Below, in pieces: positions 1 through 64,000 of a DNA stretch of 64,000 nt. This stretch comes from Candidatus Omnitrophota bacterium (GTDB lineage: Bacteria; Omnitrophota; Gorgyraeia; Duberdicusellales; Duberdicusellaceae). Position 1 is the stretch's first letter. The number at the start of each line of letters is the position of its first letter. The position numbers were made by a program, and so were the translations under genes. The notes under the pieces are model-generated. The model made no database searches. It was not told where the DNA came from and worked only from the letters and a program-made list of their open reading frames with translations. Where the stretch lies: assembly GCA_021159015.1 (NCBI GenBank), contig JAGGSQ010000069.1, positions 1,332 through 65,331 of the forward strand. The letters run 5' to 3'.

Positions 1-821
1 TATCTCCTCCGCAACCTTTTCCCACATCTGACCAGGACCATATTTAGGATAAAGAAACTGTTCTATAAGACTTGTTTCAATCTCTCTTTGTGCGATAGAT
101 TTAGAAGAAGAGAATAATTTCTTGAAGATATGGAGAATTGTTTTTACAATAGAAAGCCCTCTTACCCGTTGCGCTCCCCAATCGGCTTTGATTTCACGGC
201 AGGGAACCCCCATACCTTTTCCGTGTAGTTCTCGAAGAAGATTTTGTAGAGTTTTCTCCCGAAGCGGTTGACAAAAAAATCTTCCAAAGATTTTTCCGGT
301 TTGACAGGGAAAAGATAAACCCACCAATAGCTAATGCCGATTTTCAATATTCTTGTTATTCCGAGATTTTTTAATATTTCAAAACTTAACGTGATAGGAT
401 AATTGAACAACTTTCCGAGAAACAATATCCGTGAAAAACGTTTTCTTACAAGCATCACCGCATCAGTCATCTCTGGATCCGGAGCAGGAAATGCATATTC
501 CTTTCTTCCTCTGAGAGGCCTGTGTCGTCCCTCCTTAGCGAGAGGAATATTTCTGTTCAGTAAGATATCATCGCGTGATGGTTTCCCTTGAAGAGGCAAG
601 ATGTTTTGCCACCATTGCATAACCCGCTCAGATTTAGAAAAGAATCGATGCCCTCCGATATCAATTCGGTTTCCCTTATAGTTGATAGTTCTAGAAATTC
701 CTCCAATATCAGCAGTAGCTTCATAGATAACAATCTCAAAATCTGTCCGATCCAGTAACTCATAGGCAGCTGTTAATCCTGCTGGACCCGCCCCAATAAT
801 TACAGCTACTTTTCTACCCAT
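1..821 (-). CDS. FAD/NAD(P)-binding oxidoreductase (COG1232/amine-oxidase-like); frameshifted, and the C-terminal part runs off the window start
   Basis: N-terminal [13 protein letters not shown] dinucleotide-binding motif. The annotated frame ends ...[19 protein letters not shown] at 162. From ~nt 200 down to nt 1 the adjacent minus-strand frame reads [19 protein letters not shown]...[25 protein letters not shown], which is the expected continuation of this family. This points to a 1-nt indel near 196-200. Confidence 0.6.
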
Positions 822-997
822 AGTTGATTTCGTACATTTAAAATATCCCTACTATGTATTTCTGTAAACTTAAGAATACAACAATAATTCTAATCGTGCA
901 ATCTATCTTTTTCTATCCTTCATATGAGAGAAATATGCGAGTAAAACATTTCCTTTTTCTATAATTTATGCAATAAAAATAAAGGTGCAGTTGAATT

Positions 998-1026
998 TTG
1001 ACAAAATTATCCGGCTATGGTAGACT
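998..1026 (+). promoter_or_regulatory. putative sigma70-like promoter upstream of the ftsH-like gene (TTGACA-17-TAGACT)
   Basis: TTGACA at 998-1003, a 17-nt spacer, then TAGACT at 1021-1026. The -10 is weak and sits only ~10 nt from the ATG at 1036, so the mRNA would be leaderless or nearly so. Confidence 0.25.
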
Positions 1027-1035
1027 GATTTGGTT

Positions 1036-2712
1036 ATGACTAAAAAACAGATTAAAATATTTATCAAGCTCTACTGGATAAGAATACTGATAATTCTTGC
1101 TGCTTTTTTGTTTCTTGCCGCTGTAGGCATACTTTTAGTAGTGGGCTTAAGAAACTTTTTTACTCTTGAGTCATTCTACAAAAAAATGACCCTGGCCAGT
1201 ATCCCCTTACAGCTTTTTATCAGCATATTCTATACTCTCATGTTTGTTACTTTCATCCACCTTTTCAATGTTTGGTTCTATGCCGGAGGAGGAATGGCCA
1301 AAATGGGCCAGAAAAAAATAAAAAGCACCAAAGTCAACGTTAAATGGGAAGACGTCATTGGCATGGAATCAGTAAAACGAGAGGTTCTGGAAGTAATAAA
1401 GCTAATTAAGGATCGCTCTCAACTGAAGGAAGTAGGGGGAAAAATCATCAAAGGGGTATTAATGATCGGACCTCCCGGATGCGGCAAGACTTACCTGGCT
1501 AAAGCTATTGCTACCGAAACCGGCCTGCCTTTTTTAGCCAGTGTAGGAAGTGAATTTCAAGGTATCTTTGTAGGATTAGGTTCTTCCCGTATTCGTTCTC
1601 TATTTAAGCAGGCAAGAAACTTAGCTGAGATTTACGGAGGCTGTATAATTTTTATGGATGAAATCGACACTATCGCCCGTCCCCGCGTGGGTGTATCCGG
1701 ATTTGGTGCCGGTATGGATTATAATGCTACGGTAAATCAATTACTTACTGAACTGGACGGCCTAAAGCAGAGTGAGAGCAACATTGTAGTAATTGCCGCT
1801 ACTAATGTTTCTGAAAACGAGCTGGACGAAGCACTAATGAGGCCGGGAAGATTTGACCGTAAAATTTATGTAGGCAAACCTCCTCTGGAAGATAGAAAAA
1901 AACTTTTTGAATACTATCTGAAAAAAACCCGCTATGATAAAAGTATTAATCTGGAAGTACTTGCTAAACGCACAGTAGGTTTCTCGGCTGCTGATATTGC
2001 TAATATGGTAAGAGAAGCATCAATGGTTACTATAAGAAATAACCGTCAAGTTATAACCATGAAAGACCTCTCAGAAAGCTATGACCGCGTAGTATTTGGA
2101 CTTAAATCAGAAATAGTATTAAGCGAAAAAGAAAAACGCTGGACTGCTTATCATGAAGCAGGCCACGCTATAATCGCTTATATCACCCATCCCACGGATG
2201 ATGTAATTAAAGCTTCCATCATCCCCCGCAAAGGTGCCTTAGGATATGTAGGACACAGGCCTTCGGAAGAAATACATACCTACACTCGGGAATGGTTTCT
2301 GGCTAATATTAAAACAGCTCTGGGAAGTTATGTAGCAGAGAAACTCAAGTTTGGTACAACTTCTTCCGGCGTAGATGAAGATTTCACCCAGGCTCTGTCC
2401 TTAGCTTATGATATGGTCTGGCGCTTCGGCATGGGTGACTCAGGCATAGTAGGCAATTTCGGCCGCCTCACCCATAAACAAAACCCCTGGGCTATAAATA
2501 TATCAGACAAAACCAAAGAAAAATTAGACGAAGATGTACAGAAAATACTAAACCAATGTCTAAAAGAAGTAGAAGAAATTTTAACCCGCGAAAGAGAGCT
2601 ATTAGAATATTTTGCCCAAAAACTTTTAGAGAAGGGTGAGCTGGAATACGATGAAATAATAGAGATCTTCAACCAATATGGCAAAGAAAAGCCTCATCGC
2701 AATACTCCTTAG
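1036..2712 (+). CDS. ftsH: FtsH-family AAA+ zinc metalloprotease (short variant with a minimal periplasmic loop)
   Basis: Walker A GPPGCGKTYLAKAIA, Walker B IIFMDEIDT, second region of homology, HEAGHAI zinc motif, and IIPRKGALGY. Two N-terminal TM helices. The ORF track starts at a TTG at 1030; the ATG at 1036 is the likelier start. Confidence 0.85.
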   Translation: MTKKQIKIFIKLYWIRILIILAAFLFLAAVGILLVVGLRNFFTLESFYKKMTLASIPLQLFISIFYTLMFVTFIHLFNVWFYAGGGMAKMGQKKIKSTKVNVKWEDVIGMESVKREVLEVIKLIKDRSQLKEVGGKIIKGVLMIGPPGCGKTYLAKAIATETGLPFLASVGSEFQGIFVGLGSSRIRSLFKQARNLAEIYGGCIIFMDEIDTIARPRVGVSGFGAGMDYNATVNQLLTELDGLKQSESNIVVIAATNVSENELDEALMRPGRFDRKIYVGKPPLEDRKKLFEYYLKKTRYDKSINLEVLAKRTVGFSAADIANMVREASMVTIRNNRQVITMKDLSESYDRVVFGLKSEIVLSEKEKRWTAYHEAGHAIIAYITHPTDDVIKASIIPRKGALGYVGHRPSEEIHTYTREWFLANIKTALGSYVAEKLKFGTTSSGVDEDFTQALSLAYDMVWRFGMGDSGIVGNFGRLTHKQNPWAINISDKTKEKLDEDVQKILNQCLKEVEEILTRERELLEYFAQKLLEKGELEYDEIIEIFNQYGKEKPHRNTP

Positions 2713-3502
2713 CTGCCTTCTCTTTTCTGCCTGCCGACCCGTAAGTTCCAGTTACAAAAGAGAGAATGTAGAAGCAATTCTCAAGAATATCTGCCAAAAA
2801 GAATTTTCTATCAACGAAATAATCGTGAAAGAAATCAAAGATACTTTCTGGATATACCTGCCTCTTAAAAAATTTGTAGTAGCAAAAGGAAAGCTTGACC
2901 CTGAGGCTAAAAATAAAATTTCTCATATCTTTCTCGCCCTACGCCGCACAATTTTAAGTATGCAAAATCCCCCTAAATTTTACGCATTTGCCATCTCAGA
3001 TATAACTTATGGCTACGATTATATAGAGATAGGCTATGTAGACGATTTGAGAAAACTGGAAATGTTTTACATATCGCGCAATCAACTTTTAGAAAGGACC
3101 GTACGCATAATCCGCTGGGATGAAAATGCCAAAGGAGACCTCCAAGCCGCCCATTTAAAAATGTTTGACATAGATTTTCCTGACTTTCTCTCCTTACTAA
3201 TTGCTCAAAAGATACGCGAGAATCTTAGCCAGGGCCGGCTTGCTTCCTATTACATTCTTGTCTCATCTCAGGGAAAGTTCAACCCTGACACTAAGACAAT
3301 AGAAATACAATACTCCGCCTTTAAGAAAAATGAGGCAGAGAAAGCTCCTTCCTCTTTTCAAGAAGCATTAAAGATTGCTTATTATTTTATTGTTAAAGCG
3401 TATGATTTCGGTGGTTTCAACTATATAGAAATAAAGAATAACTACTCGGGAAAGTCTCGTTATTTAAGTCGTAAGGCTTTCTGGGAATTGAGACTAGATT
3501 GA
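2678..3502 (+). CDS. putative lipoprotein, function unknown
   Basis: N-terminal signal peptide MAKKSLIAILLSCLLFSAC with a lipobox-like FSAC. Overlaps the ftsH 3' end by 35 nt. I recognised no catalytic motif. Confidence 0.6.
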   Translation: MAKKSLIAILLSCLLFSACRPVSSSYKRENVEAILKNICQKEFSINEIIVKEIKDTFWIYLPLKKFVVAKGKLDPEAKNKISHIFLALRRTILSMQNPPKFYAFAISDITYGYDYIEIGYVDDLRKLEMFYISRNQLLERTVRIIRWDENAKGDLQAAHLKMFDIDFPDFLSLLIAQKIRENLSQGRLASYYILVSSQGKFNPDTKTIEIQYSAFKKNEAEKAPSSFQEALKIAYYFIVKAYDFGGFNYIEIKNNYSGKSRYLSRKAFWELRLD

Positions 3503-3943
3503 CACAGCGCCTTCCTCTATATCACTATCCTTCTGAGGTAAAGGGAGGGAATGCTTGATCTTTCCTTTAACTTTTATCTCTACGGAAGGGGTTGTGAACG
3601 TTTTGCCTCTATATTTAACTGAGACAGGAGGAAGAGTAAACTCCCCTTCCTTGATAGCTACCAGTTCTAGTTTCATAATTAAACTTATTTCTGTTTTTCC
3701 CCCTCTAATTACATAGTCTTGCTGGCTGCTTTGAGCCATAAGGCGGAAGTTGTGAAACTGAGGAAGTGTAAGTTGAGGCAGCTTCTGGGAGGAAACTTTA
3801 AGAATTATACGGTAGGTAAAACTTTGCCCGACTTTAACTTCCTTTCGGCTTACATTGGCGTCCAGCTTAAAATCCGAACCTTTACTTATAGCTACAGTAG
3901 ATATTCCCAACAAGATAAATAGATATAAAAATCTTCTAAACAA
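3494..3943 (-). CDS. secreted hypothetical protein (beta-rich; weak resemblance to the BatD N-terminal domain)
   Basis: Signal peptide MFRRFLYLFILLGISTVAIS. Same strand as purN, immediately downstream of it. Confidence 0.5.
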   Translation of the reverse strand: MFRRFLYLFILLGISTVAISKGSDFKLDANVSRKEVKVGQSFTYRIILKVSSQKLPQLTLPQFHNFRLMAQSSQQDYVIRGGKTEISLIMKLELVAIKEGEFTLPPVSVKYRGKTFTTPSVEIKVKGKIKHSLPLPQKDSDIEEGAVSI

Positions 3944-4556
3944 TTTTTACCTTCCTTCCCTTAACTTTTACTCCTCCCGATACAAAATAATTTATCACCT
4001 GAGGAAAAAGACGATGCTCTACTTTGTGGATTTCTTTCTCGAGGCGCTTAAGACTCCAGCCGGGATCAATAGATAAAGCTTCCTGCACAATTATAGGGCC
4101 CCGGTCTACTCTTTCATCTACAATATGCACCGTCACCCCCGTTACTTTTACGCCGTATTTATAGGCTCTCGCTATCGCCTCTTTCCCGCTAAAGGCGGGC
4201 AGAAGAGAAGGATGAATATTAATAATGCGGTTTTTGAACTTGGATATAAGATAAGGAGAAACTACCCTCATAAAACCTGCCAAAACTATCAAGTTTATCT
4301 TTTCTCTTTTTAGAATAGTATAGAGGGCTCTTTCATATTTTTCTTTAGAAGGATAACTGGCGGGAGAGATAAATACCTCTTTCACCCCTAATCTTCTGGC
4401 TCGCTGGCGCACATAGGCATCTTTAATATCAGTAATAAGCAAAGCTATCCTGCTATTCTTTATCTTACCCTCTCTTACTGCCCGAACAATAGCCTCAAAA
4501 TTACTGCCAAAACCCGAAGCAAACACGGCAATATTTACTATCTTTTTCTTAGACAT
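3936..4556 (-). CDS. purN: phosphoribosylglycinamide formyltransferase (GAR transformylase)
   Basis: NIAVFASGFGSNFEAI, NIHPSLLPAF, and an HIVDE..D.GPII catalytic region. The ORF-track N-terminal extension (MSFYCF...) overlaps the upstream gene, so I placed the start at MSKKKIV (ATG at 4556). Confidence 0.85.
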   Translation of the reverse strand: MSKKKIVNIAVFASGFGSNFEAIVRAVREGKIKNSRIALLITDIKDAYVRQRARRLGVKEVFISPASYPSKEKYERALYTILKREKINLIVLAGFMRVVSPYLISKFKNRIINIHPSLLPAFSGKEAIARAYKYGVKVTGVTVHIVDERVDRGPIIVQEALSIDPGWSLKRLEKEIHKVEHRLFPQVINYFVSGGVKVKGRKVKIV

Positions 4557-4833
4557 AACTCTTTTTTTTCCATAATAGCCGTAAAATAAAATAATATAAA
4601 GAGAGAAACAATAAAACGACAAAGAAAGAAACTAAAGGTTGCTGAGTATGCAGAATTAACAATCCCAAAATAAATATGACGGCCGGCAAAAAGAAAAGGA
4701 AAAATATATATCTAAGAAAACTTTGCGGCAGCTCTTTGATGTCAAAAGATATATCGGAAGAATTATAACTACGGCATTTAGAAAAAGCTATACATCTTTT
4801 ACACTCATGCTCTTTAGAAAGAGAGTCATTCAT
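4549..4833 (-). CDS. small Cys-containing membrane protein, unknown function, translationally coupled to rnfB
   Basis: The ATG lies 3 nt after the rnfB stop (TAA ATT ATG). The N-terminus contains CKRC...C, followed by two hydrophobic helices. It exactly fills the rnfB-purN gap. The C-terminal half is low-complexity, so this could be spurious. Confidence 0.4.
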   Translation of the reverse strand: MNDSLSKEHECKRCIAFSKCRSYNSSDISFDIKELPQSFLRYIFFLFFLPAVIFILGLLILHTQQPLVSFFVVLLFLSLYYFILRLLWKKKSYV

Positions 4834-4836
4834 AAT

Positions 4837-5655
4837 TTATACGACTTTTTCCTTTTTTATACAATGAGCAGGACATTTTTCTATAGCTATATTCATCGAG
4901 ACGGGATCTTGTATCTTTTCATAGTCCAAAGAAGAAAGGTTATTCTCTATAACAAAAGGGCTGTCTTTGATTATTTTCGTACATATCCCACCGCCAATGC
5001 ACCCCTCTGCACATTCTTTACGTACCTTTTGCGCTTCTTCCCGGTTATTGCACCCTACCCAGTAAAGATAACCCTCTCTTGTGTAATCTACAAGCTTTAA
5101 CACTCCCTGCGGACATACCGCTACACATTTTCCACAGCCAATACATTTGTGATAATCTACCTTCACTAGTCCCTTTTCTACTTTCAAGGCCCCTACGGGG
5201 CAGACCTTAACGCAATCACCCAGCCCCAAACAGCCATATTTGCAGTCATAAATCCCTCCCGCCAGCCTAGCCGACAAGCAGCTATTTACACCGCGCCAAT
5301 CAAAACTTCTCTTTTTGCTGCCTTCCTCGGCTGAGCACAACACAACTACTTTTTTGGCAGGAGCTTTTGCTGTTGCTTCAATACCTAAAAGTTCTCCTAT
5401 TTTTTTATTAACTGCATCACCTCCTGGAATACAGCCGCCGAAAAGCTTCTTTTCTCTCACCGCCGCTTCGGCAAAAGCTCGACACCCCGCAAAGCCACAG
5501 GCGCCGCAGTTTATGCCGGGAAGAACATCTAAAATTTTTTTTACCCGCTCATCTTGTTTTACCGCTAGAGTCCTATCGGCCAAAGAAAGAACCAGGCCAA
5601 AAAAAAGCCCCATAACCCCCAAACTGATAACTGATACCAACACCCTATCCATCAT
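4837..5655 (-). CDS. rnfB: Rnf electron transport complex subunit B (Fe-S cluster protein)
   Basis: N-terminal TM followed by the CGACGFAGCRAFAEA motif. Also carries 4Fe-4S ferredoxin motifs CIGCGKCVAVCP and CLGLGDCVKVCP. Confidence 0.9.
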   Translation of the reverse strand: MMDRVLVSVISLGVMGLFFGLVLSLADRTLAVKQDERVKKILDVLPGINCGACGFAGCRAFAEAAVREKKLFGGCIPGGDAVNKKIGELLGIEATAKAPAKKVVVLCSAEEGSKKRSFDWRGVNSCLSARLAGGIYDCKYGCLGLGDCVKVCPVGALKVEKGLVKVDYHKCIGCGKCVAVCPQGVLKLVDYTREGYLYWVGCNNREEAQKVRKECAEGCIGGGICTKIIKDSPFVIENNLSSLDYEKIQDPVSMNIAIEKCPAHCIKKEKVV

Positions 5656-6233
5656 CCGCTGATTAAACCGGAGAATCCCATAAAGGCCAAAGCCAATATC
5701 CCCGCCGTAATTAAAACAATAGGTGCGCCCTTGAAAGCAGCAGGAATATCAGAAAAATCCATCTCTTCTCTTATACCAGCCATAGCCACCAAAACCAGCA
5801 TAAACCCCAAGCCAGTGGCAAATCCGAATATTACTGACTGGACAAAATTATATTGGCGCAAAACCATAAATAACGCCAAGCCCAATATAGCACAGTTAGT
5901 AGTAATCAAAGGCAGGTATATTCCCAGAGCCTGGTAGAGAGGAGGGGAATATTTTTTTATAAACATCTCTACTATCTGCACTAAGGAAGCGATAACTAAG
6001 ATAAATACTACATACTCTAGAAACTCAATATGGAACCTGACCAGAATTAAATAATAAAACAGCCAAGTTATGGCAGCGGCTAGACTCATAACAAAAGTAA
6101 CCGCCATACCCATACCTAAAGAAGACTCCAGACGATTAGAAACTCCTAAAAAAGGACAAATGCCCAAAAAATAAGAAAGTACGAAATTGTTTACTAAGAC
6201 GGCACCAATAAAGATTAAAAAGATTTCTTTCAT
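5652..6233 (-). CDS. rnfA: Rnf complex subunit A
   Basis: MKEIFLIFIGAVLVNNFVLSYFLGICPFLGVS is the RnfA/NqrE family signature. Polytopic membrane protein, 193 aa. Confidence 0.9.
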   Translation of the reverse strand: MKEIFLIFIGAVLVNNFVLSYFLGICPFLGVSNRLESSLGMGMAVTFVMSLAAAITWLFYYLILVRFHIEFLEYVVFILVIASLVQIVEMFIKKYSPPLYQALGIYLPLITTNCAILGLALFMVLRQYNFVQSVIFGFATGLGFMLVLVAMAGIREEMDFSDIPAAFKGAPIVLITAGILALAFMGFSGLISG

Positions 6234-6832
6234 GTCTTAAAGCGTCTCTGTCTATCTAAAAAATTCATAAAAGCCACCACAAAACCTAAAGCAAAGAAGG
6301 CCCCCGCCGGAAGCAGCATAATAATCCAGGGCCGAAAATGTATGATGCCGAGTCTAAAACCAAAGATTGTCCCCCTTCCCAGAATCTCTCTCACAGCTCC
6401 TATTGCCATAAGCCCCCACATAAAGCCCAGGCTCATACCTAAAGCATCTAAGACTGAGTTGCCAACCGAATTGCGGGAAGCAAAGGCTTCCGCCCTTCCT
6501 AAAATAATGCAGTTTACCACGATTAGCGGCACATAAGGGCCAAGTGCGCGGCTGATTTGCGGAAAAAAGGCCTTCAAAGTAATATCAGCAATAGTAACAA
6601 AGGTAGCAATAATTATCGTGTAGACGGCAATTCTTACCTGATGAGGAATCAGACGTTTAATTAAAGCAACCATAAATGAAGAAAAAACCAGTACGAACAA
6701 AACCGCTGTCCCCATAGCAAAACCATTCCGCACTGATGTAGTTATAGCCAAGGTAGGACACATACCCAGAAGCTGGCGTAAATTAGGATGCTCTCTCCAC
6801 AACCCTGCTAAAAATATTGTCTTTTTGCTCAT
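6230..6832 (-). CDS. rnfE: Rnf complex subunit E
   Basis: LWREHPNLRQLLGMCPTLAITTS is the RnfE/NqrD signature. 200 aa, membrane protein. Confidence 0.9.
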   Translation of the reverse strand: MSKKTIFLAGLWREHPNLRQLLGMCPTLAITTSVRNGFAMGTAVLFVLVFSSFMVALIKRLIPHQVRIAVYTIIIATFVTIADITLKAFFPQISRALGPYVPLIVVNCIILGRAEAFASRNSVGNSVLDALGMSLGFMWGLMAIGAVREILGRGTIFGFRLGIIHFRPWIIMLLPAGAFFALGFVVAFMNFLDRQRRFKT

Positions 6833-7377
6833 GGTTGTAATATTTTTCTCACTTTAGTAATTTCCTTATTTAAGATTTCCACCACCGAGCGCGAAGAGAT
6901 AGTGGCTCCGCTAACAGCCTGAATCTCGTTATCCTGCCGGGACTTTCTCTTACTGTATACAATGCGGGGTAGCACCTTTATTCCCCGAAACTGTTTCTTA
7001 AACCAGTTGTCGTTAATATGTGCCCCCAGCCCCGGCGTTTCCGAAGAGGCAATTATCTCTATACCCAATATCTTCTCCAAATTTTTATCTAAACCGCAGA
7101 TTATCTTAATCTCGCCCTGATAGCCATAGCCTTTAGCTAAAAAAGCATAGCCAATTAAGTTTCCCTGTCCATCATAAAGCTTATAAATAGTCTTGCCTGC
7201 TGTTAATTTTTCTTCTACTTTTTTAGCTGCAGGGGCAACGACATATATAGCGCGTTCTATGGCTGCTTTCTCATTGTTCTCTATTCTGGCCTTAGCCAAA
7301 GAAGATACCAGACTCAAGCAAAATGCTGATATTAAAGATGTTACCAGTAAGACCAGAACTATCCTAAAATATTTCAT
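6829..7377 (-). CDS. rnfG: Rnf complex subunit G (FMN-binding)
   Basis: N-terminal TM and the C-terminal FMN-binding motif AVSGATISS. Confidence 0.85.
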   Translation of the reverse strand: MKYFRIVLVLLVTSLISAFCLSLVSSLAKARIENNEKAAIERAIYVVAPAAKKVEEKLTAGKTIYKLYDGQGNLIGYAFLAKGYGYQGEIKIICGLDKNLEKILGIEIIASSETPGLGAHINDNWFKKQFRGIKVLPRIVYSKRKSRQDNEIQAVSGATISSRSVVEILNKEITKVRKILQP

Positions 7378-8300
7378 CTCCCAAACGCTTTCTCTTTAGT
7401 CAAACGGTTAATCAAAGGCACAAAAGCATTCATAAAGAGAATAGAATACATCACTCCTTCTGGCAACCCACCCCATTTTCTGATTACCATCACCATTACG
7501 CCAATAAGAAAACCAAAGATAAATCTTCCCTTGCGGGTAGTGGGACTGGTTACCGGGTCAGTAACCATAAAGAAAGCTCCCAGCATTATCCCGCCCGCGA
7601 AAAGATGAAACAAAATTGAGCCATTCTGAGGGTTAAGGATTGACAAAATTCCGGCCAGAACACTTACTCCTATAAGCATACCCAAAGGCGCCCGCCAATC
7701 TGCAATTTTACGCCCGATGAGATAAAGACCGCCTATAATTAGGGCCAAAGCCGAAGTCTCTCCTAAACTTCCCGGGATATCTCCCAGGAAAAGATGCGAC
7801 AATTTTGTAAAAACATGATTGAACTTCCATAAAGCCAGAGGCGAAGCAGAAGTAACTGCATCCAGAGTATAAGGCTCAGTCCAACTGGTAAGAAGGGTAG
7901 GAAAAGAAGCTATTAAAAAAGCTCGTCCTACCAGAGCCGGATTAAATATGTTTTGACCCAGACCCCCAAATAATTGCTTACCTACCAAAATAGCCACCAC
8001 CGAACCCAGAAAGGCTACACTTAAAGGCAAAGCAGGAGGTAAAATTAAAGCCAGGAGGAGACCGGTAACTGTAGCACTTCCGTCCCAAAAGCGCTGGGGG
8101 CGGCGACGGAAAAACAGTACTGCTGCTTCGGTAAGATTAGTTCCTAAGACACAGACAGCAATTAATTTTACGGCAAGGAGTTTAAAGAAAATTATGGCGG
8201 CAAAACTTGGCGGCAGAAGAGCTATAACTACCTGCCACATTATATATTTCGTATCGTATCTCGCCTTCTGATGAGGGCTAATTTCTACTAAAAGTCTCAT
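7374..8300 (-). CDS. rnfD: Rnf complex subunit D
   Basis: NqrB/RnfD family with the TDPVTSP FMN-attachment motif. Polytopic, 308 aa. Confidence 0.9.
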   Translation of the reverse strand: MRLLVEISPHQKARYDTKYIMWQVVIALLPPSFAAIIFFKLLAVKLIAVCVLGTNLTEAAVLFFRRRPQRFWDGSATVTGLLLALILPPALPLSVAFLGSVVAILVGKQLFGGLGQNIFNPALVGRAFLIASFPTLLTSWTEPYTLDAVTSASPLALWKFNHVFTKLSHLFLGDIPGSLGETSALALIIGGLYLIGRKIADWRAPLGMLIGVSVLAGILSILNPQNGSILFHLFAGGIMLGAFFMVTDPVTSPTTRKGRFIFGFLIGVMVMVIRKWGGLPEGVMYSILFMNAFVPLINRLTKEKAFGR

Positions 8301-9622
8301 GCCAAACTTTTCAGTTTCGCCTTAGCTATTTTTATATAATTAACTAAGGGAATCTTCGCAGGACACACATAAGCACAATTGCCGCATTCAATACAGTCAG
8401 AAACATAGAATCTATCCAAGTCTTTCCACCTCTCTTTCTTTACCAGACGCACAAATTCCAAAGGCATAAGATTCATAGGGCAATTATCAACGCAACGGCC
8501 GCAACGAATACAAACATCTTCCGGCCTCTGATCGATATCAACCTCATCCATAAATAATACTCCTGAAGTCGTCTTAAGAATAGGATAATCCAGACAGTCA
8601 AGGCTCACGCCCATCATCGGCCCACCCATAATAACTTTGCGAGGCTGCTTTCTAAACTGAAGAATTCCTTTCTCAAAAAGCTCAGAAATTAAAGTTCCTA
8701 CGCGCAGACGGAGATTTTTCGGTTCTTTCAAACAAGAACCAGCAAAGGTAACTATTCTTTCAAAAAGCGGCTTGCCCAGATAGGTAGCTTCATAGATAGC
8801 AAAAGTTGTTGCTACATTCTGTACTAATACCCCCACGGAAAAAGGAAGGCCACCCGCCGGAACAATTCTTTTGGTAATATTATAAATAAGCTGCTTCTCC
8901 GCTCCCTGGGGGTAAGAAGATTTTAAAATCTTCACTTTGGCTCTAAAACCAAAGTCTTTGGTATTTATTTTATTATTAATCTTTCTAATAGCTTCCTTTT
9001 TATTATCTTCTATGGCGATAAAAACCTTACGGCAACTAAGAATCTTTACCAGTACTCCCACGCCGCGCAAAAGTTCTTCTGTATACTCAAGCATCAGGCG
9101 GTAATCACAACTCAAGTAAGGCTCGCATTCCGCCCCGTTAATTATTAAAACATCAATATTTTTGGGAGGCAGAAGCTTAATATGAGTAGGGAATCCTGCC
9201 CCACCCATACCCACAATGCCACTTTCCTTTACTATATTTACTAGGCTATCCCTTTCTAAATTCTCCTTTAAATCTCTTACTTCCCAGGCTTTTTCCTCTT
9301 TTAACTCTATGCCTCTAATTACTACCGCCGGAGCTTTAGCGAGAGTAGGATGATTAAAGATTTTGATGTCCTCTACTTTCCCCTCCCGGGAACTATGTAC
9401 CGCAGCGCTTACCTTAGCAGAAACTTGTCCTATAAGCTGACCTAATTTTAGTGCGTCACCTTTTTTAACTACTGCTTTAGCAGGAGCACCTATGTGTTGG
9501 GAAAGAGGAATGAATACTTTATCAGCTACATACGCCTCTATCTTCTGTTCTGCCTGAGGATATTTATAAGGGGCTACTTCTAACATTGTGCTTAATAAAT
9601 GAACTGGCAGAAAAAACGGCAA
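8297..9622 (-). CDS. rnfC: Rnf complex subunit C
   Basis: GMGGAGFPT NADH-binding motif and two 4Fe-4S motifs (CIRCGRCVDNCP, CIECGNCAYVCP). The start may be the internal MLEV at ~9586. The gene order rnfC-D-G-E-A-B is canonical. Confidence 0.9.
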   Translation of the reverse strand: MPFFLPVHLLSTMLEVAPYKYPQAEQKIEAYVADKVFIPLSQHIGAPAKAVVKKGDALKLGQLIGQVSAKVSAAVHSSREGKVEDIKIFNHPTLAKAPAVVIRGIELKEEKAWEVRDLKENLERDSLVNIVKESGIVGMGGAGFPTHIKLLPPKNIDVLIINGAECEPYLSCDYRLMLEYTEELLRGVGVLVKILSCRKVFIAIEDNKKEAIRKINNKINTKDFGFRAKVKILKSSYPQGAEKQLIYNITKRIVPAGGLPFSVGVLVQNVATTFAIYEATYLGKPLFERIVTFAGSCLKEPKNLRLRVGTLISELFEKGILQFRKQPRKVIMGGPMMGVSLDCLDYPILKTTSGVLFMDEVDIDQRPEDVCIRCGRCVDNCPMNLMPLEFVRLVKKERWKDLDRFYVSDCIECGNCAYVCPAKIPLVNYIKIAKAKLKSLA

Positions 9623-10850
9623 TTATTATAGCAGTAGAGACAATAATTGTAAAGTAACCGAACTTGTCTGCCAGGAAAGAAGCTAGAAACATAAAAAGCA
9701 AAAAAGCAAAATGCATCACTACCTCTAAAGAACTGAAGATTCTCCCCCAGAAATTCCCGTCACTCTTTTTATGAATAAGTGCATTGGCTCCCACTAGAAT
9801 AGGAGAAGCAAAACTACCTAAAAAGAAAGAAAATACCGAAGCTGTTATACGAGAAGGATTATATTTAAGCGAAAGAGCAAACATAATCAAAATTAGACTA
9901 TCAACGAACAACATCAGATAGATACTACGCGAAGCAGAAAAACGATCTCCAATCCGCCCGTAAACTAAGGAACCCACAAACAGCCCCATCCCCAGCCAGA
10001 TAGCTAAAAATCCCAAATCTTTAGTAGCACTATGAAGCTGAGATTGAATAAAAGCAATAAATACCGCATACAAAGAACCTAAAAAAGAAAATAAAATAAA
10101 AAACACCTTGAGACTAAATACGGTATCTTTGTGAGAAACAATATATTTTATTCCTTCTTTAAACTCATTTAAAAGAGACTTTTCTCTCTCTACAATCTCA
10201 CGACTTAGTTTAAGCACGTCTTTGGATATCTGAGCCAGATTGTGGGCTTTAAGAGGCAGGGGGATTAAAAATACACACAAGCTAGATAAGAAAAATGTGC
10301 CTGCATCTATCAAAAATCCTCCTTTGGGCCCCCACCTCTCTACAATCAGTCCTCCTAACCCCAGGCCGAACACGGCAGCTACATTAGCTGTAACAGAGAT
10401 CAAAGAATTTGCTAAATAAATATCGCCTTTTGTAGTTAAATTAGGCACTAAAGACATCTTGGCGGGAATAAAGAACCTACCGGCGGCGGAAGCCAACAAT
10501 ATCGTTAGATAAATCGGAATCATGCTTTTTATGCGGAGCATAAAAAGAGCCAAAACTAAAACAATAACACCTCTTAAAAAGTCAGAAACAAACATAGTAA
10601 TACGTTTATCCCATCTATCTACGTAAACGCCGGCTAAAGGATTTATCAACAATACCGGCAAGATAACAAAAAACATAATTTTGGTAAGAGCTAAGGCATT
10701 GACTCCTCCACTACGTTTGTAGACTAAACCAATAATAGCCATCTGAGTGAGGCGGTCGCCAAACTGAGAAATTATTTGGCTTAACCACAAAAGAAAAAAA
10801 CCTCTCTTGCTTAAAACATGGAGATAAGGTTTAAATGTCTTATCAAACAT
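9564..10850 (-). CDS. MFS transporter
   Basis: 428 aa with about 12 predicted TM segments and MFS-like loops. Lies upstream of the rnf operon on the same strand. Confidence 0.75.
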   Translation of the reverse strand: MFDKTFKPYLHVLSKRGFFLLWLSQIISQFGDRLTQMAIIGLVYKRSGGVNALALTKIMFFVILPVLLINPLAGVYVDRWDKRITMFVSDFLRGVIVLVLALFMLRIKSMIPIYLTILLASAAGRFFIPAKMSLVPNLTTKGDIYLANSLISVTANVAAVFGLGLGGLIVERWGPKGGFLIDAGTFFLSSLCVFLIPLPLKAHNLAQISKDVLKLSREIVEREKSLLNEFKEGIKYIVSHKDTVFSLKVFFILFSFLGSLYAVFIAFIQSQLHSATKDLGFLAIWLGMGLFVGSLVYGRIGDRFSASRSIYLMLFVDSLILIMFALSLKYNPSRITASVFSFFLGSFASPILVGANALIHKKSDGNFWGRIFSSLEVVMHFAFLLFMFLASFLADKFGYFTIIVSTAIIIAVFSASSFIKHNVRSSPL

Positions 10851-10882
10851 AAATTATGGCAGATGCTGGTTGTTAAAGAAAA

Positions 10883-10954
10883 GCCCGCGAGAGGATTTGA
10901 ACCTCCGACCTGAGCATTACGAATGCCCTGCTCTCCCAACTGAGCTACGCGGGC
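10883..10954 (-). tRNA. tRNA-Thr (anticodon CGU)
   Basis: Reverse complement is GCCCGCGTAGCTCAGTTGGGAGAGCAGGGCATTCGTAATGCTCAGGTCGGAGGTTCAAATCCTCTCGCGGGC. It has a 7-bp acceptor stem, a D-arm TAGCTCAGTTGGGAGAGC, anticodon loop TTCGTAA and a T-loop TTCAAAT. Confidence 0.8.
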
Positions 10955-10989
10955 AGAAATCTTTCATATCCCGTGATTAATAGAAAGGG

Positions 10990-11178
10990 TTAACGATTAT
11001 AGGGATTTTCTTCTTTGTCTGAATAACCTTCTGCTGCCCCTTCGGTTATGCCGCCCAAAGCTTTTGTCCCTTTCCCTACATATTCGCCAGCTTTCTGGGT
11101 CGTTTGGTGAACGGTTTCACACCCTAGAAAAGCAAACAACCAGAGAAAACAAAGAAGAAAACCTAAAAATATTTTCAT
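10990..11178 (-). CDS. small lipoprotein (62 aa)
   Basis: Signal peptide with an AFLGC lipobox. A strong RBS (AGGAGGAAAT) precedes the ATG. Lies immediately downstream of the CsgG-like gene. Confidence 0.65.
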   Translation of the reverse strand: MKIFLGFLLCFLWLFAFLGCETVHQTTQKAGEYVGKGTKALGGITEGAAEGYSDKEENPYNR

Positions 11179-11193
11179 ATTTCCTCCTAAACT

Positions 11194-12096
11194 TTAAGTG
11201 TTAGGTTGAGTCACTAAATCATCCTTTTGAATCCCCTCACTGGCGCTGATAATTTTTGCCTTAGAAAATTTATCCTGGACCTCTGTAACCTGTATTTCAC
11301 CTATCTTCTTAGATTCTCTTCCTAGTTCCATTCCTGTATCAGGATCAACTAACACTTCTCCTTCCCGAAGAACAAAGAAAATGTTGCCTGATTGCACGCC
11401 GGTATTGCGGCCCGCATTTATATATACCTGGTTATTCTTAACCAGAACCACCCTTCCCTTCCAGGGAATATGCGACATCTTATCGGCAATATATACTACA
11501 GCTCTATCTATGGCCATCTGTACCGCTTTGCCCAAGGGTGTCTTTTTAAAATTGGAGGTATCCAGGCTAAACGAGCCACTATAACCTAAAGAAAACCCTG
11601 AAGCATTGGCATTGCCTTCCACGCGTTTAGAATCAATGATTTCACCTGTAGTAGAATCTACCAGTTGAATGATGACGGCTACATGTGCGGAAGATTTTCG
11701 CGCACTCAAGCTAAAGCCATGAATACTTAAGCCCTGGCCTCCTCCGGAAGTATTCTCCTCAAATTCGGTAATTTTACCTTTAATTAGAATTTGGGCGGGG
11801 ATAATCTTCCCCAGGCGCGCCGCGTGAGCTTTAGCAAAACGATTGGAGTTAGCCAGATCCTGCTCCGCCATAACCGTATTAAGACTTTTACGGCTCAGAA
11901 CAATAAACTTCCCCGACTGGATTAAAGCATCAGAAAGTTGCATAGAAAAGTCTCGACCTAAATTAGGCAGGCTGTTGTAGCCGGAGTCATTACTGAAATC
12001 AATCACCGCTACTGTCTTCTTCATAGCTGAGAGCCCATAGACATTAAAAACCAGACAGAATATTAAGAAAAAAACTCCTAAAGCTTTTTCTTTCAT
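11194..12096 (-). CDS. CsgG-family (curli production assembly/transport component-like) lipoprotein
   Basis: KKTVAVIDFSNDSG...AEQDLANS... is characteristic of the CsgG/DUF-CsgG family. N-terminal signal/TM. I placed the start at MKEKALGV (ATG 12096), which is preceded by GAGGAGGTGGGT. Confidence 0.65.
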   Translation of the reverse strand: MKEKALGVFFLIFCLVFNVYGLSAMKKTVAVIDFSNDSGYNSLPNLGRDFSMQLSDALIQSGKFIVLSRKSLNTVMAEQDLANSNRFAKAHAARLGKIIPAQILIKGKITEFEENTSGGGQGLSIHGFSLSARKSSAHVAVIIQLVDSTTGEIIDSKRVEGNANASGFSLGYSGSFSLDTSNFKKTPLGKAVQMAIDRAVVYIADKMSHIPWKGRVVLVKNNQVYINAGRNTGVQSGNIFFVLREGEVLVDPDTGMELGRESKKIGEIQVTEVQDKFSKAKIISASEGIQKDDLVTQPNT

Positions 12097-12106
12097 ACCC
12101 ACCTCC

Positions 12107-12727
12107 TCAATTCTGACAATAGTGTTCTTTGAAAAACTCCAGTTCCTGATAACTGTCAAAAGATTTAATCTCGCCACTTTGGGGTGAATAAAGATAGTAA
12201 ACTTTCTGTTTCTGCTGCGGTAGATAATCTTTTATCAGAATATACTTTTGCGGTTGAGATAAATTCTGGCAGGAGATAATATCAGCAGAACCAGCCGTAG
12301 TAACTAACGTCCGGGTCTTTGAGGTCAGATTTACTTCGTAAACTTGAAAATTATCGCCACAGGGTAAGGTATAAAAAACAACGTCTTCCTGTGGTCCAAA
12401 CGCGAACCCTTCGGCTTCTTGATTCTCGCCGTTTATAGGATAACGTACGACAATATTCTGAGAACTGTCGCTGGTATTAGTTATTAAAATCGTTTCATAA
12501 CCAGAAGGAGCACCCTGAACCTGCGTTTTCTTAATTGCCCATTTTTTAGAAGGAGACACAGCTATAAACTGATTATGGGTATAATCAATAAGTTTCTTCT
12601 CGCCCTTTTCATTTTCAACTATTATCTTGCCGCCCTCTATATAGGCTTTATTCTGAGCAAAAATATAACTTCTGCCCGGAATAAAAAGCAAAATTCCTAG
12701 AATTATCCCTACTATTTTAGAACTCAT
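12107..12727 (-). CDS. secreted hypothetical protein
   Basis: Signal peptide [18 protein letters not shown]. The longer ORF-track N-terminus is Arg-rich and unlikely to be coding. Same strand as, and upstream of, the CsgG-like gene. Confidence 0.55.
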
Positions 12728-13245
12728 TATACCTCTCCTAATTATTTTAATTAAAACCCTCTTAGGTCTTTCGCCGTCAAATTCACCGTAGAATATCTGC
12801 TCGCCGGGGCCTAAATTCAGCAAACCTCTCACTACTACCTCACGCCTCATAACAGTCCGCCGCAAGTGAGCACAAGCATTGTCTTCGTTACTAAGGCTAT
12901 AGCGATAATTTCCTGCTTGAGGAACAATCCTTCTCTTATCCCGCTTTTCTTTACTATCTCCTCACCTTATGCGTAATACTTATAAATTCAGCCCGCCTCT
13001 TAGTATTAAAGTATTAAATAGAAATTTAGTTCTTCTATAGCTGAAGATAGATTCTGAGAAAAATTATTTACTTCTTCTGCTGCCTCCACAGACTCTCTCA
13101 CTACTAAGGCAAGATTCTGAATCATCCTGGTAGTACTTCTTGCTATTTCTTCTATTTCTCTAAGGTAGCAGATAAAATCTCAGGTGTAATTTTCACTCAT
13201 TTACATTATACTTTCTACGGGCCAAAAATCAAATCACTCTTTTTT

Positions 13246-13809
13246 CTATTCTCTATGAGAAAATATAAGTCTTAACGCTTCTTGTCTTGTCTTAGAATTC
13301 CGGCGGAAAACCCCTCTTACCACAGAAGTCACAGTAAGACTGCCGGGTTTTTTTACCCCTCGCATAACCATACATAAATGTTCTGCTTCCACTACTACCA
13401 TAACCCCTTTAGGACTAAGTTTCTTCATTATAACATCCGCTATCTGAGTAGTAAGCCTTTCTTGCACCTGGAGGCGGCGTGCCAAAGTATCGGCCACCCG
13501 TGCCAGCTTGCTTAAACCAGTTATGCGGCTGTCCGGTATATAAGCTATATGCGCACGGCCAAAAAAAGGCAGAAGATGATGCTCACAAAGGGAATATATA
13601 GGTATATCTCTAACCAAAATTATTTCATCATGGCGTTGCTCTAAAATTACATTGATTTCGTCTTCTACTTTTTTCTCTTCTCCTTTCAATATCTCCGCAT
13701 ACATCTCTGCCACGCGCTGAGGCGTCTTGGCTAAATCTTTATTCTTCAAATCTTTGCCCAGCGCTAACAAAAGCATTTGGGTAGCTTTAACAATTGCCTT
13801 CTTATCCAT
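13246..13809 (-). CDS. folE: GTP cyclohydrolase I
   Basis: IPIYSLCEHHLLPFFGRAHIAYIP contains the CEHH zinc motif. 187 aa. Confidence 0.9.
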   Translation of the reverse strand: MDKKAIVKATQMLLLALGKDLKNKDLAKTPQRVAEMYAEILKGEEKKVEDEINVILEQRHDEIILVRDIPIYSLCEHHLLPFFGRAHIAYIPDSRITGLSKLARVADTLARRLQVQERLTTQIADVIMKKLSPKGVMVVVEAEHLCMVMRGVKKPGSLTVTSVVRGVFRRNSKTRQEALRLIFSHRE

Positions 13810-15179
13810 TATTTACCTATACAAAAATCTCTAAAGACCTGCTCCAGCACATCGGCATTCTTATATACACCTTGTATATTATACAGCTTCTCCACAGCAG
13901 CCTGAAGCAAAAAATATGTTTTATCTAAATTAAACTTCAAGTTTTCTTTAGCCTGCTTTAGATAAGATAAAGCCTCTTCCATAAGCTGCTGCTGGCGCAG
14001 ACTCCCTAGATATACTTCATTCTTATTCAAATTAGAAGCTGACAATCTCTTGACTATCATCTTTTCTAAACGAGAAATTCCTTCTTTGGTCTTGGCGGAA
14101 ACTCTCACCTGAGGAACTCTTATTTGTCTCATATAGGGGGAAGAAAGACGGGTCTTCAAATCACACTTGTTAATAACTAAAACAGAATTAGACTGGTGGC
14201 TACTAATAAATTCTTTTTCCTCTTTAGTTAAGGAAGAGGAATTATCAATTACCACTAGCAGAATATCAGCTTCTTTTATTATCTGCTGAGATTTATTTTG
14301 GGCTTTCTCTTCTAAAAAATCATTCTTCCGCCCCAGGCCGGCTGTATCTACTAACCGCAAAGTGTAACCGCCTAAATTAAATTCTTCCTCAATAGTATCG
14401 CGGGTAGTACCGGCTAAAGTACTCACTATAACTCTCTCCTTATCTAAAATAGCATTAAATAAAGAAGACTTTCCCACATTAACTCGGCCGCACAAAACAC
14501 ACCTAAACCCTTCATACCAGCGCCGCATAGTACGGCTGCCCTTAGCTAACTTCTCTATCTGGCCTATAATGCCTGAGAGTATTTTTTCTATATCTCCCCT
14601 CTCTAGCTCTATATCTTCCAGAGGAAAACCTATACTTGCCTGGAGAGTAGCTAACATTTTTTCCAGCTTCTTAATGAAAGAACTTAATTTCTGGGAGAGA
14701 CCTCCTTCTAACTGTCTCAAGCTTTGCCTCAGGGTCCAATCATTCTTAGCGCGTGAGATATTATTAATTGCTTCCGCTTGTATCAGGTCTATTCTTCCCA
14801 GAAGATAAGCCCGTTGGGTAAATTCGCCTGGTTCTGCCAGACGCGCTCCTGCTCTAAGTGCTAAATTTAAAACTTTATTAAGAACGGCTGGCCCCGAATG
14901 AGTGTATATTTCTACCACATCCTGACGCGTATAGCTATGAGGGGCTTTCATTATGCTTATTAATACTTCATCTACTATCTCGCCGCCAGATTTTATCCAT
15001 CCGTAATGAAGAGTGTAGGTTTTTGCTTTTCTAATATTTTTAGGGCGCGCGGGGGAAAAAACTCTGGCAGCAATATCCAAAGCCTTCCTGCCAGAAATCT
15101 TTATTATCCCAATTGCCGCTCTCTGAGGGAAAGTGGCTAAAGAAGCAATGGTATCGTCTAAATTGTATTTCTTTTGCAT
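13809..15179 (-). CDS. mnmE: tRNA uridine-5-carboxymethylaminomethyl modification GTPase
   Basis: G-domain motifs GRVNVGKSSLFNA, DTAGL and NKCD. C-terminal CIGK. N-terminal THF-binding-domain-like region. Confidence 0.9.
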   Translation of the reverse strand: MQKKYNLDDTIASLATFPQRAAIGIIKISGRKALDIAARVFSPARPKNIRKAKTYTLHYGWIKSGGEIVDEVLISIMKAPHSYTRQDVVEIYTHSGPAVLNKVLNLALRAGARLAEPGEFTQRAYLLGRIDLIQAEAINNISRAKNDWTLRQSLRQLEGGLSQKLSSFIKKLEKMLATLQASIGFPLEDIELERGDIEKILSGIIGQIEKLAKGSRTMRRWYEGFRCVLCGRVNVGKSSLFNAILDKERVIVSTLAGTTRDTIEEEFNLGGYTLRLVDTAGLGRKNDFLEEKAQNKSQQIIKEADILLVVIDNSSSLTKEEKEFISSHQSNSVLVINKCDLKTRLSSPYMRQIRVPQVRVSAKTKEGISRLEKMIVKRLSASNLNKNEVYLGSLRQQQLMEEALSYLKQAKENLKFNLDKTYFLLQAAVEKLYNIQGVYKNADVLEQVFRDFCIGK

Positions 15180-16513
15180 AATAGGACTCTTGCCTCAGCC
15201 ACCAAATAGGTTGAACCGGTTATCAATAATAGCCCGTCTCTACCCGCCAAACCAAAAGCCTGCTTTATTGCTTCTGAGAGATTAGAGGTAATAATTGCCT
15301 TTTTGATTTCCAGGCGCCTCTTAAGTTCAGAAGGAGTTAGAAGACGCATATGGGCAAGGTGAGGAAAAATTACTGCCTTTGCTTCCTTTAGCAATTGTTT
15401 GATTTTCCCAACTTTTTTATCGCGGGCCAGCGCAAAAATAACAATAAATTGCCTATGGTAATAACATTCTAAGTTGTGAAAAAGACGTTCTAAAGAGAAG
15501 CTATTATGAGCTATATCTAAAATAACCAGAGGTTTCCTCTTTACTATTTCCCAGCGGCCGGGAAGGGCAAGTTTTTCTAAAGCTATTTTTGCCGCGCCAG
15601 AGGAGAATTTTCTTTTATGTCTATGAAGAAAGACTTTTGCTGCGCCCAGAGCTAAAGCAGCATTTTCTACTTGATAGTCTCCCCTCTGCTTAAGAGAAAA
15701 AGGGCCGCATTTTTCCTTATTAAAAGAGAACCAGAAACGGCTCTGTTGCGGACTAATTTGCACGCGGGAGGGATAAAAATCCTGTCCTTGTATATATAAA
15801 GGTGCTTTGCGGGCAATGCTTATCTGGCGAATAACTTCTAAAGCCGCGGTATGATGTTGATTAGTTAATACCGCTCCTCCTTCTTTTATGATACCAGCTT
15901 TAGCCTGAGCAATAGAGATTAGGGTGTGGCCTAATATCTCTTCATGGTCGTAATCAATTGGAGTAATTACGGCTAATTCATTTTGCGGGGATACATTAGT
16001 AGCGTCTAACTTTCCTCCTAAACCTGTCTCCAGTACTGCCAGGTTTACCTTCTTCTTCTGGAAATAATAAAAACCTAAAGCCGTAATCAATTCAAAAAAA
16101 CTAAGTCCCCTGCCTTTAGAAGAATAGTAAAAGCTCATAACGGCTTGAGAATAACGATGCCAGAACTCAGAAATATCTCTTGGGGAGATACATAAGTTTT
16201 TTATCTCTCCCTTTCTATAATAAACTATCCTTATTCTTTCCCGCCAGATAGAAAGATGTGGCGAAGTAAAAAGCCCTACCTTTAAGTGGTGAGCGCTCAA
16301 AATAGAGGCAAGAAAAATAGCTACTGATCCTTTACCTTTTGTACCGGCTATCTGGACTAAGCACAAAGAAGAGGGACTGAGCTTAAGCGTTTTCAATAAC
16401 TGCCGCAGACGCTGAAGCTTTAAGGAAGCAAGTTTGAATCTATCTCGCTGCTTTTCGTAATTTACTAACGCTTCCAAAAAGGACATTGCCTGTTTATAAT
16501 ACGATTTTCCCAC
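15158..16513 (-). CDS. folC: bifunctional folylpolyglutamate synthase / dihydrofolate synthase
   Basis: The Mur ligase family P-loop GTKGKGS. 451 aa. Confidence 0.85.
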   Translation of the reverse strand: MGKSYYKQAMSFLEALVNYEKQRDRFKLASLKLQRLRQLLKTLKLSPSSLCLVQIAGTKGKGSVAIFLASILSAHHLKVGLFTSPHLSIWRERIRIVYYRKGEIKNLCISPRDISEFWHRYSQAVMSFYYSSKGRGLSFFELITALGFYYFQKKKVNLAVLETGLGGKLDATNVSPQNELAVITPIDYDHEEILGHTLISIAQAKAGIIKEGGAVLTNQHHTAALEVIRQISIARKAPLYIQGQDFYPSRVQISPQQSRFWFSFNKEKCGPFSLKQRGDYQVENAALALGAAKVFLHRHKRKFSSGAAKIALEKLALPGRWEIVKRKPLVILDIAHNSFSLERLFHNLECYYHRQFIVIFALARDKKVGKIKQLLKEAKAVIFPHLAHMRLLTPSELKRRLEIKKAIITSNLSEAIKQAFGLAGRDGLLLITGSTYLVAEARVLLCKRNTI

Positions 16514-16904
16514 TTTGGATAAACCTTCTTATTTTTACGTCCAGCGGCGCAAAATTAACTGCTGAGAGTTCTTTTGGGGTAATAAATCTGAAACTCGCAC
16601 ATTCTCTTGCTTCTATTTTTCCTCCCTTTAAAAAACAACGGTAAAGATGCACCTTTATTTTTATCTCCTCGTTCTCATCAAAAAATACTCCCAAAGGCTC
16701 GCCTACTTCTATTTCTATATTAAGCTCCTCTTTAATCTCGCGCTTCAAAGCCTGCCAATGGCTTTCTCCTCTCTCTACCCTTCCTCCCGGAAACTCCCAT
16801 AAAAGTCCATAGCTATCTTTTGCCTCGCGCTGAGCAATAAGAATCTTCCCCGCATGAACCAATAAACATGCTACTATTTCTAAAATCTCTTTGGCTTTCT
16901 TCAT
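16494..16904 (-). CDS. NUDIX hydrolase (MutT-like)
   Basis: Nudix box GGRVERGESHWQALKREIKEELNIE (GX5EX7REUXEEXGU). Confidence 0.85.
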   Translation of the reverse strand: MKKAKEILEIVACLLVHAGKILIAQREAKDSYGLLWEFPGGRVERGESHWQALKREIKEELNIEIEVGEPLGVFFDENEEIKIKVHLYRCFLKGGKIEARECASFRFITPKELSAVNFAPLDVKIRRFIQSGKIVL

Positions 16905-16913
16905 AGAGAAATA

Positions 16914-18437
16914 TTAATGACGGAAATGACGTAGCGAGGTAAAAATCATAGAAAGATTCAGCTTGTCGGCTAACTTAATCAAATCTTTGTCCTTAAGCGA
17001 ACCTCCTGGCTGGATTAAAGCTTTAATTCCCGCAGATTTTGCTAATTCCAGATTGTCTTCCTTAGGGAAAAAACCGTCAGAAGCTAATACCGCTCCCTGC
17101 GTAGACTGACAAGATTTTCTGATGGCGATTTCCATAGCGCCAATGCGCGAAGGCTGGCCGCAGCCAATCCCTAAAGTCCTAAGGTTTTTAGCTACGACAA
17201 TAGCGTTGGACTTTGTATATTTGGCTACAAACCAAGCGAAAAGCAAATCTTCTATTTCTCTCGCCGTAGGCTTTTTTTTGGTTACAATCTGAAGCTTATG
17301 ATTATCTATAACCAATAAATCTTCTTCCTGAATTAAATAACCAAATGCGGTTTTTCTTATTTGTTGATTCGAGTTATGCTTCTTAAAATCAGCCTTAATC
17401 AAACGCAGATTCTTCTTTTCTCTCAATATATCTAAAGCTTCCCGGCTAAATCCCGGCGCTATTACCGCTTCTCGAAATCCACTTCTTATAACAGCTCTTG
17501 CCGTTTTCTCATCTACTTCCTTATTAAGGCCGATGATTCCTCCAAAACTGGAAAGGGCATCGCTCATAAAAGCCTTCCGGTAAGCTAAAACCAGATTGCC
17601 GGCCAGAGCTACGCCGCAGGGATTACCATGTTTTATTACGCAAGCGGCAGGCAATCTTTTAAAATAACGCACTAAAGACAGAGCTGCATCCAAATCCAGG
17701 AAATTGTTGTAAGAGAGCTCTTTGCCGCCTAATTGTTCAAAACTTACCTCGCCGCCGATTTTGTAGAGAGCAGCTTTCTGTTGAGGATTCTCGCCGTAGC
17801 GCAAAGAGTGATGTCTCCTAAAAACAACCTTTTTTGTCTCCTTATTAGACGCGGCCAGAAACTCAGCAATGGCAGAATCATACTGACTGACAAATGCGAA
17901 TGCTTCGCCGGCCAGCTTCTTTCGCAAAGCTAAAGACAGCTTCCCCCTTTCTCCCACTAATTCCCCCGCCACCATTTTATATTGGGAAGGACTACTAATT
18001 ACGGCTACGGACTGAAAATTTTTTGCCGCAGCGCGCAACATAGTAGGCCCGCCGATATCAATATACTCCTGCATCTGCTCCAGAGTAAGATTCTCGCGCC
18101 GTTTTTCTAGAAAAGGATAAAGATTTACTACCACCAAATCAAAAGGAGATATGCCTATTTTCTTAAGCTCGGCCATATGACGCGCATCATCTTTACGCGC
18201 TAAAATTGCGGCATGAATCAGAGGATGGAGCGTCTTTACTCTACCTCCTAACAATTGAGAAAACCCTGTTATCTTCTCTATATTTTGGGCTTTTATGCCT
18301 CTTGCTTCCAGAAAACGCCATGTGCCTCCGCTAGAATAAATCTCTATGTTAAATTTCGCCAAAGTCTGGCAAAAATCCCCTAAACCCCTTTTATCCCAAA
18401 CGCTCACTAAGGCTTTTTTAATCTCCAGATTCATCAT
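16914..18437 (-). CDS. purH: bifunctional AICAR transformylase / IMP cyclohydrolase
   Basis: N-terminal MGS-like domain (ALVSVWDKRGL...SSGGT) followed by the AICARFT domain. 507 aa. Confidence 0.9.
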   Translation of the reverse strand: MMNLEIKKALVSVWDKRGLGDFCQTLAKFNIEIYSSGGTWRFLEARGIKAQNIEKITGFSQLLGGRVKTLHPLIHAAILARKDDARHMAELKKIGISPFDLVVVNLYPFLEKRRENLTLEQMQEYIDIGGPTMLRAAAKNFQSVAVISSPSQYKMVAGELVGERGKLSLALRKKLAGEAFAFVSQYDSAIAEFLAASNKETKKVVFRRHHSLRYGENPQQKAALYKIGGEVSFEQLGGKELSYNNFLDLDAALSLVRYFKRLPAACVIKHGNPCGVALAGNLVLAYRKAFMSDALSSFGGIIGLNKEVDEKTARAVIRSGFREAVIAPGFSREALDILREKKNLRLIKADFKKHNSNQQIRKTAFGYLIQEEDLLVIDNHKLQIVTKKKPTAREIEDLLFAWFVAKYTKSNAIVVAKNLRTLGIGCGQPSRIGAMEIAIRKSCQSTQGAVLASDGFFPKEDNLELAKSAGIKALIQPGGSLKDKDLIKLADKLNLSMIFTSLRHFRH

Positions 18438-19114
18438 ACGCTAAATTTTATTTCGATAACATCCCCATCTTCTACTACATAATCTCTATCTACGCTTTTT
18501 ACTAAACCTTTGACTCTGGCTTCAGCCATATTGAACACTTTCAAGAGCTCTGCGCAGTTAATGACTTCCCCCTTTATAAAGCCACGTGCCAGATCACTAT
18601 GAATTTTAGCCGCGGCCTTCAATATGTTTTCGCCCCGGCGCAGCGACCAGGCATGAACTTCTTTGGGACCGGCGGTATAAAAAAGGAGAAATCCCGACTG
18701 CTCAAAAATCTGACCTATTACCTCTTTTTCATCCTCCCCTTTCTCAATCTCCACACAAGGACGTAGACTGAGCAAATTTAAATCACGCACCCTCTCTTTC
18801 TCCTCAGGGCTAAGCACTTCTGCAAGCAATTTGTTCTGTTCTAAGGCTGTCTGGAGCTTAACTAACAGCTTTTTTTCTTCTTCCCCGGCTTTGGAAAGGC
18901 GTTTCTCTATTAGGTCTAAATCGTTAATAATTAAATCTATCTTCCTCTCTTTACTATAGGCGATAACATCAGCACCAGAAAGATGAGAAATAATCTCAAT
19001 AAAGTAAGGGGAGGTTTTTTTGGGTTTGTATTTCTCTGCTAACTTTTGAAAACACTCTGTGGTATATTTATATTTTCCCGCCGCAATATCCAGGCCTAAA
19101 GAGGCAACTTTCAT
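18434..19114 (-). CDS. YchF-like protein with a degenerate, shortened G domain (coiled-coil and TGS domains intact)
   Basis: C-terminal TAGPKEVHAWSLRRGENILKAAAKIHSDLARGFIKGEVI...DYVVEDGDVIEIKFSV aligns to the YchF TGS domain. The middle region, LSPEEKERVRDLNLLSLRPCV, also matches YchF. The N-terminus has GLDIAAGKY in place of GxxxxGK[ST] and EIIS in place of the DxxG motif. About 30 aa spanning switch I are missing. The start overlaps the EF-G paralog stop as ATGA. Confidence 0.7.
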   Translation of the reverse strand: MKVASLGLDIAAGKYKYTTECFQKLAEKYKPKKTSPYFIEIISHLSGADVIAYSKERKIDLIINDLDLIEKRLSKAGEEEKKLLVKLQTALEQNKLLAEVLSPEEKERVRDLNLLSLRPCVEIEKGEDEKEVIGQIFEQSGFLLFYTAGPKEVHAWSLRRGENILKAAAKIHSDLARGFIKGEVINCAELLKVFNMAEARVKGLVKSVDRDYVVEDGDVIEIKFSV

Positions 19115-21147
19115 GCTTCTTTCTTCTTAGCTGCTTCTACAATGCTCTGGGTAATACGCTGCGGCACTATTTCGTAATGAGAAAAACTCATTAAATAACT
19201 ACCGCGTCCGCCAGTCACCGAACGCAAGTCTGAAGCATAACTAAACATTTCAGAAAGAGGAACCTGTGCTTTTACTACCTGCTTTGTACCCTTGGCTTCC
19301 ATTCCTAAAACACGACCGCGGCGAGAGTTTATGTCTCCGGTTATCTGGCCCATAAATTCTTCCGGCACGGTAATTTCTACATTCATTATTGGCTCCAACA
19401 TAACCACGCCTGCTTGCTCCATAGCTTTTTTAAATGCCATACTCCCTGCAATCTGAAAAGCCATATCTGAGGAGTCCACGGGATGATAAGAACCATCAAA
19501 AAGGGTCACTTTTATATCTACCAAAGGGTAACCGGCCAAAAATCCTTCCTCCATAGCTTTACGAATCCCCTTTTCCACTGAAGGTATAAAATTACGCGGT
19601 ATTCTGCCACCTACAATCTTATCTACAAATTCAAAATCTTTGCCTCTCTCCAAAGGCTCCACTTCAATCCACACATCGCCATATTGACCATGTCCTCCTG
19701 TCTGCTTTTTATATTTGCCCTGTACTTTTGCCGCTTTAGTAATTGTCTCTTTATAAGGGACCTTGGGGCGGCCCAAAGTTACCTCAGCCGAAAACCTTTC
19801 CTTCAGACGCCCAATTATGATATTAATATGTAGTTCTCCTGTGCCGGAAATTATCAGTTCTTTAGTCTGTGTATCGCGTGACACCCGCAAGGTAGGGTCT
19901 TCCAGAGTGAGTTTAGTTAAAGCCTGCGAAATCTTATCTTCATCCTGCCGTGTCTTAGGCTTAATGGAAGCCGAATAAGTAGGAACAGGAAATACCAGTC
20001 GTTCAAACAACACCTTAAAGGACTCCTCCGCCAGAGTATCTGAAGTTACCGCATTTTTTAATTTAGCTACTGCGGCTATATCCCCACAACTAACCACTTC
20101 CCTTGCCTGCTGTTCTTTACCTTGCAAGACAAAAATCTGGCTAAAACGCTCTTTAGTTTTTTGGCTCTGATTATAGAAAGTACTGTTGGGGGAGATCTTA
20201 CCGGAAAACACTCTAAATATACTTAGCTGCCCTACATAGGGATCAAATATGCTCTTTATTACCTGAGCCGCAAAGGGGCCGTCTGCTTTGGATTCTACTA
20301 ATATTTCCTTTCCTTCAGAATCTTTAACCTTTAGAGGCAAACGGTCACTAACCGCAGGCATAACTTCTGTCAACACCTGCAACAAAAGCTCTATGCCCAC
20401 ACCCGAAAGAGCATTTCCGGCTAAAACCGGAAAAAGCTGGCGTTGACGCACGGCTCTATTTAAGGCAGACAAAACCTCTTTAGGCTCCAGGCTACCTTTA
20501 TCCAAGTATTTCTCCAGAAGCGCATCGTCACTTTCTGCTACTATATCTACAATCTGAGAATAGAACTCTTCAAAACCTTTTTTCTCCTCTGCTCCCAAAG
20601 AATCCTTTTTGCTGCTATCAATTATACTCACTACATCTTTAAATGCGGTACCTTTTCCTAAAGGCAAGACTAAGCTTGCGGCTTTCTTAGTCAAATTATT
20701 TTTAATATCCTTTAGACATTGGCTAAAGTCTGCTTCTTCTTTATCCAACTTATTAATAAAAAATAAACAGGGAAGATTTTCTTTCTCAATTATTTCCCAG
20801 GCTTTTTCTGTTCCCACTTCTACTCCCGATGCCGCATCTACTACTATCACGGCAAAATCGCTCCCTCTCACCGCAGCAATTATTTCTCCTACAAAGTCCA
20901 GGTAGCCTGGCGTATCGATAAATTGTAAAGAATAATTTTTGTATTTACAGTTGAGAAAAGAAGCGTTTATGGAACTCTTCCTTTCTATTTCGTCTTTCTC
21001 ATAATCACTCACCGTATTGCCCTCATCTACTTTACCCCAGCGAGTGGTTGCGCCGCTCTGGTACAAAATAGCCTCAGCTAAAGACGTCTTACCGCATTGA
21101 GCATGACCGGCTAACATAAACACTCTTTTCTTATCCAATTCTGCCAT
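19111..21147 (-). CDS. elongation factor G family GTPase (EF-G paralog)
   Basis: G1 AGHAQCGKTS, G3 DTPGYLDF, G4 NKLD. Five-domain EF-G length (678 aa). The G1 motif deviates from the canonical AHIDAGKT. Confidence 0.85.
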   Translation of the reverse strand: MAELDKKRVFMLAGHAQCGKTSLAEAILYQSGATTRWGKVDEGNTVSDYEKDEIERKSSINASFLNCKYKNYSLQFIDTPGYLDFVGEIIAAVRGSDFAVIVVDAASGVEVGTEKAWEIIEKENLPCLFFINKLDKEEADFSQCLKDIKNNLTKKAASLVLPLGKGTAFKDVVSIIDSSKKDSLGAEEKKGFEEFYSQIVDIVAESDDALLEKYLDKGSLEPKEVLSALNRAVRQRQLFPVLAGNALSGVGIELLLQVLTEVMPAVSDRLPLKVKDSEGKEILVESKADGPFAAQVIKSIFDPYVGQLSIFRVFSGKISPNSTFYNQSQKTKERFSQIFVLQGKEQQAREVVSCGDIAAVAKLKNAVTSDTLAEESFKVLFERLVFPVPTYSASIKPKTRQDEDKISQALTKLTLEDPTLRVSRDTQTKELIISGTGELHINIIIGRLKERFSAEVTLGRPKVPYKETITKAAKVQGKYKKQTGGHGQYGDVWIEVEPLERGKDFEFVDKIVGGRIPRNFIPSVEKGIRKAMEEGFLAGYPLVDIKVTLFDGSYHPVDSSDMAFQIAGSMAFKKAMEQAGVVMLEPIMNVEITVPEEFMGQITGDINSRRGRVLGMEAKGTKQVVKAQVPLSEMFSYASDLRSVTGGRGSYLMSFSHYEIVPQRITQSIVEAAKKKEA

Positions 21148-21225
21148 AAAACCCTCCTAATGTTTTAAGCTGAGTTTTAATTATAGTAAAAATAAGTAGA
21201 GGCGTCAAACAAAAAGCTTTAGCTT

Positions 21226-21960
21226 TTAAAGAGGCTCGTGAGATACTGAGCTTATTTTCATATTTCCCCAAAGGCCAATTTGACTGTCCTTAACAATATA
21301 AATTCCTTCTATCCCTTCAAAACGGCGTCCGTAGGCTAAAGCCTTTTTTATATCACAAGGCGCTTTTACCATATTAGCCAGGCGCGTGCTGAGCCCATCG
21401 GACAAAATCGCCGAGCGGCTTACTACGGTAACCAAATCCGCCTGCCCCAGACTAAGGCTATGCCCGAAGGTAGAAGAAGAAGAACAAATGCCTAAAGGAT
21501 AGTCCCTTTCCTCCAGAACTAACACTACACGACTTAAGGAATTATGCGTTACTACCAAAGGTTGTATGAATATAGGTCCTTTTTTCGCCAGGAATATATC
21601 GCCGCCGTTCTCAACGATAAATTGAGGAGTCTGTTTTAAAAGCTCACGCCCCGAAAATTCGGCGATTGCCCCGGCTACCGTAGCTAAAGGGCCAATATCC
21701 AAAAGTTGAGATACAGCCAGCATTTCTTTCACTAAAGGATATTTTGTCTCTATTTCCAGGGGCGAAAGAGAAGTAGCAAAAGCAGGGTATTTCTCTACAA
21801 TTTCAGCTACCTGGTTATAATATTTCTGTATTATTTCCTGGGCGCAGTTGTCTAAAGGACGAGAAGAATAAATCACAACATCGGCTTCGTTTACCATCAC
21901 GCGGCAGGAAAAGAAGTTTTCCTTATTCAGGTAATTACGATAGAATCTCTCCTCATACAT
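21226..21960 (-). CDS. hypothetical protein, possibly UPF0280/ApbE-like family
   Basis: DIGPLATVAGAIAEFSGRELL...ENGGDIFL resembles the ApbE/UPF0280 GPMAAVAGA...NGGDI pattern. The family assignment is from memory only. Confidence 0.5.
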   Translation of the reverse strand: MYEERFYRNYLNKENFFSCRVMVNEADVVIYSSRPLDNCAQEIIQKYYNQVAEIVEKYPAFATSLSPLEIETKYPLVKEMLAVSQLLDIGPLATVAGAIAEFSGRELLKQTPQFIVENGGDIFLAKKGPIFIQPLVVTHNSLSRVVLVLEERDYPLGICSSSSTFGHSLSLGQADLVTVVSRSAILSDGLSTRLANMVKAPCDIKKALAYGRRFEGIEGIYIVKDSQIGLWGNMKISSVSHEPL

Positions 21961-21962
21961 AC

Positions 21963-22613
21963 CTAATGAGAAGGTCGAAGCACTACTACTTTAAGGGAAG
22001 AGGGAAGATTCTGAAAATTTATCTCTATCTGGCTCTGAGAAGAATATTCTACGGCACTAAACCGAGAGGCAAAATCTTCCACACCGGCTATATCAAAACC
22101 TAATTTCTCAGTCTTGAAATGCATGGGAATAACCAAACGAGGATTAACTTTTTCGCATACTAATTTAGCCTCTTGAGGCCCTAAGGTATACACTCCTCCT
22201 ACAGGTACCAGCAATGCCGCTGTGTTTTTTAAAGCGTCATAATCTATGAGCGTAGTTCCTAAGTCCCCTAAATGAACCACCTTAAGACCTTCCAGTTCAA
22301 AAATAAAAATAAGATTCGGACCCCTCTCTCTGCCTTGCTTTTCATCATGAAAAGAAGTTAAAGCTTTTATCTTTATCTCTCCCCGGCTGTATTCTCCCGC
22401 CTGGCGAAAAACTTGCGGTTTGGTTTTGAACCCGGCCAGATAGTTGTGGTCAAAATGTTCATGAGATATAGTGACTATGTCTGGCTCAATTTCTATCTTC
22501 CGGTATCGGACAGCCCCGCCATAACTTCCTGGTTCATAAGGGTCAGTAATAATCTTTACCCCTCTTTCTGTCTGCAACAGGAAACTAGCATGGCCTAACC
22601 ATTCAATAATCAT
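21963..22613 (-). CDS. MBL-fold metallo-hydrolase
   Basis: ISHEHFDHN, the HxHxDH metallo-beta-lactamase motif. 216 aa. Confidence 0.8.
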   Translation of the reverse strand: MIIEWLGHASFLLQTERGVKIITDPYEPGSYGGAVRYRKIEIEPDIVTISHEHFDHNYLAGFKTKPQVFRQAGEYSRGEIKIKALTSFHDEKQGRERGPNLIFIFELEGLKVVHLGDLGTTLIDYDALKNTAALLVPVGGVYTLGPQEAKLVCEKVNPRLVIPMHFKTEKLGFDIAGVEDFASRFSAVEYSSQSQIEINFQNLPSSLKVVVLRPSH

Positions 22614-22625
22614 TTCCCCCTCCTA

Positions 22626-23642
22626 TTAATATATCACCTTACTAAAATCTAATTCGTTTTTCTCCAGTTTCTCTGCCAGCGCTTTTACCCGCAAAAGCCG
22701 CTCGGTAGTGGTAGGATGATCGGCCAATAAAGAAGCGTTAAGGCTCTGAGGCAGCTCTATAGCAAAGCGTTCCCAGATCTCAATGCCTCTTTTTACATTG
22801 AACCCTCCCAGATAAGCAAAGATGACTCCGAAATAATCCGCCTCCCGTTCAAAATCCCGCGAGAATTTGGCATTAAATATACCACCCAACTGCCGACCGA
22901 TTTCTCCTCCTTGAGGAATATTCTGAGACAGGCCCCAATGAACCAGCGCGGCCAATAACCCTAATCCCTGACGTTTAAGCAGGTGCCCTTTAGCAATATG
23001 CGCCATCTCATGTCCTATTACTACCGCCAGCTCATCGTCGTTTTTTACAAAATTGAGCAGGCCGTAAGTAACCACCACTACACCTTCTCCCGCGGCAGCA
23101 TTTACCGCCTCAGAAGGAACAGTGCCAAAACGGACAAAATAACCCATCTTAAGCGGCCGGCATAAAAGGTTTACGGTTTCTTCCCCTCTTTTTACCTTCA
23201 AGCGCCATAGCTTTCTTTGCTTTTCTTTTATAAGCCAGCGGTAGTAATCCCCAACTCCGGAAAGAGCATGATTATTAATTTTAAGAATAATATCGCCTGT
23301 TTTTACGCCTGCCTCCGCCGCGGGCGAGCCGGGCACTACTCCGTAAACAACTGCCCCTTTGTCCGAAGGCAGAGACAATACGGCTTGAATATCTTTATTA
23401 TTGTCGGCAACTAAAGCACCTATATAGTTATAGTTAAGCCCCCGCCGCGGGCGCAGGGATTTTAATATCCTGAACCCGATGTTATTGACCCGCAGGTCCT
23501 TCTGCATACGGTAGTAAAGGGCTTTGCGGCGCAGCTGAGTCTCCGTCTGCTGAAGTGCCTGCTGCGAAGGATAAGGTCCTACCGTAACACAACCGGATAG
23601 AGACAAAAAAATAAAGACACTAAAGCTTCTTAAGAAATTCAT
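22626..23642 (-). CDS. M48-family zinc metallopeptidase with a PDZ domain (lipoprotein)
   Basis: HEMAHIAKGH (HEXXH) with a downstream E. PDZ-like GVKTGDIILKINNHAL. Signal peptide with an LSLSGC lipobox. Confidence 0.8.
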   Translation of the reverse strand: MNFLRSFSVFIFLSLSGCVTVGPYPSQQALQQTETQLRRKALYYRMQKDLRVNNIGFRILKSLRPRRGLNYNYIGALVADNNKDIQAVLSLPSDKGAVVYGVVPGSPAAEAGVKTGDIILKINNHALSGVGDYYRWLIKEKQRKLWRLKVKRGEETVNLLCRPLKMGYFVRFGTVPSEAVNAAAGEGVVVVTYGLLNFVKNDDELAVVIGHEMAHIAKGHLLKRQGLGLLAALVHWGLSQNIPQGGEIGRQLGGIFNAKFSRDFEREADYFGVIFAYLGGFNVKRGIEIWERFAIELPQSLNASLLADHPTTTERLLRVKALAEKLEKNELDFSKVIY

Positions 23643-24309
23643 AACCTATACCAATATCTACAACTACTGCCTCTCCCCAATAGGATTTAGTCGTAGGATA
23701 TAAAAGAGTGCGTTTGGGAGTAACAAAAGTTATAGTTAAATCGGCTTTTACCGCTGTATCTACTTCTCTTGAGTCGGCACTAAGGCCTGAGGGTATATCA
23801 AGAGAAACTACTCTGGCTTCTGCTTGATTTATTATCTCAAAAATATTACGGTAAAAAGGATGCAGGGGAAGATGAAAATTTATTCCGAAAATGCCATCAA
23901 TTACCACCTCTGTTTTTTTGAGTGCTTGTTTTAGCTTCCTGAGCGAAGCAGAGCTACCCAAATAAACAGGTGTAACCCTAAAGACTTTCTGCAGCACACT
24001 AAGCTCAAACTTAACCTGCGTGTTAACATCACTTCTTGCAGCTGCTATGAAAACTTTTGCCTTTTTGCCCGCATTCATGAGGTGGCGACAGGAAGCCAAA
24101 GCATCTGCCCCGTTATTGCCTTTTCCAGCAACAACTACGCATGTCTTAAATTTAAAGCGGCTGAGAATTACCCTACTCGCGCCCCGGCTGGCATTCTCAA
24201 TTAACAGCAACTCCGGCAAAAAACGTTTTGCCTTCTTGTCCAAACGGCGGACTTCGGCTTGCGTCAGATAAGGAATCTTGAGAGAATATTTCTGGTTTTG
24301 TCCAGGCAT
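23620..24309 (-). CDS. nnrE: NAD(P)H-hydrate epimerase (stand-alone YjeF-N domain)
   Basis: VVAGKGNNGADALA is the YjeF_N signature. I placed the start at MPGQNQ (ATG 24309). The ORF-track N-terminal extension overlaps the upstream gene and is not family-like. Confidence 0.75.
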   Translation of the reverse strand: MPGQNQKYSLKIPYLTQAEVRRLDKKAKRFLPELLLIENASRGASRVILSRFKFKTCVVVAGKGNNGADALASCRHLMNAGKKAKVFIAAARSDVNTQVKFELSVLQKVFRVTPVYLGSSASLRKLKQALKKTEVVIDGIFGINFHLPLHPFYRNIFEIINQAEARVVSLDIPSGLSADSREVDTAVKADLTITFVTPKRTLLYPTTKSYWGEAVVVDIGIGYEFLKKL

Positions 24310-24424
24310 AATAAAAGAGTATTTAGATCTATAGTATATCTCATTTTTTTTCTTCCTGTCAATTCTTCTTGCACTTTTAAGAAGGAGGTTTAAAATAGTT
24401 GAGAAAGCTAAAAAGGAGGAAAAA

Positions 24425-24742
24425 ATGCCAGAGTTTGCAAGTCCCTTTTCCGGTCTTACCCCCGCAAAGAAACTAAGCAGCGAAGAATTGATCCGGGCCA
24501 TCCGCTTCATGGTAGCAGCAGAATACGAAGCCGTACAGATGTATATGCAGGTGGCAGAATCAACCGATAACAAATTAGCAAAAGCAGTACTAAAAGATAT
24601 CGCCGACGAAGAAAAAGTTCATGCAGGAGAGTTTTTGCGCCTTTTAAAGGCTCTAGAGCCGGAAGAAGAAAAGTTTTATCAAGAAGGCGCAGAAGAGGTA
24701 GAAGAAGAAATTAAAAAGACCGGCCGAAAAGGAAAATTTTAG
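24425..24742 (+). CDS. small ferritin-like/rubrerythrin-like diiron-domain protein
   Basis: AAEYEAV...DIADEEKVHAGEF matches the E...EExxH half-site pattern. An AGGAGG RBS sits 6 nt upstream. 105 aa, one of the few plus-strand genes. Confidence 0.6.
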   Translation: MPEFASPFSGLTPAKKLSSEELIRAIRFMVAAEYEAVQMYMQVAESTDNKLAKAVLKDIADEEKVHAGEFLRLLKALEPEEEKFYQEGAEEVEEEIKKTGRKGKF

Positions 24743-25734
24743 TGGTCAAGACGCTTCTTGCGGAAGAGGTCTAAAAAGCGGTCTTCGTATTCAGCGTAAA
24801 CATTCCAGCTGTCTAAAAGCTTTTTAAGTTCAGAGGCAAAAGAAATATCTTTCTCTGCCTGGCGAAAAAGATCTTCGATCTTTGCTCTTACTGACTGCGG
24901 CAATTTACTATACTTATTTAATTCTTTCTTGATCCGTTGAATATCTTCCTCACTAAGCGGTGTCTGTTCAGGGAAAGATGCCTCTCCTTTTAGATAGCTA
25001 ATCAATTTATCTATCTCCTCTTTTATATAATTACTGCGTTGAATAAGCAAACTAAAATCTATGTCTAGATTAAGGTATCGCCTGAGAGTATCCAATACTT
25101 TTAAAGTAGCGCGGGGATTTTCAATCTGAATAGTATAAAAAGGAATTTCCCCCAGAAGGCAGGCTCCCCTCATTCCCATTTCTTTAGCTACCCCTAGAAG
25201 CAAACCATTAAGACCACTAATTTGCCCCTCGTTTAAAATCTCCCCCCCCAATTTCTGTATATCTTTCAGCACTGCTGTATGGCTGGCCACTACCCAAACA
25301 CGAGGGTCCTGATTGTGGTCAATAGGCTGCGGCATAGCCGCAAAAGTAAATACCTCTTTAATCTTAAGGCTGGCAGAAAACTCTAGAATCTGGCGTGAGA
25401 AAATATATCCTTTATCCAAAGGCGGCTGAGCTTGAGATATAAACAAAACAGCGTCTCTTTCTTTCTGACGGCTAAAATAAAACGTTCCTTCTTCTATTTT
25501 GGGCAGCTCCGCAATTCCCCGCTGGCTAATAATACCAATAGGCTCAAAAAGTCCGCTTTTTTCTACTCTGGCAAACTCTTGAAAATTAAGAGCATTTTTA
25601 AGGAAAAGACCGGCTTTAAGCGACACCTCTCCCATGCCTGGCCAGCAAGCAATTAAATAGGGCTTCTTTAGCCTGGGGGATTTAAGCTTTCTTATCATCA
25701 TCTGGGTTATACCATCAATCGCAAAAGATTGCAA
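24739..25734 (-). CDS. PAC2-family protein (proteasome-assembly-chaperone-2-like fold)
   Basis: KPYLIACWPGMGEVSLKAGLFL and GQISGLNGLLLGVAKEMGMRGACLLGE match PAC2 family signatures. 331 aa with a C-terminal coiled-coil-like extension. Confidence 0.6.
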   Translation of the reverse strand: MQSFAIDGITQMMIRKLKSPRLKKPYLIACWPGMGEVSLKAGLFLKNALNFQEFARVEKSGLFEPIGIISQRGIAELPKIEEGTFYFSRQKERDAVLFISQAQPPLDKGYIFSRQILEFSASLKIKEVFTFAAMPQPIDHNQDPRVWVVASHTAVLKDIQKLGGEILNEGQISGLNGLLLGVAKEMGMRGACLLGEIPFYTIQIENPRATLKVLDTLRRYLNLDIDFSLLIQRSNYIKEEIDKLISYLKGEASFPEQTPLSEEDIQRIKKELNKYSKLPQSVRAKIEDLFRQAEKDISFASELKKLLDSWNVYAEYEDRFLDLFRKKRLDH

Positions 25735-25743
25735 CTAATAAAA

Positions 25744-27207
25744 TCAGAAACCAAACCAGCCCTCAACTGGAGAGGGGCCGTTTCCTATACCAATATGTTT
25801 AATGTGGCAAAATTCGAAAAACCCCGCTGGCCCCAAAACTCTGGCCCAGCCACTTTGTTTCATACCTCCAAAAGGAGTAGCAGGAGACATCTCGGCAAAA
25901 GTATTTATCCAGACTGTGCCTGCCTGAGCTTTACGGGCTAAGTTTTCTGCCTGCGCCAGATCTGCGGTCCAGATTTGAAGAGTAAGGCCAGAGGGATTCT
26001 TCTCCAAAATTTCTTCCGCCTCTTCTGCTTCAAAACTCTTAATCATCAATACAGGAGCAAAGAACTCTTCCCATACCAACTCTCTCAACTCCAGTAAAGT
26101 GGGCAAATAAAAATTAGTCCCTTCCACCCTCCTGCCTCCGCTTATAATTTTAGCCTGAGCCTCCCCTACTAGTCTCTTTACTTTCTTATCCACTTCTTCC
26201 AGATAAGAAGAACTAATCAGCGCCGCCAGATTAGCAGAAGGATCCTGGGGATCACCTAAATGTATTTTTTCTACTTTTTCCTTTAGCATTGTTTTTACCT
26301 GAGAAAAGACTTCTTCTTCTATAAGCAAAAGACTAACCCCAATACATATTTGCCCCTGTTTCATAAACGCTGCCGCCAATATATTATCAACTGCTCTTTC
26401 TAAATGAGCCGATTTGAAAATAAACCCTACATTGCACCCTCCCAGTTCACAGATAATCTTCTTAGGGTGAGAGGCACTTTCCCGATATACCTGCATAAAA
26501 GTTTTGCGGCTGCCGGTAAAAGAAAGAATATCCACCTCACTCTGAGCTAAAGCCTTTCCTATCTTTTCCCCTCTTCCGCTGACTATATTAATAAGACCGG
26601 GCGGCAAATCAAGCTTGTCCAGAAATTGAGCCAGTTTAAGAAGGGAAAGGCTGGCAAATTCCGAAGGTTTTACAATTACAGCATTCCCTGCGGCCAGTGC
26701 GGCGGCTACACTAAATCCAAAAATCATCAGAGGCACATTGTAAGGAAGAATTATGCCTGCTACGCCATAAGGCTCATAAGTAAAAATATCCCACCCCTTT
26801 TGAGAAGCAGGAGAAACCACAGAAAGTGATTCTAAAAAAGAGGCATAGTATTTAAAACAATCAGCGGCCAGAGGGACATCAACAAAGAGAGATTCTTTCA
26901 TAATTTTACCCACATCTTTACTCTCTATTTCGGCAAGAAGGGAAAGATTATCCAGAATAGTCTCTCCTATCTGTCGCAAAGTTTGTGCCCGCGCAGAAAA
27001 AGGCGTATTTCTCCAAATGGCCAGGGCTTGGCGCGATTTCTCTAAAGCAAAAGCCAGGTCGCGCGCTTCTGTCTCAAACATATACCCTAATACTTCCCTC
27101 TTCGCCGCTGCCTCACAAACAAGCCTATTGTTACTCTTCCTAAATTCCCCTCCTACATAGTAGAGATATTCCTCCATAAAACCTCCTGCTGTTTTAGCCT
27201 TCGACAT
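25744..27207 (-). CDS. NAD(P)-dependent aldehyde dehydrogenase
   Basis: ALDH catalytic Cys in QGQICIGVS. Glu in ELGGCN. GSRKTF/SGRGEKIG NAD-binding region. 487 aa. Confidence 0.85.
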   Translation of the reverse strand: MSKAKTAGGFMEEYLYYVGGEFRKSNNRLVCEAAAKREVLGYMFETEARDLAFALEKSRQALAIWRNTPFSARAQTLRQIGETILDNLSLLAEIESKDVGKIMKESLFVDVPLAADCFKYYASFLESLSVVSPASQKGWDIFTYEPYGVAGIILPYNVPLMIFGFSVAAALAAGNAVIVKPSEFASLSLLKLAQFLDKLDLPPGLINIVSGRGEKIGKALAQSEVDILSFTGSRKTFMQVYRESASHPKKIICELGGCNVGFIFKSAHLERAVDNILAAAFMKQGQICIGVSLLLIEEEVFSQVKTMLKEKVEKIHLGDPQDPSANLAALISSSYLEEVDKKVKRLVGEAQAKIISGGRRVEGTNFYLPTLLELRELVWEEFFAPVLMIKSFEAEEAEEILEKNPSGLTLQIWTADLAQAENLARKAQAGTVWINTFAEMSPATPFGGMKQSGWARVLGPAGFFEFCHIKHIGIGNGPSPVEGWFGF

Positions 27208-27304
27208 TTACCATTATACTGATTTACACTTTGTAGTCCAGCCGTACTTCTAAATAACAATTTTTCTTCCCCCCTATCTCTTCGCTCTGATTTATATAAC
27301 TAAT

Positions 27305-28705
27305 TTAAAAAGTATACTTCAACTCGCAGACAATCTGATTGTTATTGCGATACTGGCCGTTAGAACCATAAGCCGGACCCCAAAAGTGATGATAGCCTAA
27401 GGTAAGCCAGAGATTATCCCGCATCTCAAACTTAGTCTTAAAAGAGACCCGTCCGTCGTTGTCGTCGCCATAAATTATCAGCACTTCCGGCTTAATCCTC
27501 TCATATACAAAGTCTGTGGCTACCTTAAGGGTAACGTAGCTTTCTACTTTATCCATAAGCCCGTAAGTATAAGAACTCAGAGCGTGTTTGCCTTTAAAGG
27601 TAGGGTTGTTATGAATAAACTGGGCAAACTGCAGAGAGAAAAGCCAGTTTGTAAAGTAATATTTATCAAATCCTAATACATAGGTATATTTGTCACTTCT
27701 TTCGGTGTAACTTCTGTGCCCCTGGCTGCCATAATAAGTAGGCTCATTACGCAAGTAAGCAAATTCTCCTCTCAACGTCAACCCTTTCAGGAGGCCGGCG
27801 TTGGTAAAAGACTTGTTGAAAGAAAAACCGATGAGCTGCATTAGCTTGTGCCGGCGGGAATAATAATAATTACCCTTAGGCATACCTAAGGCGGGAATCA
27901 GACCGCCGGTAATTACTACACCATCGGAATAGGTATAAGCACTGGTAGAATAACCATAAAGCCAGTTGAGAGTGTAGTCTATGCCGGCAAATATAGAACG
28001 CCAGCGCAGACCAACTCGCGAATTTTTCAGTTTAGAAGAAGGCCGGTAAATCGCCGTACTCATACTGCCGCCGGCGGCTTCCATAATGCTTTTTACCGTA
28101 TCAAAATCATTCACTGCTTTGAAAGCAAAGGTATCGCCGGCCTTAGCCGAACGCGAAGCTTCAAAGTCAGGAATCAAGAGAAACTGTAAAGTGGAATTCA
28201 GCCAGGGCGAATACTCCACCTTAATCATCCACAAAGGGATTCTGATATCGGCAAAGTCGGGCAGCCAGTAGCGGGTCAAATCAAAAGGCATAACCCGGTC
28301 TAAAAAAGGCAGGCCGTCGGCCTGGCCCCAAACAACTTGCTGTTTGCCAATTCTCACATCCAGCTGGTCTGAAATATAATCCAGGTAGCAGTCGCGCAGC
28401 CATTCTGTTCTCTGCGTAGTGCCGGCTTTTTCCTGATTTCTGTCAAACGCCCCCTCTCTTATGCCGTAGGCAAAATCGTAAAAATAGCGCGGATGCACAA
28501 AGAGAGTCCATTCGTCTGAGATGCGGTATTGCGCTTCTAAATCAAGCGTATTGCGGAAAGATGAAAGGAACTGATGAGAGTTGTCATTGTTAGTCTGGAC
28601 CCATACTTCGGTTTTAACATAGCTGGAATATTCAAAATTATTGCCGGTTTGAGCCGCCAGAACAGATAAAGGAAATAAAAAACAGAAAAGTAATAGCTTC
28701 TTCAT
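27305..28705 (-). CDS. outer-membrane beta-barrel protein (DUF1302-like)
   Basis: Signal peptide MKKLLLFCFLFPLSVLAAQT. Aromatic-rich with alternating hydrophobic pattern. C-terminal ...CELKYTF, ending in the terminal Phe typical of OMPs. Confidence 0.6.
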   Translation of the reverse strand: MKKLLLFCFLFPLSVLAAQTGNNFEYSSYVKTEVWVQTNNDNSHQFLSSFRNTLDLEAQYRISDEWTLFVHPRYFYDFAYGIREGAFDRNQEKAGTTQRTEWLRDCYLDYISDQLDVRIGKQQVVWGQADGLPFLDRVMPFDLTRYWLPDFADIRIPLWMIKVEYSPWLNSTLQFLLIPDFEASRSAKAGDTFAFKAVNDFDTVKSIMEAAGGSMSTAIYRPSSKLKNSRVGLRWRSIFAGIDYTLNWLYGYSTSAYTYSDGVVITGGLIPALGMPKGNYYYSRRHKLMQLIGFSFNKSFTNAGLLKGLTLRGEFAYLRNEPTYYGSQGHRSYTERSDKYTYVLGFDKYYFTNWLFSLQFAQFIHNNPTFKGKHALSSYTYGLMDKVESYVTLKVATDFVYERIKPEVLIIYGDDNDGRVSFKTKFEMRDNLWLTLGYHHFWGPAYGSNGQYRNNNQIVCELKYTF

Positions 28706-28720
28706 TTTCTTACCTCCTTT

Positions 28721-29599
28721 TTACCAGCGGGAACGCATTAAGGCTTTTACGGTAAAATTATATTCACTAACCCCCTGGTCGTACTTTGTATCTTTCATCA
28801 AAATATCAGTGCGGTGGCCGGTCCGCAAATCTTTACACTCTAAAGACATCTGAGCAGGATATTTCTTATCGCCGGCTTTAGTCCAGACCCATTCCCGAAA
28901 AAGCGTCTTAAACAGCTTCCCGTTTTTATCGTAATACTCCTCAAAAATGCCGCCGCCGGTATCTTTATCTATCCACACCTTTCTTTTGGCATAATACCAG
29001 TGCGGCCTTTGGGGATAGCATTCTATAATAAAACACGGCTTGCCGGCGAGTTTAGTTTCTCCTGTTGCTTCAAACTTGTAGCCTTTAAAATTTTCTTCCC
29101 CAACTAATTTATAACTTTCATCTTCAAAACGGCGGGTAGACACCTCTTCTACGGTCATATCCGAGCCCAGAAAAGCATCGTCATTCTGAGAAGCAGAAAT
29201 CTTTCTTACCTTCTTAAGGGAAGGCAGCCAGAGCCAGACATCCTGCTCTCTTTTGGCATCTTCATAAGTCCAAGTTAGAACCGCTAATCCTTTAAGCGCT
29301 GTAGGGTAAGTAAAAGCTACGATATCTTTGTAAGAAATTCCCTCCTGACCTCCTTTTATCATCCGCATTCTTTTCCATATTCGTTTGCGCGTAAATCCAC
29401 TGCGGTCTACATATAAAACCTCCCCTATCTGCATATAATCACGGGCGAAAAAGGAATATTTGTTGTAGTAGGCAATGCGCATAATCTCATCGGCACTCAT
29501 TCCCTCCTGCGGTCGGTAAACTTTATAGTATTCCAGATTGGCCGCAAAAACTAAACTGCCAGCAAACAGCATTCCCCACAAAAGTCCTAGTTTTTTCAC
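28721..29599 (-). CDS. LolA-like outer-membrane lipoprotein-sorting / lipid-carrier protein (DUF1329-like)
   Basis: WLWLPSLKKVRKISASQNDDAFLGSDMTVEEV is characteristic of the LolA-like proteins encoded next to MMPL exporters. The likely start is the GTG (VKKLGLLWGMLFAGSLVFAANL signal peptide) at 29599, overlapping the MMPL stop. The ORF track extends the start to 29704. Confidence 0.6.
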   Translation of the reverse strand: MKKLGLLWGMLFAGSLVFAANLEYYKVYRPQEGMSADEIMRIAYYNKYSFFARDYMQIGEVLYVDRSGFTRKRIWKRMRMIKGGQEGISYKDIVAFTYPTALKGLAVLTWTYEDAKREQDVWLWLPSLKKVRKISASQNDDAFLGSDMTVEEVSTRRFEDESYKLVGEENFKGYKFEATGETKLAGKPCFIIECYPQRPHWYYAKRKVWIDKDTGGGIFEEYYDKNGKLFKTLFREWVWTKAGDKKYPAQMSLECKDLRTGHRTDILMKDTKYDQGVSEYNFTVKALMRSRW

Positions 29600-32046
29600 A
29601 CTCCACCTCCTGTTTTGAAAAAACTTACTTTTCTTCCCCGTCTCTCTACCCCCTTTTTTAATCTTCTCTTTACTCTTCCCCACAAAAAGGCCGGCTTTAG
29701 CCACCAGACCAGCAACGGAACCATTACTAAGGAGATAACCATATTAAGCACCAAGGACAGGCACAAAATTATCCCCAGCTTTGCCTGAAAGAGAATAGGA
29801 GAAAAAACCCATACCAGTATCCCCAGAGAAACTACTGCCCCACTGAAAAATACCGCTTTGCCGCTGGTAATCAAAGTATAATGGAGTATATCCTTATAAG
29901 TATGACGTTTCTGGCGCATCTCATCATACAAACGAGCCAGAATATAAATGCCGTAATTAATCCCCAGCCCTTCGCTTAAAGAGACCAGGGGAAGAATCTC
30001 GGTGGTAATAGAAATCCCCAGAAATCCCAAAAGAGAAAAAATAACTAAGTTGCTAAGAACAAGAGGCAGAAGCAGAAACCAGCCGGCAGTAAAAGAGCGG
30101 TAAATAAAGCTGACATAAAAGAAAATTAAAAGAGAGATAAAGAGAGCATTGGGAAGAATAGTTTTTTTAATGATATCGTTTATGGCATAGAAAATGCCAA
30201 TGTCTCCCCCCGCATAGAGAAATTTTATATCCTTGAATTTATGCTTTTGAAAGTACTGATGCGTTTTCTCCACCGCTAAATTTACCGTAGTTGATTTATG
30301 GTCGCGGAAATCAAATTTAATATTGCAGGATTTCTCGTCGCGGCTGATTAGATGGTCATAATCAGAGGGAAATCCCGAAAGCGTATAAAGAAACCAGTAT
30401 TGGGCAATAACATCGTCTTGGGAAGGAATTTTAAAATATTCTCTCTTGCCAGCAAACATAAACATATTTAAAGCTTTGACTGCATCTACCACGGACAAAG
30501 ACGATCCGACTTGTAGCACCTGCTGCTGGAGATACCTCTGAAAACTATCGATAGCCCTTAATTTATCAGCTTTAAGCAAAGAAGAGGAGGATTTTGCTAG
30601 AATATAGTAGGAATTTGTTCCTCCGAAATTGTCGTTAATAAATTTCTCGGCCCGGTTATAAGGGCTGTGGGGATAAAGATAACTTGAGCCTTCTGTATTG
30701 TCGCCAATAACTATTTTTTTTATCCCTCCCAGAGAAAGCAGGCCGGCAATAATGAAACCCGTAATTAAAATTGTGCCGGCTCTCTTATTCAAAGAGAAAA
30801 TACTTATCTTCGCCAGCATCCTATCTACCCACAGATGCCGTTCTTCTCTTTCCACGGCCAATATTTTAGGCCGGTGCAAAAATGACAAAACACAAGGCGT
30901 AAACATAAAGGAAGTGAAGAAGTTGGCGAAAATGCCCAGCCCGCTGGCCAGAGCCATACTTTTTATGGTAGAAAGAGGCACCATTACCAAAGATAAAAAC
31001 CCGAACCCGTCTGTAAATACACAGGCGAGCCCCGGCAGAAACAAATAGGCCATGGTATTTACTATAGCGTGCTTGCTTTTCATTTTAGGGCTGCGCATTT
31101 CCTCATAATAACGCTTAAGTGTGTGCACAGAATGGCTGATACCTAAAGAAAGAACAATAAAGGGCACCAAGATTGTAGCCGGGTCAAGCCGCAGGCCTAG
31201 AAGTTTCATTGTTCCCATACCCCAGATAGTAGCCATAGAAGAATCTAAAAGAGGCAGGAGTATGCCGCGGCGGGAACGAAAGGTAAAAAACAGAATAAGG
31301 GAAATCACCAGCATACTTACTGCCAATACCTTAAACATAGAAGGAAGGTAAAAATTAAGCCAGCCTTCTAAAATAGGACGGCCGGCAATATAAATCTCGG
31401 TGTTTTTGTCTTCATATTTTTTCTTCAACTTCTGCAAAGTAGAGAATATATAGCTGGTTTTTACTCCCGAATTAAAATCTACCTGGATAAAAGTGGACCG
31501 GAAATCACGCGAGACCATTTTGCCGTAAACATTGGGGTTAATCTCAATTTTTCTTTTCAATTCCTCCCTGCCTCTTTCGTCCTGAGGCGGATAACGCAAA
31601 AGGCGTTCTACAAAAAAACCCTCTTCGTCAGCTACAATATGTTTTATATGGCGGCTGGCTAAAGAATAAACGCGGCTGATATTTACACCCTTAACCAAAT
31701 ACAAATCTTCCGTTAAAGATATCAGCTTATCCAAAAACTTAGCATTAAGAATTGTCCCTTCCTTAACCCGCAGGGCCAAAGATACCTGGTTAAGGCCGCC
31801 GAAGATATGCGTAAGCTGGTGCTGCACTTCTACAAAGGGATGTTTCTGAGGCAGGAAATCTTCCAGGTGTGTTTCTACCTTTATCGTACCTAACACACTA
31901 AGAAAAAATACTGTTAACGCTGTGCAAGCTATAATGATATATATCCGCAGATGCACTATCCTGCGTGCCAGTCTATACTGCCAGCTACTGGTTAGACCTC
32001 TGCTTTCGCCTGAAGCATACTTTATTCTACCGGTGCCTGCTCCCAT
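29596..32046 (-). CDS. MMPL/RND-superfamily exporter (HpnN-like putative lipid exporter)
   Basis: 816 aa with two blocks of ~6 TM helices separated by large periplasmic domains, as in MMPL/SSD-type RND pumps. The start overlaps the upstream aldolase gene by 25 nt. Confidence 0.75.
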   Translation of the reverse strand: MGAGTGRIKYASGESRGLTSSWQYRLARRIVHLRIYIIIACTALTVFFLSVLGTIKVETHLEDFLPQKHPFVEVQHQLTHIFGGLNQVSLALRVKEGTILNAKFLDKLISLTEDLYLVKGVNISRVYSLASRHIKHIVADEEGFFVERLLRYPPQDERGREELKRKIEINPNVYGKMVSRDFRSTFIQVDFNSGVKTSYIFSTLQKLKKKYEDKNTEIYIAGRPILEGWLNFYLPSMFKVLAVSMLVISLILFFTFRSRRGILLPLLDSSMATIWGMGTMKLLGLRLDPATILVPFIVLSLGISHSVHTLKRYYEEMRSPKMKSKHAIVNTMAYLFLPGLACVFTDGFGFLSLVMVPLSTIKSMALASGLGIFANFFTSFMFTPCVLSFLHRPKILAVEREERHLWVDRMLAKISIFSLNKRAGTILITGFIIAGLLSLGGIKKIVIGDNTEGSSYLYPHSPYNRAEKFINDNFGGTNSYYILAKSSSSLLKADKLRAIDSFQRYLQQQVLQVGSSLSVVDAVKALNMFMFAGKREYFKIPSQDDVIAQYWFLYTLSGFPSDYDHLISRDEKSCNIKFDFRDHKSTTVNLAVEKTHQYFQKHKFKDIKFLYAGGDIGIFYAINDIIKKTILPNALFISLLIFFYVSFIYRSFTAGWFLLLPLVLSNLVIFSLLGFLGISITTEILPLVSLSEGLGINYGIYILARLYDEMRQKRHTYKDILHYTLITSGKAVFFSGAVVSLGILVWVFSPILFQAKLGIILCLSLVLNMVISLVMVPLLVWWLKPAFLWGRVKRRLKKGVERRGRKVSFFKTGGGV

Positions 32047-33008
32047 AATTTGAAAGTCCTTACTAATACCGGATACCAGCGGCTCATCTTAGTAAAATCA
32101 CCTTTAGTCTTTACCTTGCCTTGCGTAGAGGCGACAAAAGCATCCAGCTTGCGGTTGAAAACTTTTTTTAATATATCCGCGCGGCCAATGATTAAGAAAT
32201 CCACCCCTTCTGCTTCCTCGCTTACCTTAACTATGCGCCCAGCCTGGTAATGAAAGCAAACTGCCCTGCCGCTATCCTGGTCTTTAACCGCCAGCCGGCA
32301 GGTCAAATCATATTTCCTTCCCAGCTCCTGGGCCTGAGGGTCATTGTTAACCAATTCCGCCAGTTTAGCTATATGCGCGGGTGAAAGCAGTTTGTACTTC
32401 TTTAACGATCCCGGCTCCTGAGGCAGCTCTCTATCCGCGGCCAAAGCGGTGCGGGACTGAGATTTCAGAATCAGGTTTATTTTTGCCTGCTCCTCTAAAA
32501 GTTCAATGAGGCTGAACGCTTCTTTGAAATCCTGGCCTATGCTTACCACCCCGTGCTGTCCTAAAACTACTATATTGGAATCAGCCAGCGCCTCTAAAAC
32601 CGGTGCAATATGGGTAACCGTAGGAGTCTCCTGAGGAACAACTTTTATTTCTCCCAAATAAAATTTCGCCTCAAAAGAAAATATGTCCAGCCTGCCAAAA
32701 TAATGAAAAAAGGCTACTGTATAAGGAGAATGCGAATGCAGGACGACTTTGACGTGAGGGAATTTACTATGTATGCCTAAATGCAAACCCTTCTCGCTGG
32801 TAGCTTCTCCTTTTCCCTCCAAAACATTGCCCTTGCTGTCAACCATAAGAATATCTTCATAAGAAAGCTCTCCCAAATAACAGTCGTGAGAAGTTATAAG
32901 AATACCTTCGTCTACTTTTAAAGAAATATTGCCGCTTCTGGCGCTAACTAAACCCCGTTCATTCAGGCGGCGGGCCCAATAGATTATTTGTTCTTTTTGC
33001 TTATCCAT
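32022..33008 (-). CDS. class II aldolase/adducin-fold protein fused to a C-terminal SCP2-like sterol/lipid-carrier domain (Ald2/DrdA-like)
   Basis: N-terminal half has RRLNERGLVSARSGNISLK and the HSHSPY metal-binding histidines of class II aldolases. C-terminal ~110 aa (DFLIIGRADILKKVFNRKLDAFVASTQGKVKTKGDFTKM) resembles SCP2. I placed the start at MDKQKEQ (ATG 33008). Confidence 0.65.
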   Translation of the reverse strand: MDKQKEQIIYWARRLNERGLVSARSGNISLKVDEGILITSHDCYLGELSYEDILMVDSKGNVLEGKGEATSEKGLHLGIHSKFPHVKVVLHSHSPYTVAFFHYFGRLDIFSFEAKFYLGEIKVVPQETPTVTHIAPVLEALADSNIVVLGQHGVVSIGQDFKEAFSLIELLEEQAKINLILKSQSRTALAADRELPQEPGSLKKYKLLSPAHIAKLAELVNNDPQAQELGRKYDLTCRLAVKDQDSGRAVCFHYQAGRIVKVSEEAEGVDFLIIGRADILKKVFNRKLDAFVASTQGKVKTKGDFTKMSRWYPVLVRTFKLWEQAPVE

Positions 33009-33486
33009 CTCCTTCCTCCTTAATGAGATCAAGCCGAGGCTTCTCGACCTCCCCCAGAAGACTTTCTGCATACATAGGACGTCCGGCTAAAGTAGAAGCA
33101 TCACTATCAGAAAATTTATCTAAATCCAGCTCTGTCCCTGCTGCAAATTTCACATCCACATTGTGATATTTAGCTAATTCATATACATACAAAGAACTAC
33201 TTAAACACAAATATCCATCGTCCATCTTCTTCTGATAAAGAATCAGAAGCTCCTTTATTTTTTGCTGGTAAAAAAGATGCCCCAGCATATTATCAGTACA
33301 ATATAAAAATTCTAAACCAGCAGCAGATAAAGCATCTCTATTCCATCCCAGTCCCAATAAATACGGCCGCAACTCAGGATTTACCAATACGAACCCCCTA
33401 TGAAATTTCTCTTTCAAATAAATAACGGCCTCTTCAGACAAAATTCCCCAAAACAAAACAGCTTTTTTTATATTCGTTATTTCCAT
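33001..33486 (-). CDS. truncated eIF2B/MtnA-like paralog (C-terminal Rossmann-like half only; catalytic motifs absent)
   Basis: ALSAAGLEFLYCTDNMLGHLF...IKELLILYQKKMDDGYLCLSSSLYVYELAKYHNVDVKFAAGTELD parallels the GADR...NKIGTY...VPFYVAA region of MtnA, but lacks the GADR Asp and the upstream CN(T)G Cys. 161 aa. Confidence 0.5.
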   Translation of the reverse strand: MEITNIKKAVLFWGILSEEAVIYLKEKFHRGFVLVNPELRPYLLGLGWNRDALSAAGLEFLYCTDNMLGHLFYQQKIKELLILYQKKMDDGYLCLSSSLYVYELAKYHNVDVKFAAGTELDLDKFSDSDASTLAGRPMYAESLLGEVEKPRLDLIKEEGDG

Positions 33487-34430
33487 TTCCTCTTATCGTT
33501 CAGGCGCAGCTCCTCCAGCCCTACCCAGCCGCTAATCAGTTCTTGGGGCACAATGTCAAAACTGGGATATATAGCCTCTATATTCTCTTTATCAGGTATA
33601 TTCTCTAAAAACATAAAAACTTCCTGCGGGGGACGCTCTTCAATTCCAACCTTTTCTATAGAAAAATCATAAGGATATTGTACAAAAGCATAGACAGGAA
33701 TGTTGTAGATGCCAGCCAGACAGCTTAAAGCATAAGTTCCAACTTTATTAATAATATCTCCCTGTAAATTCGCCCTGTCCGCGCCACAAACTACAGCGTT
33801 AACTTTTTTCTCAGCCATAACTTTAGCAACCTGGTTGTCACAGATAAGAATAGTATTTACCCCTGCTCGCTGCAACTCCCACGTAGTAAGACGTGCTCCT
33901 TGCAGATAAGGACGTGTCTCGCTAACATAAAACCTGTATTCTTTACCTAAATTCCTCAAAGCCTCAGCCAGATAAATTAGCTCCCCGTTAATATTACATA
34001 TGGTAAGAATAGAACTTTGCTGTGGCAAGACCTCAGCTAAGGCGGCGCAGCGCCTGCGGCGGGCTTTGTCAAAACCGTCCAAAAATGTGGCGATTATTTC
34101 AGATAATGGCTTATCTTCTCTCAAAGACTTTTTAAGAAGAGAGGAAAGAGAAAAAAAATCAAAGGTAGGACGCGTGGCTTTGAATTTCTTGGCCACCAAG
34201 TCCGCCAGAGTACTTTTATCCTGGTACTCCTCCTCTAGCAGCTGGCAAGTATAGAAATATAAAAGCACCTGGCCGAAGGCCCGTGTCTTCATCTCGCGCA
34301 GGCAAAACAGGGCATCTTCTAAATTAAGCACCTCCAGATACTTCTCTTCCCAGGGCAGAAGTGTCTCATCCAGAACCAGAATTTTTTTGCCCTGCATCCT
34401 GACTGGAAACGAAAGAGGTGAATTAAACAT
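33477..34430 (-). CDS. mtnA: S-methyl-5-thioribose-1-phosphate / 5-deoxyribose-1-phosphate isomerase (eIF2B-family, MtnA/DrdI-like)
   Basis: LVLDETLLPWEE at the N-terminus. TICNINGELIYLAEA with the catalytic Cys. SETRPYLQGARLTTWEL. CGADRANLQGDIINKVGTY with the catalytic Asp. Confidence 0.75.
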   Translation of the reverse strand: MFNSPLSFPVRMQGKKILVLDETLLPWEEKYLEVLNLEDALFCLREMKTRAFGQVLLYFYTCQLLEEEYQDKSTLADLVAKKFKATRPTFDFFSLSSLLKKSLREDKPLSEIIATFLDGFDKARRRRCAALAEVLPQQSSILTICNINGELIYLAEALRNLGKEYRFYVSETRPYLQGARLTTWELQRAGVNTILICDNQVAKVMAEKKVNAVVCGADRANLQGDIINKVGTYALSCLAGIYNIPVYAFVQYPYDFSIEKVGIEERPPQEVFMFLENIPDKENIEAIYPSFDIVPQELISGWVGLEELRLNDKRKWK

Positions 34431-35163
34431 CTGAATCTAAAACAAATTCGAATACTCCCTTAATCATTTTCTCCTGAGCCTCGAACAGCTTAAAATCAGA
34501 AAAACCTAATTCTCCGGTTATTAGATTATCGGAAGCCAGAAGCACCGCACAACTCTTTTTGCCGTAAAGGTTAGCCAGGGTAACAAAGGGACTGGTCACC
34601 ATATCCACAGCAATGGCCCCTTTGGCGATGTAAGAGTTGACTATTTCTTTTGCCTCCCGGAACAAAGCGTCTGTTGTCCATATGCCGCCTCTATGCACTT
34701 TGCCTTTTTTCTCCATAACTTTACACAGCTTATCTGACAAGTCTTTATCTACCGCAGGCGAGAAATCATCCTTGACATAATAACGCGTAGCACCATCTCC
34801 CCGCAGGATTTTATCGGCAATAATAAAATTTCCTATCTCAATATCTTCTCGCAATGCCCCGCAGGAGCCCAGCCGCACCAATATGTCTATGCCGGCATTA
34901 CAGAGAAGCTCGGTAACAAAGGCGGAGTCGGGAGAATAAAAGCCGCCGTTGCCTACGGTAATCTTTCTGCCCTTATAGAACCCTGTCCAGAAAGTATAGC
35001 CTAAGAAGGTAAAATTCTTCGTCGGCCTCTCCAGCATATCCAGGCACAATTTAGCTCTCTGCGGCTGGCCGGAGACAAGAGCAATCTTGCCAAAATCGCC
35101 TTCTTTGAACTGTAAGTGCTCCAGCAAATCTTTCGGTTTTAAGTGGACATCCCGCTGCATCAT
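34423..35163 (-). CDS. DeoD-type purine/5'-deoxynucleoside phosphorylase (PNP/UDP family I)
   Basis: GQPQRAKLCLDML...TGFYKGRKITVGNGGFY...VRLGSCGAL aligns to E. coli DeoD (GDPLRAKYIAE...TGTYKGRKISVMGHGMG...RVGSCGA). 246 aa. Confidence 0.75.
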   Translation of the reverse strand: MMQRDVHLKPKDLLEHLQFKEGDFGKIALVSGQPQRAKLCLDMLERPTKNFTFLGYTFWTGFYKGRKITVGNGGFYSPDSAFVTELLCNAGIDILVRLGSCGALREDIEIGNFIIADKILRGDGATRYYVKDDFSPAVDKDLSDKLCKVMEKKGKVHRGGIWTTDALFREAKEIVNSYIAKGAIAVDMVTSPFVTLANLYGKKSCAVLLASDNLITGELGFSDFKLFEAQEKMIKGVFEFVLDSDV

Positions 35164-35213
35164 AACAAATTTCCTCCTTAATGTTTTTACTACCCCTGCT
35201 GCTCTGCAAAAGT

Positions 35214-36686
35214 TTAGACGTAAAGTTCGTCGGTTTGAGATGCTTTCTCAAAACGTGACATATTCTCCATATAAGAACGGAAGCAAAGCCCTACTAAAGG
35301 ATGATAAATCCTATTGTGCAGTATCCTTTCTACGCGTCCGGGCTTAGAATAGAATTCCCGCAAGGCCCAGGCTCCCAGCCTCCCAATAGCTTCCTGGGAC
35401 AAATGTTCAGTAGGAACCACAGGATGGTGAAAGTCCCAGGTTTTTAAATCGTCGAATTTGACCCAGCCTCTTTCTACATATTTAGGCCATATAGGAGAGC
35501 CAGGCATAGGCGTAAGATACTGTAGGGCGCAGATATCCGGGTCTATTCTGTCTACCGCTTCAAAACGCTTCTTTATTCTATATTCATCATCATTCTCAAA
35601 GCCCATCATCCAGGTAAGGACAGTAGCAATCCCTGCTTCTTTCAATTTAGCTACTGTCTCCTCTACCTGTTCTACGGTAATACCTTTGCCTAACTCCTCT
35701 AACTCTTCGTCCGTGGCTACCTCAATTCCCGCCAAAGCTAAAAAACAGCCTGCCTCTTTCATTTTAGGAAATAAATCTACATCCCGCAGGTAATAAGGAG
35801 CACGGCCTAAAAAGCACCAGGAAACCTTTTTGCTCAGACCCCGCTTAATCATATCCTCAATAAACTCTTCCATGCGCTGACGGGAGACATTGAAGCAGTC
35901 GTCCATCATGGTAACTACTTTTACCCCGAACTTATCGTGAAGAAGCTCCAGCTCGTCCGCTACGAGTTTGCCAGAACGAGCCCGAAAAAATCTTAAATCA
36001 GCGTTTCCCCGCGAGTCAAACTGCGACCACTCATAGCAAAAATTGCAACCGGCCGGACATCCCCGCGAGTTCCAGGTTTCTGTATAATGCTTCCAATAAT
36101 CATGCCCTACATATTTCTCCATAGGAAACAAATCATAAGCGGGCATAGGCAGTTCGTCCAGATTCTTTATTAACCCACGGTAGGAGGTAAGCACTATCTC
36201 TTCTCCCTCACGGAAAGCAAGACCTTTCACCTCTTTTACCTCTCTGCCGGACGCTATTGCTTCCACCAGCTCCACAAAGCTTATGTCCTGCTCTCCTACC
36301 AGACAATAATCAATCCAGGGGTTCCTCCTGAGAATCTGGCGCGGTGCAGAAGCATAAACCAAGCCGCCAGCAATAATAGTAATTTCGGGATACTTCTCTT
36401 TAACCAGCTTGGCTGCCTGATTATAACGGTAAACCACTGCCGCCCCTCCGGTAGTATGCAGAATATCTCCTATATGAATGATGTCCGGACGGGCTTTACC
36501 AATCTCCTCCAGCATCTGCTCGTTGCTCATTTCCCAGGCGCGACAGTCCAGAACCTGCAAAGCATATTCGGGATGCTTCTGGCGCAGAAGCGCGGCTATT
36601 TGCGCCTGCCCTATATTGGGCGCACGGTGTTTCCCCCAGGTTGACCAGGCACCTAAATTGGGCTGAAGAAACATTACTTTCATCAT
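35214..36686 (-). CDS. B12-binding-domain radical SAM protein (class B rSAM)
   Basis: N-terminal cobalamin-binding Rossmann-like domain, then the CPAGCNFCYEW CxxxCxxC rSAM cluster motif. 490 aa. Confidence 0.8.
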   Translation of the reverse strand: MMKVMFLQPNLGAWSTWGKHRAPNIGQAQIAALLRQKHPEYALQVLDCRAWEMSNEQMLEEIGKARPDIIHIGDILHTTGGAAVVYRYNQAAKLVKEKYPEITIIAGGLVYASAPRQILRRNPWIDYCLVGEQDISFVELVEAIASGREVKEVKGLAFREGEEIVLTSYRGLIKNLDELPMPAYDLFPMEKYVGHDYWKHYTETWNSRGCPAGCNFCYEWSQFDSRGNADLRFFRARSGKLVADELELLHDKFGVKVVTMMDDCFNVSRQRMEEFIEDMIKRGLSKKVSWCFLGRAPYYLRDVDLFPKMKEAGCFLALAGIEVATDEELEELGKGITVEQVEETVAKLKEAGIATVLTWMMGFENDDEYRIKKRFEAVDRIDPDICALQYLTPMPGSPIWPKYVERGWVKFDDLKTWDFHHPVVPTEHLSQEAIGRLGAWALREFYSKPGRVERILHNRIYHPLVGLCFRSYMENMSRFEKASQTDELYV

Positions 36687-36697
36687 AAACTCCTTTT

Positions 36698-38254
36698 TCA
36701 GTTTTTTATTCGGTTTTCTGCCATATGCTTCAATCTGCCTTCAGCAATCTTGCCGCTGCGCGTCTTGGGAAGCTCTTTCACAAACTCAAAGTAATGGGGG
36801 ATTTTAAAATGCGCCAGCTTCTTCTTCAAAAATTCTCTTAATTCTTCCTCTTTGACTTCTGTATCTTCTTTACTTACTATAAATACTTTGGGCACTTCTC
36901 CCCGCAAGCGGTCAGAAACACCCACAGCGGCACACTCCTGCACCGCCGGATGCTCGGACAAAGCTTTCTCTATCTCCCACAAAAAAACTATCTCTCCTCC
37001 TACTTTCAGCATCTGCTTCTTCCTTCCGGCAATGTAATAAAATCCTTTCTCATCTCTGTAGGCTAAATCGCCGGTGCGAAAAAAACCCTCTGGCGTAAAA
37101 GAGGCTTCATTTAAAGAGGGATTTTTATAATAGCCTTTGAATACGGCTTTGCCTCTGATTAACAACTCACCTACCTCGCCTTCTTTCACCTCCTCTCCTT
37201 CCTCATTAACAAGTTTTACTTCTACATCGGGCGAAGACACGCCGATACTCTCGATATTAGCAGAATCGGGCGGCGTAACAATGTTAGGAGGAGAAGTTTC
37301 GGTCATCCCCCAACCGTTGAGAAGTTTTGCCTGTGGACAAAGTTTGTGGAATTTCTTAAGCAAGCGCGGCGAAGAGGGAGCGCCAAAAACGACTACATAC
37401 CTCAAGGTTTTTAGATTAAATCCCTCCAAATCTTTAAGGGTAAACAGCGCTACATACATAGAAGGCACTATCCAGAAAAAGGTAATCTTAAATTGCTCAA
37501 TATTCTTAAGGAACTGGCGGGGAGCAAATCTTTCCATTAACACAACCTGCAGACCAAAATATACCATTAACAGAAAATACACCCATCCCCCTGCATGAGA
37601 AAGAGGAATAGCACAAAGAACATTATCGTTCTCATTGATATCGGAAAGGAAATACTTTACTTGCCGCGGCGAATACTCAAGATTGTCGTAAGTAATAACT
37701 ACGGCTTTAGGCTGGCCGGTGGTTCCGGAAGTATAAGAAATTATAGCCTCCTCACCCCGAGCATTGTCTATAAAGGCTCCTGCCTTTTCCTCTGCCCCGT
37801 TCTTTATCAGCTGAGAAAAACTCAAAAAATCACCCTCCCGAGTTTCTTGTGTTTCATCAACTAACACTATCTTCACCCCTGTATCTCTCTCCAGCCTGTC
37901 ATAATTTATATTGATACGCCTCCTGGCAATAAGGATATCTACCTGGGCGTGTTTCAAAATGCTTATTAATTCCTCCTCGCTCAACATAAAATCAAGCGGC
38001 ACAGCACAAAAGTGCAAAGAGAATATAGCCGTGTAGGCTACTATATACTCCCAGCTATTGGGAAGAAATATACCTATGCGTGCCGGTTGGCAAGGAGTTA
38101 ATTCCCAAAGGCCTGCCGCACACTTAAGGCCTAATTGGTGCAGCTGGCCAAAGGTTATTTTTTTCTCTCCTGAAATAAGAGCCACCTTATCAGGGAATAA
38201 TTTACTCTTATTTTTTAGAAGAAGAGTAAAATTAAAGATTTTTCTCTCTTCCAT
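36698..38254 (-). CDS. AMP-dependent acyl-CoA synthetase/ligase (adenylate-forming enzyme)
   Basis: YTSGTTGQPKAVV (AMP-binding P-loop), GWGMTETS, FRTGDLAY and PKTRSGKI motifs. 518 aa. Confidence 0.85.
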   Translation of the reverse strand: MEERKIFNFTLLLKNKSKLFPDKVALISGEKKITFGQLHQLGLKCAAGLWELTPCQPARIGIFLPNSWEYIVAYTAIFSLHFCAVPLDFMLSEEELISILKHAQVDILIARRRININYDRLERDTGVKIVLVDETQETREGDFLSFSQLIKNGAEEKAGAFIDNARGEEAIISYTSGTTGQPKAVVITYDNLEYSPRQVKYFLSDINENDNVLCAIPLSHAGGWVYFLLMVYFGLQVVLMERFAPRQFLKNIEQFKITFFWIVPSMYVALFTLKDLEGFNLKTLRYVVVFGAPSSPRLLKKFHKLCPQAKLLNGWGMTETSPPNIVTPPDSANIESIGVSSPDVEVKLVNEEGEEVKEGEVGELLIRGKAVFKGYYKNPSLNEASFTPEGFFRTGDLAYRDEKGFYYIAGRKKQMLKVGGEIVFLWEIEKALSEHPAVQECAAVGVSDRLRGEVPKVFIVSKEDTEVKEEELREFLKKKLAHFKIPHYFEFVKELPKTRSGKIAEGRLKHMAENRIKN

Positions 38255-38332
38255 AAGTTAATTTTTATTAATAAAATTTTAATAATAATTTAAAAATACA
38301 CTACCCTTTTTCTTCCTCTGACCATAAATAAT

Positions 38333-38551
38333 TTATTTACGCGCTATATCTTGAATATTTAAGGCAATATTAATAAGGATAGAGGTTACACCCAAAATAA
38401 ATACACTTTTAGGAGTGACACTGGTTAAACCTAAATTGTAGTTGATACTCCATAATTTCAAAATAACGCTGGTAACAATAAGGATAAAACCCACGCTTAA
38501 GAAAAAATCTTCGAAAACGCGGTAATAATTTTTAAAACTCCCGCTTTCCAC
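38333..38551 (-). CDS. small 2-TM membrane protein (72 aa), paralog 1
   Basis: GTG start preceded by GGAGGCGAGG. Shares FEDFFLxxGFxLIxxSVxxxL...LGxTxVTxK..F......L.N..LNIQ with the adjacent ORF. Confidence 0.55.
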   Translation of the reverse strand: MESGSFKNYYRVFEDFFLSVGFILIVTSVILKLWSINYNLGLTSVTPKSVFILGVTSILINIALNIQDIARK

Positions 38552-38573
38552 AGCCTCGCCTCCTTTTTCATAT

Positions 38574-38786
38574 TTATACTTTATAAAAGGCCTTCACTAA
38601 ATTCTGGATATTGAGGGACAAATTAAAAAGTAAACAGGTGATAGCTGCCGCAAATATATCTTTAGCCGTAACGGTTGTAAAACCTAAATCATATTCCACA
38701 CCCAATAGCCGCATAGCTACGCTGGCAATTACTAATACAAAACCTGCTCCTAAAAAGAAATCTTCGAATAATTTATATTCTTTCAT
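38574..38786 (-). CDS. small 2-TM membrane protein (71 aa), paralog 2
   Basis: I placed the start at MKEYKLFEDFF (ATG 38786), preceded by GGGGGAGG. The ORF-track extension would overlap the divergent nfeD gene. ~45% identical to paralog 1. Confidence 0.55.
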   Translation of the reverse strand: MKEYKLFEDFFLGAGFVLVIASVAMRLLGVEYDLGFTTVTAKDIFAAAITCLLFNLSLNIQNLVKAFYKV

Positions 38787-38796
38787 CCTCCCCCTT

Positions 38797-38826
38797 TTTA
38801 CTAAAACAGCTTTTTTAGAATATAAT
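38797..38826 (+). promoter_or_regulatory. putative promoter of the nfeD-stomatin operon (TTTACT-18-TATAAT)
   Basis: Consensus -10 TATAAT at 38821-38826. Weak -35 TTTACT 18 nt upstream. About 57 nt upstream of the ATG at 38884. Confidence 0.35.
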
Positions 38827-38883
38827 AAAACCCTTAACCTGTCAACTGAAATTTTAAAGGGAAGCAATTTGACAGCTAAAAAA

Positions 38884-40209
38884 ATGGCAGCTATAATGAG
38901 AACGATGAAAAATTGGTACATAAAGCTTGGGGTAGGAGTTTTCTTTCTTCTTAGCCCCTCCTTTCTATTTGCCTCAACTCTTAATGTCTTAACTATAAAG
39001 GGGCTAATAATAAATCCGGTAATACAGGAATACATAGAAGAAGGTATAAGAAAAACCGAACAAATCCAGGGCTATCTCTTAATTCGCATTGATACGCCGG
39101 GCGGACTGCTGAAGCCTACAGAAAATATTGTAAAAATGCTCCTTAATGCCAGAGTGCCCGTAATATGTTATGTTTGGCCGCAAGGAGCCAGAGCTGCTTC
39201 GGCGGGTAGCTTTATTGCTTACGCCGGTAATATCCTGGCTATGGCCCCTAATACCCACATTGGAGCAGCTCATCCTGTAATAGGAGGAGGGCGCTGGGAA
39301 GAGATAGGAAAGACTTTGCAAGAGAAAATTACTAACGATACCTTAGCTTTGGCCCGTAATATCGCTCACGCGCGCTCGCGCCCTTACTCCTTTATTAAAA
39401 AGACGATAAAAGAAAGCCTTTCTTTTACAGCAGAAGAAGCTAAAGCCCAGAAAGCGGTAGATTTTATTGCCTCTAATCTGAAGGAATTACTAAGAGATAT
39501 CAATAACTTTCATATAGTATTAGAAGGAGACAGAACTATCGTATTGCATACTAAAGATATAGATATAAACTATATAACCTTTAGCCCGCGGCAAAAATTT
39601 TTAAATGCTATAACTGACCCTAACATTGCCTATTTATTATTTAGCTTAGGATTTTTAGCACTACTATTTGAAATAACCCATCCCGGTTTCGGCCTGGCGG
39701 GAGTAAGCGGGATTATCGCCTTACTGCTTGCTTTCTATGCCTTTCAGATTTTACCTACTAATTATACAGGTTTGGCGTTAGTAGGAGTAGGTATAATTTT
39801 TCTCATCGCGGAAGCTTTTACACCCACGTTTGGGCTACTTACAGGAGCAGGATTAATCTGTTTTATCCTGGGATCAGTTATGCTTTTTCCCCATTCTAAG
39901 ATTATACATCTATCACTAAAAACCATTATTCCTTTAGCCGTTTTAGCCTTTATCTGGACTAATTTTATCCTGGTAAAACTAATTCAGACAAGAAAACAAA
40001 GACCTCTCAACGGGAAAGAAGCTCTGGTAGGAAAAATTGGCACCGCCAAGACAAATATTTTGCGCCACGGCAAAGTGAATGTAGAAGGTGAAACCTGGAA
40101 TGCTAAAAGCAGTCGTTTAATTAAAGCTGGTGCGGAAGTAGTGATTAAAAAAGTGGAAGGGCTTAGGTTAATAGTAGAACCACTTATGGTAACAAAAAAG
40201 GAGGAGTGA
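38884..40209 (+). CDS. NfeD-family membrane-bound ClpP-class serine protease (long form, with C-terminal OB-fold)
   Basis: [47 protein letters not shown] is ClpP/NfeD-like. Followed by multiple TMs and a C-terminal beta domain. I placed the start at [11 protein letters not shown] (38884; alternatives 38899/38905). The ORF-track start at 38611 overlaps the divergent gene. Confidence 0.8.
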
Positions 40210-40943
40210 TGGTATACACAGTATTGCTTGTGGGTATATTTTATATAATAAGCTGTATAAAGATAGTTAACGAATACGAACGGGCGGTAATCTTTCGTTT
40301 GGGCAGAGTGCTTAAGAATCCTAAAGGACCGGGCATATTTTTTATTCTCTGGCCCTTAGACAGAATGATTAAACTGTCACTGCGCACAATTACCTTAGAT
40401 GTCCCTCCTCAAGATATCATCACTAAAGATAATGTTTCAGTAAAAGTTAATGCCGTTGTCTACTACCGCGTAATGGATCCTATAAAAGCTGTGGTTTCAG
40501 TAGAAGACTATAACTTTGCTACTTCTCAAATCTCGCAAACTACCTTAAGAAGTGTAATTGGTCAGGTAGAACTAGACGAGCTCCTCTCCAATCGAGAAAA
40601 AATAAACTCCTCCTTGCAAGAAATTATCGACAAGCAGACTGATCCCTGGGGAATTAAAGTATCCCTGGTAGAGATAAAACATGTTGATCTGCCGCAAGAG
40701 ATGCAAAGAGCTATGGCCCGGCAGGCGGAAGCTGAAAGAGAAAGAAGAGCAAAAGTAATCTCGGCGGAAGGAGAAGCTCAGGCGGCAGCTAAATTAAAAG
40801 AGGCGGCAGAAGTAATAAGCGGTCATCCGGTAGCTCTGCAGATGCGCTACCTCCAGACTTTAATAGATATGTCCTCTGAAAAAGCATCAACGGTAATTAT
40901 TCCTCTGCCTCTGGAATTTTTAAAAGCATTCGGAAAAGAATAA
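40206..40943 (+). CDS. SPFH/Band-7 stomatin-like protein
   Basis: N-terminal TM and an SPFH domain ([15 protein letters not shown]...[17 protein letters not shown]...) with an AEAE-rich C-terminal coiled coil. Overlaps nfeD by 4 nt. Confidence 0.85.
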
Positions 40944-40961
40944 ATCTTAAAATAAGAAAAT

Positions 40962-42365
40962 TTATTCAGACTTTACTTTCAATACTTCGCGAATAAATTT
41001 TTCTCCTTCTCCCTGTGGATGGAGGCTTCTCTTGATATATATATCTTCCGAAGAAGATAAGTCTACTATATAGCTATGAGCTAAACGGTTGTAGCCTGCA
41101 TCATAGCATATTTCCACTTGAGGTTGTTTAATAAGGGGAGGGTTCTGAGCTACGACCATACCAATATAATTATTATTTAACTTTACTATTGTGCCTAGCG
41201 GCCAAACACCAATCAAAGTAAAGAATCTATCTAACAACACCGGGTCAAACAAGCGACCTTTTTCATTAACCATAATTTGGTAAATTTGCTCTACTAAAAC
41301 TTCACTTTTATAAGGACGCCGGCTACGCAACGCATCGTAAACATCGGCAATAGTTACTAAACGCGAAAGAAAATTCGGAGGGCGCAAAAATCTGCTCCTG
41401 GGATATCCTCCCCCTATTTTAAAATGCCGGTGGTGCTGAAAAGCAATCAAAGGTACGATCTTACCGAAACCTCCTCTCTGAATAAGTAGTTTCGCTCCTT
41501 CTATAGCATGACTTTTAATCCGTTCAAACTCAGCAGCTGATATTTCTGATTTACGGTTCAATAGGTACTTTGAGATATAAATCTTCCCTATATCATGCAG
41601 CAACCCTCCCAGAGTAACTTGCAACAGATTCTCTCCTTCCAACCCTAAACCGCGCGCTTGCAAATTAGTCAAAAGAGCTACATTCAAGCAGTGCACAAAT
41701 GTATAGTCATCGTGTTTTTTAAGAGAACCTATCGCAGAGAGGAAGTTAAGTTGCATGTTATCCTGGGTAACAATACTTTCCGCCATCGCTCGCCACTCCT
41801 CTCCCTGCGACTGCTTGCTAAAAAAATCACCAAAAGCTCCTTCTAAAGTCGCTAAAGACTTTTGGTACTGATTAAGATAAAAAACAAGCTGTTCCCGGAA
41901 GGCAGGAGAAGAAACGAGTTTCTCTTCCTGCGGTGCGTTTTTACTCCTGATTTTATCTGTCTCTATATGAATAATGCCTTTTTTCTTTAAGTATTGAGAA
42001 AAATCATCTCCTTTAAGAGAAATATTCTTGTCGCTGAGAATAATCAAAAATCTTTCTAACTCCTCTTTTGTCAGCCCTCTCTTTATCCGCAGAACTGATA
42101 AGGTACGGTTTTCGAATTCTTTTAGGAAATCTTTCAAGCGTAAGCTCAAATCAAAAAATATCTGGTTCTGATAAAAAACTTCATCTTTTATAAACCCAAT
42201 CTCTATTTCACTTTGTGTACCTAAGGCTACTCTCATCTTATCGTATAAACTGCTTATCTCTTCTTGCGCCCGCGGATGACTGCAAGAGTACATTTTCACC
42301 AGCTGCAAACAGGATGCCAGTTGTTTAACTATATATTGTATATTCTCGTGTTTACTTTCCGGCAT
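40962..42365 (-). CDS. HD-GYP domain protein (probable c-di-GMP phosphodiesterase) with an uncharacterised N-terminal domain
   Basis: LHDIGKIY (HD), AFQHHRHFKIGGGYP (HH...GYP) and ADVYDALRSRRPYK. 467 aa. Confidence 0.8.
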   Translation of the reverse strand: MPESKHENIQYIVKQLASCLQLVKMYSCSHPRAQEEISSLYDKMRVALGTQSEIEIGFIKDEVFYQNQIFFDLSLRLKDFLKEFENRTLSVLRIKRGLTKEELERFLIILSDKNISLKGDDFSQYLKKKGIIHIETDKIRSKNAPQEEKLVSSPAFREQLVFYLNQYQKSLATLEGAFGDFFSKQSQGEEWRAMAESIVTQDNMQLNFLSAIGSLKKHDDYTFVHCLNVALLTNLQARGLGLEGENLLQVTLGGLLHDIGKIYISKYLLNRKSEISAAEFERIKSHAIEGAKLLIQRGGFGKIVPLIAFQHHRHFKIGGGYPRSRFLRPPNFLSRLVTIADVYDALRSRRPYKSEVLVEQIYQIMVNEKGRLFDPVLLDRFFTLIGVWPLGTIVKLNNNYIGMVVAQNPPLIKQPQVEICYDAGYNRLAHSYIVDLSSSEDIYIKRSLHPQGEGEKFIREVLKVKSE

Positions 42366-44343
42366 GAGAAAGCGCCTTCTCCTCTATATTTTTTAAAGCG
42401 TTTGTAGCCTGTTTTATCAACTCTGCCTTAAAAACAGAAAATACTCTGCCTCGCTGTACAAACTCTCTTAAAATATCCGTGGCTTCTTCGATATGGTTTT
42501 TTTTGACTATTGAAATATTCTCTCTAATGAAGCTGTTGCACAAACCAAAAATATTAAACGGTAAAATAAGTTTTCGGAGATATTTTTTTGCTGCAACCTT
42601 ATCTGTCTTAAGCAACCCCCGTAAGGCTGCTTCCCGTACGGGGAGGTATTTATTCAGAACAAAGCGTGCGAAGAAAGAAGCATCAGCCAGGCCTTTTTCT
42701 GCCAGTATTTCTATTGCTTGAGCAAGCACAAACTCACGCCGGCGATAGAAATCCGCTATCCAGAGCAAGGCATTCTTGTTTTTTTCCAAAGGCAATTGTG
42801 CCAGAAAATTCAGATATTCTTTTACCCAAAAAATGTTATCTTTATTAGCCAACAGTTGCTGAGTGCGCCGGACAATAACTGGAGGGGAGGAAAGAGATAG
42901 AAATACTTTGTAGATATGCTCGTAAATAAGCTGGGGGTGACGCATAAGTCTATCCCAGAGACGTTCAATACCTCCTTCCATATTCTGCAAAATCCCACTT
43001 ATCACTATCTTTGCTTTCTGGCTCTTACCAGCCAGACTCAACAAATTATCTAACTTTTCCTTTAGAGCAGTACATACATAATTTACCATATTCTCTCCTT
43101 CTGTTCCTTTATGAGAACGCAGAGAAGAGAAAGTCTCCCATAAATTAGCTAAGCCCTCTATATCTTCCCGCTCTACCATTACCACTAATTCTCTTTTTAG
43201 TTCCTCTGCCAACCAAGGGCTTATATTAGGTTCTAAAAAAAGCATATCTAAAATCATATACAAATATTCCTCCTCTATTTCCTGAAGTTTTACTTCATAA
43301 TGATATTTAGGAACTATCTTGTCTAAAAAGGTCGTAAGTGAATCAAGAAAGCGACAATAGGAAGCAGAAATAAATTTCTCTGTGACAGTTTCTTGCATAA
43401 GCTGTTGGGCAGCTTCTTGTAAAGCATGCAGGCGCCTAGTGTCCATCTGCCTTAATTTCTTCTCTCCCTGAGGAGACAATTTCCCAAAGGGATTTTGTTC
43501 AGTAAGAAAGGCGATTTTTCTTAAAATATCTATATTAAAAGATTTGTCAGTAGAAATAAAATCAAAAAATGATGCTTCCAAATCAGTGCTGCTAATATCC
43601 TGCAGTAGCTTCGCTATCTTGTCCCATTCTAAATTTTCTTTCTTATCAAAATTTCTTCCCAGAAAAACTTTAAGGGCTATCTGCAAGAACTTACCCGTTT
43701 TATCAGGATATTTTTGCTGTAAATAACTTTTAACCTTATCCAACAAAGAAGATAAAGAGCGCGTTTCAATACCTGAGAGTTTCTTCTCTAAAAAATCCTC
43801 TTTCTCAAGCAGATATTCTATTTCCTCTCTGCTCACATTGATACTATCTCTGCTCTCTTTCCTAACCTCTTGGCTAAAAAAATCCCAAAATGCCTCAATT
43901 GCTTCTCCTTCACTATCTAAATAACGCTGATAATCAATCTCTTCTATCTTAGCGTTTCTTACTCTTTGGTTCTCAAGCATTCTTTTTGCTCCCCCCTCTT
44001 TCCATATTTCTCGTGGCGCAGAAGCAAGAATACTAGCTAATATTCTAATTTCTTCTTTACTAATCCCCCGCAGATTTATATGTAAACTTTCTATGCGCCG
44101 CTGATGCAGATAAAGACCCAAGAAGAAGCCTCTTTCATGTTTTATCTCTTCTCCGTTTACTATTATAGATTGGGGAGTAGCATAGATATCCAGAGAAGAA
44201 GCTAGAGAGCCAATCTGTTTCAAGTACTGGTAGAATTCCTCTATGGTCTTCTGGAAACTAGGATGCTGGGGAGGATACATAGCAATGCGGTTAAATAAAA
44301 CTCCAAAGTGGCGCGAGACTTCTCCTGCCCTTATCTTAGCCAT
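42352..44343 (-). CDS. large hypothetical cytoplasmic protein (663 aa), translationally coupled to the HD-GYP gene
   Basis: No recognisable catalytic motif. Helical and acidic. Its 3' end overlaps the HD-GYP start by 14 nt. Confidence 0.6.
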   Translation of the reverse strand: MAKIRAGEVSRHFGVLFNRIAMYPPQHPSFQKTIEEFYQYLKQIGSLASSLDIYATPQSIIVNGEEIKHERGFFLGLYLHQRRIESLHINLRGISKEEIRILASILASAPREIWKEGGAKRMLENQRVRNAKIEEIDYQRYLDSEGEAIEAFWDFFSQEVRKESRDSINVSREEIEYLLEKEDFLEKKLSGIETRSLSSLLDKVKSYLQQKYPDKTGKFLQIALKVFLGRNFDKKENLEWDKIAKLLQDISSTDLEASFFDFISTDKSFNIDILRKIAFLTEQNPFGKLSPQGEKKLRQMDTRRLHALQEAAQQLMQETVTEKFISASYCRFLDSLTTFLDKIVPKYHYEVKLQEIEEEYLYMILDMLFLEPNISPWLAEELKRELVVMVEREDIEGLANLWETFSSLRSHKGTEGENMVNYVCTALKEKLDNLLSLAGKSQKAKIVISGILQNMEGGIERLWDRLMRHPQLIYEHIYKVFLSLSSPPVIVRRTQQLLANKDNIFWVKEYLNFLAQLPLEKNKNALLWIADFYRRREFVLAQAIEILAEKGLADASFFARFVLNKYLPVREAALRGLLKTDKVAAKKYLRKLILPFNIFGLCNSFIRENISIVKKNHIEEATDILREFVQRGRVFSVFKAELIKQATNALKNIEEKALSHAGK

Positions 44344-44396
44344 ATATTTATTTTCTCAAAAGAAGACACTTTTGCAACCTTCTTCCTGAGGACAAT

Positions 44397-45266
44397 TTAG
44401 GTTAAATATGAGGCAGCCTGATAAGAGCTTCTTACCCAGGGAGAGCTTTTTACGGCTTTAAATCCCATTGTTTCCGCTATCTCTCTCCATTTATCAAATT
44501 CTTGGGGGTGGACATATTGCTGCACGGGAACATGACGGAAGGAAGGTGCCAAATATTGTCCCAGGCTCAGGAAATCACATCCTACCCCTCGTAAATCCTC
44601 CAAAACTTTGATAACTTCCTCTTTTGTTTCTCCTAACCCTAACATAAGCCCTGACTTAGTGCAGAGATGAGGATTTATTTTTTTTAAATAGGCAAGTACT
44701 TCTAAAGAACGCCGGTAGACAGCTTCGGGACGCAACCTTTTATAAAGCGAAGGGACCGTTTCTATATTGTGCCCGATAACTTCTGCCCCGCTTAAAGCAA
44801 CTTTTTCTAGCGCCTGGCGGTTAAACAAAAAATCAGGTATTAAGAGCTCTACTTTTATGGTTTTGTCTATCTGTTTTATCAAACTTACACAACGAGAGAA
44901 TATTTCTGCACCTCCATCCGCTAAGTCATCACGGCTGACGCTGGTAAGCACTACATAATGCAGTCCGAGTTCGGCCACACACTTCTTTATTCTCTCCGGC
45001 TCTTCCGGATCCAGCCGGCCGGGTTTACCTTTCCCCACATTACAAAAACGGCAGTGGCGGGTACAGACATCACCCAAAAGCAGAAAAGTAACTTCTCCTG
45101 CTCTGAAACACTCGCCTATGTTAGGACACCTTGCTTCCTCACATACGCTATGCAAATTCCAACGGCGCAACGTCTGCTTCATATAGCGCAACAGGTCTAG
45201 ATTTACCGGTTTCCGCAGCCAATCTGGTTTAAGGTAATTTAGTCTCGCGACAGTAATTCCATTCAT
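44397..45266 (-). CDS. lipA: lipoyl synthase
   Basis: CEEARCPNIGEC (auxiliary cluster) and CTRHCRFC (rSAM cluster). C-terminal VRSSYQA. Confidence 0.9.
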   Translation of the reverse strand: MNGITVARLNYLKPDWLRKPVNLDLLRYMKQTLRRWNLHSVCEEARCPNIGECFRAGEVTFLLLGDVCTRHCRFCNVGKGKPGRLDPEEPERIKKCVAELGLHYVVLTSVSRDDLADGGAEIFSRCVSLIKQIDKTIKVELLIPDFLFNRQALEKVALSGAEVIGHNIETVPSLYKRLRPEAVYRRSLEVLAYLKKINPHLCTKSGLMLGLGETKEEVIKVLEDLRGVGCDFLSLGQYLAPSFRHVPVQQYVHPQEFDKWREIAETMGFKAVKSSPWVRSSYQAASYLT

Positions 45267-46044
45267 AAGTACTATACTTATTTTTTGCCAAAAATCTTGC
45301 TCTTTCTTCCTCTTCTGCTGTTAGAGGCCTTTCGTCTAAATCTACCCCCAAATTTTGCCTCAAGCATTCTTGCAGTAGCTGACGTAGGTTCTCCGCGTCT
45401 ATTTCTACAAATTCAGCCAAAGAAGCTATCTCTTGCTTTTCTTTATCTTTATATTCTTCCTGAACGAAATGATTTAAAGCATAATCTCTCTTGCCTAAAG
45501 GAATGAAGCCTTGCTGAAAAATAAAATGCTTTTTCCTCCGCTGGGCGTGTCCTCCTATCTTCTTGCCTGCTACTATAATATCACCTTCTTCTTTGCCATA
45601 AGCACATATGTGGCTAAAGGCAGAAGAAAGAAAAGCCCCTCTTTCATAGGCAAAATGCGCCTCCAAACCCAGGTGGCGTAGAGCATCTCTAACAAAAGCC
45701 GTAAGCTGAAAGTAGCTTTCTCTAACTCTCCTCGGCTTAAGAATCTGGTCAAAACACATAATGCTGTAGGTAACCTCATCATTATGCAAGACCAGTCCTC
45801 CTCCGCTCAAGCGGCGGACTAAAGAAACCCCTGCTTGTTGCATCTTGTTTTCGTCTACAATTTTATGCGGGTCTTGAAAATACCCGCAGGAAAGCCAGGC
45901 ACAGCTCCAACCATAAAAGCGGATGAATCCTGCATATTTTCTAAAACCGCTCTCCTGGAATGACTGGGCTAAAGCCTCATCGATAGCCATATTAAGAAAG
46001 CCGTCGGAAGCTCCCGTTATAATCAGGCGGAAGGCGGTACCCAT
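45229..46044 (-). CDS. lipoate-protein ligase / octanoyltransferase family protein (LplA/LipM-like)
   Basis: BPL/LPL catalytic domain with RRLSGGGLVLHND and KKIGGHAQRR (active-site Lys). Confidence 0.75.
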   Translation of the reverse strand: MGTAFRLIITGASDGFLNMAIDEALAQSFQESGFRKYAGFIRFYGWSCAWLSCGYFQDPHKIVDENKMQQAGVSLVRRLSGGGLVLHNDEVTYSIMCFDQILKPRRVRESYFQLTAFVRDALRHLGLEAHFAYERGAFLSSAFSHICAYGKEEGDIIVAGKKIGGHAQRRKKHFIFQQGFIPLGKRDYALNHFVQEEYKDKEKQEIASLAEFVEIDAENLRQLLQECLRQNLGVDLDERPLTAEEEERARFLAKNKYSTYEWNYCRETKLP

Positions 46045-47480
46045 CTTAGCTGTGGCTGGCGGGCCGCTTTAGCTTCATCTAAACGCCCCACAGGCGTGGT
46101 ATGAGGAGCTTCTTTCACCAGTTGTGGGTTATCAACCGCTTCTTTAGCAATAGCCTCCATAACGCCAGCGAATTCATCTAAAATTTGTTTGCTTTCTGTT
46201 TCCGTCGGCTCAATCATCAGAGCCTCCTTCACAATAAGAGGGAAATAAACGGTAGGAGGGTGAACGCCGTAATCAATCAGCCTTTTAGCTATATCAAAAG
46301 TCCTCACATTTGTAGTTTTGTTCTTCAGCCCGGCAAAAACTACCTCGTGCCAGCACGGTTTATCTGTAGCGGGTTCATAATAATTTTTTAACTTCTCCTT
46401 CAGATAATTGGCATTTAGCACCGCATGCTCTGCTACTCTCAAGAGCCCTTCTTTTCCTAAACGCAATAAATAGGCAAAAGCCTTAACCATTACGGGGATA
46501 TTGCCGTAAAAGGAACGTACGCGCCCAATAGAATTAGGCAGTTTATATTCTAGATAAAACCTATCCTCGCTTTTACCTATTAGGGGTAAGGGTAAGAATT
46601 CCTTCAATTTTCCTCTCGCTCCTACGGGGCCTCCACCCGGCCCCCCTCCGCCATGAGGTGTAGCAAAAGTTTTATGCAAATTGATGTGCATAATATCAAA
46701 TCCCATATCTGAAATTCTCACCTTGCCCAAAAGAGGATTAAGATTAGCCCCATCGTAATAGAGCAGGCCGCCTTGCTTATGAACTATTTCTGCCATATCC
46801 CATATTTTCTCTTCAAACAGCCCTAAAGTATTAGGATTGGTAAGCATCAGGGCCGCAGTACGAGAACCGCAGATTCTGCTTAATGCATCTATATCCACAA
46901 GTCCTTCTTGGCTGCTTTTTATAGTTACGACTTTAAACCCAGCTAAAGTGGCGGAAGCCGGATTTGTGCCATGACTGGAATCAGGTACGATAACTTCTTG
47001 GCGTAAGAAATCTTTCCTCTGCAAAAAAAACTTTTTTATCATTAGCATACCGCTTAACTCTCCTGCTGCCCCTGCTGCCGGCTGAAAGCTAAAATGCTCC
47101 ATTCCCGTAATCTCCACCAAAACTTTCTCTAATAAATACAACAGCTCCAACATCCCCTGCACATCTTCTTCCTCCTGATAGGGATGCAGTTGAGAAAAAC
47201 CCCTCTCTTCTGCGGCTAATTCATTCATCTTAGGATTATACTTCATGGTGCAAGAACCGAGGGGATAGAAGTTTTTATCCACAGAAAAATTCATCTCCGC
47301 TAAACGGCTGTAATGTCTTACCACATCTAGTTCCGAGAGCTGAGGGAAGTATAATTTCTCCTTTCGCTTTAACTCCGCAGGAAGAAAATCTTCCCATAAG
47401 TACCTGGGTACATCATCTTTACTAAAACTAAAACCTCTGCGGCCTGCTACGTTCTTTTCAAAAATCAATTTTTTCTTCAT
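46023..47480 (-). CDS. gcvPB: glycine dehydrogenase (decarboxylating) subunit 2
   Basis: PLP-lysine region NLHKTFATPHGGGGPGGGPVG. 485 aa. Confidence 0.9.
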   Translation of the reverse strand: MKKKLIFEKNVAGRRGFSFSKDDVPRYLWEDFLPAELKRKEKLYFPQLSELDVVRHYSRLAEMNFSVDKNFYPLGSCTMKYNPKMNELAAEERGFSQLHPYQEEEDVQGMLELLYLLEKVLVEITGMEHFSFQPAAGAAGELSGMLMIKKFFLQRKDFLRQEVIVPDSSHGTNPASATLAGFKVVTIKSSQEGLVDIDALSRICGSRTAALMLTNPNTLGLFEEKIWDMAEIVHKQGGLLYYDGANLNPLLGKVRISDMGFDIMHINLHKTFATPHGGGGPGGGPVGARGKLKEFLPLPLIGKSEDRFYLEYKLPNSIGRVRSFYGNIPVMVKAFAYLLRLGKEGLLRVAEHAVLNANYLKEKLKNYYEPATDKPCWHEVVFAGLKNKTTNVRTFDIAKRLIDYGVHPPTVYFPLIVKEALMIEPTETESKQILDEFAGVMEAIAKEAVDNPQLVKEAPHTTPVGRLDEAKAARQPQLRWVPPSA

Positions 47481-48817
47481 ATAAGTTTTTCTAATGTCTG
47501 GACAAAACTGTCTAAGTCTTTCTTGCTCTTATCGCCATCTACAAAAACCAGGAGGCAATTTTCTAATTGAGGATATAACTTGCCCAATTTGACGCCAGCC
47601 AATATGCGATGCTTCTTCATTTCTTTCCCTACTTGCTCTAAATGAGGAATTTTCACTACAAACTCCCCCCAAAAATGTGACCCAAATACTTCCTGGACCA
47701 GTTTTTTGCTTACCAATTGTTCATAGAGATAGTGGGCGCGGGAGAAAATTCGTTCGGCGAGCGCCTTAATGCCCTGTTCTCCCAAAAGGGAAAGGTATAC
47801 ACTGCAGGCTAAAGCATTAAGAGATTGATTGGAACAGATATTAGAAGTAGCTTTCTCCCTTCTTATATGCTGCTCACGCGCCTGCAGAGTTAAAACAAAA
47901 CCTTCCTCCCCTTTTTTGTCCGTGGTGCGGCCGACAATACGTCCGGGAATTTTACGCAGGAATTCTTGCCGCGTGGCTATAAAACCAAAAGTCTCCCCTC
48001 CCCAATATGCTCTCTGCCCCAGAATTTGCCCTTCACCACACACAATATCTACTTCATAATAAGAAAGAGGTTGCACTAAAGAAAGAAAAAGAGGATTAGC
48101 TACCACTATAACCAAGGCATTATGTTTGTGGGCTAAAGTAGTTATCGTTTTTATATCTTCTACTAACCCAAAGAAATTAGGCAAAGCTACCACTACAGCG
48201 CTTACGTCGTCATTAAGGTTCATTTCTAACTCTGGCAGCAAAATTTTACCTTCCTTATCCCATTTTAATTCTTCTATATCTATTTCTATCCCGGCCGTAT
48301 AAGTTTTCACCACCTGGCGGTACTCAGGATGGAGACTGCGTCCTAATAATACTTTTTTTCTCTTATTGATGCGCCGGGCCATAAGAATACTTTCCGCCAC
48401 AGCAGAAGCCCCATCATATAAGGAAGCAGACGTAACATCCATTCCTGTAAGCAGACAAATATAACTTTGATATTCATATATCGCCTGTAGCGTGCCCTGC
48501 GAAGCTTCGGCTTGATAAGGAGTATAACTGGTATAAAACCCTCCCTGCTGCAAAATGGCCTTGAGAGCGGCAGGGACAAAATGAGGATAAACACCGCCGC
48601 CTAAAAAAGAGTTATATGCGTCGAGGTTTTTGTTTTTAGCCGCAAGTTGTTTTATAAAATCTAAGGCTTCCTTTTCTGAAAGTCCTCTATCTAAATTTAG
48701 TTCCTTCCTCAAGCGCAAATCTACAGGTAAAGTTTCAAAAAGTTGGCACAGACTTTTTTTGCCTATGGTCTCAAGCATTTCTTGCCTTTCCTTAGGAGTA
48801 TGAGGGATATAAGGCAT
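47477..48817 (-). CDS. gcvPA: glycine dehydrogenase (decarboxylating) subunit 1
   Basis: GcvP N-terminal subunit signatures (YTPYQAE...SQGTLQ). 446 aa. Overlaps gcvPB by 4 nt. Confidence 0.9.
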   Translation of the reverse strand: MPYIPHTPKERQEMLETIGKKSLCQLFETLPVDLRLRKELNLDRGLSEKEALDFIKQLAAKNKNLDAYNSFLGGGVYPHFVPAALKAILQQGGFYTSYTPYQAEASQGTLQAIYEYQSYICLLTGMDVTSASLYDGASAVAESILMARRINKRKKVLLGRSLHPEYRQVVKTYTAGIEIDIEELKWDKEGKILLPELEMNLNDDVSAVVVALPNFFGLVEDIKTITTLAHKHNALVIVVANPLFLSLVQPLSYYEVDIVCGEGQILGQRAYWGGETFGFIATRQEFLRKIPGRIVGRTTDKKGEEGFVLTLQAREQHIRREKATSNICSNQSLNALACSVYLSLLGEQGIKALAERIFSRAHYLYEQLVSKKLVQEVFGSHFWGEFVVKIPHLEQVGKEMKKHRILAGVKLGKLYPQLENCLLVFVDGDKSKKDLDSFVQTLEKLI

Positions 48818-49194
48818 TAGTGTTCCTGGGCAATAAAACTACGGTAATCCTGAGGAGAAAGTAGTTCTTCCAGTTGAGTTTTATCCTCTATCTCTATTTC
48901 CACCAGCCATCCTTCTCCTTCGGGATCTTGATTGACCAGCGCCGGATTATCGATAACCGCCTGATTAACCGCAACTATCTTCCCTGCCAGAGGCAGAAAA
49001 AGTTCACTCACCGATTTAGTAGATTCAATCGTCCCGAACTGTTCGGCTTTATGAAACTCCTTCCCAACATCAGGAAGCTCCAAAAAAACAATATCTCCCA
49101 ATTCCTTCTGAGCATAATCACTAACCCCTACACGCGCCCGACTGCCTTCTTGCACTTCCACCCATTCATGACTCTTAGAATAAAGCTTAGCCAT
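48817..49194 (-). CDS. gcvH: glycine cleavage system H protein (lipoyl carrier)
   Basis: The lipoyl-lysine motif ESTKSVSELF. 125 aa. Confidence 0.9.
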   Translation of the reverse strand: MAKLYSKSHEWVEVQEGSRARVGVSDYAQKELGDIVFLELPDVGKEFHKAEQFGTIESTKSVSELFLPLAGKIVAVNQAVIDNPALVNQDPEGEGWLVEIEIEDKTQLEELLSPQDYRSFIAQEH

Positions 49195-50298
49195 TTAGCC
49201 CTCCTTTTTCACTCCTAATTTCAGAAAGGGAAATTTCTTAGTGAGAGCTAGATAAGGTTTATTTCTTATCTTAATAAATACCTCTTTTCCCTCCACAGCA
49301 TACTCACTATCTAAAAAACCATTCCCAATAAACTGAGCTAAATTAGGCGAATAAACCCCGCTCTTCACTACCCCCAGTTCCTGTCCCGCCGCATCCAAAA
49401 TAGGATAACCACTCCGAGCAAAACCCCTCTCTTTCATTACAAACCCAAAGCGACGGCGTCTTATCTTACATTTTAACTTTTCTAAAGAAGAGCGACCGAT
49501 AAAATCTTTATACTCCAATTTCACTGCCCAGCCCAACCCTGCCTCATAGGGGTTTGTTTCCTCATCCATATCTGTTCCATAAAGAGGATATCCTGCTTCC
49601 AAGCGGAGGATATCTCGCGCCCCCAGCCCGCAAAGAGCTAGATGGTAGTTACGGCCTACCTCTTGCAGGCGTTGCCAAAGCCGGCGGGCAAACTCATTTT
49701 CCACCCATATCTCAAAGCCGTCTTCACCGCTGTAACCGCTACGGGAGATAAGGAGAGAACCAAAATCGGAATAATAAAATACCCCACAGCTCATATAAGA
49801 AAGCGTCAAGACCGAGCTATCCAAGGTCTGCTCTAAAATAGGGGCGGCGGCCTTACCTTGCAAAGCCAAAAGAGCATAGAAACTAGCTTTATCCTCTATT
49901 GCTACCTCAAACTTTTCCCCCTGCACCCTAAGCCAGCTAAAGTCTTTAGAGGCACAAGCGGCATTAACTACTAATAGAAAATAACTGCCTAAGTTATACA
50001 CCATAACATCGTCGATTATGCCGCCCCTCTCGTTTAATAAAAGATTGTACTGCATTCTCCCTCTCTGGAGGCTAGCAATGTCGTTGCTACAAAGATACTG
50101 CAAAAACTTCTCCGCTTGAGCTCCCTTTATTTCTATCTTGCCCATATGGGAGACATCAAATAAACCTGCCGTCTTGCGTACTTGAGTTGCCTCTTTAAGC
50201 ATACTCGTATATTCTAGGGGCATAGACCAACCCGCAAAATCAACGAGTTTTGCTCCCTGGTTTATATGCTCAGGATATAAAGGGGTTTGAAACAACAT
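49195..50298 (-). CDS. gcvT: glycine cleavage system aminomethyltransferase T
   Basis: N-terminal FDVSHMGK and a folate-binding domain. 367 aa. Confidence 0.9.
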   Translation of the reverse strand: MLFQTPLYPEHINQGAKLVDFAGWSMPLEYTSMLKEATQVRKTAGLFDVSHMGKIEIKGAQAEKFLQYLCSNDIASLQRGRMQYNLLLNERGGIIDDVMVYNLGSYFLLVVNAACASKDFSWLRVQGEKFEVAIEDKASFYALLALQGKAAAPILEQTLDSSVLTLSYMSCGVFYYSDFGSLLISRSGYSGEDGFEIWVENEFARRLWQRLQEVGRNYHLALCGLGARDILRLEAGYPLYGTDMDEETNPYEAGLGWAVKLEYKDFIGRSSLEKLKCKIRRRRFGFVMKERGFARSGYPILDAAGQELGVVKSGVYSPNLAQFIGNGFLDSEYAVEGKEVFIKIRNKPYLALTKKFPFLKLGVKKEG

Positions 50299-50383
50299 AT
50301 ATTGTAAAAGGTTTGCCGCTTAAGAAAAGATATTTTATCACCAAAAACACTTTTTTCCAGATGTTTCCTCTTTTTTATAAAAA

Positions 50384-50410
50384 ATCCCCACGCTAGAATA
50401 ACGTGGGGAT
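50384..50410 (-). terminator. rho-independent terminator hairpin between the RRM-protein gene and gcvT
   Basis: Perfect 9-bp stem ATCCCCACG/CGTGGGGAT with loop CTAGAATAA. On the minus strand it is followed by TTTTTATAAAAAA, and on the plus strand by TTTAAA. Confidence 0.6.
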
Positions 50411-50436
50411 TTTAAACTGCCGTCTATACTTGCCGT

Positions 50437-50736
50437 CTACCGAAATCTGTCGCCAGAATTATAGCGAGGGCGAGAGTTTGTATCGCGCTTGCGCGCCTTG
50501 CTCACTTTAAGTTTGCGCCCATTTAAATCCTGTCCATCCAAAGCATCTATAGCTTGCTGCACTTGCTCGTCGGTCTCAAATTCCGCAAAACCAAAGCCTT
50601 TAGAGCGGCCGCTAAATTTATCTTTAATAATTTTAAGGTCCTTTATCTGGATACCTTTCCCCTCAATCACCTTCTGCAAATCATCTTCTGTTACACCATA
50701 TTCCAAGTTACCTATATAGACTTTCTTTTCTTCCAT
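50437..50736 (-). CDS. RRM-domain RNA-binding protein
   Basis: RNP-2 KVYIGNL and RNP-1 KGFGFAEF, with an R/G-rich C-terminus. AAGGAG RBS. Confidence 0.85.
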   Translation of the reverse strand: MEEKKVYIGNLEYGVTEDDLQKVIEGKGIQIKDLKIIKDKFSGRSKGFGFAEFETDEQVQQAIDALDGQDLNGRKLKVSKARKRDTNSRPRYNSGDRFR

Positions 50737-50938
50737 TTCTTTCTCCTTTTATCAGAATCACCAAACACTACAAAAACCTTTTCTTCCTTTTACTCTCTAC
50801 ATTAATCCTCCTTCTTAGAAACTCTCTAAATCTAGCCCTAAGATTTTTGTCTTTCGGGCCCTCTATTCCGCAGCTACGCCCTCTCTCTGGCTCAGAGAAG
50901 AGAGGTGCTGTAAAGACTCTTTTTCAAAGAACCAAGCG

Positions 50939-50967
50939 ATTATACACCGCCTCCTGCATTTTGCCAA
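50939..50967 (-). promoter_or_regulatory. near-consensus sigma70 promoter (TTGGCA-17-TATAAT) for the RRM-protein gene, implying a ~195-nt 5' UTR
   Basis: Minus-strand read: TTGGCA AAATGCAGGAGGCGGTG TATAAT. The -35 is at 50962-50967 and the -10 at 50939-50944. It sits just downstream of the era stop. Confidence 0.5.
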
Positions 50968-50980
50968 GAAAAACTTAAAA

Positions 50981-51898
50981 TTAAATGTTAAGGCCCAATT
51001 GGCGTAGAATACGTAGGTTACTACTCCAACGGGCGAGAATTTTTACCTTCAAGTCCAGAAAAACTTTCTTAGCCAAAATTTTTTCTATCTGAGGACGACT
51101 CCTTATACCCACTTCTTTTATCAAGTTGCCCTTTTTGCCCAGAACAATTGCTTTCTGAGAAGCACGGTTTACATACACAACAGCTCTTATATAAACCCTG
51201 TCATTCTGAGAAGAAATTTCATCTACGTAAACCGCTAAATCATGTGGTACTTCCTTGGCCAAGCGTCGAAAAAATGCTTCGCGGATAATATCAGCTATCC
51301 TAAGTTCTAAAGGAAAATCTACTCTGTCTGGGGTAGGATAATAAGCTTGTTGAGGGGGCAAAATTTCTACTAAGGCTTCCTGGAGTGCTGCTAAATTGTC
51401 GCCGCGCCGCGCCGAAATAGGAATGAAATATTTTACCAGAGGATATTTGTCCTGGGCTAATTCTCGCCAAAGTTCTAAGTAGTCACTCAGGTATCTTTTG
51501 CTCAGGTCTATTTTATTTAAAGCCATAATAAGAGGAGCGTCTTGCTGCAGAAGAATCTTTACTATGGCTCTTTCTTCTCGCTGTGGCATGCGACTTACAT
51601 CAACCACGTAAACCACCGCATCTATCCCCTCCAGAGCCTGCCGTGCTGCTTGGTTAAGATAATGGCAAAGCTTATGCCGGAACAGATGAAAACCAGGTAC
51701 ATCTACAAATACTACTTGAGCCTGAGGCAGATTGAGTATGGCTCTGACTAAATACCGCGTAGTCTGAGGAACGGAAGAAACAATACTAACTTTTTCTCCT
51801 ACTAAGGCGTTTACTAGCGTTGACTTACCTACATTAGGCCGGCCAAATAAAGTTACAAAACCACAACGAAATTTGCTCTTATCTTCCATCCGTGGCAA
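50981..51898 (-). CDS. era: GTPase Era
   Basis: G1 GRPNVGKSTLVNAL, G3 DVPG, G4 NKID, and a C-terminal KH domain. 305 aa. Confidence 0.9.
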   Translation of the reverse strand: MPRMEDKSKFRCGFVTLFGRPNVGKSTLVNALVGEKVSIVSSVPQTTRYLVRAILNLPQAQVVFVDVPGFHLFRHKLCHYLNQAARQALEGIDAVVYVVDVSRMPQREERAIVKILLQQDAPLIMALNKIDLSKRYLSDYLELWRELAQDKYPLVKYFIPISARRGDNLAALQEALVEILPPQQAYYPTPDRVDFPLELRIADIIREAFFRRLAKEVPHDLAVYVDEISSQNDRVYIRAVVYVNRASQKAIVLGKKGNLIKEVGIRSRPQIEKILAKKVFLDLKVKILARWSSNLRILRQLGLNI

Positions 51899-53015
51899 TA
51901 TCGAGAAGTTCTAAAAAATCCTTAAGTACGTTTACACCCTTAATAAGATTTGCTACTCTGACATACTCATCTTTAGTATGCTCTTGACCACAAGTAGCAA
52001 AACCAAATATTGCCGTAGGAATCCGGCGACGTAGGAGAAAACTCATAACCGTGGCACCACGGATAGTTTTCAGTCTAGGCCGTAGATAGTTCTTTACTAA
52101 ACTACTCTTAAGTATCCTTATTAAGACCGTATCTTTACTAGTTAAAGCCGGCTCCTGGTAAGCTAGTATCTTAAAGTGTACGGCGGCACGGCTGAGACGA
52201 ATAGCTTTTTTTACCAGTTGCAAAGCCCTGGCTTTAGTCCAGCCAAAAGGAAGACGTAAATCTACCTGCACCAAGCAGCTTTCTGCTACCATGTTCACTT
52301 TCTCTCCTCCCTGAATCCATCCACAGTTAAAAGTAAGGGATGAAGGCTGAGCGGGAGGAAGAAGCTTTATTAACTCTTGCATCTTGCGAATAAAAAGTGC
52401 CGCTTTATGAATGGCGTTGGCCCCTTTTTCAGGATAAGCCGCATGGGCTTTTTTACCTTGGAATTCCAATTCTATATGAAGCACTCCTTTCTGGCCAAAG
52501 ATTATCTCAAAATCACACCCGTCCAGAATCAAAGCATAATCCAGAGCAGGAAGCTCTTTCACTAAAGGCAAAAAGCCTGCCTTACTGCCACTTTCTTCGT
52601 CAGCCGTGGCAACCCAAAGCACATCTATATTTTTCATCCCCCCTTTCGCTTTTAATTCTTTGAGTACCTGCAGAGAAACGGCCAAATTTGACTTGCAGTC
52701 ACTGGCTCCCCGTCCGTAAAGGCGCCCTTTGACAATTTTGCCTCCAAAAGGGTCGTGTTGCCAGTGGTTACCGGCCGGAACCGTATCCAGATGAGGAGAG
52801 ATAAGTATGGTCTTTTTGCGACTTTGGGAATTCAGGCGGCAAAGTATATTGGGACGCCCTTTCACATACTCCTTCTTCTGAGGCCTAAGACCTGCTTCTT
52901 TTAAGAAGTCCGCGATAAAAGCAACTATTTCCTTCTCGCGTCCGGGAGGGTTCTCGGAATTAATCTGCACTAGCTTTTGCGCTAGCTCTACTACTTCTTC
53001 ATTCTTGCTGTCCAT
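51879..53015 (-). CDS. M20-family metallopeptidase (ArgE/DapE-like deacylase)
   Basis: SPHLDTVPAG, GRGASDCKSNLA and ATADEESG metal-binding motifs. 378 aa. Confidence 0.8.
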   Translation of the reverse strand: MDSKNEEVVELAQKLVQINSENPPGREKEIVAFIADFLKEAGLRPQKKEYVKGRPNILCRLNSQSRKKTILISPHLDTVPAGNHWQHDPFGGKIVKGRLYGRGASDCKSNLAVSLQVLKELKAKGGMKNIDVLWVATADEESGSKAGFLPLVKELPALDYALILDGCDFEIIFGQKGVLHIELEFQGKKAHAAYPEKGANAIHKAALFIRKMQELIKLLPPAQPSSLTFNCGWIQGGEKVNMVAESCLVQVDLRLPFGWTKARALQLVKKAIRLSRAAVHFKILAYQEPALTSKDTVLIRILKSSLVKNYLRPRLKTIRGATVMSFLLRRRIPTAIFGFATCGQEHTKDEYVRVANLIKGVNVLKDFLELLDIATDGR

Positions 53016-55086
53016 AGAATTTCTTCAGGCTACAAGCTCTAACGCTGAAATTAAGCGGGTTGTATCCATAATAACTCAGGATATAATAGGCATTACCGGC
53101 AATACATCCGGTACGGTCTCCCTGAGGAGTACGCCAGCCATGCCCCGTATCTACATTAGCTTGCGAAGCATAAACCAATACTCCCCGCCCCAGGCCCACA
53201 GGAGAAGGGGAGCTAACAACCATCTTCTTTAACTCGTTAAAATAGAAACGCGCCAGTTTAAAGTAATAATTATAGCGTTCCAGGTCTCCTTTCTCTTTAT
53301 AAAAAGCGGCCATAATTTCAAAGGCAAGAATCATTTGAGATGTCCATTCAGAAGAAACTACGCCGCCGCGGGCTAAATTTTGACTTTTGGCAAAATCAAA
53401 TCCTTCTAACTCTACCTCTCCTTCGGGACGATGAAAAGAGGTTTTAACATGGCAGTTCTCCAAAGCAAAACTCATTATCTCATCTATATCCATACCCAAC
53501 AACAGCAATTTCTCTGGCCCAATGGCAGTAATAGACCAAGCATAAGTATCCGTAGCAATAGTAGCATCTCCTTTACCTCTGTTAACAGGGATACTCTGGC
53601 GGGAGTAAGCATATTTCTTCAGCCAAGCCAAAATACGTTCTGCCTGGTGAAGATAACGTACCTGATGCGTAATGAGATACAAGTCAGAAAAAAAAGCATA
53701 AGCATCAAGATTATGCTCGGTAGAATACCATTCTACGTTTGGCCCTCCCCTAATACCTCCTTCCTTGTCTTGCAGAGAAGTGATAAATTGTGCTACACCT
53801 AAGGCAATAGGAAGATATTTTTTATTGCCAGTAGCCTTTATAAAATTAAGGCTAGCTAACCCTATCCAGATATTAGGACCCGCATGCGCAATATACTCAC
53901 ATATGCCACCCTCCGAGGCATAATAAGCGTTTAGATAACCTCGACGATAAAGAGAGGCTTTTTTAAGATAGAACTCTAAAATTCTCTCAGCCGCAGGATA
54001 ATTCTTCATAATAGTAAACACAATCGCCGCCAGAGCCTGGTCATAAGTAAAAGCCCGGTCAGCCAAATTCTTGTCTCCTTCAAAGCTAGCAATTAGACCT
54101 GTACGCAGATTCTGATGCACCCTTATCCACTCGTACATATCTTCTATACTCACTTGTTCTGTCTGGGCCAGCCTCAAGTCGGCTTTAATCGCAGCGGCGG
54201 CTGTCTTTTTCTGCGCGGCAGAGGCTTTGGATAAGGCAAGGGTTAACTTTTTATTCTCTTTACTCAGGCGTTGTAATTCTTTCTGGAGCTCGGCTATTTT
54301 CTTCTCCGCCTTAATCTTTTTCTCTTGAATAGCTGACATCTCTTTCTGAGTCTGATTAAGCATTTTCTCAGACTGCAAGGCGCGGCGGTACTCGTTCTGC
54401 CAAAATCCTAACTTATGCCGAATCAGCTTAAATCTCTCCTCCTGCCGCTGTAAATGTTCACGCAGCAAATTCACCGCTGTCTTCTTTCTATTTAATTCTT
54501 CCTGTTGCAAGGCCGCAGCCTGGTTTGCTTCTAAAAGCTCCTGTACGTATCGCTGATGCAAATGTATCAATTTATGATTTTCTTGCCAGACTAAAAAACT
54601 AAAGATAAGACTGGTAGTAATTACTAGCGGGACAAATAAATTTAATATTCTCTTCAGGCGACCCTGCTTGACTAATTTTCGCCCTAAAGCTCCATAATTT
54701 GAATCGAACTTTATCCCTAAATAAAACTTAGCTTCTCGCTCCAGCCGTCCACCAGTTTCTTTCCACACTACTACTCCCCGGCCGTACATCTTCTGGGCAG
54801 AAAAGGGGCGATTAATATACAACTCCATACGGCTCTTCCCTGCGGCTATCCTCTGCCAAACTCCTAAAGGAATTAGCTCGGAAAGTACACAAATCCCTTC
54901 CTTAGCTACATCGTGAGAAAATCCCCCTATCCAATCCGAAAGTAGCTCTCCTTCCTCATCTAGAAAGCGAAAGCGTAGAGGGAAAATAGTATTTACACGT
55001 AAATATTTTCTTCGATTTCTAATTCTGGCTTGCAACATAGCGGTAGATTTTTCTAATCCTCTCGGCCAGAGGAGGATGAGTAGCAA
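52999..55086 (-). CDS. multidomain protein: PilZ-like N-terminus, TM, long coiled coil, and a C-terminal (alpha/alpha)6-barrel glycoside-hydrolase-like domain
   Basis: RNRRKYLRV (RRxxxR) and HDVAKEG (a degenerate DxSxxG). Q/E/K-rich heptad region from ~180 to 300. C-terminal ~380 aa has W/Y-rich helix-hairpin repeats (WYSTEHNLDAYAFF, DTYAWSI, NAYYI). Confidence 0.6.
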   Translation of the reverse strand: MLLILLWPRGLEKSTAMLQARIRNRRKYLRVNTIFPLRFRFLDEEGELLSDWIGGFSHDVAKEGICVLSELIPLGVWQRIAAGKSRMELYINRPFSAQKMYGRGVVVWKETGGRLEREAKFYLGIKFDSNYGALGRKLVKQGRLKRILNLFVPLVITTSLIFSFLVWQENHKLIHLHQRYVQELLEANQAAALQQEELNRKKTAVNLLREHLQRQEERFKLIRHKLGFWQNEYRRALQSEKMLNQTQKEMSAIQEKKIKAEKKIAELQKELQRLSKENKKLTLALSKASAAQKKTAAAAIKADLRLAQTEQVSIEDMYEWIRVHQNLRTGLIASFEGDKNLADRAFTYDQALAAIVFTIMKNYPAAERILEFYLKKASLYRRGYLNAYYASEGGICEYIAHAGPNIWIGLASLNFIKATGNKKYLPIALGVAQFITSLQDKEGGIRGGPNVEWYSTEHNLDAYAFFSDLYLITHQVRYLHQAERILAWLKKYAYSRQSIPVNRGKGDATIATDTYAWSITAIGPEKLLLLGMDIDEIMSFALENCHVKTSFHRPEGEVELEGFDFAKSQNLARGGVVSSEWTSQMILAFEIMAAFYKEKGDLERYNYYFKLARFYFNELKKMVVSSPSPVGLGRGVLVYASQANVDTGHGWRTPQGDRTGCIAGNAYYILSYYGYNPLNFSVRACSLKKFYGQQE

Positions 55087-56125
55087 ATAACACCTTTTTC
55101 CACTGTGGCATACTGAAGGTAACTAGGTTTCTCTTGCCCAGTTTTTCCAAAGCACTGATAAACTTTTGTGCTTCAGGGTAAAGTTTCATACTATAATTAT
55201 CTGCTTCACTCTCCCAATGGCGCAAGAGTACGTTTCTCAGGGGCAAAGAAATTATAAAAAAGAAGGTGCCGTTTAAAACTAAAAGAGGCAGCGTAGTTAT
55301 ATGAGAGGGGGTAAGGGCCAAATGTAAACAGCTGTAACGGAAGGCGTAGGCAGTAAGAAAGAAAATGCAAAAAGAAACAGCTGCAGAAGCTAAAAAAATC
55401 TTCCACGCATGGCCATATTTTATATGCCCTAGTTCATGAGCAAAAACGGACTTGATTTCTTCTGGAGTTAACTCCTGGCATAAACTATCGGCAAGAGCCA
55501 GGTAGCGCCCCTTACCCCAACCTGCCACAAAGGCATTAAGCTTGGTAGTTTTTTGCGAGAAAATAACTTTGTATATGTCTTTTAACCTAACGCCGGCCTG
55601 AGAAGCTAACGCTAACAATTCACGCTTGAGCTCTCCTTCCTCCCAAGGCCTAAGGGGATAAAAAAGAGGGATAAGCACATAAGGGGCCAACTTAGTAAGT
55701 ATGAACATTAAAACTACCCAGAAACTCCAAGCCTCTAGCCACCACAACTCTGAGCGTGCCAAAAAGAAATAAATAACCTCAACCAAAACTACAAAGAGCA
55801 AAACGCTCAAGATGTAGCTTTTCACATAATCGACCATCCAGGCAGCAAGGTTCTGCCTCAAGAGACCAAATTTCTTCTCATAATAAAAACTCTCCGCCCC
55901 CTCGAGAGGCAAACTCACTATATAATAAGCACTCAGAAAAACAAAGGCATAAAGAAAGCGGATAAAAAATATATTTAGGCTCCCCTCGTGCAAAAAATCC
56001 CCCAGATCCTGAGCCAGATGGCTGAGGATAAAAAAAACGAGATAAGCAATAGATAAAATAAAGCGGGCGAGCAAAAATACATCTTTTCCTTTCTGATAAG
56101 AAAACGCCTTAGCGTTCCTTGCCAT
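55019..56125 (-). CDS. M48-family (HtpX/Ste24-like) integral-membrane zinc metalloprotease
   Basis: Multi-TM N-terminus, AHELGHIKYGH (HEXXH) and a downstream ESEADNYS glutamate. 368 aa. Confidence 0.8.
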   Translation of the reverse strand: MARNAKAFSYQKGKDVFLLARFILSIAYLVFFILSHLAQDLGDFLHEGSLNIFFIRFLYAFVFLSAYYIVSLPLEGAESFYYEKKFGLLRQNLAAWMVDYVKSYILSVLLFVVLVEVIYFFLARSELWWLEAWSFWVVLMFILTKLAPYVLIPLFYPLRPWEEGELKRELLALASQAGVRLKDIYKVIFSQKTTKLNAFVAGWGKGRYLALADSLCQELTPEEIKSVFAHELGHIKYGHAWKIFLASAAVSFCIFFLTAYAFRYSCLHLALTPSHITTLPLLVLNGTFFFIISLPLRNVLLRHWESEADNYSMKLYPEAQKFISALEKLGKRNLVTFSMPQWKKVLFATHPPLAERIRKIYRYVASQN

Positions 56126-56507
56126 TTCTCTTAACTATACTCCTAACAAATCTTTGGAAACGCCGGTCGCGGCGTAAGTTTTCCAAGTCTGCATCGGCAT
56201 AGGCATAGTTAAAATCCCGATACCCCAGCTTAACTGCTTTTTTAAAAGCCGCCAAGGCCGCCTCAATTCTGCCCAGTAGAGAATAACTGCAAGCTAAATT
56301 ATAAAATACTACCGGATCATAGGGGCGGAGATGGCAAAGCTTTTTATCTACTACTAAACCTTCCTCCCAGAACCCCGCCCTGGTATAGGCGTCGCCCAAA
56401 CATACCAAGGCTTGATAGAAATTAGGAGACTCTTTTACAATATTCTCATAAAATTTAATCTCGCGGCTTTTGCGCCGCCGATAATTTAAAAGCGGCCTTC
56501 TTTTCAC
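56109..56507 (-). CDS. TPR-repeat protein
   Basis: Three TPR-like units (ALVCLGDAYTRAGFWEEG...). 132 aa. Confidence 0.7.
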   Translation of the reverse strand: MKRRPLLNYRRRKSREIKFYENIVKESPNFYQALVCLGDAYTRAGFWEEGLVVDKKLCHLRPYDPVVFYNLACSYSLLGRIEAALAAFKKAVKLGYRDFNYAYADADLENLRRDRRFQRFVRSIVKRNGKER

Positions 56508-58846
56508 TTAAATTTCTCCAGGATAATCTGTTGTTTTAAAATCTGAAGAGCCTTGGCTACCGCGGCTTTAAACTGAGGATAACCCGCCGCGCTAACTTCC
56601 CATCTCTTAATATGCAATAATTGCTTAAAAATTATATCTTTTGCTCCCCCGCGACGATAGTTAAGACATAAGTCAAACCATTCTGTATCCAGCTTCAAAT
56701 CATCAGGTAAATACTCAGGCCGGAAATGGTTTCCTAAATGTATTTCTGCCTCTAAATTTACCTGGGAGAGCCCGCCTAAATCCAGAGGAAAATTGCGCTT
56801 GTCTTTTGCAATCAGGGAAGCCTGAAGAGGAGTCTGGGTGAGTACAGGTAAAATACGTAACTGCTTTGCCTTACTTAAGAAGGAGTAAGCTATAAATTCA
56901 TAGCTAAGGATAGGAGGATTGCGCAAAGAGTCCTTGTTGAGAATCTTCCACTTAACCAGCTTTGATAAAGCAGAAAAGTTCCTCATTTTTTCTTTGACAT
57001 CTTGCTCGATAAGTGAAGGAGGAGTAAATCGGAAGTAATATCGTTGACCGGCAGCGTAAAATCCCTCTGCAGCAATTTCTCTTCTTATGTAAACATTGTC
57101 ATCTGCCTTAATATCTATGTGCATTTTTATGTCCAAACGATTCTGCTTTTGGTAAGGGATGCGTAGAAGCTGCGGACTTTGAGAAGTAAATACCAGAACT
57201 TCTCTTCCCTGATCTGCCAAGGGTACATCACCAAAAGACACTACAAAAGAAGTGGGGTCCATAAAAATAATCCGCTGGTCTATTTTTACCGCAGCAATAG
57301 CATGATTGAAATAAAGGGCCGGAAATTCTTTATCCAAATTAAAGACATCCTTAGTAGGTACCAGTACCGGCCATGCTTCAAGTTTTGCCAAACGCAACAG
57401 AGCTACTAAAAGAATGGCTTGATCTTTGCAATCACCGTAGCGGTTAAAAAATACTTCTGCCGCCTTATGAGGTTCATAACCGCCTTCTCCGTATTCCACC
57501 CCTACATATCTTATCTTGGTAGCGCAAAATTCATATATACGGCGGGCTTTCTCATAGCTACTTTTTGCGCCCTGCAGGAGATGAGATAAAAAATTCTTCA
57601 TAGATATAGAAGGCGAAAGTTTATCCTGGTAGAGACTGTCCCACCACTTATAAATATCATCCCACGCATCAAAGGTAGAAATAACAATAGCGGGATTAAC
57701 AAATGAAGTTGGCACCATGTTGCTCTCAGGAATAATCTGGGGGATATTCTCAAAGCTCCACCTATACACATCAACCCCCTCCTGTTTATAGCGGTGCGGC
57801 TTAAGAGAAATACCCTGAGGTAAATATTTTCGATTAAGGATGTGGAAGTTTACTCTTCTATTCTGAGGCACTTCAAGAGTAAACGTAGCCTTCAAAATAG
57901 GAAAATCTTCCTCTAGGGGATAAGTAAAAGAGAAATCTTCTCCGCGGATAAGTTTAGAGCGGTAAATTTTGGCCCGATACTCAATAATAGAACCCTGAGA
58001 TATTTGAGGAAAGGAAATAATTCTTACCCGCACATTACTATAAAGGGGGAACCCCAAATATTTTGACACATCCCTAATATTTTCCTTACCTACATATACC
58101 ACGCGTCCATCTGGCCTAATAACTCTGGCTTGCTCTATCTCTATACGTTCATAGGTAGAATCATAACTTAAATGTAGCTCCGCCCAGCGTTCTTTACCTT
58201 TATCATTAAGTATTTTTACTATCATATGACTGTGGTCAATTTCGGCGTTCTTTCCTTTTATCTGCACACTCTCTTCGGAAAGCAAAACCACAGAGTCAGC
58301 ATCAGGAAAATCCTGCGGCTGAGGAGCACTCTTTACTAAGCGTAAAAGGCTTTTCGGTAACTTCTCCTTTTTCAGAACTGAAACCAACGCCTTCAAGCGG
58401 CGTTGGGCGTCTTGATAGTAAGGAGGCTGTTTTATCTGTTGGTAGAGTTTTGCTGCTTCGGAAAAGAGATTCTTTTCTTCCAGCGTAAGCCCATAGAGAT
58501 AAAGATACTCATTATCCGCAAAATACTCCACCCTATTAAACAACTCCAATGCCTGGGTATAATCTTTCCGTCTGGCTAAAGCCATAGCCCGCAGGCTCAA
58601 AGCTCTCTTAGAGCTTAATCCTGCCAGCACATTTATGGTATCCTGCCAGCGGCGCTGAGAATAGTAAAAACGAGCCAGCTCAATTTTAAGGCCTGCCTTG
58701 TCCGGGTGGCGGCGGATTAATTCTAAATAAGCCTGCTCTGATTTTTTAAGAAAATACTCACCCGTCTGACGATAAGAGCGGGCATCCTTTAGCAGAACAA
58801 AACCCATTAGTGGCAAAAGGAAAAATATCCAGCTATTTTTTCTCAT
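56504..58846 (-). CDS. TPR + DUF3857-like + transglutaminase-like cysteine protease domain protein
   Basis: N-terminal signal and TPR repeats. YGDCKDQAILLVALLRLAKLEAWPV is the transglutaminase-core Cys motif. 780 aa. Confidence 0.75.
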   Translation of the reverse strand: MRKNSWIFFLLPLMGFVLLKDARSYRQTGEYFLKKSEQAYLELIRRHPDKAGLKIELARFYYSQRRWQDTINVLAGLSSKRALSLRAMALARRKDYTQALELFNRVEYFADNEYLYLYGLTLEEKNLFSEAAKLYQQIKQPPYYQDAQRRLKALVSVLKKEKLPKSLLRLVKSAPQPQDFPDADSVVLLSEESVQIKGKNAEIDHSHMIVKILNDKGKERWAELHLSYDSTYERIEIEQARVIRPDGRVVYVGKENIRDVSKYLGFPLYSNVRVRIISFPQISQGSIIEYRAKIYRSKLIRGEDFSFTYPLEEDFPILKATFTLEVPQNRRVNFHILNRKYLPQGISLKPHRYKQEGVDVYRWSFENIPQIIPESNMVPTSFVNPAIVISTFDAWDDIYKWWDSLYQDKLSPSISMKNFLSHLLQGAKSSYEKARRIYEFCATKIRYVGVEYGEGGYEPHKAAEVFFNRYGDCKDQAILLVALLRLAKLEAWPVLVPTKDVFNLDKEFPALYFNHAIAAVKIDQRIIFMDPTSFVVSFGDVPLADQGREVLVFTSQSPQLLRIPYQKQNRLDIKMHIDIKADDNVYIRREIAAEGFYAAGQRYYFRFTPPSLIEQDVKEKMRNFSALSKLVKWKILNKDSLRNPPILSYEFIAYSFLSKAKQLRILPVLTQTPLQASLIAKDKRNFPLDLGGLSQVNLEAEIHLGNHFRPEYLPDDLKLDTEWFDLCLNYRRGGAKDIIFKQLLHIKRWEVSAAGYPQFKAAVAKALQILKQQIILEKFK

Positions 58847-59050
58847 ATAATACTAAATCAACTTCTCTGGTGTTTCTCTCCCCCCGCATGCCTCTTCTTA
58901 CTCCGCATCTGGCAGCCTGAGGGGTTAAACCTGAGACCTCTTTCTCTCGCATCTCCTCTAGAGAATCTATTCCCTTAACCCTCACCATAGTGTCTCTTAA
59001 CTGAGTGGCTGCAGACAAACTAAAATATCCGCACCCCGCGTAACCAAAAT

Positions 59051-59071
59051 TGTCCACCCGCCGGGTGGACA
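59051..59071 (-). terminator. candidate terminator hairpin downstream of the aminotransferase gene
   Basis: TGTCCACC-CGCCG-GGTGGACA gives an 8-bp GC-rich stem. On the minus strand it is followed by AATTTTGG. The T-tract is short. Confidence 0.35.
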
Positions 59072-59101
59072 AAAGGGCTTTTAGTTTTATCAATTTTTCT
59101 C

Positions 59102-60274
59102 TCATCTGCTTTTATTGGCTGCGGCGAGAAAATCTTTTATGCGGCTTATGGCTGTTTTTAATTCTTCCAAAGGAGAAGCAAAGGAAATACGCACAAAATT
59201 CTTATATTCTGCCCCAAAAGCCTCTCCCGGTACGACGGCCACCTTCTTCTGGTAAAGAAGCCGGCTGGCAAACTCCAGCGATTCCATACGGGCTGCCTTT
59301 ATAGAACTAAAACAATAAAATGCTCCTTGAGGCATAGGGGTAGTAAGACCTAGCTCATTAAGAGATTTGACAATAAAGTCGCGGCGGCGGCGATATTCTC
59401 TCACCATAAGATGCGCTTCTGTCTCGGAAACAAGCGCTTCGCTAGCCGCAATCTGAGAAACAATCGGTGCGCAGAGCATAGTAAAAGAGTGAATTTTAGT
59501 CATAGCGGAAATTATTTCTTCTGGCCCGCAGGCGAATCCCAGCCGGAAACCGGTCATGGCAAAATTTTTAGAAAATCCTCCTAAATAAATTGTATGTTTT
59601 TTAGCTCCCCTCAAGGAAGCAAAAGGAGTATGAGGAAAATCGTAACTAATTAAGTCGTATATCTCATCGCTCACTATGTAGATATCGCTACGGCGCAGCA
59701 GGCTCCACAACTCGCGCAGCTGCGGCCTCGTGAAAGAGATGCCGGTAGGATTATTGGGATAATTAAGAATAATTAATTTGGGTCTCTGGACCAGGAGTTT
59801 TTCCAGCTGTTCCATGTCAATCTGAAAATTGTCTTTATCAGAACAAAAAAGCGGCAATATCTCTCCCCCCGCTAAACTAACTACCGCCGGATAGGCTACA
59901 TAAGCGGGATAAGACACAATGGCTCTCTCGCGCTCTTCTAAAAGTACCCGGCAGGCCAAATCTAAACCTTCGCTTACTCCTGCCGTAATTAGAATCTCCT
60001 TTTCGGGGTTGTAAACTAAATTGTATTTGCGCTTGAGGAAACGGCTCAAGGCGCGACGTAGAGAAAGCAAACCTTTATTAGAAGTATAAGAAGTATAACC
60101 TTCCTCCAGGGCGAATATGGCCTTCTCTCTTATTTTCCAAGGCGTAACAAAATCCGGCTCGCCTACCCCCAGAGAAATTACCTCCTTCATGCCTAAGACT
60201 AAATCAAAAAACTTACGGATGCCAGAAGGAGCCAAATTGTTAACTCTTCGGTTCAATTTCATTTTAATAAGCAA
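59102..60274 (-). CDS. pyridoxal-phosphate-dependent aminotransferase, class I (aspartate/aromatic type)
   Basis: GFSKNFAMTGFRLGF PLP-lysine region and an N-terminal LAPSGIRKF substrate motif. 390 aa. Confidence 0.85.
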   Translation of the reverse strand: MLIKMKLNRRVNNLAPSGIRKFFDLVLGMKEVISLGVGEPDFVTPWKIREKAIFALEEGYTSYTSNKGLLSLRRALSRFLKRKYNLVYNPEKEILITAGVSEGLDLACRVLLEERERAIVSYPAYVAYPAVVSLAGGEILPLFCSDKDNFQIDMEQLEKLLVQRPKLIILNYPNNPTGISFTRPQLRELWSLLRRSDIYIVSDEIYDLISYDFPHTPFASLRGAKKHTIYLGGFSKNFAMTGFRLGFACGPEEIISAMTKIHSFTMLCAPIVSQIAASEALVSETEAHLMVREYRRRRDFIVKSLNELGLTTPMPQGAFYCFSSIKAARMESLEFASRLLYQKKVAVVPGEAFGAEYKNFVRISFASPLEELKTAISRIKDFLAAANKSR

Positions 60275-60749
60275 TGCTTAGCCTTCTTTTGCCTTTGGTC
60301 TTTTCAAAAATAACTCCGTCTTCTTTGTATTTCTTGAGAAGAAAATGAGTAGTAGTACCCCGGACTGAATTTAAAGGCGCCAGTTTCTCAGCCACAAAGT
60401 TAGCTACCGTTTGAATATCCTTCCCCTCTACCACTAAAAGCAAATCAAAAGTTCCTGAAACCAAATAGCAAGTCTTCACCTCTTCAAATTTATAAATCCG
60501 CTCCGCGATATAATCAAACCCTAAGTCTTTTTGGGGTGTAATTTTTACCTCGATTAAGGCAAGAACTTTGTCTTTTTCTTCTCTGAGTTTGTTTTTATTA
60601 ATGAGAGTTTTATATTTGAGGATAATTCCTTTCTTTTCATACTTTTTGATGCGACTGGCTACTTCTTTTTGACTGCGACCTGTAACTTTGGCTAGGTCTT
60701 CTAAAGATATACGCGCATTGTTTTCTAATAACTCTAACAGCTCATCCAT
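60264..60749 (-). CDS. Lrp/AsnC-family transcriptional regulator
   Basis: N-terminal HTH (LENNARISLEDLAKVTGRSQKEVASRIKK) and a C-terminal RAM/AsnC_trans_reg domain. Overlaps the aminotransferase start by 11 nt. Confidence 0.85.
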   Translation of the reverse strand: MDELLELLENNARISLEDLAKVTGRSQKEVASRIKKYEKKGIILKYKTLINKNKLREEKDKVLALIEVKITPQKDLGFDYIAERIYKFEEVKTCYLVSGTFDLLLVVEGKDIQTVANFVAEKLAPLNSVRGTTTHFLLKKYKEDGVIFEKTKGKRRLSIAY

Positions 60750-60838
60750 CTTTCCCCCTTTTGATTAATTAAAAGTTCTTTCCCAAATTATATATAAATT
60801 ATATAGGTATAGCAATATCTATTTACGAGCAGAAAAAG

Positions 60839-60913
60839 TAGCCCCAACGGGATTTGAACCCGTGTCTGATGGCTGAGAACCACCTGTCCTAGGCCGGGCT
60901 AGACGATGGGGCC
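60839..60913 (-). tRNA. tRNA-Glu (anticodon CUC)
   Basis: Reverse complement is GGCCCCATCGTCTAGCCCGGCCTAGGACAGGTGGTTCTCAGCCATCAGACACGGGTTCAAATCCCGTTGGGGCT. TCGTCTAG...AGGAC is the Glu-type D-arm. Anticodon loop TTCTCAG. Followed by CTTTTTCT. Confidence 0.75.
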
Positions 60914-60927
60914 ACAAGAAAAGACTT

Positions 60928-61009
60928 TGCCGGGAGAGGGATTTGAACCCTCACGCCTTGCGGCATACGCCCCTCAAACGTATGTGTCTGCCAATTCCAC
61001 CATCCCGGC
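60928..61009 (-). tRNA. tRNA-Leu (anticodon GAG), class II with a long variable arm
   Basis: Reverse complement is GCCGGGATGGTGGAATTGGCAGACACATACGTTTGAGGGGCGTATGCCGCAAGGCGTGAGGGTTCAAATCCCTCTCCCGGCA. 7-bp acceptor stem, anticodon loop TTGAGGG, a 14-nt variable arm and T-loop TTCAAAT. Confidence 0.75.
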
Positions 61010-61400
61010 AAAAGCGTCTCACTTGACACAGAACCCAATCTAAAACAACAACCTTTGTCTTTCTGCCGCAGAGTGTGGGCAGTTTAATAATATAAACCGC
61101 TTTGCGGTAAAACTGTCCAACATCCCGGCGACAACGTCTATCTTAAAACAAAACTAATCTAAAAGAACTGCGTTTATCTTACCGCTAAACAACGTGGGCA
61201 ATGTAATATAAAAGATTACTTTGTAATAACATTGTCCAACATCCCGGCGACAACGTCTATCTTAAAATAAGGTCCAAATTTAAAAGAGCAGCGTTTATCT
61301 TTTTTCCGCCAGACTTGCGGGCAGAAGAAATATACACCTGCTTCGCAGATACTTCTGTCCAACATCCCGGCAGCAACCTAATTCCCACGAAAAACACTTA
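61010..61400 (-). repeat. tandem array of ~120-bp repeat units, each reiterating the first ~16 nt of tRNA-Leu (GCCGGGATGTTGGACA) plus a short hairpin and a TATATT box
   Basis: CATCCCGGC recurs at 61001 (the true tRNA), 61121, 61240 and 61363. Units B and C share the 35-nt CTGTCCAACATCCCGGCGACAACGTCTATCTTAAAA. Each unit has its own hairpin (ACCGC-AAAG-GCGGT, ATTAC-AAAG-GTAAT or CTGC-GAA-GCAG) next to TATATT or TAATAT. None has a T-arm or anticodon arm. Confidence 0.6.
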
Positions 61401-61828
61401 TCCCAAAGAACACCTTAGCAGTGAGATAAATTATAGCATAAAACCTTTCTGCCGCAATTATTTTAAAGTCCAAAATTTTTTCTTAATCAGATAAAACAAT
61501 CTTTCTCATGACGCTTTTCTTCTCCCGCAATCTCTTTCACCTCTGCATCTAAATATGCTATGCGGGCTCTCCGTAAAGCTCAAACCAAATACCCGCCCCA
61601 AAATAAAAAGAAATAAACTTTAAGCCAGTTTGGTGTTACTTCTTTTCTCACATCAGCAAGTTTGTGTCAGAAACGATAATGGGCATATTCTTCCTCGGCA
61701 ATCTTAGCTAGAATAGCTTTGGTTTTTTGTCTTTTACCATCTCGCCCAACTTTCTATAAATAAAATGTTCGTCATCTCGTTGCGTTGAAAACGGCGCAAT
61801 TTCTCTAATAATTCTGGCCCGTTTTTGT

Positions 61829-62065
61829 TCATACGGCTTCCACCCGCTTAATCTGCGGCACTCTCTCCCGCAAGGCTTGCTCTACTACCATCTTCAAAGT
61901 AAACTCCCCCATAAAACAACTGCTGCAGGCTCCTCTAAGTCTCACTTTTACTTCTCCTTCTCCAGTTACCTCTACTAGCTCTAAATCTCCTCCATCCGCT
62001 ACTAAGTAAGGCTTTATTTCCTCAAGAGCCGCAGTAACCTTTTCTGGCAAACTTTTCTTTTCCAT
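61829..62065 (-). CDS. NifU-like (Nfu-type) Fe-S cluster carrier domain protein
   Basis: EEIKPYLVADGGDLELVEV...GACSSC matches the Nfu C-terminal domain with its CxxC. I placed the start at MEKKSLPEK (ATG 62065). Confidence 0.7.
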   Translation of the reverse strand: MEKKSLPEKVTAALEEIKPYLVADGGDLELVEVTGEGEVKVRLRGACSSCFMGEFTLKMVVEQALRERVPQIKRVEAV

Positions 62066-62081
62066 AAATAGGTTGCTTAAA

Positions 62082-63578
62082 CTATTCTTTATTTGCCCAG
62101 CGGCGCGCCGCAATAACTACGGCGAAAAAAAGAGTAAAAAGCAGCCAATCACGTCCTACCAGGATTAAAGTCAAGGGAGGATATTGACCATAAGGAGCGG
62201 AAAACTCCTTGATTAAGGCGTTGATAAAAAGTATCCCTAAAGTAAAAGGGATTATGGCTTTGATTGTCCAGTCCCAAAAAGAAGGAAGACTGGCCTGGGC
62301 TGCAGAATTTATATGCGAGCGTAACTTTTCAGCCCCCCAGAACCAACCCACTACCAATGCCTCTAATAGACCCGCTAAGACCAAGCCGTATTGGGTAAGG
62401 AAGTGGTCTACAATATCCAAAAGTAAAAGACCTGCTTGCGTAGCAAAAATAATACTGCCCAAAAAACCGCTTACCGCCAGCACTGAGACTACACTGCGGC
62501 GTCGGTAGTTAAACTTATCAATTACAGCTGAGGTAAATGCTTCCATAATGGAGATGGAAGAAGAAAGGCCGGCAATTACTAAGATACCAAAAAAAACCAC
62601 TCCAAATAAAGAAGCAAAGGCCGGCAACAAGCTTATGGCCTGAGGATAACTGACAAAAGCTAGCCCCACTGCCTGGGTCACCACCTTATCTATAGGTTGG
62701 TGTGACTGATAGGACATATACCCTAATATTGCAAACACTCCTAACCCCGCAAATATAGAAAAGAAGCAATTTACCAAACTAATAGAAGTAGCATCTTTAA
62801 GTATCTGGCTGCGGCGTGGTAGGTAAGAAGCATAAGCAATCATAATGCCAAAGCCTAAGCTCAATGTAAAAAATATCTGCGAAAAAGCATCTAACCATAC
62901 TCCTACCTGTTTCAACTTATCAAAGTCCGGCCGGAGATAAACCTCTAAACCTTCTCGGGCACCGGGAAGACGCAGGCTCCAAAATACCAAGAAGCCTGTA
63001 AGAATAAACAGTAGAGGCATAAAGATTTTATTAGCGCGTTCCAAGCCTTTCTCCACCCCCAAAAACACAATAAGCCAGTTGAGAAACCAAATAATACCTA
63101 AAGAAAAAAGAATCTGGGGACGAATATTACCCCAGTCAAAAGGACCTTTGCTTACCGCTAAAAACTGATGAAAAAAGAAGTGGTTGGGATTGTGGCCCCA
63201 ACTGAGATTAAAGGAAAAGTAAAAATAGTTCAGACACCAGGCAATCACTACCGAATAATAAAGCACAATACCGAACATAACAAAAATAACCTGCCACCAG
63301 CCTAACCATTCCCAATGTGGACTAATATCAGCAAAAGCAGCCGGAGCAGAGCCTCGCATTTTATGACCTAGGGATATCTCTAAAATCATAAGAGGTAGTC
63401 CCACCACTAACAGCGCGGTGAAATAGGGTATTAAAAACGCTCCTCCTCCATTCTTATAGCAAAGATAAGGAAAGCGCCAGATATTACCTAAGCCTACCGC
63501 GGAACCAATAGCCGCCAGAATAAACCCTATATGGGTACGCCATTGAGGTCGGTGGTGAGTTAGAAGCGTCTTAGGCAT
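62082..63578 (-). CDS. sodium-dependent transporter, NSS (neurotransmitter:sodium symporter) family
   Basis: GFILAAIGSAVGLGNIWRFPYLCYKNGGGAFLIPY is the NSS signature. About 12 TM, 498 aa. Confidence 0.85.
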   Translation of the reverse strand: MPKTLLTHHRPQWRTHIGFILAAIGSAVGLGNIWRFPYLCYKNGGGAFLIPYFTALLVVGLPLMILEISLGHKMRGSAPAAFADISPHWEWLGWWQVIFVMFGIVLYYSVVIAWCLNYFYFSFNLSWGHNPNHFFFHQFLAVSKGPFDWGNIRPQILFSLGIIWFLNWLIVFLGVEKGLERANKIFMPLLFILTGFLVFWSLRLPGAREGLEVYLRPDFDKLKQVGVWLDAFSQIFFTLSLGFGIMIAYASYLPRRSQILKDATSISLVNCFFSIFAGLGVFAILGYMSYQSHQPIDKVVTQAVGLAFVSYPQAISLLPAFASLFGVVFFGILVIAGLSSSISIMEAFTSAVIDKFNYRRRSVVSVLAVSGFLGSIIFATQAGLLLLDIVDHFLTQYGLVLAGLLEALVVGWFWGAEKLRSHINSAAQASLPSFWDWTIKAIIPFTLGILFINALIKEFSAPYGQYPPLTLILVGRDWLLFTLFFAVVIAARRWANKE

Positions 63579-63590
63579 AACGAAATAATT

Positions 63591-63992
63591 CTAACATTCT
63601 TTCAGTTGCAGGTAAATACTTTTGTGAACAAGTGTCTTGAAAGTAGCCTGACTTATTTTTTTCAGCAACTCTTCATTCCTTCTAGAGACACCTATAAACT
63701 CAGCCGGCACCTCTGCCTTCTGAGCACACAGAGCAAATACATACAATGTATTTCTGTCGCTGAAAGCTGCTTGATAGGAATGATGATTCCAGTCACTTCC
63801 CTCAAAAATTAATATTTCCTTATCTCCAAACTCCTGACCCAAAATCTCTTTTAATTTTTGCTTCAGAGACTCTGAGGGGGGAAAATATAACACTATTTCA
63901 ATAAAGCGCTGAGAGGCTTGAATTTTTTTAGCAACGGCCTCTTTCAATCCCTCTAAATCTACCGCGGGAGGCAAATCTAAAGAACCCCTCAT
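63591..63992 (-). CDS. hypothetical protein (the reading frame stays open to the window end, so it may extend beyond nt 64000)
   Basis: 133-aa ORF with no recognisable motifs. No in-frame stop between 63993 and 64000. Confidence 0.45.
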   Translation of the reverse strand: MRGSLDLPPAVDLEGLKEAVAKKIQASQRFIEIVLYFPPSESLKQKLKEILGQEFGDKEILIFEGSDWNHHSYQAAFSDRNTLYVFALCAQKAEVPAEFIGVSRRNEELLKKISQATFKTLVHKSIYLQLKEC

Positions 63993-64000
63993 ATCGTTCA

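Follow-up and report, generated by a model that had tools for sequence, protein, structure and literature searches.

The locus lies on a Candidatus Omnitrophota contig, in a 64,000-nt stretch of DNA called the window here. It holds adjacent minus-strand genes for a 678-aa EF-G family protein and a 226-aa derivative of YchF ('mini-YchF', short YchF below), followed by a co-directional block that starts with purH. In the direction of transcription, the features are:

21180-21208, minus strand: promoter-like TTGACG-17-TATAAT in the 78-nt gap upstream of EF-G; 11 of 12 positions match, a consensus match only
21153-21158, minus strand: AGGAGG Shine-Dalgarno sequence, 5 nt 5' of the EF-G ATG
19111-21147, minus strand: EF-G family protein, 678 aa (Pfam, NCBIfam, and PDB matches; motifs)
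19111-19114, minus strand: ATGA overlap, short-YchF start codon over EF-G stop codon (sequence)
18434-19114, minus strand: short YchF, 226 aa plus stop, from a family of 225-235 aa
18953-19114, minus strand: short-YchF residues 1-54, remnant of the G-domain core (AlphaFold model, alignment)
18785-18952, minus strand: residues 55-110, helical (coiled-coil) domain (model, E. coli YchF match)
18692-18784, minus strand: residues 111-141, last G-domain strand (120-122) and linker helix (129-139) (model, alignment)
18437-18691, minus strand: residues 142-226, TGS/YchF C-terminal domain, the best-conserved part (Pfam, PDB matches)
18434-18437, minus strand: ATGA overlap, purH start codon over short-YchF stop codon (sequence)
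13246-18437, minus strand: co-directional block downstream of short YchF (Pfam, synteny)
16914-18437, minus strand: purH
16494-16904, minus strand: NUDIX
15158-16513, minus strand: folC-like Mur ligase
13809-15179, minus strand: mnmE
13246-13809, minus strand: folE

Promoter-like sites in the region showed no excess, their total being at or below the shuffled expectation. The ATGA shared by the EF-G and short-YchF ORFs, which a first-pass annotation had singled out, is present, but 4-nt overlaps occur in 10 of the 51 same-strand neighboring pairs of the window, short YchF/purH included, and an overlap of such a common type is nothing special here. A promoter 5' of EF-G probably drives EF-G, short YchF, purH, folC, mnmE, and folE as one transcript, and translation of EF-G and short YchF may also be coupled.

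All five EF-G domains were found by Pfam in the 678-aa protein, whose GTPase motifs (G1, GHAQCGKTSL; G2, ERKSSI; G3, DTPGY; G4, NKLD) do not match the AHIDAGKT, RGITI, and DTPGH signatures of canonical fusA (EFG I). The EFG II subfamily is marked by Gly for Ala in G1, with Leu closing the P-loop, by a G2 in which RGITI is relaxed to xxxSx with Ser fourth (Margus et al. 2011), and by Thr291, Gly333, and Lys352 in domain II (1wdt numbering) (PMC3150367). The P-loop here reads AGHAQCGKTSL, and ERKSSI, when aligned to ERGITI, has Ser at the fourth position. The GHxxxGKT-Leu form of G1 was present in all sampled orthologs and in Thermus EF-G-2 (1wdt), with which the protein also has GHAxxGKT.L and PGYxDFVGEI in common. 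The G1 reported earlier as atypical, AGHAQCGKTS, is thus truly there, but it is normal for the protein, being a hallmark of EFG II common to Thermus EF-G-2 rather than a peculiarity of this gene. These signatures place the 678-aa protein in the EFG II/EF-G2 (paralog) type of EF-G and not with classical fusA, as had been proposed.

With other EFG II/EF-G2 proteins (Thermus EF-G-2, 1wdt; M. smegmatis EF-G2; PRK12740) the protein shares G1, the G2 Ser, DxPGY, and the five domains. In contrast to them, it is nearer to canonical EF-G overall and in domains II-V, scores below the EF-G2 equivalog model NF009377 (PRK12740.1-1; 607 against 890), and is unusually well conserved within the phylum, across which its orthologs are 57-70% identical. 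Its best NCBIfam model was NF009381 (PRK12740.1-5; 892 bits, cutoff 583); it passed TIGR00484 narrowly (663.8 against 659.4) and fell far below NF058620, the Bacteroides EF-G2 model (555 bits, cutoff 1000). The best full-length PDB match was Thermus EF-G-1 (601 bits), to which the protein is overall closer than to EF-G-2. The N-terminal G domain matched Thermus EF-G-2 best, and a domain II query did not have 1wdt among its matches at E<=1e-5. The domain IV tip motifs, GGHGQYG and SYHPVDSS, are intact. The protein is conserved beyond the EFG II norm and barely passes the canonical model; it could serve as the lineage's main EF-G.

Its DTPGY motif carries Tyr instead of the catalytic His, a substitution kept in 20 of 20 sampled orthologs, and the hydrophobic-gate isoleucines are absent. 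With its GTP-binding motifs and domain IV tip retained but these two features altered, the protein should, by analogy with described EF-G2 proteins, bind the ribosomal factor site but hydrolyze GTP poorly or differently. Bacteroides EF-G2 (structures 7uvp/8dmf, matched at 448 bits) is likewise a paralog of EF-G whose GTPase center is altered, and is described as working without GTP hydrolysis. M. smegmatis EF-G2 also carries Tyr for this His; in the M. smegmatis work, H88Y in EF-G1 nearly abolished ribosome-dependent GTPase activity. Loss of activity in the 678-aa protein is nevertheless not certain, because the Tyr-bearing Thermus EF-G-2 is reported, in work cited in PMC3150367, to be an active GTPase and translocase.

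Measured against a 363-aa YchF, short YchF lacks 137 residues. Where the first-pass annotation had described a G domain shortened by about 30 residues, alignment to canonical YchFs revealed five deletions: the P-loop, helix 1, and switch I; about 25 residues with DxxG and switch II (DIAG/DTPG and helix 2), missing from all family members; a segment after strand 4; the tip of the helical hairpin; and about 66 residues with G4 (NxxE/NKxD) and G5, between the helical domain and the linker helix. The protein scored 102.4 bits against the YchF equivalog model TIGR00092, below its cutoff of 279.2. The earlier description of a YchF homolog without GTPase motifs is borne out by these alignments, but its reading of the P-loop needs correction. 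The string GLDIAAGKY does occur (residues 7-15); we rejected it as an altered P-loop or P-loop remnant, since its spacing is wrong for Walker A (GxxxxGK[ST]), it has no Ser/Thr, and its conserved GK sits in a predicted beta-strand aligned with YchF strand 2, Walker A and helix 1 themselves being absent. EIIS is likewise present (residues 40-43). Because G1 to G5 are all missing, short YchF, judged from its sequence, has no P-loop or other element able to bind ATP or GTP and cannot be an NTPase.

The coiled-coil and C-terminal TGS domains are kept, as had been stated. An AlphaFold2 model (pLDDT 94.8, pTM 0.86) has strands at residues 2-6, 13-17, 33-42, and 50-53 and a helix at 20-29 in the N-terminal part, of which residues 19-42 show a weak collinear match to OLA1 residues 70-93. 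Modeled helices at 55-73 and 78-92 fall in the region that matches E. coli YchF residues 164-223. Compared with YchF, the short family has a hairpin tip reduced by about 9 residues and not rich in lysine, with a mean net charge of -0.3 compared with +2.3 in canonical forms. The C-terminus matched PF06071 (YchF-GTPase_C/DUF933; 94.8 bits, cutoff 27, residues 144-224) and TGS (PF02824), and the TGS region matched PDB 2dby, 8kie, and 1jal. F145, T147, E152, W156, A168, I171, H172, D174, L175, G178, F179, and G203 are invariant in the family alignment.

The top 15 Foldseek matches of the model were all YchF/OLA1 (query-normalized TM 0.73-0.84), including the structure of 50S-bound E. coli YchF (8kie). 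YchF/OLA1, the Obg-family ribosome-associated ATPase (TIGR00092; 1jal, 2dby, 2ohf, 5ee0, 8kie), has the same three lobes in the same order, a core sheet, an inserted helical hairpin, and a C-terminal TGS, the last about 45-53% identical to that of short YchF; the differences lie in the lost G motifs, the length, and the tip. We recovered more than 120 full-length homolog clusters of 228-231 aa with 41-69% identity, and an exhaustive profile search gave about 45 short-form clusters at 50% identity. This is an old, conserved, and uncharacterized family, which NCBI annotates as 'DUF933 domain-containing protein' and nothing more. Short YchF is a YchF derivative with a more radical loss than was first stated.

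Probably, an ancestral YchF/OLA1 had its whole nucleotide-binding apparatus removed and yielded a functional short YchF. What is left, in a YchF-like three-lobed arrangement, is a TGS conserved in full, together with a small beta-sheet scaffold and a helical hairpin of reduced length. By analogy, such a protein would most likely be a constitutive, nucleotide-independent RNA- or ribosome-binding factor, with contact predicted through the TGS and the cleft that separates the helical lobe from the TGS lobe, the parts common with YchF. It may carry out the 'binding half' of YchF function or compete for the YchF site. On the face of the 50S where the subunits meet, beside the RsfS site, E. coli YchF contacts uL14, bL19, and H62; its 50S binding depends chiefly on its Lys-rich helical tip, and it favors subunit splitting without a need for hydrolysis (PMC11814078). 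Since the tip of the short family is shorter and not basic, its mode of ribosome binding may differ from that of E. coli YchF. In functional analogy only, a nucleotide-free YchF could act as a passive anti-association factor like those of the RsfS/eIF6 type, which have no sequence or fold relationship to short YchF.

Across the family, EF-G lies directly upstream of short YchF in 11 of the 42 informative loci, at 38-52% identity of the short protein, and the two genes overlap or nearly abut in most of these (gaps of -7, -4, -4, -4, -1, -1, and 3 nt). Where the pair occurs it belongs to a longer housekeeping block, (queA)-EF-G-short YchF-purH-folC-mnmE-folE, syntenic in loci L001, L081-L084, L087-L092, L105, and L136. 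No EF-G stands upstream in the other 31 loci, where the neighbors are, for example, LptD, gltX, or a transposase. In CP070684.1, a complete Omnitrophota genome, over 100 kb separates the two genes, and the EF-G orthologs of CP070807.1 and CP070684.1 still have queA upstream but not short YchF downstream. The arrangement is the synteny of one Omnitrophota clade, not a defining partnership. We consider it probable that the locus combines a conserved, nucleotide-free member of a YchF-derived family with an EFG II-type EF-G, joined by clade-specific synteny.

The first-pass annotation had instead suggested a specialized EF-G/pseudo-GTPase module with a possible role in stress or ribosome rescue. 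In a dedicated two-protein module, short YchF would assist the EF-G2-like factor as its partner or cofactor, for instance by holding the 50S subunit after EF-G2-assisted splitting or by tuning EF-G2 on stalled or hibernating ribosomes, and translational coupling would supply both proteins in fixed proportion. The adjacency and close spacing in the 11 loci are consistent with such a role, as are the origin of both proteins from ribosome-binding families and the promotion of subunit splitting by E. coli YchF with ATP or AMPPNP (PMC11814078). We nonetheless find a dedicated module unlikely and unsupported, because most loci lack the pair, the genes are widely separated in CP070684.1, and overlaps are routine in the window; short YchF is, moreover, joined to purH equally tightly.

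Alternatively, the lineage may have no other YchF or EF-G, and both genes would be its sole, modified copies of universal factors. Omnitrophota genomes with these genes can be small (1.28 and 1.82 Mb), and the strong conservation of EF-G, its near-consensus promoter-like site and Shine-Dalgarno sequence, its marginal pass of TIGR00484, and its canonical-like domains II-V would all suit a housekeeping gene. No canonical ychF or fusA (EFG I/spdEFG included) was found in the window and its 10-kb flanks, which says little because these 84 kb are only a few percent of a genome. Against divergent housekeeping factors, EFG II has not been found as the only EF-G, EFG I being in the published view indispensable unless replaced by an spdEFG pair (PMC3150367), and a canonical EF-G loses almost all GTPase activity when its catalytic His is changed to Tyr. 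Short and canonical forms also stand side by side on one metagenome contig (L127), which is not from Omnitrophota: the short form at 4992-5693 and a canonical 372-aa YchF, with relatives in Kiritimatiellia, at 5712-6830. This was the one contig on which the two were found together. In a neighbor-joining tree, all 108 canonical sequences formed one clade and all 44 short forms fell outside it. The short form is best read as a paralog of canonical YchF, since at least one lineage has both next to each other, and we regard the reading as sole housekeeping factors as rather improbable. It is a doubtful proposition that Omnitrophota have no YchF-family protein other than mini-YchF, and possibly no EF-G other than the Tyr-type one. 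If the former held, the supposedly universal ATPase activity of YchF would be dispensable and its core function would reside in the helical and TGS parts; if the latter, a whole phylum would translocate without the catalytic histidine.

The check for an upstream frameshift gave a clear answer. An in-frame stop lies 4 codons 5' of the short-YchF ATG, and the DNA upstream encodes the conserved EF-G C-terminus, aligned to Thermus EF-G up to residue ~671. With these and the more than 120 clusters of the same length, no frameshift can restore a G domain. That the 226-aa ORF is an artefact or a decaying, truncated or frameshifted ychF pseudogene, as its short length and its score below the YchF equivalog model might suggest, has a negligible probability and is refuted by the profile search, by a length and sequence kept in hundreds of sequences, by internal, in-frame deletions at the same places in all members, by the lack of space upstream for missing sequence, and by a predicted fold that is compact and confident.

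The gene pair lies on the minus strand, with the start of the short YchF gene placed on the EF-G stop codon as an ATGA overlap that can be read directly in the sequence. It consists of the following open reading frames (ORFs):

19111..21147, minus strand, EF-G, 678 aa
18434..19114, minus strand, short YchF, 226 aa

In the former, Pfam matches covered all five EF-G domains; in the latter, they were limited to TGS and the YchF C-terminal/DUF933 domain (94.8 bits). The first-pass annotation had described short YchF as a YchF homolog without GTPase motifs, and every string it quoted (GLDIAAGKY and EIIS in short YchF; AGHAQCGKTS in EF-G) was found in the window. The motif losses were borne out by profile and alignment, with short YchF scoring 102 bits on TIGR00092 (cutoff, 279) and the segments that carry the G motifs deleted. 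That observation was largely right overall, except that it put the shortening of the G domain at about 30 residues; the actual total loss in short YchF is 137 residues.

HMMER alignments of short YchF to solved YchFs were collinear, with matches as follows:

residues 19-42, match to OLA1 70-93
residues 70-125, match to E. coli YchF 164-223
residues 142-226, match to the TGS domain

A MAFFT alignment, in which the canonical (full-length) YchFs came from the fetched homologue loci, resolved five in-frame deletions common to all short forms. Their sizes and positions in short YchF are:

deletion 1, ~28 residues, P-loop, helix 1, and switch I
deletion 2, ~25 residues, DxxG and switch II
deletion 3, ~22 residues, after strand 4
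deletion 4, ~9-13 residues, tip of the helical hairpin
deletion 5, ~66 residues, G4 and G5

The conserved 'GK' of short YchF is no degenerate P-loop, since it sits on a predicted strand aligned with strand 2 of YchF. Conservation across the short family is high in the TGS domain, where 12 residues are invariant. Short YchF has no nucleotide-binding elements left and keeps a YchF-like fold. A frameshift could not restore the G domain, because an in-frame stop occurs four codons 5' of the short YchF ATG and the DNA upstream encodes the conserved EF-G C terminus. The reading of short YchF as a frameshifted gene or pseudogene was ruled out by this upstream stop, together with the conserved family, the predicted fold, and the shared in-frame deletions.

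A search of 5.8 billion proteins recovered over 120 clusters of full-length proteins (228-231 aa; 41-69% identity to short YchF), the named ones being annotated as 'DUF933 domain-containing protein [Candidatus Omnitrophica/Omnitrophota]'. When 1.84 billion representatives were searched with a profile, ~45 clusters of short forms (225-235 aa) came out at 50% identity, with full-length YchFs ranking below all of them, and named members of the divergent clusters were likewise Omnitrophota. Genome and metagenome scans extended the short family to MAGs of Fibrobacterota, Chitinispirillaceae, and Chitinivibrionales, a PVC-group MAG, and one Endomicrobiia MAG. In a neighbor-joining tree on shared columns, a crude method, all 108 canonical sequences formed one clade and all 44 short forms fell outside it, which is consistent with a single origin of the short family. 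Among the full-length proteins nearest to the family profile, inspected for canonical YchFs of Omnitrophota, those with names came from Thermovirgaceae and Thermodesulfobium; the 348-aa Thermodesulfobium homologue also carries the NCBI name 'DUF933 domain-containing protein'. Among the papers covered by our literature search, none described a truncated or pseudo-YchF, or YchF in Omnitrophica; the short YchF family is known to databases by its DUF name only. Separately, Pirellulaceae MAGs and metagenomes (loci L048, L055, L159, L160, and L162; e.g., L048:9668-10693) contained a distinct YchF-like subfamily of full-length proteins (341-351 aa), with a GYQGSGKST P-loop, DTPGL replacing DIAGL, and the TGS motif DLARGF, which it has in common with the short family.

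Both forms of YchF occur in tandem (4992-6830) on the 7.4-kb metagenome contig Ga0364919_10657 (L127), flanked by purC/nrdR and crcB:

4992-5693, short YchF, 233 aa
5712-6830, canonical YchF, 372 aa, with GLPNVGKST and DIAGLV, starting 18 nt after the short form

The nearest relatives of this canonical YchF were from Kiritimatiellia and Verrucomicrobiota, and since L127 carries both genes, the short form and YchF co-exist in at least one PVC lineage. The tandem order suggests that the short family arose by duplication of ychF. We dropped the tandem pair as a general Kiritimatiellia feature, as no such arrangement was seen around the two proteins used for this check, P0488 and P0549. The apparent sharing of a contig by a short form (P0264) and the canonical P0488 was taken as chance, given that no short form was present in the 16.3 kb read of the 22,168-bp P0488 contig. 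Neither canonical ychF nor fusA was found in the 64-kb window and 10 kb beyond each end, which represent a few percent of the genome.

YchF/OLA1 is nearly universal, and its cellular role is still debated. The short family is a natural YchF reduced to its helical and TGS parts on a minimal scaffold. The conservation of these parts across the phylum argues for a function without nucleotide hydrolysis. Were it the sole YchF of Omnitrophota, the label 'universally conserved ATPase' would need qualifying. Short YchF probably binds RNA or the ribosome constitutively through its TGS and helical lobes. In the 50S-YchF structure, the main contact is that of the helical domain with uL14, bL19, and H62 (PMC11814078), and YchF is active in splitting whether ATP or AMPPNP is supplied (PMC11814078), so that a hydrolysis-free version is conceivable. 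Compared with canonical YchF, the short family has a truncated, approximately neutral version of the Lys-rich tip contacting H62 (mean net charge of -0.3 versus +2.3), and a simple transfer of the 50S-YchF model is therefore disfavored. Short YchF could also be a competitor or regulator of canonical YchF, a possibility at which the L127 tandem pair hints. For ribosome-binding and structural work, the short family offers a ready-made separation-of-function variant.

The EF-G scored 892 bits on NF009381 (PRK12740.1-5, 'elongation factor G'), 663.8 bits on TIGR00484 (cutoff, 659.4), and 607 bits on NF009377 ('EF-G2'), below the cutoff of 890. Over its full length, the best solved relative was Thermus EF-G-1 (601 bits, versus 468 bits for Thermus EF-G-2 [1wdt]), whereas for the N-terminal G domain alone the top match was Thermus EF-G-2, with GHAxxGKT.L and PGYxDFVGEI in common. 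EFG II is defined by two P-loop residues, Gly and Leu (GhxxxGKT), and by Ser for the Thr of RGITI (Margus et al. 2011, PMC3150367), and all of these residues are present here; the G1 motif initially regarded as atypical is instead a hallmark of this subfamily. On these sequence features we place the protein in the PRK12740 group as a probable EFG II-like form; the paralog group is a known one, and this member of it is new. Its G4 (NKLD) and domain IV tip motifs are intact, domains II-V look canonical, and its orthologues share 57-70% identity across the phylum, a conservation above the EFG II norm. It carries Tyr at the catalytic His of DTPGH, as do 20 of 20 sampled Omnitrophota orthologues. 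Mycobacterium smegmatis EF-G2 has the same substitution, and an H88Y mutant of EF-G1 nearly lost its ribosome-dependent GTPase (preprint 10.64898/2026.05.25.727771). Loss of GTPase in the window EF-G is only a prediction, because Thermus EF-G-2 is reported as active in work cited in PMC3150367. As an incremental addition, the protein gives the poorly understood EF-G2 group a well-conserved member that looks canonical.

The two genes had been proposed to form a specialized translation-factor module. Their adjacency is real and moderately conserved, with the order (queA)-EF-G-short YchF-purH-folC-mnmE-folE retained within one Omnitrophota clade and EF-G directly upstream of short YchF in 11 of the 42 family loci for which 2.1 kb or more of sequence lies upstream (gaps of -7, -4, -4, -4, -1, -1, 3, 135, and 152 nt). 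The remaining 31 loci had unrelated upstream neighbors, e.g., LptD or a transposase. CP070684.1, a complete Omnitrophota genome of 1.275 Mb, has EF-G after queA at ~490 kb and short YchF after gltX at ~378 kb. There EF-G is followed by a 51-aa purH-remnant-like MGS-domain fragment (L178:10002-10154) and then a 1,759-aa protein, suggesting that the block was broken by rearrangement or insertion; in CP070807.1, lipB follows EF-G. Overlaps are also common in the window, with 4 nt shared in 10 of 51 same-strand neighbor pairs and any overlap in 32 of 51, and short YchF and purH overlap in the same way as EF-G and short YchF. Since the adjacency is a lineage-specific part of a larger housekeeping block, no dedicated partnership is established, and support for the module is weak.

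A near-consensus promoter-like site (TTGACG-17-TATAAT) and AGGAGG precede EF-G, compatible with one transcript that would continue into the genes for purines, folate, and tRNA modification. No riboswitch or other RNA element was found near the operon, the Rfam hits in the window being three tRNAs only. Directly 5' of the promoter-like site, where other Omnitrophota have queA, is a 244-aa ORF (21226-21960, minus strand) with no Pfam match at E ≤ 1e-5.

Elsewhere in the window, a six-gene Rnf-type complex operon (4837-9622, by Pfam) has five consecutive 4-nt start/stop overlaps. The lone plus-strand ORF in a long minus-strand run (24425-24742, 105 aa) looks by eye ferritin- or rubrerythrin-like, with EYEAVQMY and EEKVHAGEF; it overlaps the N terminus of a YjeF_N gene (23620-24573), which is probably over-extended, its domain beginning at residue 124. 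Translations inspected by eye also pointed to a co-directional glycine-cleavage and lipoate gene cluster (44397-50298), which together with purH, folC, and folE appears to give the window a strong one-carbon/folate flavor.

Follow-up and report, generated by a model that had tools for sequence, protein, structure and literature searches.

Introduction

A known route for 5'-deoxynucleoside and 5-deoxyribose salvage is the DHAP shunt, a three-step logic whose genes are clustered and are found alone or beside sugar transporters. Its versions include MtnP or MtnN+MtnK, MtnA and Ald2, together with DrdK-DrdI-DrdA of B. thuringiensis and a phosphorylase variant in Clostridium phytofermentans. Class-B radical SAM (rSAM) methylases release one 5'-deoxyadenosine per turnover, and this nucleoside is an inhibitor of rSAM enzymes.

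Similar logic appears in biosynthetic pathways. The chloroethylmalonyl-CoA route to salinosporamide starts from 5'-chloro-5'-deoxyadenosine. In the fluorometabolite pathway of Streptomyces cattleya a phosphorylase, an isomerase, an aldolase and a dehydrogenase act in that order to turn a SAM-derived 5'-deoxyadenosine derivative into an aldehyde and then an acid (fluoroacetate). The hopanoid genes HpnH/HpnG/HpnJ/HpnN bring together rSAM chemistry, lipid export by an HAE3 RND pump and a PNP-family enzyme whose substrate is a lipid-linked nucleoside.

Three further systems are relevant. AmeABCD of Castellaniella defragrans and the DUF1302/DUF1329/BNR/RND co-fitness cluster of Shewanella and Pseudomonas are envelope cassettes tied to hydrophobic compounds. 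The SCP2 domains of UbiJ/UbiT-type proteins, MFE-2 and alkylsulfatases present hydrophobic ligands to soluble enzymes. Finally, anammox 'ladderane' clusters and antiSMASH 'ladderane-like' BGCs bring together two FabF homologues, a dedicated ACP and a B12-rSAM; 'ladderane-like' clusters have been reported in Omnitrophota MAGs and other non-anammox phyla.

Here we describe a gene string that shares parts with each of these systems. It lies in a 64,000-nt window (the whole stretch of DNA analysed) of contig JAGGSQ010000069.1 from Candidatus Omnitrophota bacterium (GCA_021159015.1).

Results and discussion

A string of ten minus-strand genes

A sequence-only reading of this DNA had proposed ten minus-strand genes, listed below in transcription order with their flanking and intervening regions. 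All ten ORFs were found where it had placed them, and its family calls were recovered with Pfam and NCBIfam.

38255-38900: AT-rich divergent region 5' of the ligase, where the promoter of the string may lie
36698-38254, minus strand: AMP-binding ligase (LIG; Pfam), first gene of the string
35214-36686, minus strand: B12-binding plus Radical_SAM enzyme (Pfam)
34423-35163, minus strand: PNP_UDP_1 phosphorylase (PNP; Pfam)
33477-34430, minus strand: IF-2B/MtnA-like isomerase (Pfam IF-2B)
33001-33486, minus strand: small ORF, 161 aa, truncated IF-2B-like domain by hhalign
32022-33008 (corrected; maximal ORF 32022-33071), minus strand: Aldolase_II plus SCP2 fusion (Pfam)
29596-32046, minus strand: MMPL/HAE3 RND transporter (Pfam MMPL)
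28721-29599 (corrected; maximal ORF 28721-29704), minus strand: LolA_like/DUF1329 protein (Pfam)
27305-28705, minus strand: DUF1302 outer-membrane beta-barrel (Pfam)
27208-27304, minus strand: 97-nt gap before ALDH, with a promoter-like site at 27240-27213
25744-27207, minus strand: Aldedh (ALDH; Pfam Aldedh, 376 bits)

The corrections move the start of the aldolase::SCP2 gene to Met22 and that of the LolA-like gene to a GTG at 29599, which is preceded by an AGGAGG ribosome-binding site; the exact start codon of the MMPL gene is uncertain. With these starts the gaps are, in transcription order, 11, 50, -8, -10, -8, -25, -4, 15 and 97 nt, the same range (-25 to +97 nt) as first proposed. Such tight packing had been taken as a strong sign of a single operon, but it carries no such weight here, since same-strand gaps are equally short in the rest of the window: calculated on uncorrected maximal ORFs, their median is -8 nt inside the string (78% ≤20 nt) and -4 nt elsewhere (79% ≤20 nt). 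The minus strand codes for nearly the whole window. The real evidence for the string is instead its neighbourhood conservation across genomes, which exceeds chance.

The string recurs in related genomes

Most of the gene set was found again in about 200 genomes. Our census rests on 39 related loci in which the aldolase::SCP2 gene has 8 kb or more of flanking sequence in both directions. Same-strand isomerase (95%), ALDH (87%), B12-rSAM (87%) and PNP (69%) genes accompany it; a ligase lies beside PNP or rSAM on the same strand in 67%, and tblastn detects the small ORF in 62%. The same-strand RND trio (MMPL, LolA-like and DUF1302 genes) is the least conserved partner, at 23%. All 795 of the 795 tblastn matches were co-directional, and the set stays co-directional down to about 40% aldolase identity through four differing gene orders, which upholds the earlier view that the genes are functionally linked. 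The full ligase-to-DUF1302 string plus ALDH is also present in L006, L008 and L012-L018; in L012-L018 the ALDH stands directly 3' of aldolase::SCP2, ahead of MMPL-LolA-like-DUF1302.

A block with a FabF-like KS pair, ACP, cyclases, reductases (ApbA-like) and a second B12-rSAM is attached in 72% of the 39 loci and sits between PNP and isomerase in L001/L009. In a census centred on the KS genes, PNP-isomerase-aldolase was attached wherever the flank was long enough. Because the 64-kb window holds no FabF-like KS pair/ACP/cyclase block, its string represents a reduced version of a larger supercluster of the Omnitrophota. Genome mining has probably reported this supercluster under the label 'ladderane-like'. 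The two FabF homologues may act as a KS/CLF-like pair. The likeness to ladderane clusters has limits: the FabF/ACP block is missing from the window, the rSAM is not of the TIGR04072 type, and anammox clusters have no counterpart of the cyclases, of the ApbA-like reductase or of the nucleoside-cleavage branch.

In nine relatives the block also holds a Tdh-like dehydrogenase and an LsrF-type P-HPD thiolase, whose 354 bits exceed the family cutoff of 297. Since P-HPD is the 4-oxo form of 5-deoxyribulose-1-phosphate, this points to the small unsubstituted 5-deoxy sugar as the metabolite. The searchable literature yielded no description of an rSAM, nucleoside-cleavage and exporter combination, in agreement with the sequence-only reading, which knew of none.

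Ligase and B12-dependent radical SAM enzyme

The ligase, of the acyl-AMP/CoA type, has Pfam AMP-binding and AMP-binding_C domains and comes closest, among PDB entries, to A. fulgidus FadD-1 (3g7s). It reached no NCBIfam cutoff, the best match being long-chain-fatty-acid-CoA ligase (390 bits, cutoff 476). This FadD/MenE-like gene is always at the PNP end of the block.

The rSAM enzyme classifies as class B (B12-binding) and BchE-like, not as a BchE equivalog. Its CxxxCxxC motif is CPAGCNFC, at residue 210 (C210). No NCBIfam cutoff was reached (BchE 218/481, HpnJ 142/578, ladderane-type TIGR04072 85/360); an HMM check of rSAM and MMPL families, suggested with the original gene calls, thus left the BchE, HpnJ, TIGR04072 and HpnN cutoffs all missed. 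PDB relatives are remote only (TokK, 51 bits), and the family's 941 matches are mostly from Omnitrophota.

A predicted nucleoside-cleavage branch with a lipid-binding (SCP2) domain

The PNP is predicted to be a hexameric DeoD/MTAP-like phosphorylase of a distinct 'D-M-V' subfamily, its nearest PDB entries being DeoD-type PNPs and the S. solfataricus MTAP (1jds). The phosphate site (G20, R24, R87, S90) and D204 are invariant; the catalytic Asp is kept. D-M-V replaces E-M-E: among the cluster-linked homologs E179 is D in 48/48 and E181, the ribose-binding Glu, is V in 47/48. R43 and R217 are lost, and His4, the 5'-OH ligand, is mostly Met, as would fit a substrate with a 5'-deoxy or 5'-thio substituent.

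The next enzyme is a putative MtnA-like (5-deoxy/5-methylthio)ribose-1-phosphate isomerase. It scored 165-173 bits against the NCBIfam MtnA families, under their cutoffs of 271-279, and only 80 bits against the ribose-1,5-bisphosphate isomerase family; its nearest PDB entries are MtnA (1t9k and 2yrf), and it retains both catalytic residues, Cys (TICNINGEL) and Asp (CGADR). The small ORF gave zero Pfam matches. It aligned to IF-2B residues 141-255 (hhalign probability 97.8%, E 8e-13; BLASTP E 3e-4) with both the Cys and the GADR motif replaced, suggesting a truncated, catalytically dead IF-2B/MtnA-like paralogue. It is probably a non-catalytic partner of the isomerase; in L011 the two are fused into a single 467-aa protein.

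In the fusion protein, the aldolase domain spans approximately 32400-33008 and the SCP2 domain 32025-32399. E93, H112, H114 and H173 of the aldolase are invariant and the nearest PDB entry is 6btd (DrdA, a 5-deoxyribulose-1-P aldolase), so that a class II, DrdA/Ald2-like aldolase is indicated. The C-terminal domain was modelled with AF2 at pLDDT 91.8, and Foldseek returned SCP2 (2cx7, TM 0.82), then UbiJ-SCP2; the proposed fusion of an SCP2 carrier to the aldolase is therefore real in fold and invariable in occurrence. Within the protein, this domain is the most conserved part. In fold it resembles SCP2, UbiJ-SCP2 and alkylsulfatase C-termini (TM 0.6-0.8); unlike them it sits on a sugar-phosphate aldolase, an architecture almost confined to this family, and its SCP2 subtype occurs almost nowhere outside this fusion.

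The ALDH retains the Glu268-type ELGG and Cys302-type GQIC motifs and belongs to the NAD(P)+-dependent hydrolytic type, so that it would run from an aldehyde to an acid. It shares 52-55% identity with the aldolase-following ALDHs of relatives, and the isomerase of the window is equally diverged.

On motif and fold comparisons, the phosphorylase, MtnA-type isomerase and class II aldolase correspond to the established DHAP shunt in step logic and clustering, with catalytic residues kept and DrdA as the nearest solved aldolase, and the trio appears to be a specialised variant of it. It differs in that the phosphorylase is hexameric DeoD/SsMTAP-like with an invariant D-M-V rather than MtnP, a dead isomerase paralogue is present, the aldolase is always SCP2-fused, hydrolytic ALDH and acyl ligase are fixed members, and the block lies inside a B12-rSAM/KS cluster.

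An envelope cassette

The MMPL protein has two Pfam MMPL stretches, a sterol-sensing domain and multiple hydrophobic segments. Its NCBIfam scores are 190 bits for HAE3 (cutoff 352) and only 52 for HpnN (cutoff 752). The LolA-like/DUF1329 protein, the counterpart of AmeB, has a signal peptide without a lipobox, and the DUF1302 protein, the counterpart of AmeA, carries a signal peptide and has YTF at its C-terminus. By domain content the trio resembles a recognised envelope cassette type, like AmeABCD without AmeC: an HAE3-type RND with a LolA-like DUF1329 and a DUF1302 protein, a set that the Shewanella/Pseudomonas cluster also encodes together. Unlike AmeABCD, it has no BNR/COG4447 member (AmeC) in the window or in inspected relatives, its HAE3 score is below cutoff, and it is an optional part of a biosynthetic-looking cluster rather than of a degradation island. 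The earlier proposal that a hydrophobic product is exported thus gains a recognised cassette type but is weakened by the trio's presence in only 23% of well-flanked loci.

A working model and its alternatives

The reading we favour, with a little less than even confidence, is dedicated 5'-deoxyadenosine removal tied to the action of a B12-rSAM on a hydrophobic substrate; export would be optional. The string would represent, in reduced form, an accessory module conserved in the phylum Omnitrophota and centred on cobalamin-dependent rSAM chemistry, with an acyl or polyketide-like hydrophobic substrate. The ligase would activate a carboxylic acid, and the class-B rSAM would modify the hydrophobic substrate, consuming SAM and releasing 5'-deoxyadenosine, inhibitory to such enzymes. 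A DHAP-shunt-type branch would clear this by-product on site: the D-M-V phosphorylase would give adenine and 5-deoxyribose-1-phosphate, the MtnA-like isomerase with its dead paralogue as partner 5-deoxyribulose-1-phosphate, the DrdA-like aldolase DHAP and acetaldehyde, and the hydrolytic ALDH acetate. The SCP2 domain on the aldolase would hold the hydrophobic substrate or product, and we propose that it thereby physically ties the clean-up enzymes to the rSAM step. In the studied genome and the 23% of well-flanked relatives with the AmeABCD-like HAE3-RND/LolA-like/DUF1302 trio, the trio would move the hydrophobic product, or else the substrate, through the envelope. In most of the remaining genomes the carbon skeleton would be built by the attached KS pair, ACP, cyclases, reductases and second B12-rSAM.

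In-situ detoxification of 5'-deoxyadenosine, already proposed in the sequence-only reading, is plausible, and the families and linkage behind its picture of a lipid-modifying and exporting machine hold, but the wider supercluster with its KS block was not seen there. Against the favoured reading, a canonical MTA phosphorylase has been reported in most Gorgyraeia, so the nucleoside branch of the cluster would be an extra, cluster-tied one, and the DHAP shunt of E. coli is not needed for detoxification. Furthermore, mere recycling of a small, soluble sugar phosphate leaves unexplained the universal, highly conserved SCP2 fusion, the constant FadD/MenE-like ligase at the PNP end or the loss of the PNP ribose-binding Glu (E181V, 47/48).

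These same features fit an on-pathway nucleoside route, which we consider unlikely but a serious contender. Here a C5'-substituted or otherwise modified SAM-derived adenosine, made by or downstream of the B12-rSAM, would be the true intermediate. PNP would remove adenine, the isomerase and aldolase::SCP2 would yield DHAP and X-CH2-CHO, with SCP2 binding the hydrophobic group X, ALDH would produce X-CH2-COOH and the ligase would activate this acid, which would prime the FabF-like KS/ACP or, in genomes like the studied one, general lipid synthesis. Ligase, rSAM, PNP, isomerase, aldolase::SCP2 and ALDH then form one continuous chemical line with none idle, and ligase, ALDH and the universal SCP2 fusion are fitted at least as neatly as by detoxification. 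The altered sugar and 5' pocket of PNP, the aldehyde-to-acid direction given by a hydrolytic ALDH, the kept ligase-PNP and aldolase-ALDH adjacencies, and the embedding of the block in a KS/ACP cluster in four gene orders (with KS between PNP and isomerase in L001/L009) all agree with it, as does a module that is accessory and cluster-tied while canonical MTAP is common in the phylum. Precedents are the hopanoid HpnH/HpnG pair, which attaches an adenosyl group and then strips adenine, and S. cattleya, where 5'-fluoro-5'-deoxyadenosine becomes fluoroacetaldehyde via phosphorylase, isomerase and aldolase, as cited in PMC6079011; a comparable outcome here would be a building block for a carbon-chain-forming system. 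However, no cluster enzyme is from a family known to make 5'-substituted adenosines: there is no fluorinase/chlorinase (SalL/FlA) family gene as in the S. cattleya and salinosporamide pathways, which in turn have no counterpart of the SCP2 fusion and ligase, and the SAM-using enzyme is a class-B, BchE-like rSAM, not HpnH- or MqnE-like. The nearest match of the aldolase, DrdA, takes the unsubstituted 5-deoxy sugar as its substrate, and the LsrF-type thiolase of some relatives suggests a methyl-ketone (acetyl) end, X = H.

It is improbable that the string is a scavenging or catabolic module, with which a host-dependent or predatory Omnitrophota cell would take up 5'-deoxynucleosides or hydrophobic compounds from outside and live on their carbon, the RND trio serving uptake or tolerance and the shunt carbon acquisition as in pathogenic E. 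coli. The E. coli DHAP shunt does serve growth on 5'-deoxynucleosides, not detoxification, and DUF1302/DUF1329/RND cassettes are linked to degrading monoterpenes, p-cresol, phenanthrene, steroids and fatty esters. Yet this leaves the B12-rSAM (87% of loci) and the attached anabolic KS/ACP/cyclase genes without a role, the RND trio is in only 23% of loci, and no nucleoside transporter is conserved in the block.

Very improbable is the absence of any functional unit, with ligase plus rSAM, salvage trio and RND cassette plus ALDH merely abutting in a compact genome with strong strand bias. Packing and co-orientation are alike across the whole window, the trio is in just 23% of relatives and the ALDH is separable from the rest; but for the core genes the neighbourhood census contradicts it, since ligase, rSAM, PNP, isomerase, small ORF, aldolase::SCP2 and ALDH are linked to about 40% identity despite four orders, 795/795 matches are co-directional, an isomerase-small ORF fusion exists and conservation next to the cluster does not extend to the flanking PAC2 and NfeD genes. 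It survives for the RND trio only.

Least credible is a known lipid pathway in disguise, namely hopanoid side-chain synthesis (HpnH/HpnG/HpnJ/HpnN), anammox ladderane synthesis or BchE-type ring cyclisation: weak NCBIfam similarities (rSAM to BchE, HpnJ, HpnR and TIGR04072; PNP to HpnG; MMPL to HpnN), antiSMASH-type mining that reports 'ladderane' clusters in Omnitrophota, and the joining of two FabF homologues, ACP and B12-rSAM in anammox clusters speak for it, but membership tests failed with all scores far below curated cutoffs (those above, and HpnG 43/187), the window lacks squalene-hopene cyclase, squalene and other hopanoid genes, hopanoid and ladderane clusters have no PNP, MtnA, aldolase branch, and hopanoid synthesis has no steps that correspond to those of the isomerase, aldolase and ALDH.

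Candidate promoters and transcription units

The ALDH gene probably forms a transcription unit of its own, or an optional one: it follows a 97-nt gap whose promoter-like site matches 10/12 positions in a consensus scan, in L008 (97% identical) a 1.24-kb insertion with an opposite-strand PilZ gene lies in front of it, and in most relatives it comes directly after the aldolase. The proposed single operon is therefore doubtful at the ALDH. Past the ALDH, a minus-strand PAC2 gene starts after 9 nt; it is never cluster-linked in relatives.

No riboswitch or other Rfam family was found in the region upstream of the ligase. GC content is 0.369 over 38001-40000. Minus-strand promoter-like sites lie upstream of the ligase at 38681-38653 and 38845-38817, and a perfect plus-strand promoter-like site at 38869-38897 faces the NfeD gene.

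Gene content and packing of the string

A sequence-only reading had described ten consecutive open reading frames on the minus strand, from 38254 to 25744, as one co-directional string. All ten were found exactly where it had placed them, and Pfam and NCBIfam searches recovered each of its family names. The public annotation of the window's proteins is generic, with entries such as 'radical SAM protein' or 'hypothetical protein' (MCD6135031 onward; NCBI Omnitrophota MAG).

Genes of the string in order of transcription, with the source of each assignment
36698-38254, minus strand, AMP-binding ligase (Pfam/NCBIfam)
35214-36686, minus strand, B12-binding radical SAM protein, rSAM (Pfam/NCBIfam)
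34423-35163, minus strand, PNP_UDP_1 phosphorylase, PNP (Pfam/NCBIfam)
33477-34430, minus strand, IF-2B/MtnA-like isomerase (Pfam/NCBIfam)
33001-33486, minus strand, small ORF of 161 aa, without a Pfam match
32022-33071, corrected gene 32022-33008, minus strand, Aldolase_II + SCP2 fusion (Pfam/NCBIfam; start from family alignment)
29596-32046, minus strand, MMPL pump (Pfam/NCBIfam)
28721-29704, corrected start 29599, minus strand, LolA_like/DUF1329 protein (Pfam/NCBIfam; start from ribosome-binding site)
27305-28705, minus strand, DUF1302 protein (Pfam/NCBIfam)
25744-27207, minus strand, aldehyde dehydrogenase, ALDH (Pfam/NCBIfam)

Two starts were corrected. A family alignment placed that of aldolase::SCP2 at Met22, and the LolA-like gene was assigned a GTG start at 29599, with an AGGAGG ribosome-binding site before it and a signal peptide after it. 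With these starts the successive gaps are 11, 50, -8, -10, -8, -25, -4, 15 and 97 nt, within the range of -25 to +97 nt first proposed. The further claim that such tight packing indicates a single operon did not survive, because the remainder of the window is just as compact: the median gap is -8 nt within the string and -4 nt between same-strand genes outside it, and the share of gaps of 20 nt or less is 78% and 79%, respectively. The minus strand carries nearly all of the window. Promoter-like and terminator-like matches were no more frequent than in shuffled sequence, and the sole intergenic candidate signal, which resembles a promoter, lies in the 97 nt that precede ALDH. An Rfam scan found no SAM or B12 riboswitch upstream of the string, its matches in the window being three tRNAs only.

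Conservation in other genomes

The decisive evidence for linkage is conservation across genomes. We scanned one genome per species with the aldolase::SCP2 family as the query and found the family in 201 genomes; the best 80 of these 201 were almost all Omnitrophota. All genes of the string, and those of a block described below, were then searched with tblastn against these best 80 loci, and frequencies were taken from the 39 of the 80 in which the aldolase is flanked by 8 kb or more on each side. The strand of the matches was that of the aldolase in 795/795 cases.

Genes found near aldolase::SCP2, as a fraction of the 39 loci
Isomerase, 0.95
ALDH, 0.87
B12-rSAM (any), 0.87
KS genes, 0.72
PNP, 0.69
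Ligase, 0.67
Small ORF, 0.62
RND trio (MMPL, LolA-like and DUF1302), 0.23

The string is repeated in two related loci, L004 and L008, whose rSAM proteins are 83% and 99% identical to that of the window. In L006 (rSAM 74%) the order is ligase/methyltransferase-rSAM-PNP-isomerase-small ORF-aldolase::SCP2-ALDH-MMPL-LolA-like. The methyltransferase, a class I SAM enzyme (UbiE/CMAS-like), lies between ligase and rSAM in one sublineage (L006 1398-2126, L007 5844-6572). In L001 and L009 (rSAM 76%), ligase-rSAM-PNP is followed by a ketosynthase (KS) block and then by isomerase-small ORF-aldolase. This block encodes an ApbA-like reductase, a TIGR04076 protein, two FabF-like ketosynthases, an ACP, a PF04199 cyclase, an SRPBCC polyketide cyclase, an MFS transporter, an SDR, a second B12-rSAM, an Amidohydro_2 protein and a class IV aminotransferase. 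The window lacks the block altogether; by tblastn, no KS, ACP or cyclase gene is present anywhere in its 64 kb.

An independent census of metagenome contigs, centred on a KS gene, found 422 contigs. The KS/ACP/cyclase/rSAM core was present in 32/32 long loci, and either PNP-isomerase-aldolase or ligase-PNP-isomerase-aldolase-ALDH was attached wherever the flank was long enough. Altogether the same set of genes occurs in four different orders, in relatives whose aldolase identity falls as low as about 40%. This rules out chance juxtaposition for the core, and it also shows the window's string to be a cut-down version of a larger supercluster. The functional linkage first suggested from the sequence is therefore upheld, the exporter proves to be an optional part of it, and the larger KS-block context had been missed.

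Stand-alone copies of aldolase::SCP2 occur in two MAGs labelled Clostridia and Elusimicrobia (L052 7459-10208 and L053 6975-9675), where the usual partners are absent and the neighbours (OsmC, a small OMP beta-barrel gene and QueH) make the context uninformative.

The phosphorylase, isomerase and aldolase

PNP is a hexameric DeoD/SsMTAP-like phosphorylase, not MtnP, and reaches no NCBIfam cutoff (DeoD 102 bits against 230). The phosphate site and the catalytic Asp do not vary across 48 homologues linked to the cluster. Their ribose motif, nearly always E-M-E, is D-M-V, with E181V in 47 of the 48; His4, the 5'-OH ligand, is mostly Met, and R43 and R217 are gone. These proteins constitute a distinct subfamily in which the sugar and 5' pocket is more hydrophobic.

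The isomerase belongs to the IF-2B family, with MtnA (1t9k, 2yrf) as its nearest PDB entries. It keeps the catalytic Cys (TICNINGEL) and Asp (CGADR) expected of an MtnA-type enzyme, and scores 165-173 bits on the NCBIfam MtnA models, under their cutoffs of 271-279. A ribose-1,5-bisphosphate/RuBisCO nucleoside pathway was rejected: the isomerase gave 80 bits on the corresponding model against 165-173 on the MtnA models, and no RuBisCO was found in the window. The small ORF had been labelled 'truncated isomerase-like', correctly so, since it matches a truncated IF-2B domain (hhalign 97.8%, E 8e-13) in which both catalytic residues are lost. It is an IF-2B paralogue, and it showed no homology to the 94- and 147-aa ORFs of the KS cluster. 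In the related locus L011 (8598-10001) the isomerase and this dead paralogue are fused into one 467-aa protein, which argues that the two products act jointly; most simply, the small ORF would be a non-catalytic partner subunit of the isomerase.

In the aldolase (Aldolase_II, 125 bits in Pfam), E93, H112, H114 and H173, the Glu and three His of class II aldolases, are invariant. Its nearest solved relative is DrdA (6btd), a characterised 5-deoxyribulose-1-phosphate aldolase. We rejected a role in fucose or rhamnose catabolism, as FucA models scored far under the required values and neither a sugar isomerase nor a kinase is present. The SCP2 domain scored 27 bits in Pfam against a gathering threshold of 21.3, and the C-terminal 125 residues were modelled as an SCP2 fold with high confidence (AF2, pLDDT 91.8). 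Foldseek returned Thermus thermophilus SCP2 (2cx7) at TM 0.82, followed by UbiJ-SCP2 and the lipid-binding domains of alkylsulfatases, and all 41 PDB matches at E <=1e-3 were of the SCP2 type. This domain is the most conserved portion of the fusion protein, and in a search of 1.84 billion representative proteins its subtype was almost confined to the aldolase fusion.

By family, phosphorylase, isomerase and aldolase correspond to the phosphorylase variant of the DHAP shunt, the salvage route for 5-deoxyribose, and their three genes are adjacent in the window, as they are clustered in the shunt. In the known shunt, MtnP, or a nucleosidase and a kinase, makes 5-deoxyribose-1-phosphate or its 5-methylthio analogue from the nucleoside; the aldolase then splits the ketose-1-phosphate into DHAP and an aldehyde, which is acetaldehyde when the start is 5'-deoxyadenosine and (2-methylthio)acetaldehyde when it is MTA. 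In nine relatives (L010, L023, L025, L028, L029, L036, L039, L057 and L087) the block also contains an LsrF-type 3-hydroxy-5-phosphonooxypentane-2,4-dione thiolase (NF006081, 354 bits against a cutoff of 297) and a Tdh-like Zn-dehydrogenase; in L010 the pair is at 12836-14712. The substrate of the thiolase, P-HPD, is the 4-oxo form of 5-deoxyribulose-1-phosphate, and oxidation at C4 gives exactly that compound, which points to a small unsubstituted sugar as the metabolite. Thiolase and dehydrogenase may constitute an undescribed outlet of the DHAP shunt that ends in DHAP and acetyl-CoA. We found no link between LsrF and 5-deoxyribose in the literature.

The radical SAM protein and known lipid pathways

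The rSAM protein has a canonical CxxxCxxC motif and a B12-binding domain. Its homologues form a large uncharacterised family, chiefly from Omnitrophota, and its solved relatives are remote only. It falls below every curated NCBIfam cutoff: 218 bits against 481 for BchE (TIGR02026), 142 against 578 for HpnJ and 85 against 360 for TIGR04072. We therefore rejected its identification as BchE, the anaerobic Mg-protoporphyrin IX monomethyl ester cyclase, and no bch genes were found in the window. Identification as an anammox ladderane-type B12-rSAM was rejected on the TIGR04072 score. Membership of a hopanoid pathway was likewise rejected, HpnG and HpnN scoring 43 bits against 187 and 52 against 752 in addition to the HpnJ result; no squalene-hopene cyclase was found in the window. 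Unlike the string, neither anammox nor hopanoid clusters have a nucleoside-cleavage branch. A metagenome protein, P0245 (694 aa), that appears to join a truncated B12-rSAM core to a truncated aldolase::SCP2 was judged a chimeric or truncated gene call and left out of account; it probably reflects a deletion or an assembly or gene-call artefact.

The transporter trio and the aldehyde dehydrogenase

The MMPL pump exceeds the Pfam gathering threshold and scores 190 bits, below the cutoff of 352, on the NCBIfam HAE3 model (COG1033; TIGR00921). Encoded beside it are proteins matching LolA_like (141 bits) and DUF1329 (60 bits), and DUF1302 (83 bits); both have a signal peptide, and the DUF1302 protein ends in YTF. 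In make-up the trio matches the AmeABCD/co-fitness type of cassette, which combines an HAE3 RND pump with DUF1329 and DUF1302. It differs from AmeABCD in that the AmeC member is missing: no BNR/COG4447 beta-propeller lies between or beside the trio in the window, nor in L008 or L010.

The Glu268-type and Cys302-type motifs in ALDH are those of hydrolytic aldehyde dehydrogenases and set the direction of the reaction, which runs from aldehyde to acid. Its identity to the ALDHs found 3' of the aldolase in relatives is 52-55%, and the window's isomerase is equally diverged, so the gene fits a relocated, fast-evolving orthologue. In L008, the 97%-identical relative, a 1.24-kb insertion (11411-12650) carrying an opposite-strand PilZ-domain gene separates DUF1302 from ALDH. 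It sits exactly at the position of the window's gap 27208-27304, and co-transcription of ALDH with the rest of the string is thus unnecessary.

Possible roles of the nucleoside-cleavage branch

The best-supported reading is salvage: we consider it quite possible, short of probable, that within the module a B12-rSAM reaction on a hydrophobic substrate is linked to a sink reserved for 5'-deoxyadenosine. The rSAM protein would act on the hydrophobic substrate and release 5'-deoxyadenosine, an inhibitory by-product; phosphorylase, isomerase and aldolase would form the dedicated sink for it, and ALDH would dispose of the acetaldehyde. The SCP2 domain could hold the hydrophobic substrate or product, which in some genomes the RND trio might move through the envelope. 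The LsrF-type thiolase and Tdh-like dehydrogenase of the nine relatives lend this reading additional weight. Four features are not accounted for by salvage alone: that the aldolase is always fused to SCP2, that PNP has a D-M-V pocket, that the ligase is constantly joined at the PNP end of the block, and that the module is an accessory tied to the cluster even though a canonical MTA phosphorylase has been reported in most Gorgyraeia.

These same four features would fit a branch that lies on the biosynthetic pathway, a possibility we regard as doubtful. A modified adenosine derived from SAM would then be cut down to an aldehyde; ALDH would oxidise this, and the ligase would activate the result to start a chain. 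The same kind of route from 5'-fluoro-5'-deoxyadenosine in S. cattleya, cited in PMC6079011, offers a precedent. The hopanoid pair HpnH/HpnG is a related precedent. The weakness of the proposal is that no gene of the string comes from a family known to make such nucleosides.

It seems rather unlikely, though worth stating, that SAM serves here as a carbon donor and not merely as a radical source, in a fluoroacetate-like building-block route to lipids or polyketides in an uncultured phylum. A radical-SAM-dependent step would yield a hydrophobic adenosine that bears a C5' substituent or some other modification. From this nucleoside the D-M-V phosphorylase, the MtnA-like isomerase and aldolase::SCP2 would produce an aldehyde in which C4'-C5' of the ribose is retained. 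The hydrophobic intermediate would be carried by the SCP2 domain, and ALDH and ligase would convert the aldehyde to an acyl thioester as the primer for a FabF-like KS/ACP system. Scavenging, chance adjacency and the known lipid pathways are, even taken jointly, improbable.

Genome-mining papers have repeatedly reported 'ladderane-like' clusters outside anammox bacteria, including clusters in Omnitrophota with no assigned function, and our literature searches found no description of the present gene combination. Given this, and the lack of the branch in anammox and hopanoid clusters, we class the finding as a variant of known systems with a non-negligible chance of new chemistry. It ties a specialised branch for 5'-deoxynucleoside cleavage to B12-radical-SAM and FabF-type biosynthetic genes, apparently the first such link, and gives a functional handle on the 'ladderane-like' clusters. 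Should the branch be a dedicated sink, it would be a clear natural case in which the removal of a by-product is genetically hard-wired to the radical SAM reaction that makes it, possibly in a physical complex formed through the SCP2 fusion; should it be on-pathway, SAM would be turned into chain-starter units in a new way. On both views there is a concrete set of proteins for biochemistry, made up of the D-M-V phosphorylase, aldolase::SCP2, and the isomerase together with its dead partner.

The rest of the window

The remainder of the window is housekeeping in character (FtsH, PurN/PurH, an Rnf-like operon, FolE, MnmE, EF-G, LipA/LipB and the glycine cleavage system). On the minus strand, a PAC2-family protein (24739-25734) starts 9 nt past the ALDH stop and is followed by a YjeF_N-domain protein (23620-24573). 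On the plus strand, an NfeD and SPFH/band-7 pair (38611-40943) diverges from the ligase. At 38869-38897 a perfect sigma-70-like match faces NfeD, which suggests that the true NfeD start is well downstream of the maximal ORF start. We rejected PAC2, YjeF_N and NfeD/SPFH as members of the unit, since they are not conserved beside the cluster in relatives; for PAC2 this includes the tblastn census of the best 80 of the 201 loci, in which it was not found near the cluster.

An Rnf-type operon at 4837-9622 (minus strand) is probable from gene sizes and order, the family match having been checked for 4837-5655 (RnfB-like Fe-S) alone. Five ORFs of 244-695 aa have no significant Pfam family (52999-55086, 42352-44343, 21226-21960, 2678-3502 and 12107-12865). 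The sole Rfam matches of the window, tRNA genes on the minus strand, are at 10882-10954, 60839-60913 and 60928-61009. Finally, lipoyl synthase, lipoyl(octanoyl) transferase and glycine cleavage proteins P (two subunits), H and T are encoded in one row at 44397-50298 (minus strand), so that the lipoylation enzymes adjoin their client protein.

Follow-up and report, generated by a model that had tools for sequence, protein, structure and literature searches.

Gene content of the locus

The window, that is, the whole stretch of 64,000 nt of Candidatus Omnitrophota DNA analyzed here, carries three minus-strand ORFs at 27305-28705, 28721-29704, and 29596-32046, exactly where an earlier note on this DNA had placed a DUF1302 barrel, a LolA-like protein, and an MMPL/RND pump. 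Pfam matches for all three bear out that composition. The genes are tightly packed within a longer operon (Table 1): 4 nt (GTGA) are common to the RND and carrier genes, 15 nt separate the carrier gene from the barrel gene, and the last 25 nt of the aldolase gene reach into the start of the RND gene. Chance is excluded by the long ORFs, the strong family matches, and the hundreds of conserved homologs.

Table 1. The envelope triad and its operon neighbors in the window
Feature	Position	Strand	Evidence
Acyl-CoA ligase (AMP-binding), first operon gene	36698..38254	-	Pfam AMP-binding + AMP-binding_C
B12-binding radical SAM enzyme, BchE/HpnJ-like, no equivalog	35214..36686	-	Pfam B12-binding + Radical_SAM
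Nucleoside phosphorylase (PNP_UDP_1), candidate 5′-deoxyadenosine/MTA phosphorylase	34423..35163	-	Pfam PF01048
MtnA/DrdI-like (5-deoxy/methylthio)ribose-1-phosphate isomerase	33477..34430	-	Pfam IF-2B (PF01008)
Small IF-2B-family protein, 161 aa, adjoins isomerase	33001..33486	-	PF01008 in orthologs
DrdA-like class II aldolase with a fused SCP2 lipid-binding domain at its C terminus	32022..33008	-	Pfam, PDB
Inner-membrane RND transporter, MMPL/HAE3 type, 816 aa, sterol-sensing-domain signature	29596..32046	-	Pfam, NCBIfam, PDB, hydropathy
Soluble periplasmic LolA-like carrier (PF17131, TP_0789-like), 292 aa, GTG start	28721..29599	-	Pfam, PDB, start conservation
Outer-membrane beta-barrel, DUF1302 family, 466 aa, signal peptide + C-terminal KYTF beta-signal	27305..28705	-	Pfam, AlphaFold2, Foldseek
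NAD(P)-dependent aldehyde dehydrogenase, 477 aa gene call	25744..27177	-	Pfam Aldedh E 3.5e-112

The pump, the carrier, and the barrel

The RND protein matches the MMPL family (PF03176) in two stretches (E 4.5e-30), along with sterol-sensing PF12349 and the Patched SSD. Its top NCBIfam match is HAE3 (TIGR00921), with 190 bits over residues 34-780 against a curated cut-off of 351.9, followed by MMPL/actII and then HpnN; in the PDB, MmpL3, HpnN, and MmpL4 are weakly matched. The HAE3 top score and the absence of any Pfam match to PF00873 (ACR_tran, AcrB/HAE1) speak against a grouping with HAE1 drug pumps. The hydropathy profile reads as TM1, a periplasmic loop of ~175 aa, TM2-6, TM7, a second loop of ~180 aa, and TM8-12. 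Where MmpL3 has Asp-Tyr pairs in TM4 and TM10, which we take to be its proton relay, the alignment places Ser-His (TM4) and Asn-Tyr (TM10) in the window protein, and therefore proton coupling is not evident from its sequence. Both this point and the HAE3 score below the curated cut-off count against the export function that we favor below.

The longest ORF of the LolA-like gene (327 aa) would overlap the RND gene by 109 nt. The gene in fact begins at the GTG at 29599, where its start codon and the RND stop codon overlap as GTGA. Public gene calls use the same codon, and a Met stands at the equivalent position in all ~50 orthologs, followed by a K/R-rich and then a hydrophobic stretch. With the start corrected, the protein has a signal peptide of the A-x-A/SPase-I type, kept in the ~50 orthologs, in which no lipobox Cys is found. 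The carrier belongs to PF17131 (LolA_like/TP_0789-like; E 3.4e-41, 141 bits); the DUF1329 family (PF07044) is also matched (E 4e-16, 59.7 bits vs. a cut-off of 23.1), but its sister PF17131 scores better. Relatives in the PDB are 9tp6 (E 1.6e-26), 4z48, and 3bk5.

The third protein matches DUF1302 (PF06980; E 3.2e-23, 83 bits vs. a cut-off of 23.2) over profile positions 74-541 of 541. It begins with a signal peptide (MKKLLLFCFLFPLSVLA/AQ) and ends in KYTF, in agreement with the 466-aa barrel ending in YTF described earlier. The prediction is a transmembrane beta-barrel rather than a soluble protein: the AlphaFold2 model (mean pLDDT 91.2, pTM 0.86) is nearly all beta with ~20 long strands, and Foldseek retrieves only outer-membrane porins from the PDB (TM ~0.45), where no sequence relative was found.

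Conservation and neighboring genes

The order RND, LolA-like, barrel was followed through 38 informative species-level Omnitrophota loci. The three parts are strictly co-inherited, with the carrier kept in 38/38 and the barrel in 37/38, while barrel identity ranges from 80% to 35%. Throughout Omnitrophota the triad counts as a set of core genes, and it lies in a core-genome region.

The genes upstream are of mixed type. Their constant element, and the triad's most constant neighbor, is a CoA ligase of the fatty-acid type, present in 26 of the 38 loci and in 19 the gene immediately ahead of the RND gene; in one locus (L008) it shares 4 nt with the RND gene. The window ligase has long-chain-fatty-acid--CoA ligase (PRK06187) as its top NCBIfam match, at 390 bits and below the cut-off. 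To this the sub-clade of the window adds a B12-binding radical SAM enzyme and the genes of a putative 5′-deoxyadenosine disposal module (phosphorylase, isomerase, aldolase, and ALDH). The radical SAM gene is linked to the triad in 11/38 loci, a part of the phylum, and its BchE (218 bits) and HpnJ (142 bits) scores fall far under the NCBIfam cut-offs.

The phosphorylase (best NCBIfam match DeoD-type; HpnG, MTAN, and futalosine-hydrolase weak), the MtnA-like isomerase (salvage_mtnA, 165 bits, below cut-off), and the DrdA-like aldolase are best read, from their families, as salvage of the radical SAM by-product 5′-deoxyadenosine and not as lipid tailoring. The parts of such a module (PF01048, PF01008, and a PF00596 aldolase with an intact metal site) are all present. 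The aldolase domain (PF00596, E 3e-36) has 6btd, the 5-deoxyribulose-1-P aldolase DrdA, as its best PDB match (E 1e-17), and the alignment contains the catalytic and metal motifs E...H, HxH, and H (as SE..H, HSHSP, and QHG). DrdK, DrdI, and DrdA are known from the “DHAP shunt”, which disposes of 5-deoxyribose and 5′-deoxyadenosine (PMC6079011). The window differs from that shunt in three respects: its aldolase bears the C-terminal SCP2 domain (27 bits vs. a cut-off of 21.3), the small IF-2B-like protein is added, and the module sits in one operon with a lipid-type transporter. The SCP2 fusion occurs in 20/38 loci, and its homologs carry Omnitrophota source names only. The small protein, whose window copy has no Pfam match, accompanies MtnA in 13/13 loci. 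The ALDH gene lies downstream of the barrel in the window and between aldolase and pump in most relatives; it occurs in 16/38 loci and is the nearest upstream neighbor of the RND gene in 12.

The earlier note had taken the welding of the triad to radical SAM and ligase genes as a hint of the cargo. The ligase upholds this, but with the radical SAM gene limited to 11 loci and the salvage enzymes probably unrelated to lipid tailoring, the hint is weaker than stated. As a set, the Omnitrophota neighbors look catabolic and not biosynthetic (aldolases, Zn-ADH, ALDH, CoA ligase), an observation that tells against export, as does the absence of any acyltransferase, PKS, or NRPS among the scanned window ORFs.

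Related cassettes in other bacteria

As the earlier note stated, clusters of DUF1302, DUF1329, and RND genes are on record in proteobacteria. The genes for DUF1302, DUF1329, BNR, and RND (COG1033) proteins are cofit in Shewanella, Kangiella, and Pseudomonas (10.1101/072470), and deletion of ameABCD in Castellaniella results in poor monoterpene tolerance and more accumulated Nile Red (PMC6394551). For a DUF1302-DUF1329 pair an AlphaFold-Multimer ipTM of 0.84 has been reported (PMC13499233). AmeABCD of Castellaniella defragrans, the cofitness cluster, and the window all combine genes for a DUF1302 outer-membrane protein, a LolA-superfamily protein of the periplasm, and an RND pump of the HAE3 family (in the window the best match, below the cut-off); all three lack TolC and a membrane-fusion protein, and share a probably hydrophobic cargo. 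The BNR/Ycf48-like gene (COG4447, AmeC), on the other hand, is missing among the scanned window ORFs of at least 180 aa and from the tabulated genes of all 38 Omnitrophota loci, though the genome may hold a copy elsewhere. Carrier and barrel are both shorter than their counterparts, with 292 aa (the short PF17131 form) vs. ~450 aa (DUF1329) and 466 vs. ~600 aa, and the setting is a core-genome region instead of a catabolic island. The triad is thus a compact, BNR-less variant of the known AmeABCD or DUF1302-DUF1329-BNR-RND kind.

The same compact MMPL, PF17131, and DUF1302 cassette, without a fourth periplasmic protein, recurs in Prevotella, Haliovirga, and Acinetobacter baumannii. Prevotella nigrescens keeps the gene order (MMPL, “lipoprotein-sorting protein”, DUF1302) behind TetR and two ABC genes, with matches for the pump (E 2e-24), the carrier (tblastn E 9e-25), and the barrel (hhalign 99.4%). 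In Haliovirga abyssi (pump E 1e-82) the order is permuted and the cassette adjoins radical SAM and KASIII-like genes, and in Sulfitobacter an MMPL and LolA-like pair lies immediately 3′ of a type I PKS.

In A. baumannii, a START-MMPL-LolA_like fusion (A1S_0116) and then a barrel (A1S_0117) are encoded within the NRPS operon A1S_0112-0119. Between the RND parts the relationship is clear (27% identity over 793 aa, E 4e-97), with an unusual His shared in the TM4 motif; the LolA-like module is PF17131 in both, and by hhalign the barrels are homologous (99.0%, E 7e-18). Each operon opens with a gene for an acyl-activating enzyme, and each pump comes with a cytosolic lipid-binding domain, namely START (fused) in A. 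baumannii and SCP2 (upstream) in the window. The differences are that START, RND, and LolA-like parts form one 1216-aa protein in A. baumannii and are separate genes in the window, and that the A. baumannii operon has NRPS, ACP, and PPTase genes, which the window operon lacks, and a known product, Ac-505. This acinetin 505 is a C15-hydroxyacyl lipopeptide found in supernatants, and an A1S_0116 mutant, like the biosynthetic mutants, is without surface motility (PMC5376624, PMC7997844); these data, like those for Ame, describe how mutants of a single gene or an entire operon behave. The fusion argues that pump and carrier work together physically. Past the last RND helix, A1S_0116 has an extra hydrophobic segment, which would make its LolA domain periplasmic.

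Comparison with other transporter classes

HpnN (hopanoid) and MmpL3 (trehalose monomycolate) share with the window an MMPL-type RND protein with small periplasmic domains, and both carry a membrane lipid out of the inner membrane toward the outer layer; HpnN is proposed to pass its lipid to periplasmic shuttles (PMC12324291). The window protein, however, is only remotely similar to them (E 1e-4 to 3e-8), and the partner proteins differ. It is not an HpnN hopanoid transporter (52 bits vs. a TIGR03480 cut-off of 752), and no SHC or Hpn genes occur among the scanned window ORFs. Nor is it an actinobacterial MmpL exporter, given 127 bits vs. a TIGR00833 cut-off of 875 and the lack of Asp-Tyr pairs in TM4/TM10. 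An HAE1 tripartite system (AcrB-AcrA-TolC) is rejected for lack of PF00873, for LolA-like and DUF1302 partners, and for a barrel that is porin-like and not TolC-like. The Lol pathway (LolA proper and LolCDE) likewise fails, as the carrier matches PF17131/PF07044 only and has an RND partner in an operon without ABC genes. Judged by its literature description, the aryl-polyene system ApeM/ApeL/ApeN also pairs an RND-superfamily pump with a LolA-like partner, but its pump is of the APPE RND family, and a LolB-like lipoprotein (DUF3261) replaces the barrel as outer-membrane partner; it is proposed to put a polyketide lipid in the outer membrane (10.1101/2020.12.19.423268).

Proposed function

We lean toward a reading of the triad as one envelope-spanning exporter of a hydrophobic or amphiphilic small molecule. 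The RND protein would pull the cargo out of the inner membrane and hand it to the soluble carrier, which, once laden, would dock on the DUF1302 barrel; the barrel would then insert the cargo into the outer membrane or pass it through. Such a shuttle is suggested by the lack of both a TolC-like duct and a membrane-fusion adaptor. A lipid-type cargo is indicated by the SSD signature of the pump, the LolA fold, the SCP2 domain upstream (START when fused), and the fatty-acid-type ligase, and the cargo is probably derived from a fatty acyl group. The place of A1S_0116 and A1S_0117 in the acinetin-505 operon supports export of an acylated amphiphile. Of the “exporter” proposed in the earlier note, the three-part composition stands, and the data also show which compartments the parts belong to, that they are strictly co-inherited, and that the A. 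baumannii cassette is homologous; the outward direction is something we infer, along with hand-over order, energization, and cargo.

Possible, though on balance doubtful, is that the same parts run inward as a scavenger. The barrel would admit a hydrophobic nutrient (fatty acid, fatty alcohol or aldehyde, ester, or host/prey lipid), the carrier would give it to the RND/SSD protein and so to the inner membrane, as NPC2 gives cholesterol to NPC1, and the ligase would trap it as acyl-CoA in the manner of FadL/FadD, with ADH and ALDH feeding in alcohols and aldehydes. Zn-ADH, ALDH, and ligase indeed make up the classical path by which alcohols become acyl-CoA, and in L008 the ligase, that most constant neighbor, shows translational coupling with the pump gene. 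Related proteobacterial clusters belong to, or are required by, the breakdown of hydrophobic substrates, such as Tween 20 and butyl stearate in P. putida (10.1101/2020.07.04.188060), monoterpenes (PMC6394551), phenanthrene, p-cresol, and steroids (10.1101/072470), and benzene (PMC13101534). Also counted for import are an MMPL-LolA fusion that is up 42-fold on C28 alkane (PMC6304351) and the proposal that Omnitrophota are host-dependent nanobacteria (PMC10066038). The lack of the proton-relay Asp in the clade of the window would fit as well. To our knowledge, however, all characterized bacterial RND proteins (HAE1, MmpL, HpnN, and SecDF) transport outward, the Nile Red data on Ame point to efflux, and the homologous cassettes of A. 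baumannii, Sulfitobacter, and Haliovirga lie in biosynthetic clusters.

It seems quite improbable that the triad is a general solvent or xenobiotic efflux system, as proposed for detoxification by Ame, with functionally unrelated neighbors held by mere small-genome synteny. The AmeABCD phenotype, the TetR regulator and two ABC exporter genes ahead of the Prevotella cassette, and the variation of neighbor sets between Omnitrophota clades would suit it, but ligase, aldolase-SCP2, and ALDH stay beside the triad through several rearrangements and down to ~40% barrel identity, and the overlap of the RND frame with the aldolase (window) or ligase (L008) gene argues for co-expression. Lipoprotein sorting of the Lol type, finally, to which the LolA-superfamily fold of the carrier, the RefSeq name “outer membrane lipoprotein-sorting protein”, and the PGAP name of the homologs would point, is very improbable, as the partner is an RND protein and not the LolCDE ABC transporter, the carrier matches PF17131/DUF1329 and not the LolA family itself, and the homologous cassettes are parts of clusters for the biosynthesis or catabolism of small molecules.

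Components of the transporter

The earlier note had described the triad as an MMPL/RND pump, a LolA-like protein and a DUF1302 barrel, and Pfam matches for all three bear this out (see table).

Features of the transporter operon and their occurrence among the 38 loci that extend 3.5 kb or more upstream of the pump
Feature	Position	Strand	Family assignment	Occurrence
RND pump, 816 aa	29596-32046	-	Two MMPL stretches and sterol-sensing/Patched signatures (Pfam)	
Pump TM4, residues ~300-313	about 31105-31146			
Pump TM10, residues ~693-706	about 29926-29967			
LolA-like carrier	28721-29599	-	PF17131, E 3.4e-41; weaker DUF1329 match	38/38
Barrel	27305-28705	-	DUF1302, E 3.2e-23 (Pfam)	37/38; missing one cut by contig end
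Barrel conserved segment, residues 118-160	about 28226-28354			
DrdA-like class II aldolase with C-terminal SCP2 domain (aldolase-SCP2), ~330 aa	32022-33008	-		20/38
Small IF-2B-like protein, 161 aa	33001-33486	-	No Pfam match in window copy; orthologues match IF-2B PF01008	13/38
Acyl-CoA ligase				26/38; directly upstream of pump in 19
Aldehyde dehydrogenase (ALDH)				16/38
MtnA-like isomerase				13/38
B12-dependent radical SAM enzyme (B12-rSAM)				11/38
Phosphorylase				9/38
DeoC with Zn-ADH				9/38

The best curated family for the pump is HAE3 (TIGR00921), with 190 bits over residues 34-780 and thus under the 352-bit cut-off; MMPL/actII (127 bits) and HpnN (52 bits) score lower. An AcrB-type match (PF00873) is absent from the pump, which, as had been supposed, does not group with the HAE1 drug pumps. 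Its hydropathy profile shows 1+5 and 1+5 helices and two periplasmic loops, each ~175-180 aa long, as is typical of RND proteins. In MmpL3, Asp-Tyr pairs in TM4 and TM10 form what we take to be the proton relay. All Omnitrophota pumps have Ser-His at the TM4 position, and about half of them, including the one in the window, have Asn-Tyr (GINYG) at TM10; the TM10 Asp is retained in another Omnitrophota clade and in Acinetobacter baumannii A1S_0116 (GDDFG, GADYA). These replacements bear on how the pump is energised, and scores and motifs together rule out HpnN or MmpL membership.

The longest reading of the carrier ORF has a wrong 5' end. The gene actually begins with the GTG at 29599; this codon overlaps the stop codon of the pump gene (GTGA), is used in public gene calls and coincides with a Met in all ~50 orthologues. 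In these, a signal peptide comes next that has an A-x-A type cleavage site and lacks a lipobox Cys, which makes the carrier a soluble protein of the periplasm; the earlier note had placed it in the periplasm, and with the start corrected the signal peptide is indeed there. Solved relatives are 9tp6, 4z48 and 3bk5. The family PF17131 is now named after TP_0789 of Treponema, where TP0790 is described as an RND pump; judging by the locus tags, the two genes would be adjacent.

The barrel has a signal peptide at its N-terminus and KYTF at its C-terminus. An AlphaFold2 model based on 116 homologues (pLDDT 91.2, pTM 0.86) contains about 20 long strands, and Foldseek matches it to outer-membrane porins only, so that a soluble protein can be dismissed. 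These are generic 16-strand porins at a TM score of about 0.45, for which reason no function can be transferred from them, and a search by sequence gave no solved relative. The most conserved part, residues 118-160, is mostly non-strand (R-x-G-K-Q-Q-V-x-W-G-Q-x-D-G...L-D-R-V-x-P...D...D-x-R-I-P-L-W-M) and common to the Prevotella and A. baumannii homologues; it is a candidate plug or carrier docking site. Metagenome contigs carry genes identical to that of the window barrel, and the best 120 of its 748 homologues share 42-98% identity, those with a named source all being Candidatus Omnitrophota. When the Omnitrophota barrels were turned into a profile and run against 1.8 billion library proteins, 4170 clusters (50% identity level) reached E <=0.001 and 312 reached E <=1e-30, some of the matches carrying long N-terminal extensions.

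Conservation across Omnitrophota

Scanning one genome for each GTDB species yielded 53 loci, nearly all from Omnitrophota and some with other taxon labels, and the window proteins were compared with all of their ORFs. Throughout the 38 Omnitrophota loci counted in the table, the order pump, carrier, barrel holds without exception, and the three parts are strictly co-inherited. A BNR/Ycf48-like fourth gene occurs neither in the locus tables nor among the 37 further window ORFs scanned with Pfam. The minimal three-gene form without a BNR protein is a core feature of this entire uncultured phylum, and since the search for a BNR component came back empty, we do not file the system under the tetrapartite family. 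It likewise is none of HpnN, actinobacterial MmpL, HAE1 or Lol. An overview paper on Omnitrophota (PMC10066038) does not mention lipids, RND pumps or the present cluster, and in the literature retrieved we found no description of the compact three-part form as a system.

The earlier note had taken the radical SAM enzyme and the ligase as a hint of the cargo. The ligase is a steady partner, its gene in one locus (L008) even overlapping the pump gene by 4 nt; the radical SAM gene accompanies the triad in under a third of the loci and elsewhere adjoins a type-II-PKS-like set and an MFS transporter, and we have downgraded it as a definer of the cargo. In Omnitrophota it is the CoA ligase and the aldolase-SCP2 that stay steadily with the triad, which leaves a narrower field in which to look for the cargo.

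A DUF169 (PF02596) gene, which the window operon lacks, is found a short way downstream of the barrel in 10 distinct loci: L007/L074 (CP070807.1), L009, L023, L034, L044, L048, L050, L057 and L059.

The same cassette in other phyla

Among annotated plasmid and chromid records, translated searches recovered the cassette outside Omnitrophota, and the window system belongs to a compact three-part form found in RefSeq genomes of several phyla. Prevotella nigrescens has the order TetR, two ABC genes, MMPL, 'outer membrane lipoprotein-sorting protein' and DUF1302, its barrel matching the Omnitrophota barrel at 99.4% in hhalign. Haliovirga abyssi has radical SAM, KASIII-like, DMT, DUF1302, MMPL and LolA-like genes, and Ilyobacter a LolA-like gene, a gene for a 416-aa hypothetical protein and an RND gene. 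Only the pump-carrier pair is present in Sulfitobacter (after a type I PKS) and in Pseudoalteromonas (on a mobile element).

The PLSDB records of Photobacterium and A. baumannii carry no annotation, and the A. baumannii locus (L064, from NZ_CP077849.1) was annotated by hand. It encodes an NRPS condensation domain, an A-T-TE protein, a 1216-aa fusion and a 424-aa protein; the domains encoded and the sizes of the ORFs (424, 621 and about 254 aa) identify it as the A1S_0112-0119 operon. The fusion, A1S_0116, joins a START/polyketide-cyclase domain, an MMPL pump and a PF17131 domain. A hydrophobic segment separates its LolA-like domain from the last pump helix, so that this domain would be periplasmic. 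Identity between this fusion and the window pump is 27% over 793 residues (E 4e-97), and the pump thus resembles it far more closely than MmpL3 or HpnN. The 424-aa A1S_0117 has no Pfam match at E <=1e-4; it aligns with the Omnitrophota barrels in hhalign (99.0%, E 7e-18) and shares with them the GxQxVVWGxADG motif and the terminal Y-x-F, which identifies it, by sequence, as a DUF1302-type barrel. A1S_0116/A1S_0117 (L064, 4063-8984) is the same compact form and probably the unrecognised export pair of the acinetin-505 operon, a possible improvement of the annotation of a pathogen's operon and a genetically tractable model with a known product.

Neighbouring enzymes

The best solved relative of the aldolase is DrdA (6btd, E 1e-17), with the catalytic Glu and the three metal-binding His motifs aligned, and its SCP2 domain scores 27 bits against a cut-off of 21.3. 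Most of its 178 homologues have both domain calls, and those with a named source are all Omnitrophota. Together, the phosphorylase, the MtnA-like isomerase and the class II aldolase match the disposal route for 5'-deoxyadenosine and 5-deoxyribose, which yields DHAP and acetaldehyde (PMC6079011); the acetaldehyde can be oxidised by the ALDH. The gene for the 161-aa protein follows the isomerase gene in 13/13 loci, and the protein may be a degenerate second isomerase subunit.

With a B12-dependent radical SAM enzyme adjoining this block, salvage of that enzyme's toxic by-product is the economical reading. Two observations, however, fit plain salvage poorly. An SCP2 lipid-binding domain sits on an aldolase of the acetaldehyde-releasing type, and in the distant clades L041, L047 and L062 the aldolase-SCP2 lies beside the transporter with DeoC, Zn-ADH, ALDH and ligase, a radical SAM or phosphorylase gene being absent within the stretch recovered.

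Seeding further contexts from the aldolase instead of the barrel gave two patterns. Window-like operons occur in L072 (PadR, ligase, phosphorylase, isomerase, radical SAM, small IF-2B, aldolase-SCP2, pump, carrier, barrel) and L074 (radical SAM, amidohydrolase, aminotransferase IV, isomerase, small IF-2B, aldolase-SCP2, ALDH, DeoC, ADH, triad, DUF169). In three other genomes, the block from radical SAM to ALDH follows the type-II-PKS-like set and MFS transporter, without the triad. Across these contexts, the enzyme block is found with more than one kind of transporter and beside polyketide-type genes, which would be in keeping with the operon as a whole having a biosynthetic role.

The PKS-like loci (L070, L071 and L073, each 1-7000; CP070797.1, CP070684.1 and contig SRR12133403_4578, Omnitrophota) encode two ketosynthases, an ACP, a PF04199 cyclase, an SRPBCC polyketide cyclase, the MFS transporter and a ketoreductase, directly followed by B12-rSAM, amidohydrolase, aminotransferase IV, isomerase, aldolase and ALDH. 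Polyketide-type genes are unexpected in such small genomes.

Proposed mechanism, direction and cargo

We favour a shuttle model. An amphiphile would be extracted by the RND pump from the inner membrane and taken across the periplasm by the LolA-like carrier, and the DUF1302 barrel would receive it at the outer membrane. The analysis establishes the parts, the compartments they belong to, their co-inheritance and, in another phylum, the fusion of pump and carrier; hand-over order, outward direction, energisation and cargo are what we infer here. To our knowledge, all characterised bacterial RND proteins work outwards. This precedent, the context and phenotype of the A. baumannii operon and the dye data for the Ame system all argue for the outward direction. 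The A. baumannii product, acinetin 505 (a C15-hydroxyacyl lipopeptide), is found in the culture supernatant, A1S_0116 mutants have the same motility defect as biosynthetic mutants, and A1S_0117 is noted only as 'related to porins' (PMC5376624, PMC7997844). Puentes-Cala and Harder described AmeABCD of Castellaniella defragrans as a tetrapartite HAE3 system, the deletion of which lowers monoterpene tolerance and raises Nile Red accumulation (PMC6394551). The window system would work like AmeABCD and like A1S_0116/0117.

DUF1302/LolA-like/HAE3-RND systems are common, and both hydrocarbon degraders and pathogens carry them. Price et al. observed that genes for DUF1302, DUF1329, BNR and COG1033 RND proteins are cofit and suggested that their products export a cell-wall component (10.1101/072470), and a 2026 study presents a confident multimer model of a DUF1302-DUF1329 pair, noting that a solved structure is lacking (PMC13499233). 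In aryl-polyene clusters, an RND pump occurs with LolA-like and LolB-like partners (10.1101/2020.12.19.423268). Thompson et al. showed that the Pseudomonas putida genes of this kind are required to grow on Tween 20 and butyl stearate (10.1101/2020.07.04.188060), an anaerobic benzene degrader highly expresses a related cluster (PMC13101534), and a Thalassolituus MMPL-LolA fusion is induced 42-fold by C28 alkane (PMC6304351).

The main rival, import by the triad, is in our view less likely. In its favour, the neighbours look catabolic (ADH, ALDH, CoA ligase), related clusters in proteobacteria have catabolic settings, and the hand-over from NPC2 to NPC1 is a precedent within the same superfamily.

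Two further readings, which we regard as quite improbable, arise from the fusion of SCP2 to a DrdA-like aldolase and from its position beside the transporter even without radical SAM and phosphorylase genes. According to the first, the aldolase-SCP2, isomerase and phosphorylase would go beyond mere disposal of 5'-deoxyadenosine and act on a 5'-deoxyadenosyl adduct of a lipid, by a scheme like that of hopanoid HpnH/HpnG or the futalosine pathway. Adenine removal, isomerisation and aldol cleavage would give DHAP and a lipid aldehyde two carbons longer, from which ALDH and ligase would make an acyl-CoA; the lipid that results would be transported by the triad. A link to hopanoids themselves is rejected, as the HpnG/HpnJ-like matches are weak and far below cut-off and no hopanoid genes are among the window ORFs scanned. 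According to the second, the phylum-wide triad would be the main route for exchange of bulk lipid between these host-dependent nanobacteria and their outer membrane or hosts. If bulk or scavenged lipid is moved, this bears on how ultra-small, host-dependent bacteria build an outer membrane.

Together, the phylum-wide minimal form, the A. baumannii model with its known product and the unusual aldolase-SCP2 partner make the question of cargo and direction more testable.

Genomic surroundings

Ten genes, overlapping or closely spaced, occupy the minus strand from 38254 to 25744. Otherwise the window holds housekeeping genes (Rnf, glycine cleavage, LipA/LipB, PurH, FtsH and others; Pfam, 37 further ORFs), GC content is even at about 0.37-0.46, and between these surroundings and this composition the transporter operon bears no mark of an acquired island. 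Core metabolism at 4837-9622, 44397-50298 and 11194-12177 (all minus strand) comprises the Rnf complex operon, glycine-cleavage P and T proteins, lipoyl synthase and lipoate ligase, and a CsgG/FlgT-like lipoprotein. Promoter and terminator scans gave counts equal to the shuffled expectation and hence are uninformative, and Rfam returned three tRNAs only.

Just upstream of the operon (38336-39035, minus strand) lie tandem small membrane-protein ORFs, a 72-aa gene call and a 153-aa ORF. Their C-terminal sequences are clearly alike (…FEDFFL..GF.L…N.L.LNIQ…), which suggests that the pair may have arisen by tandem duplication.
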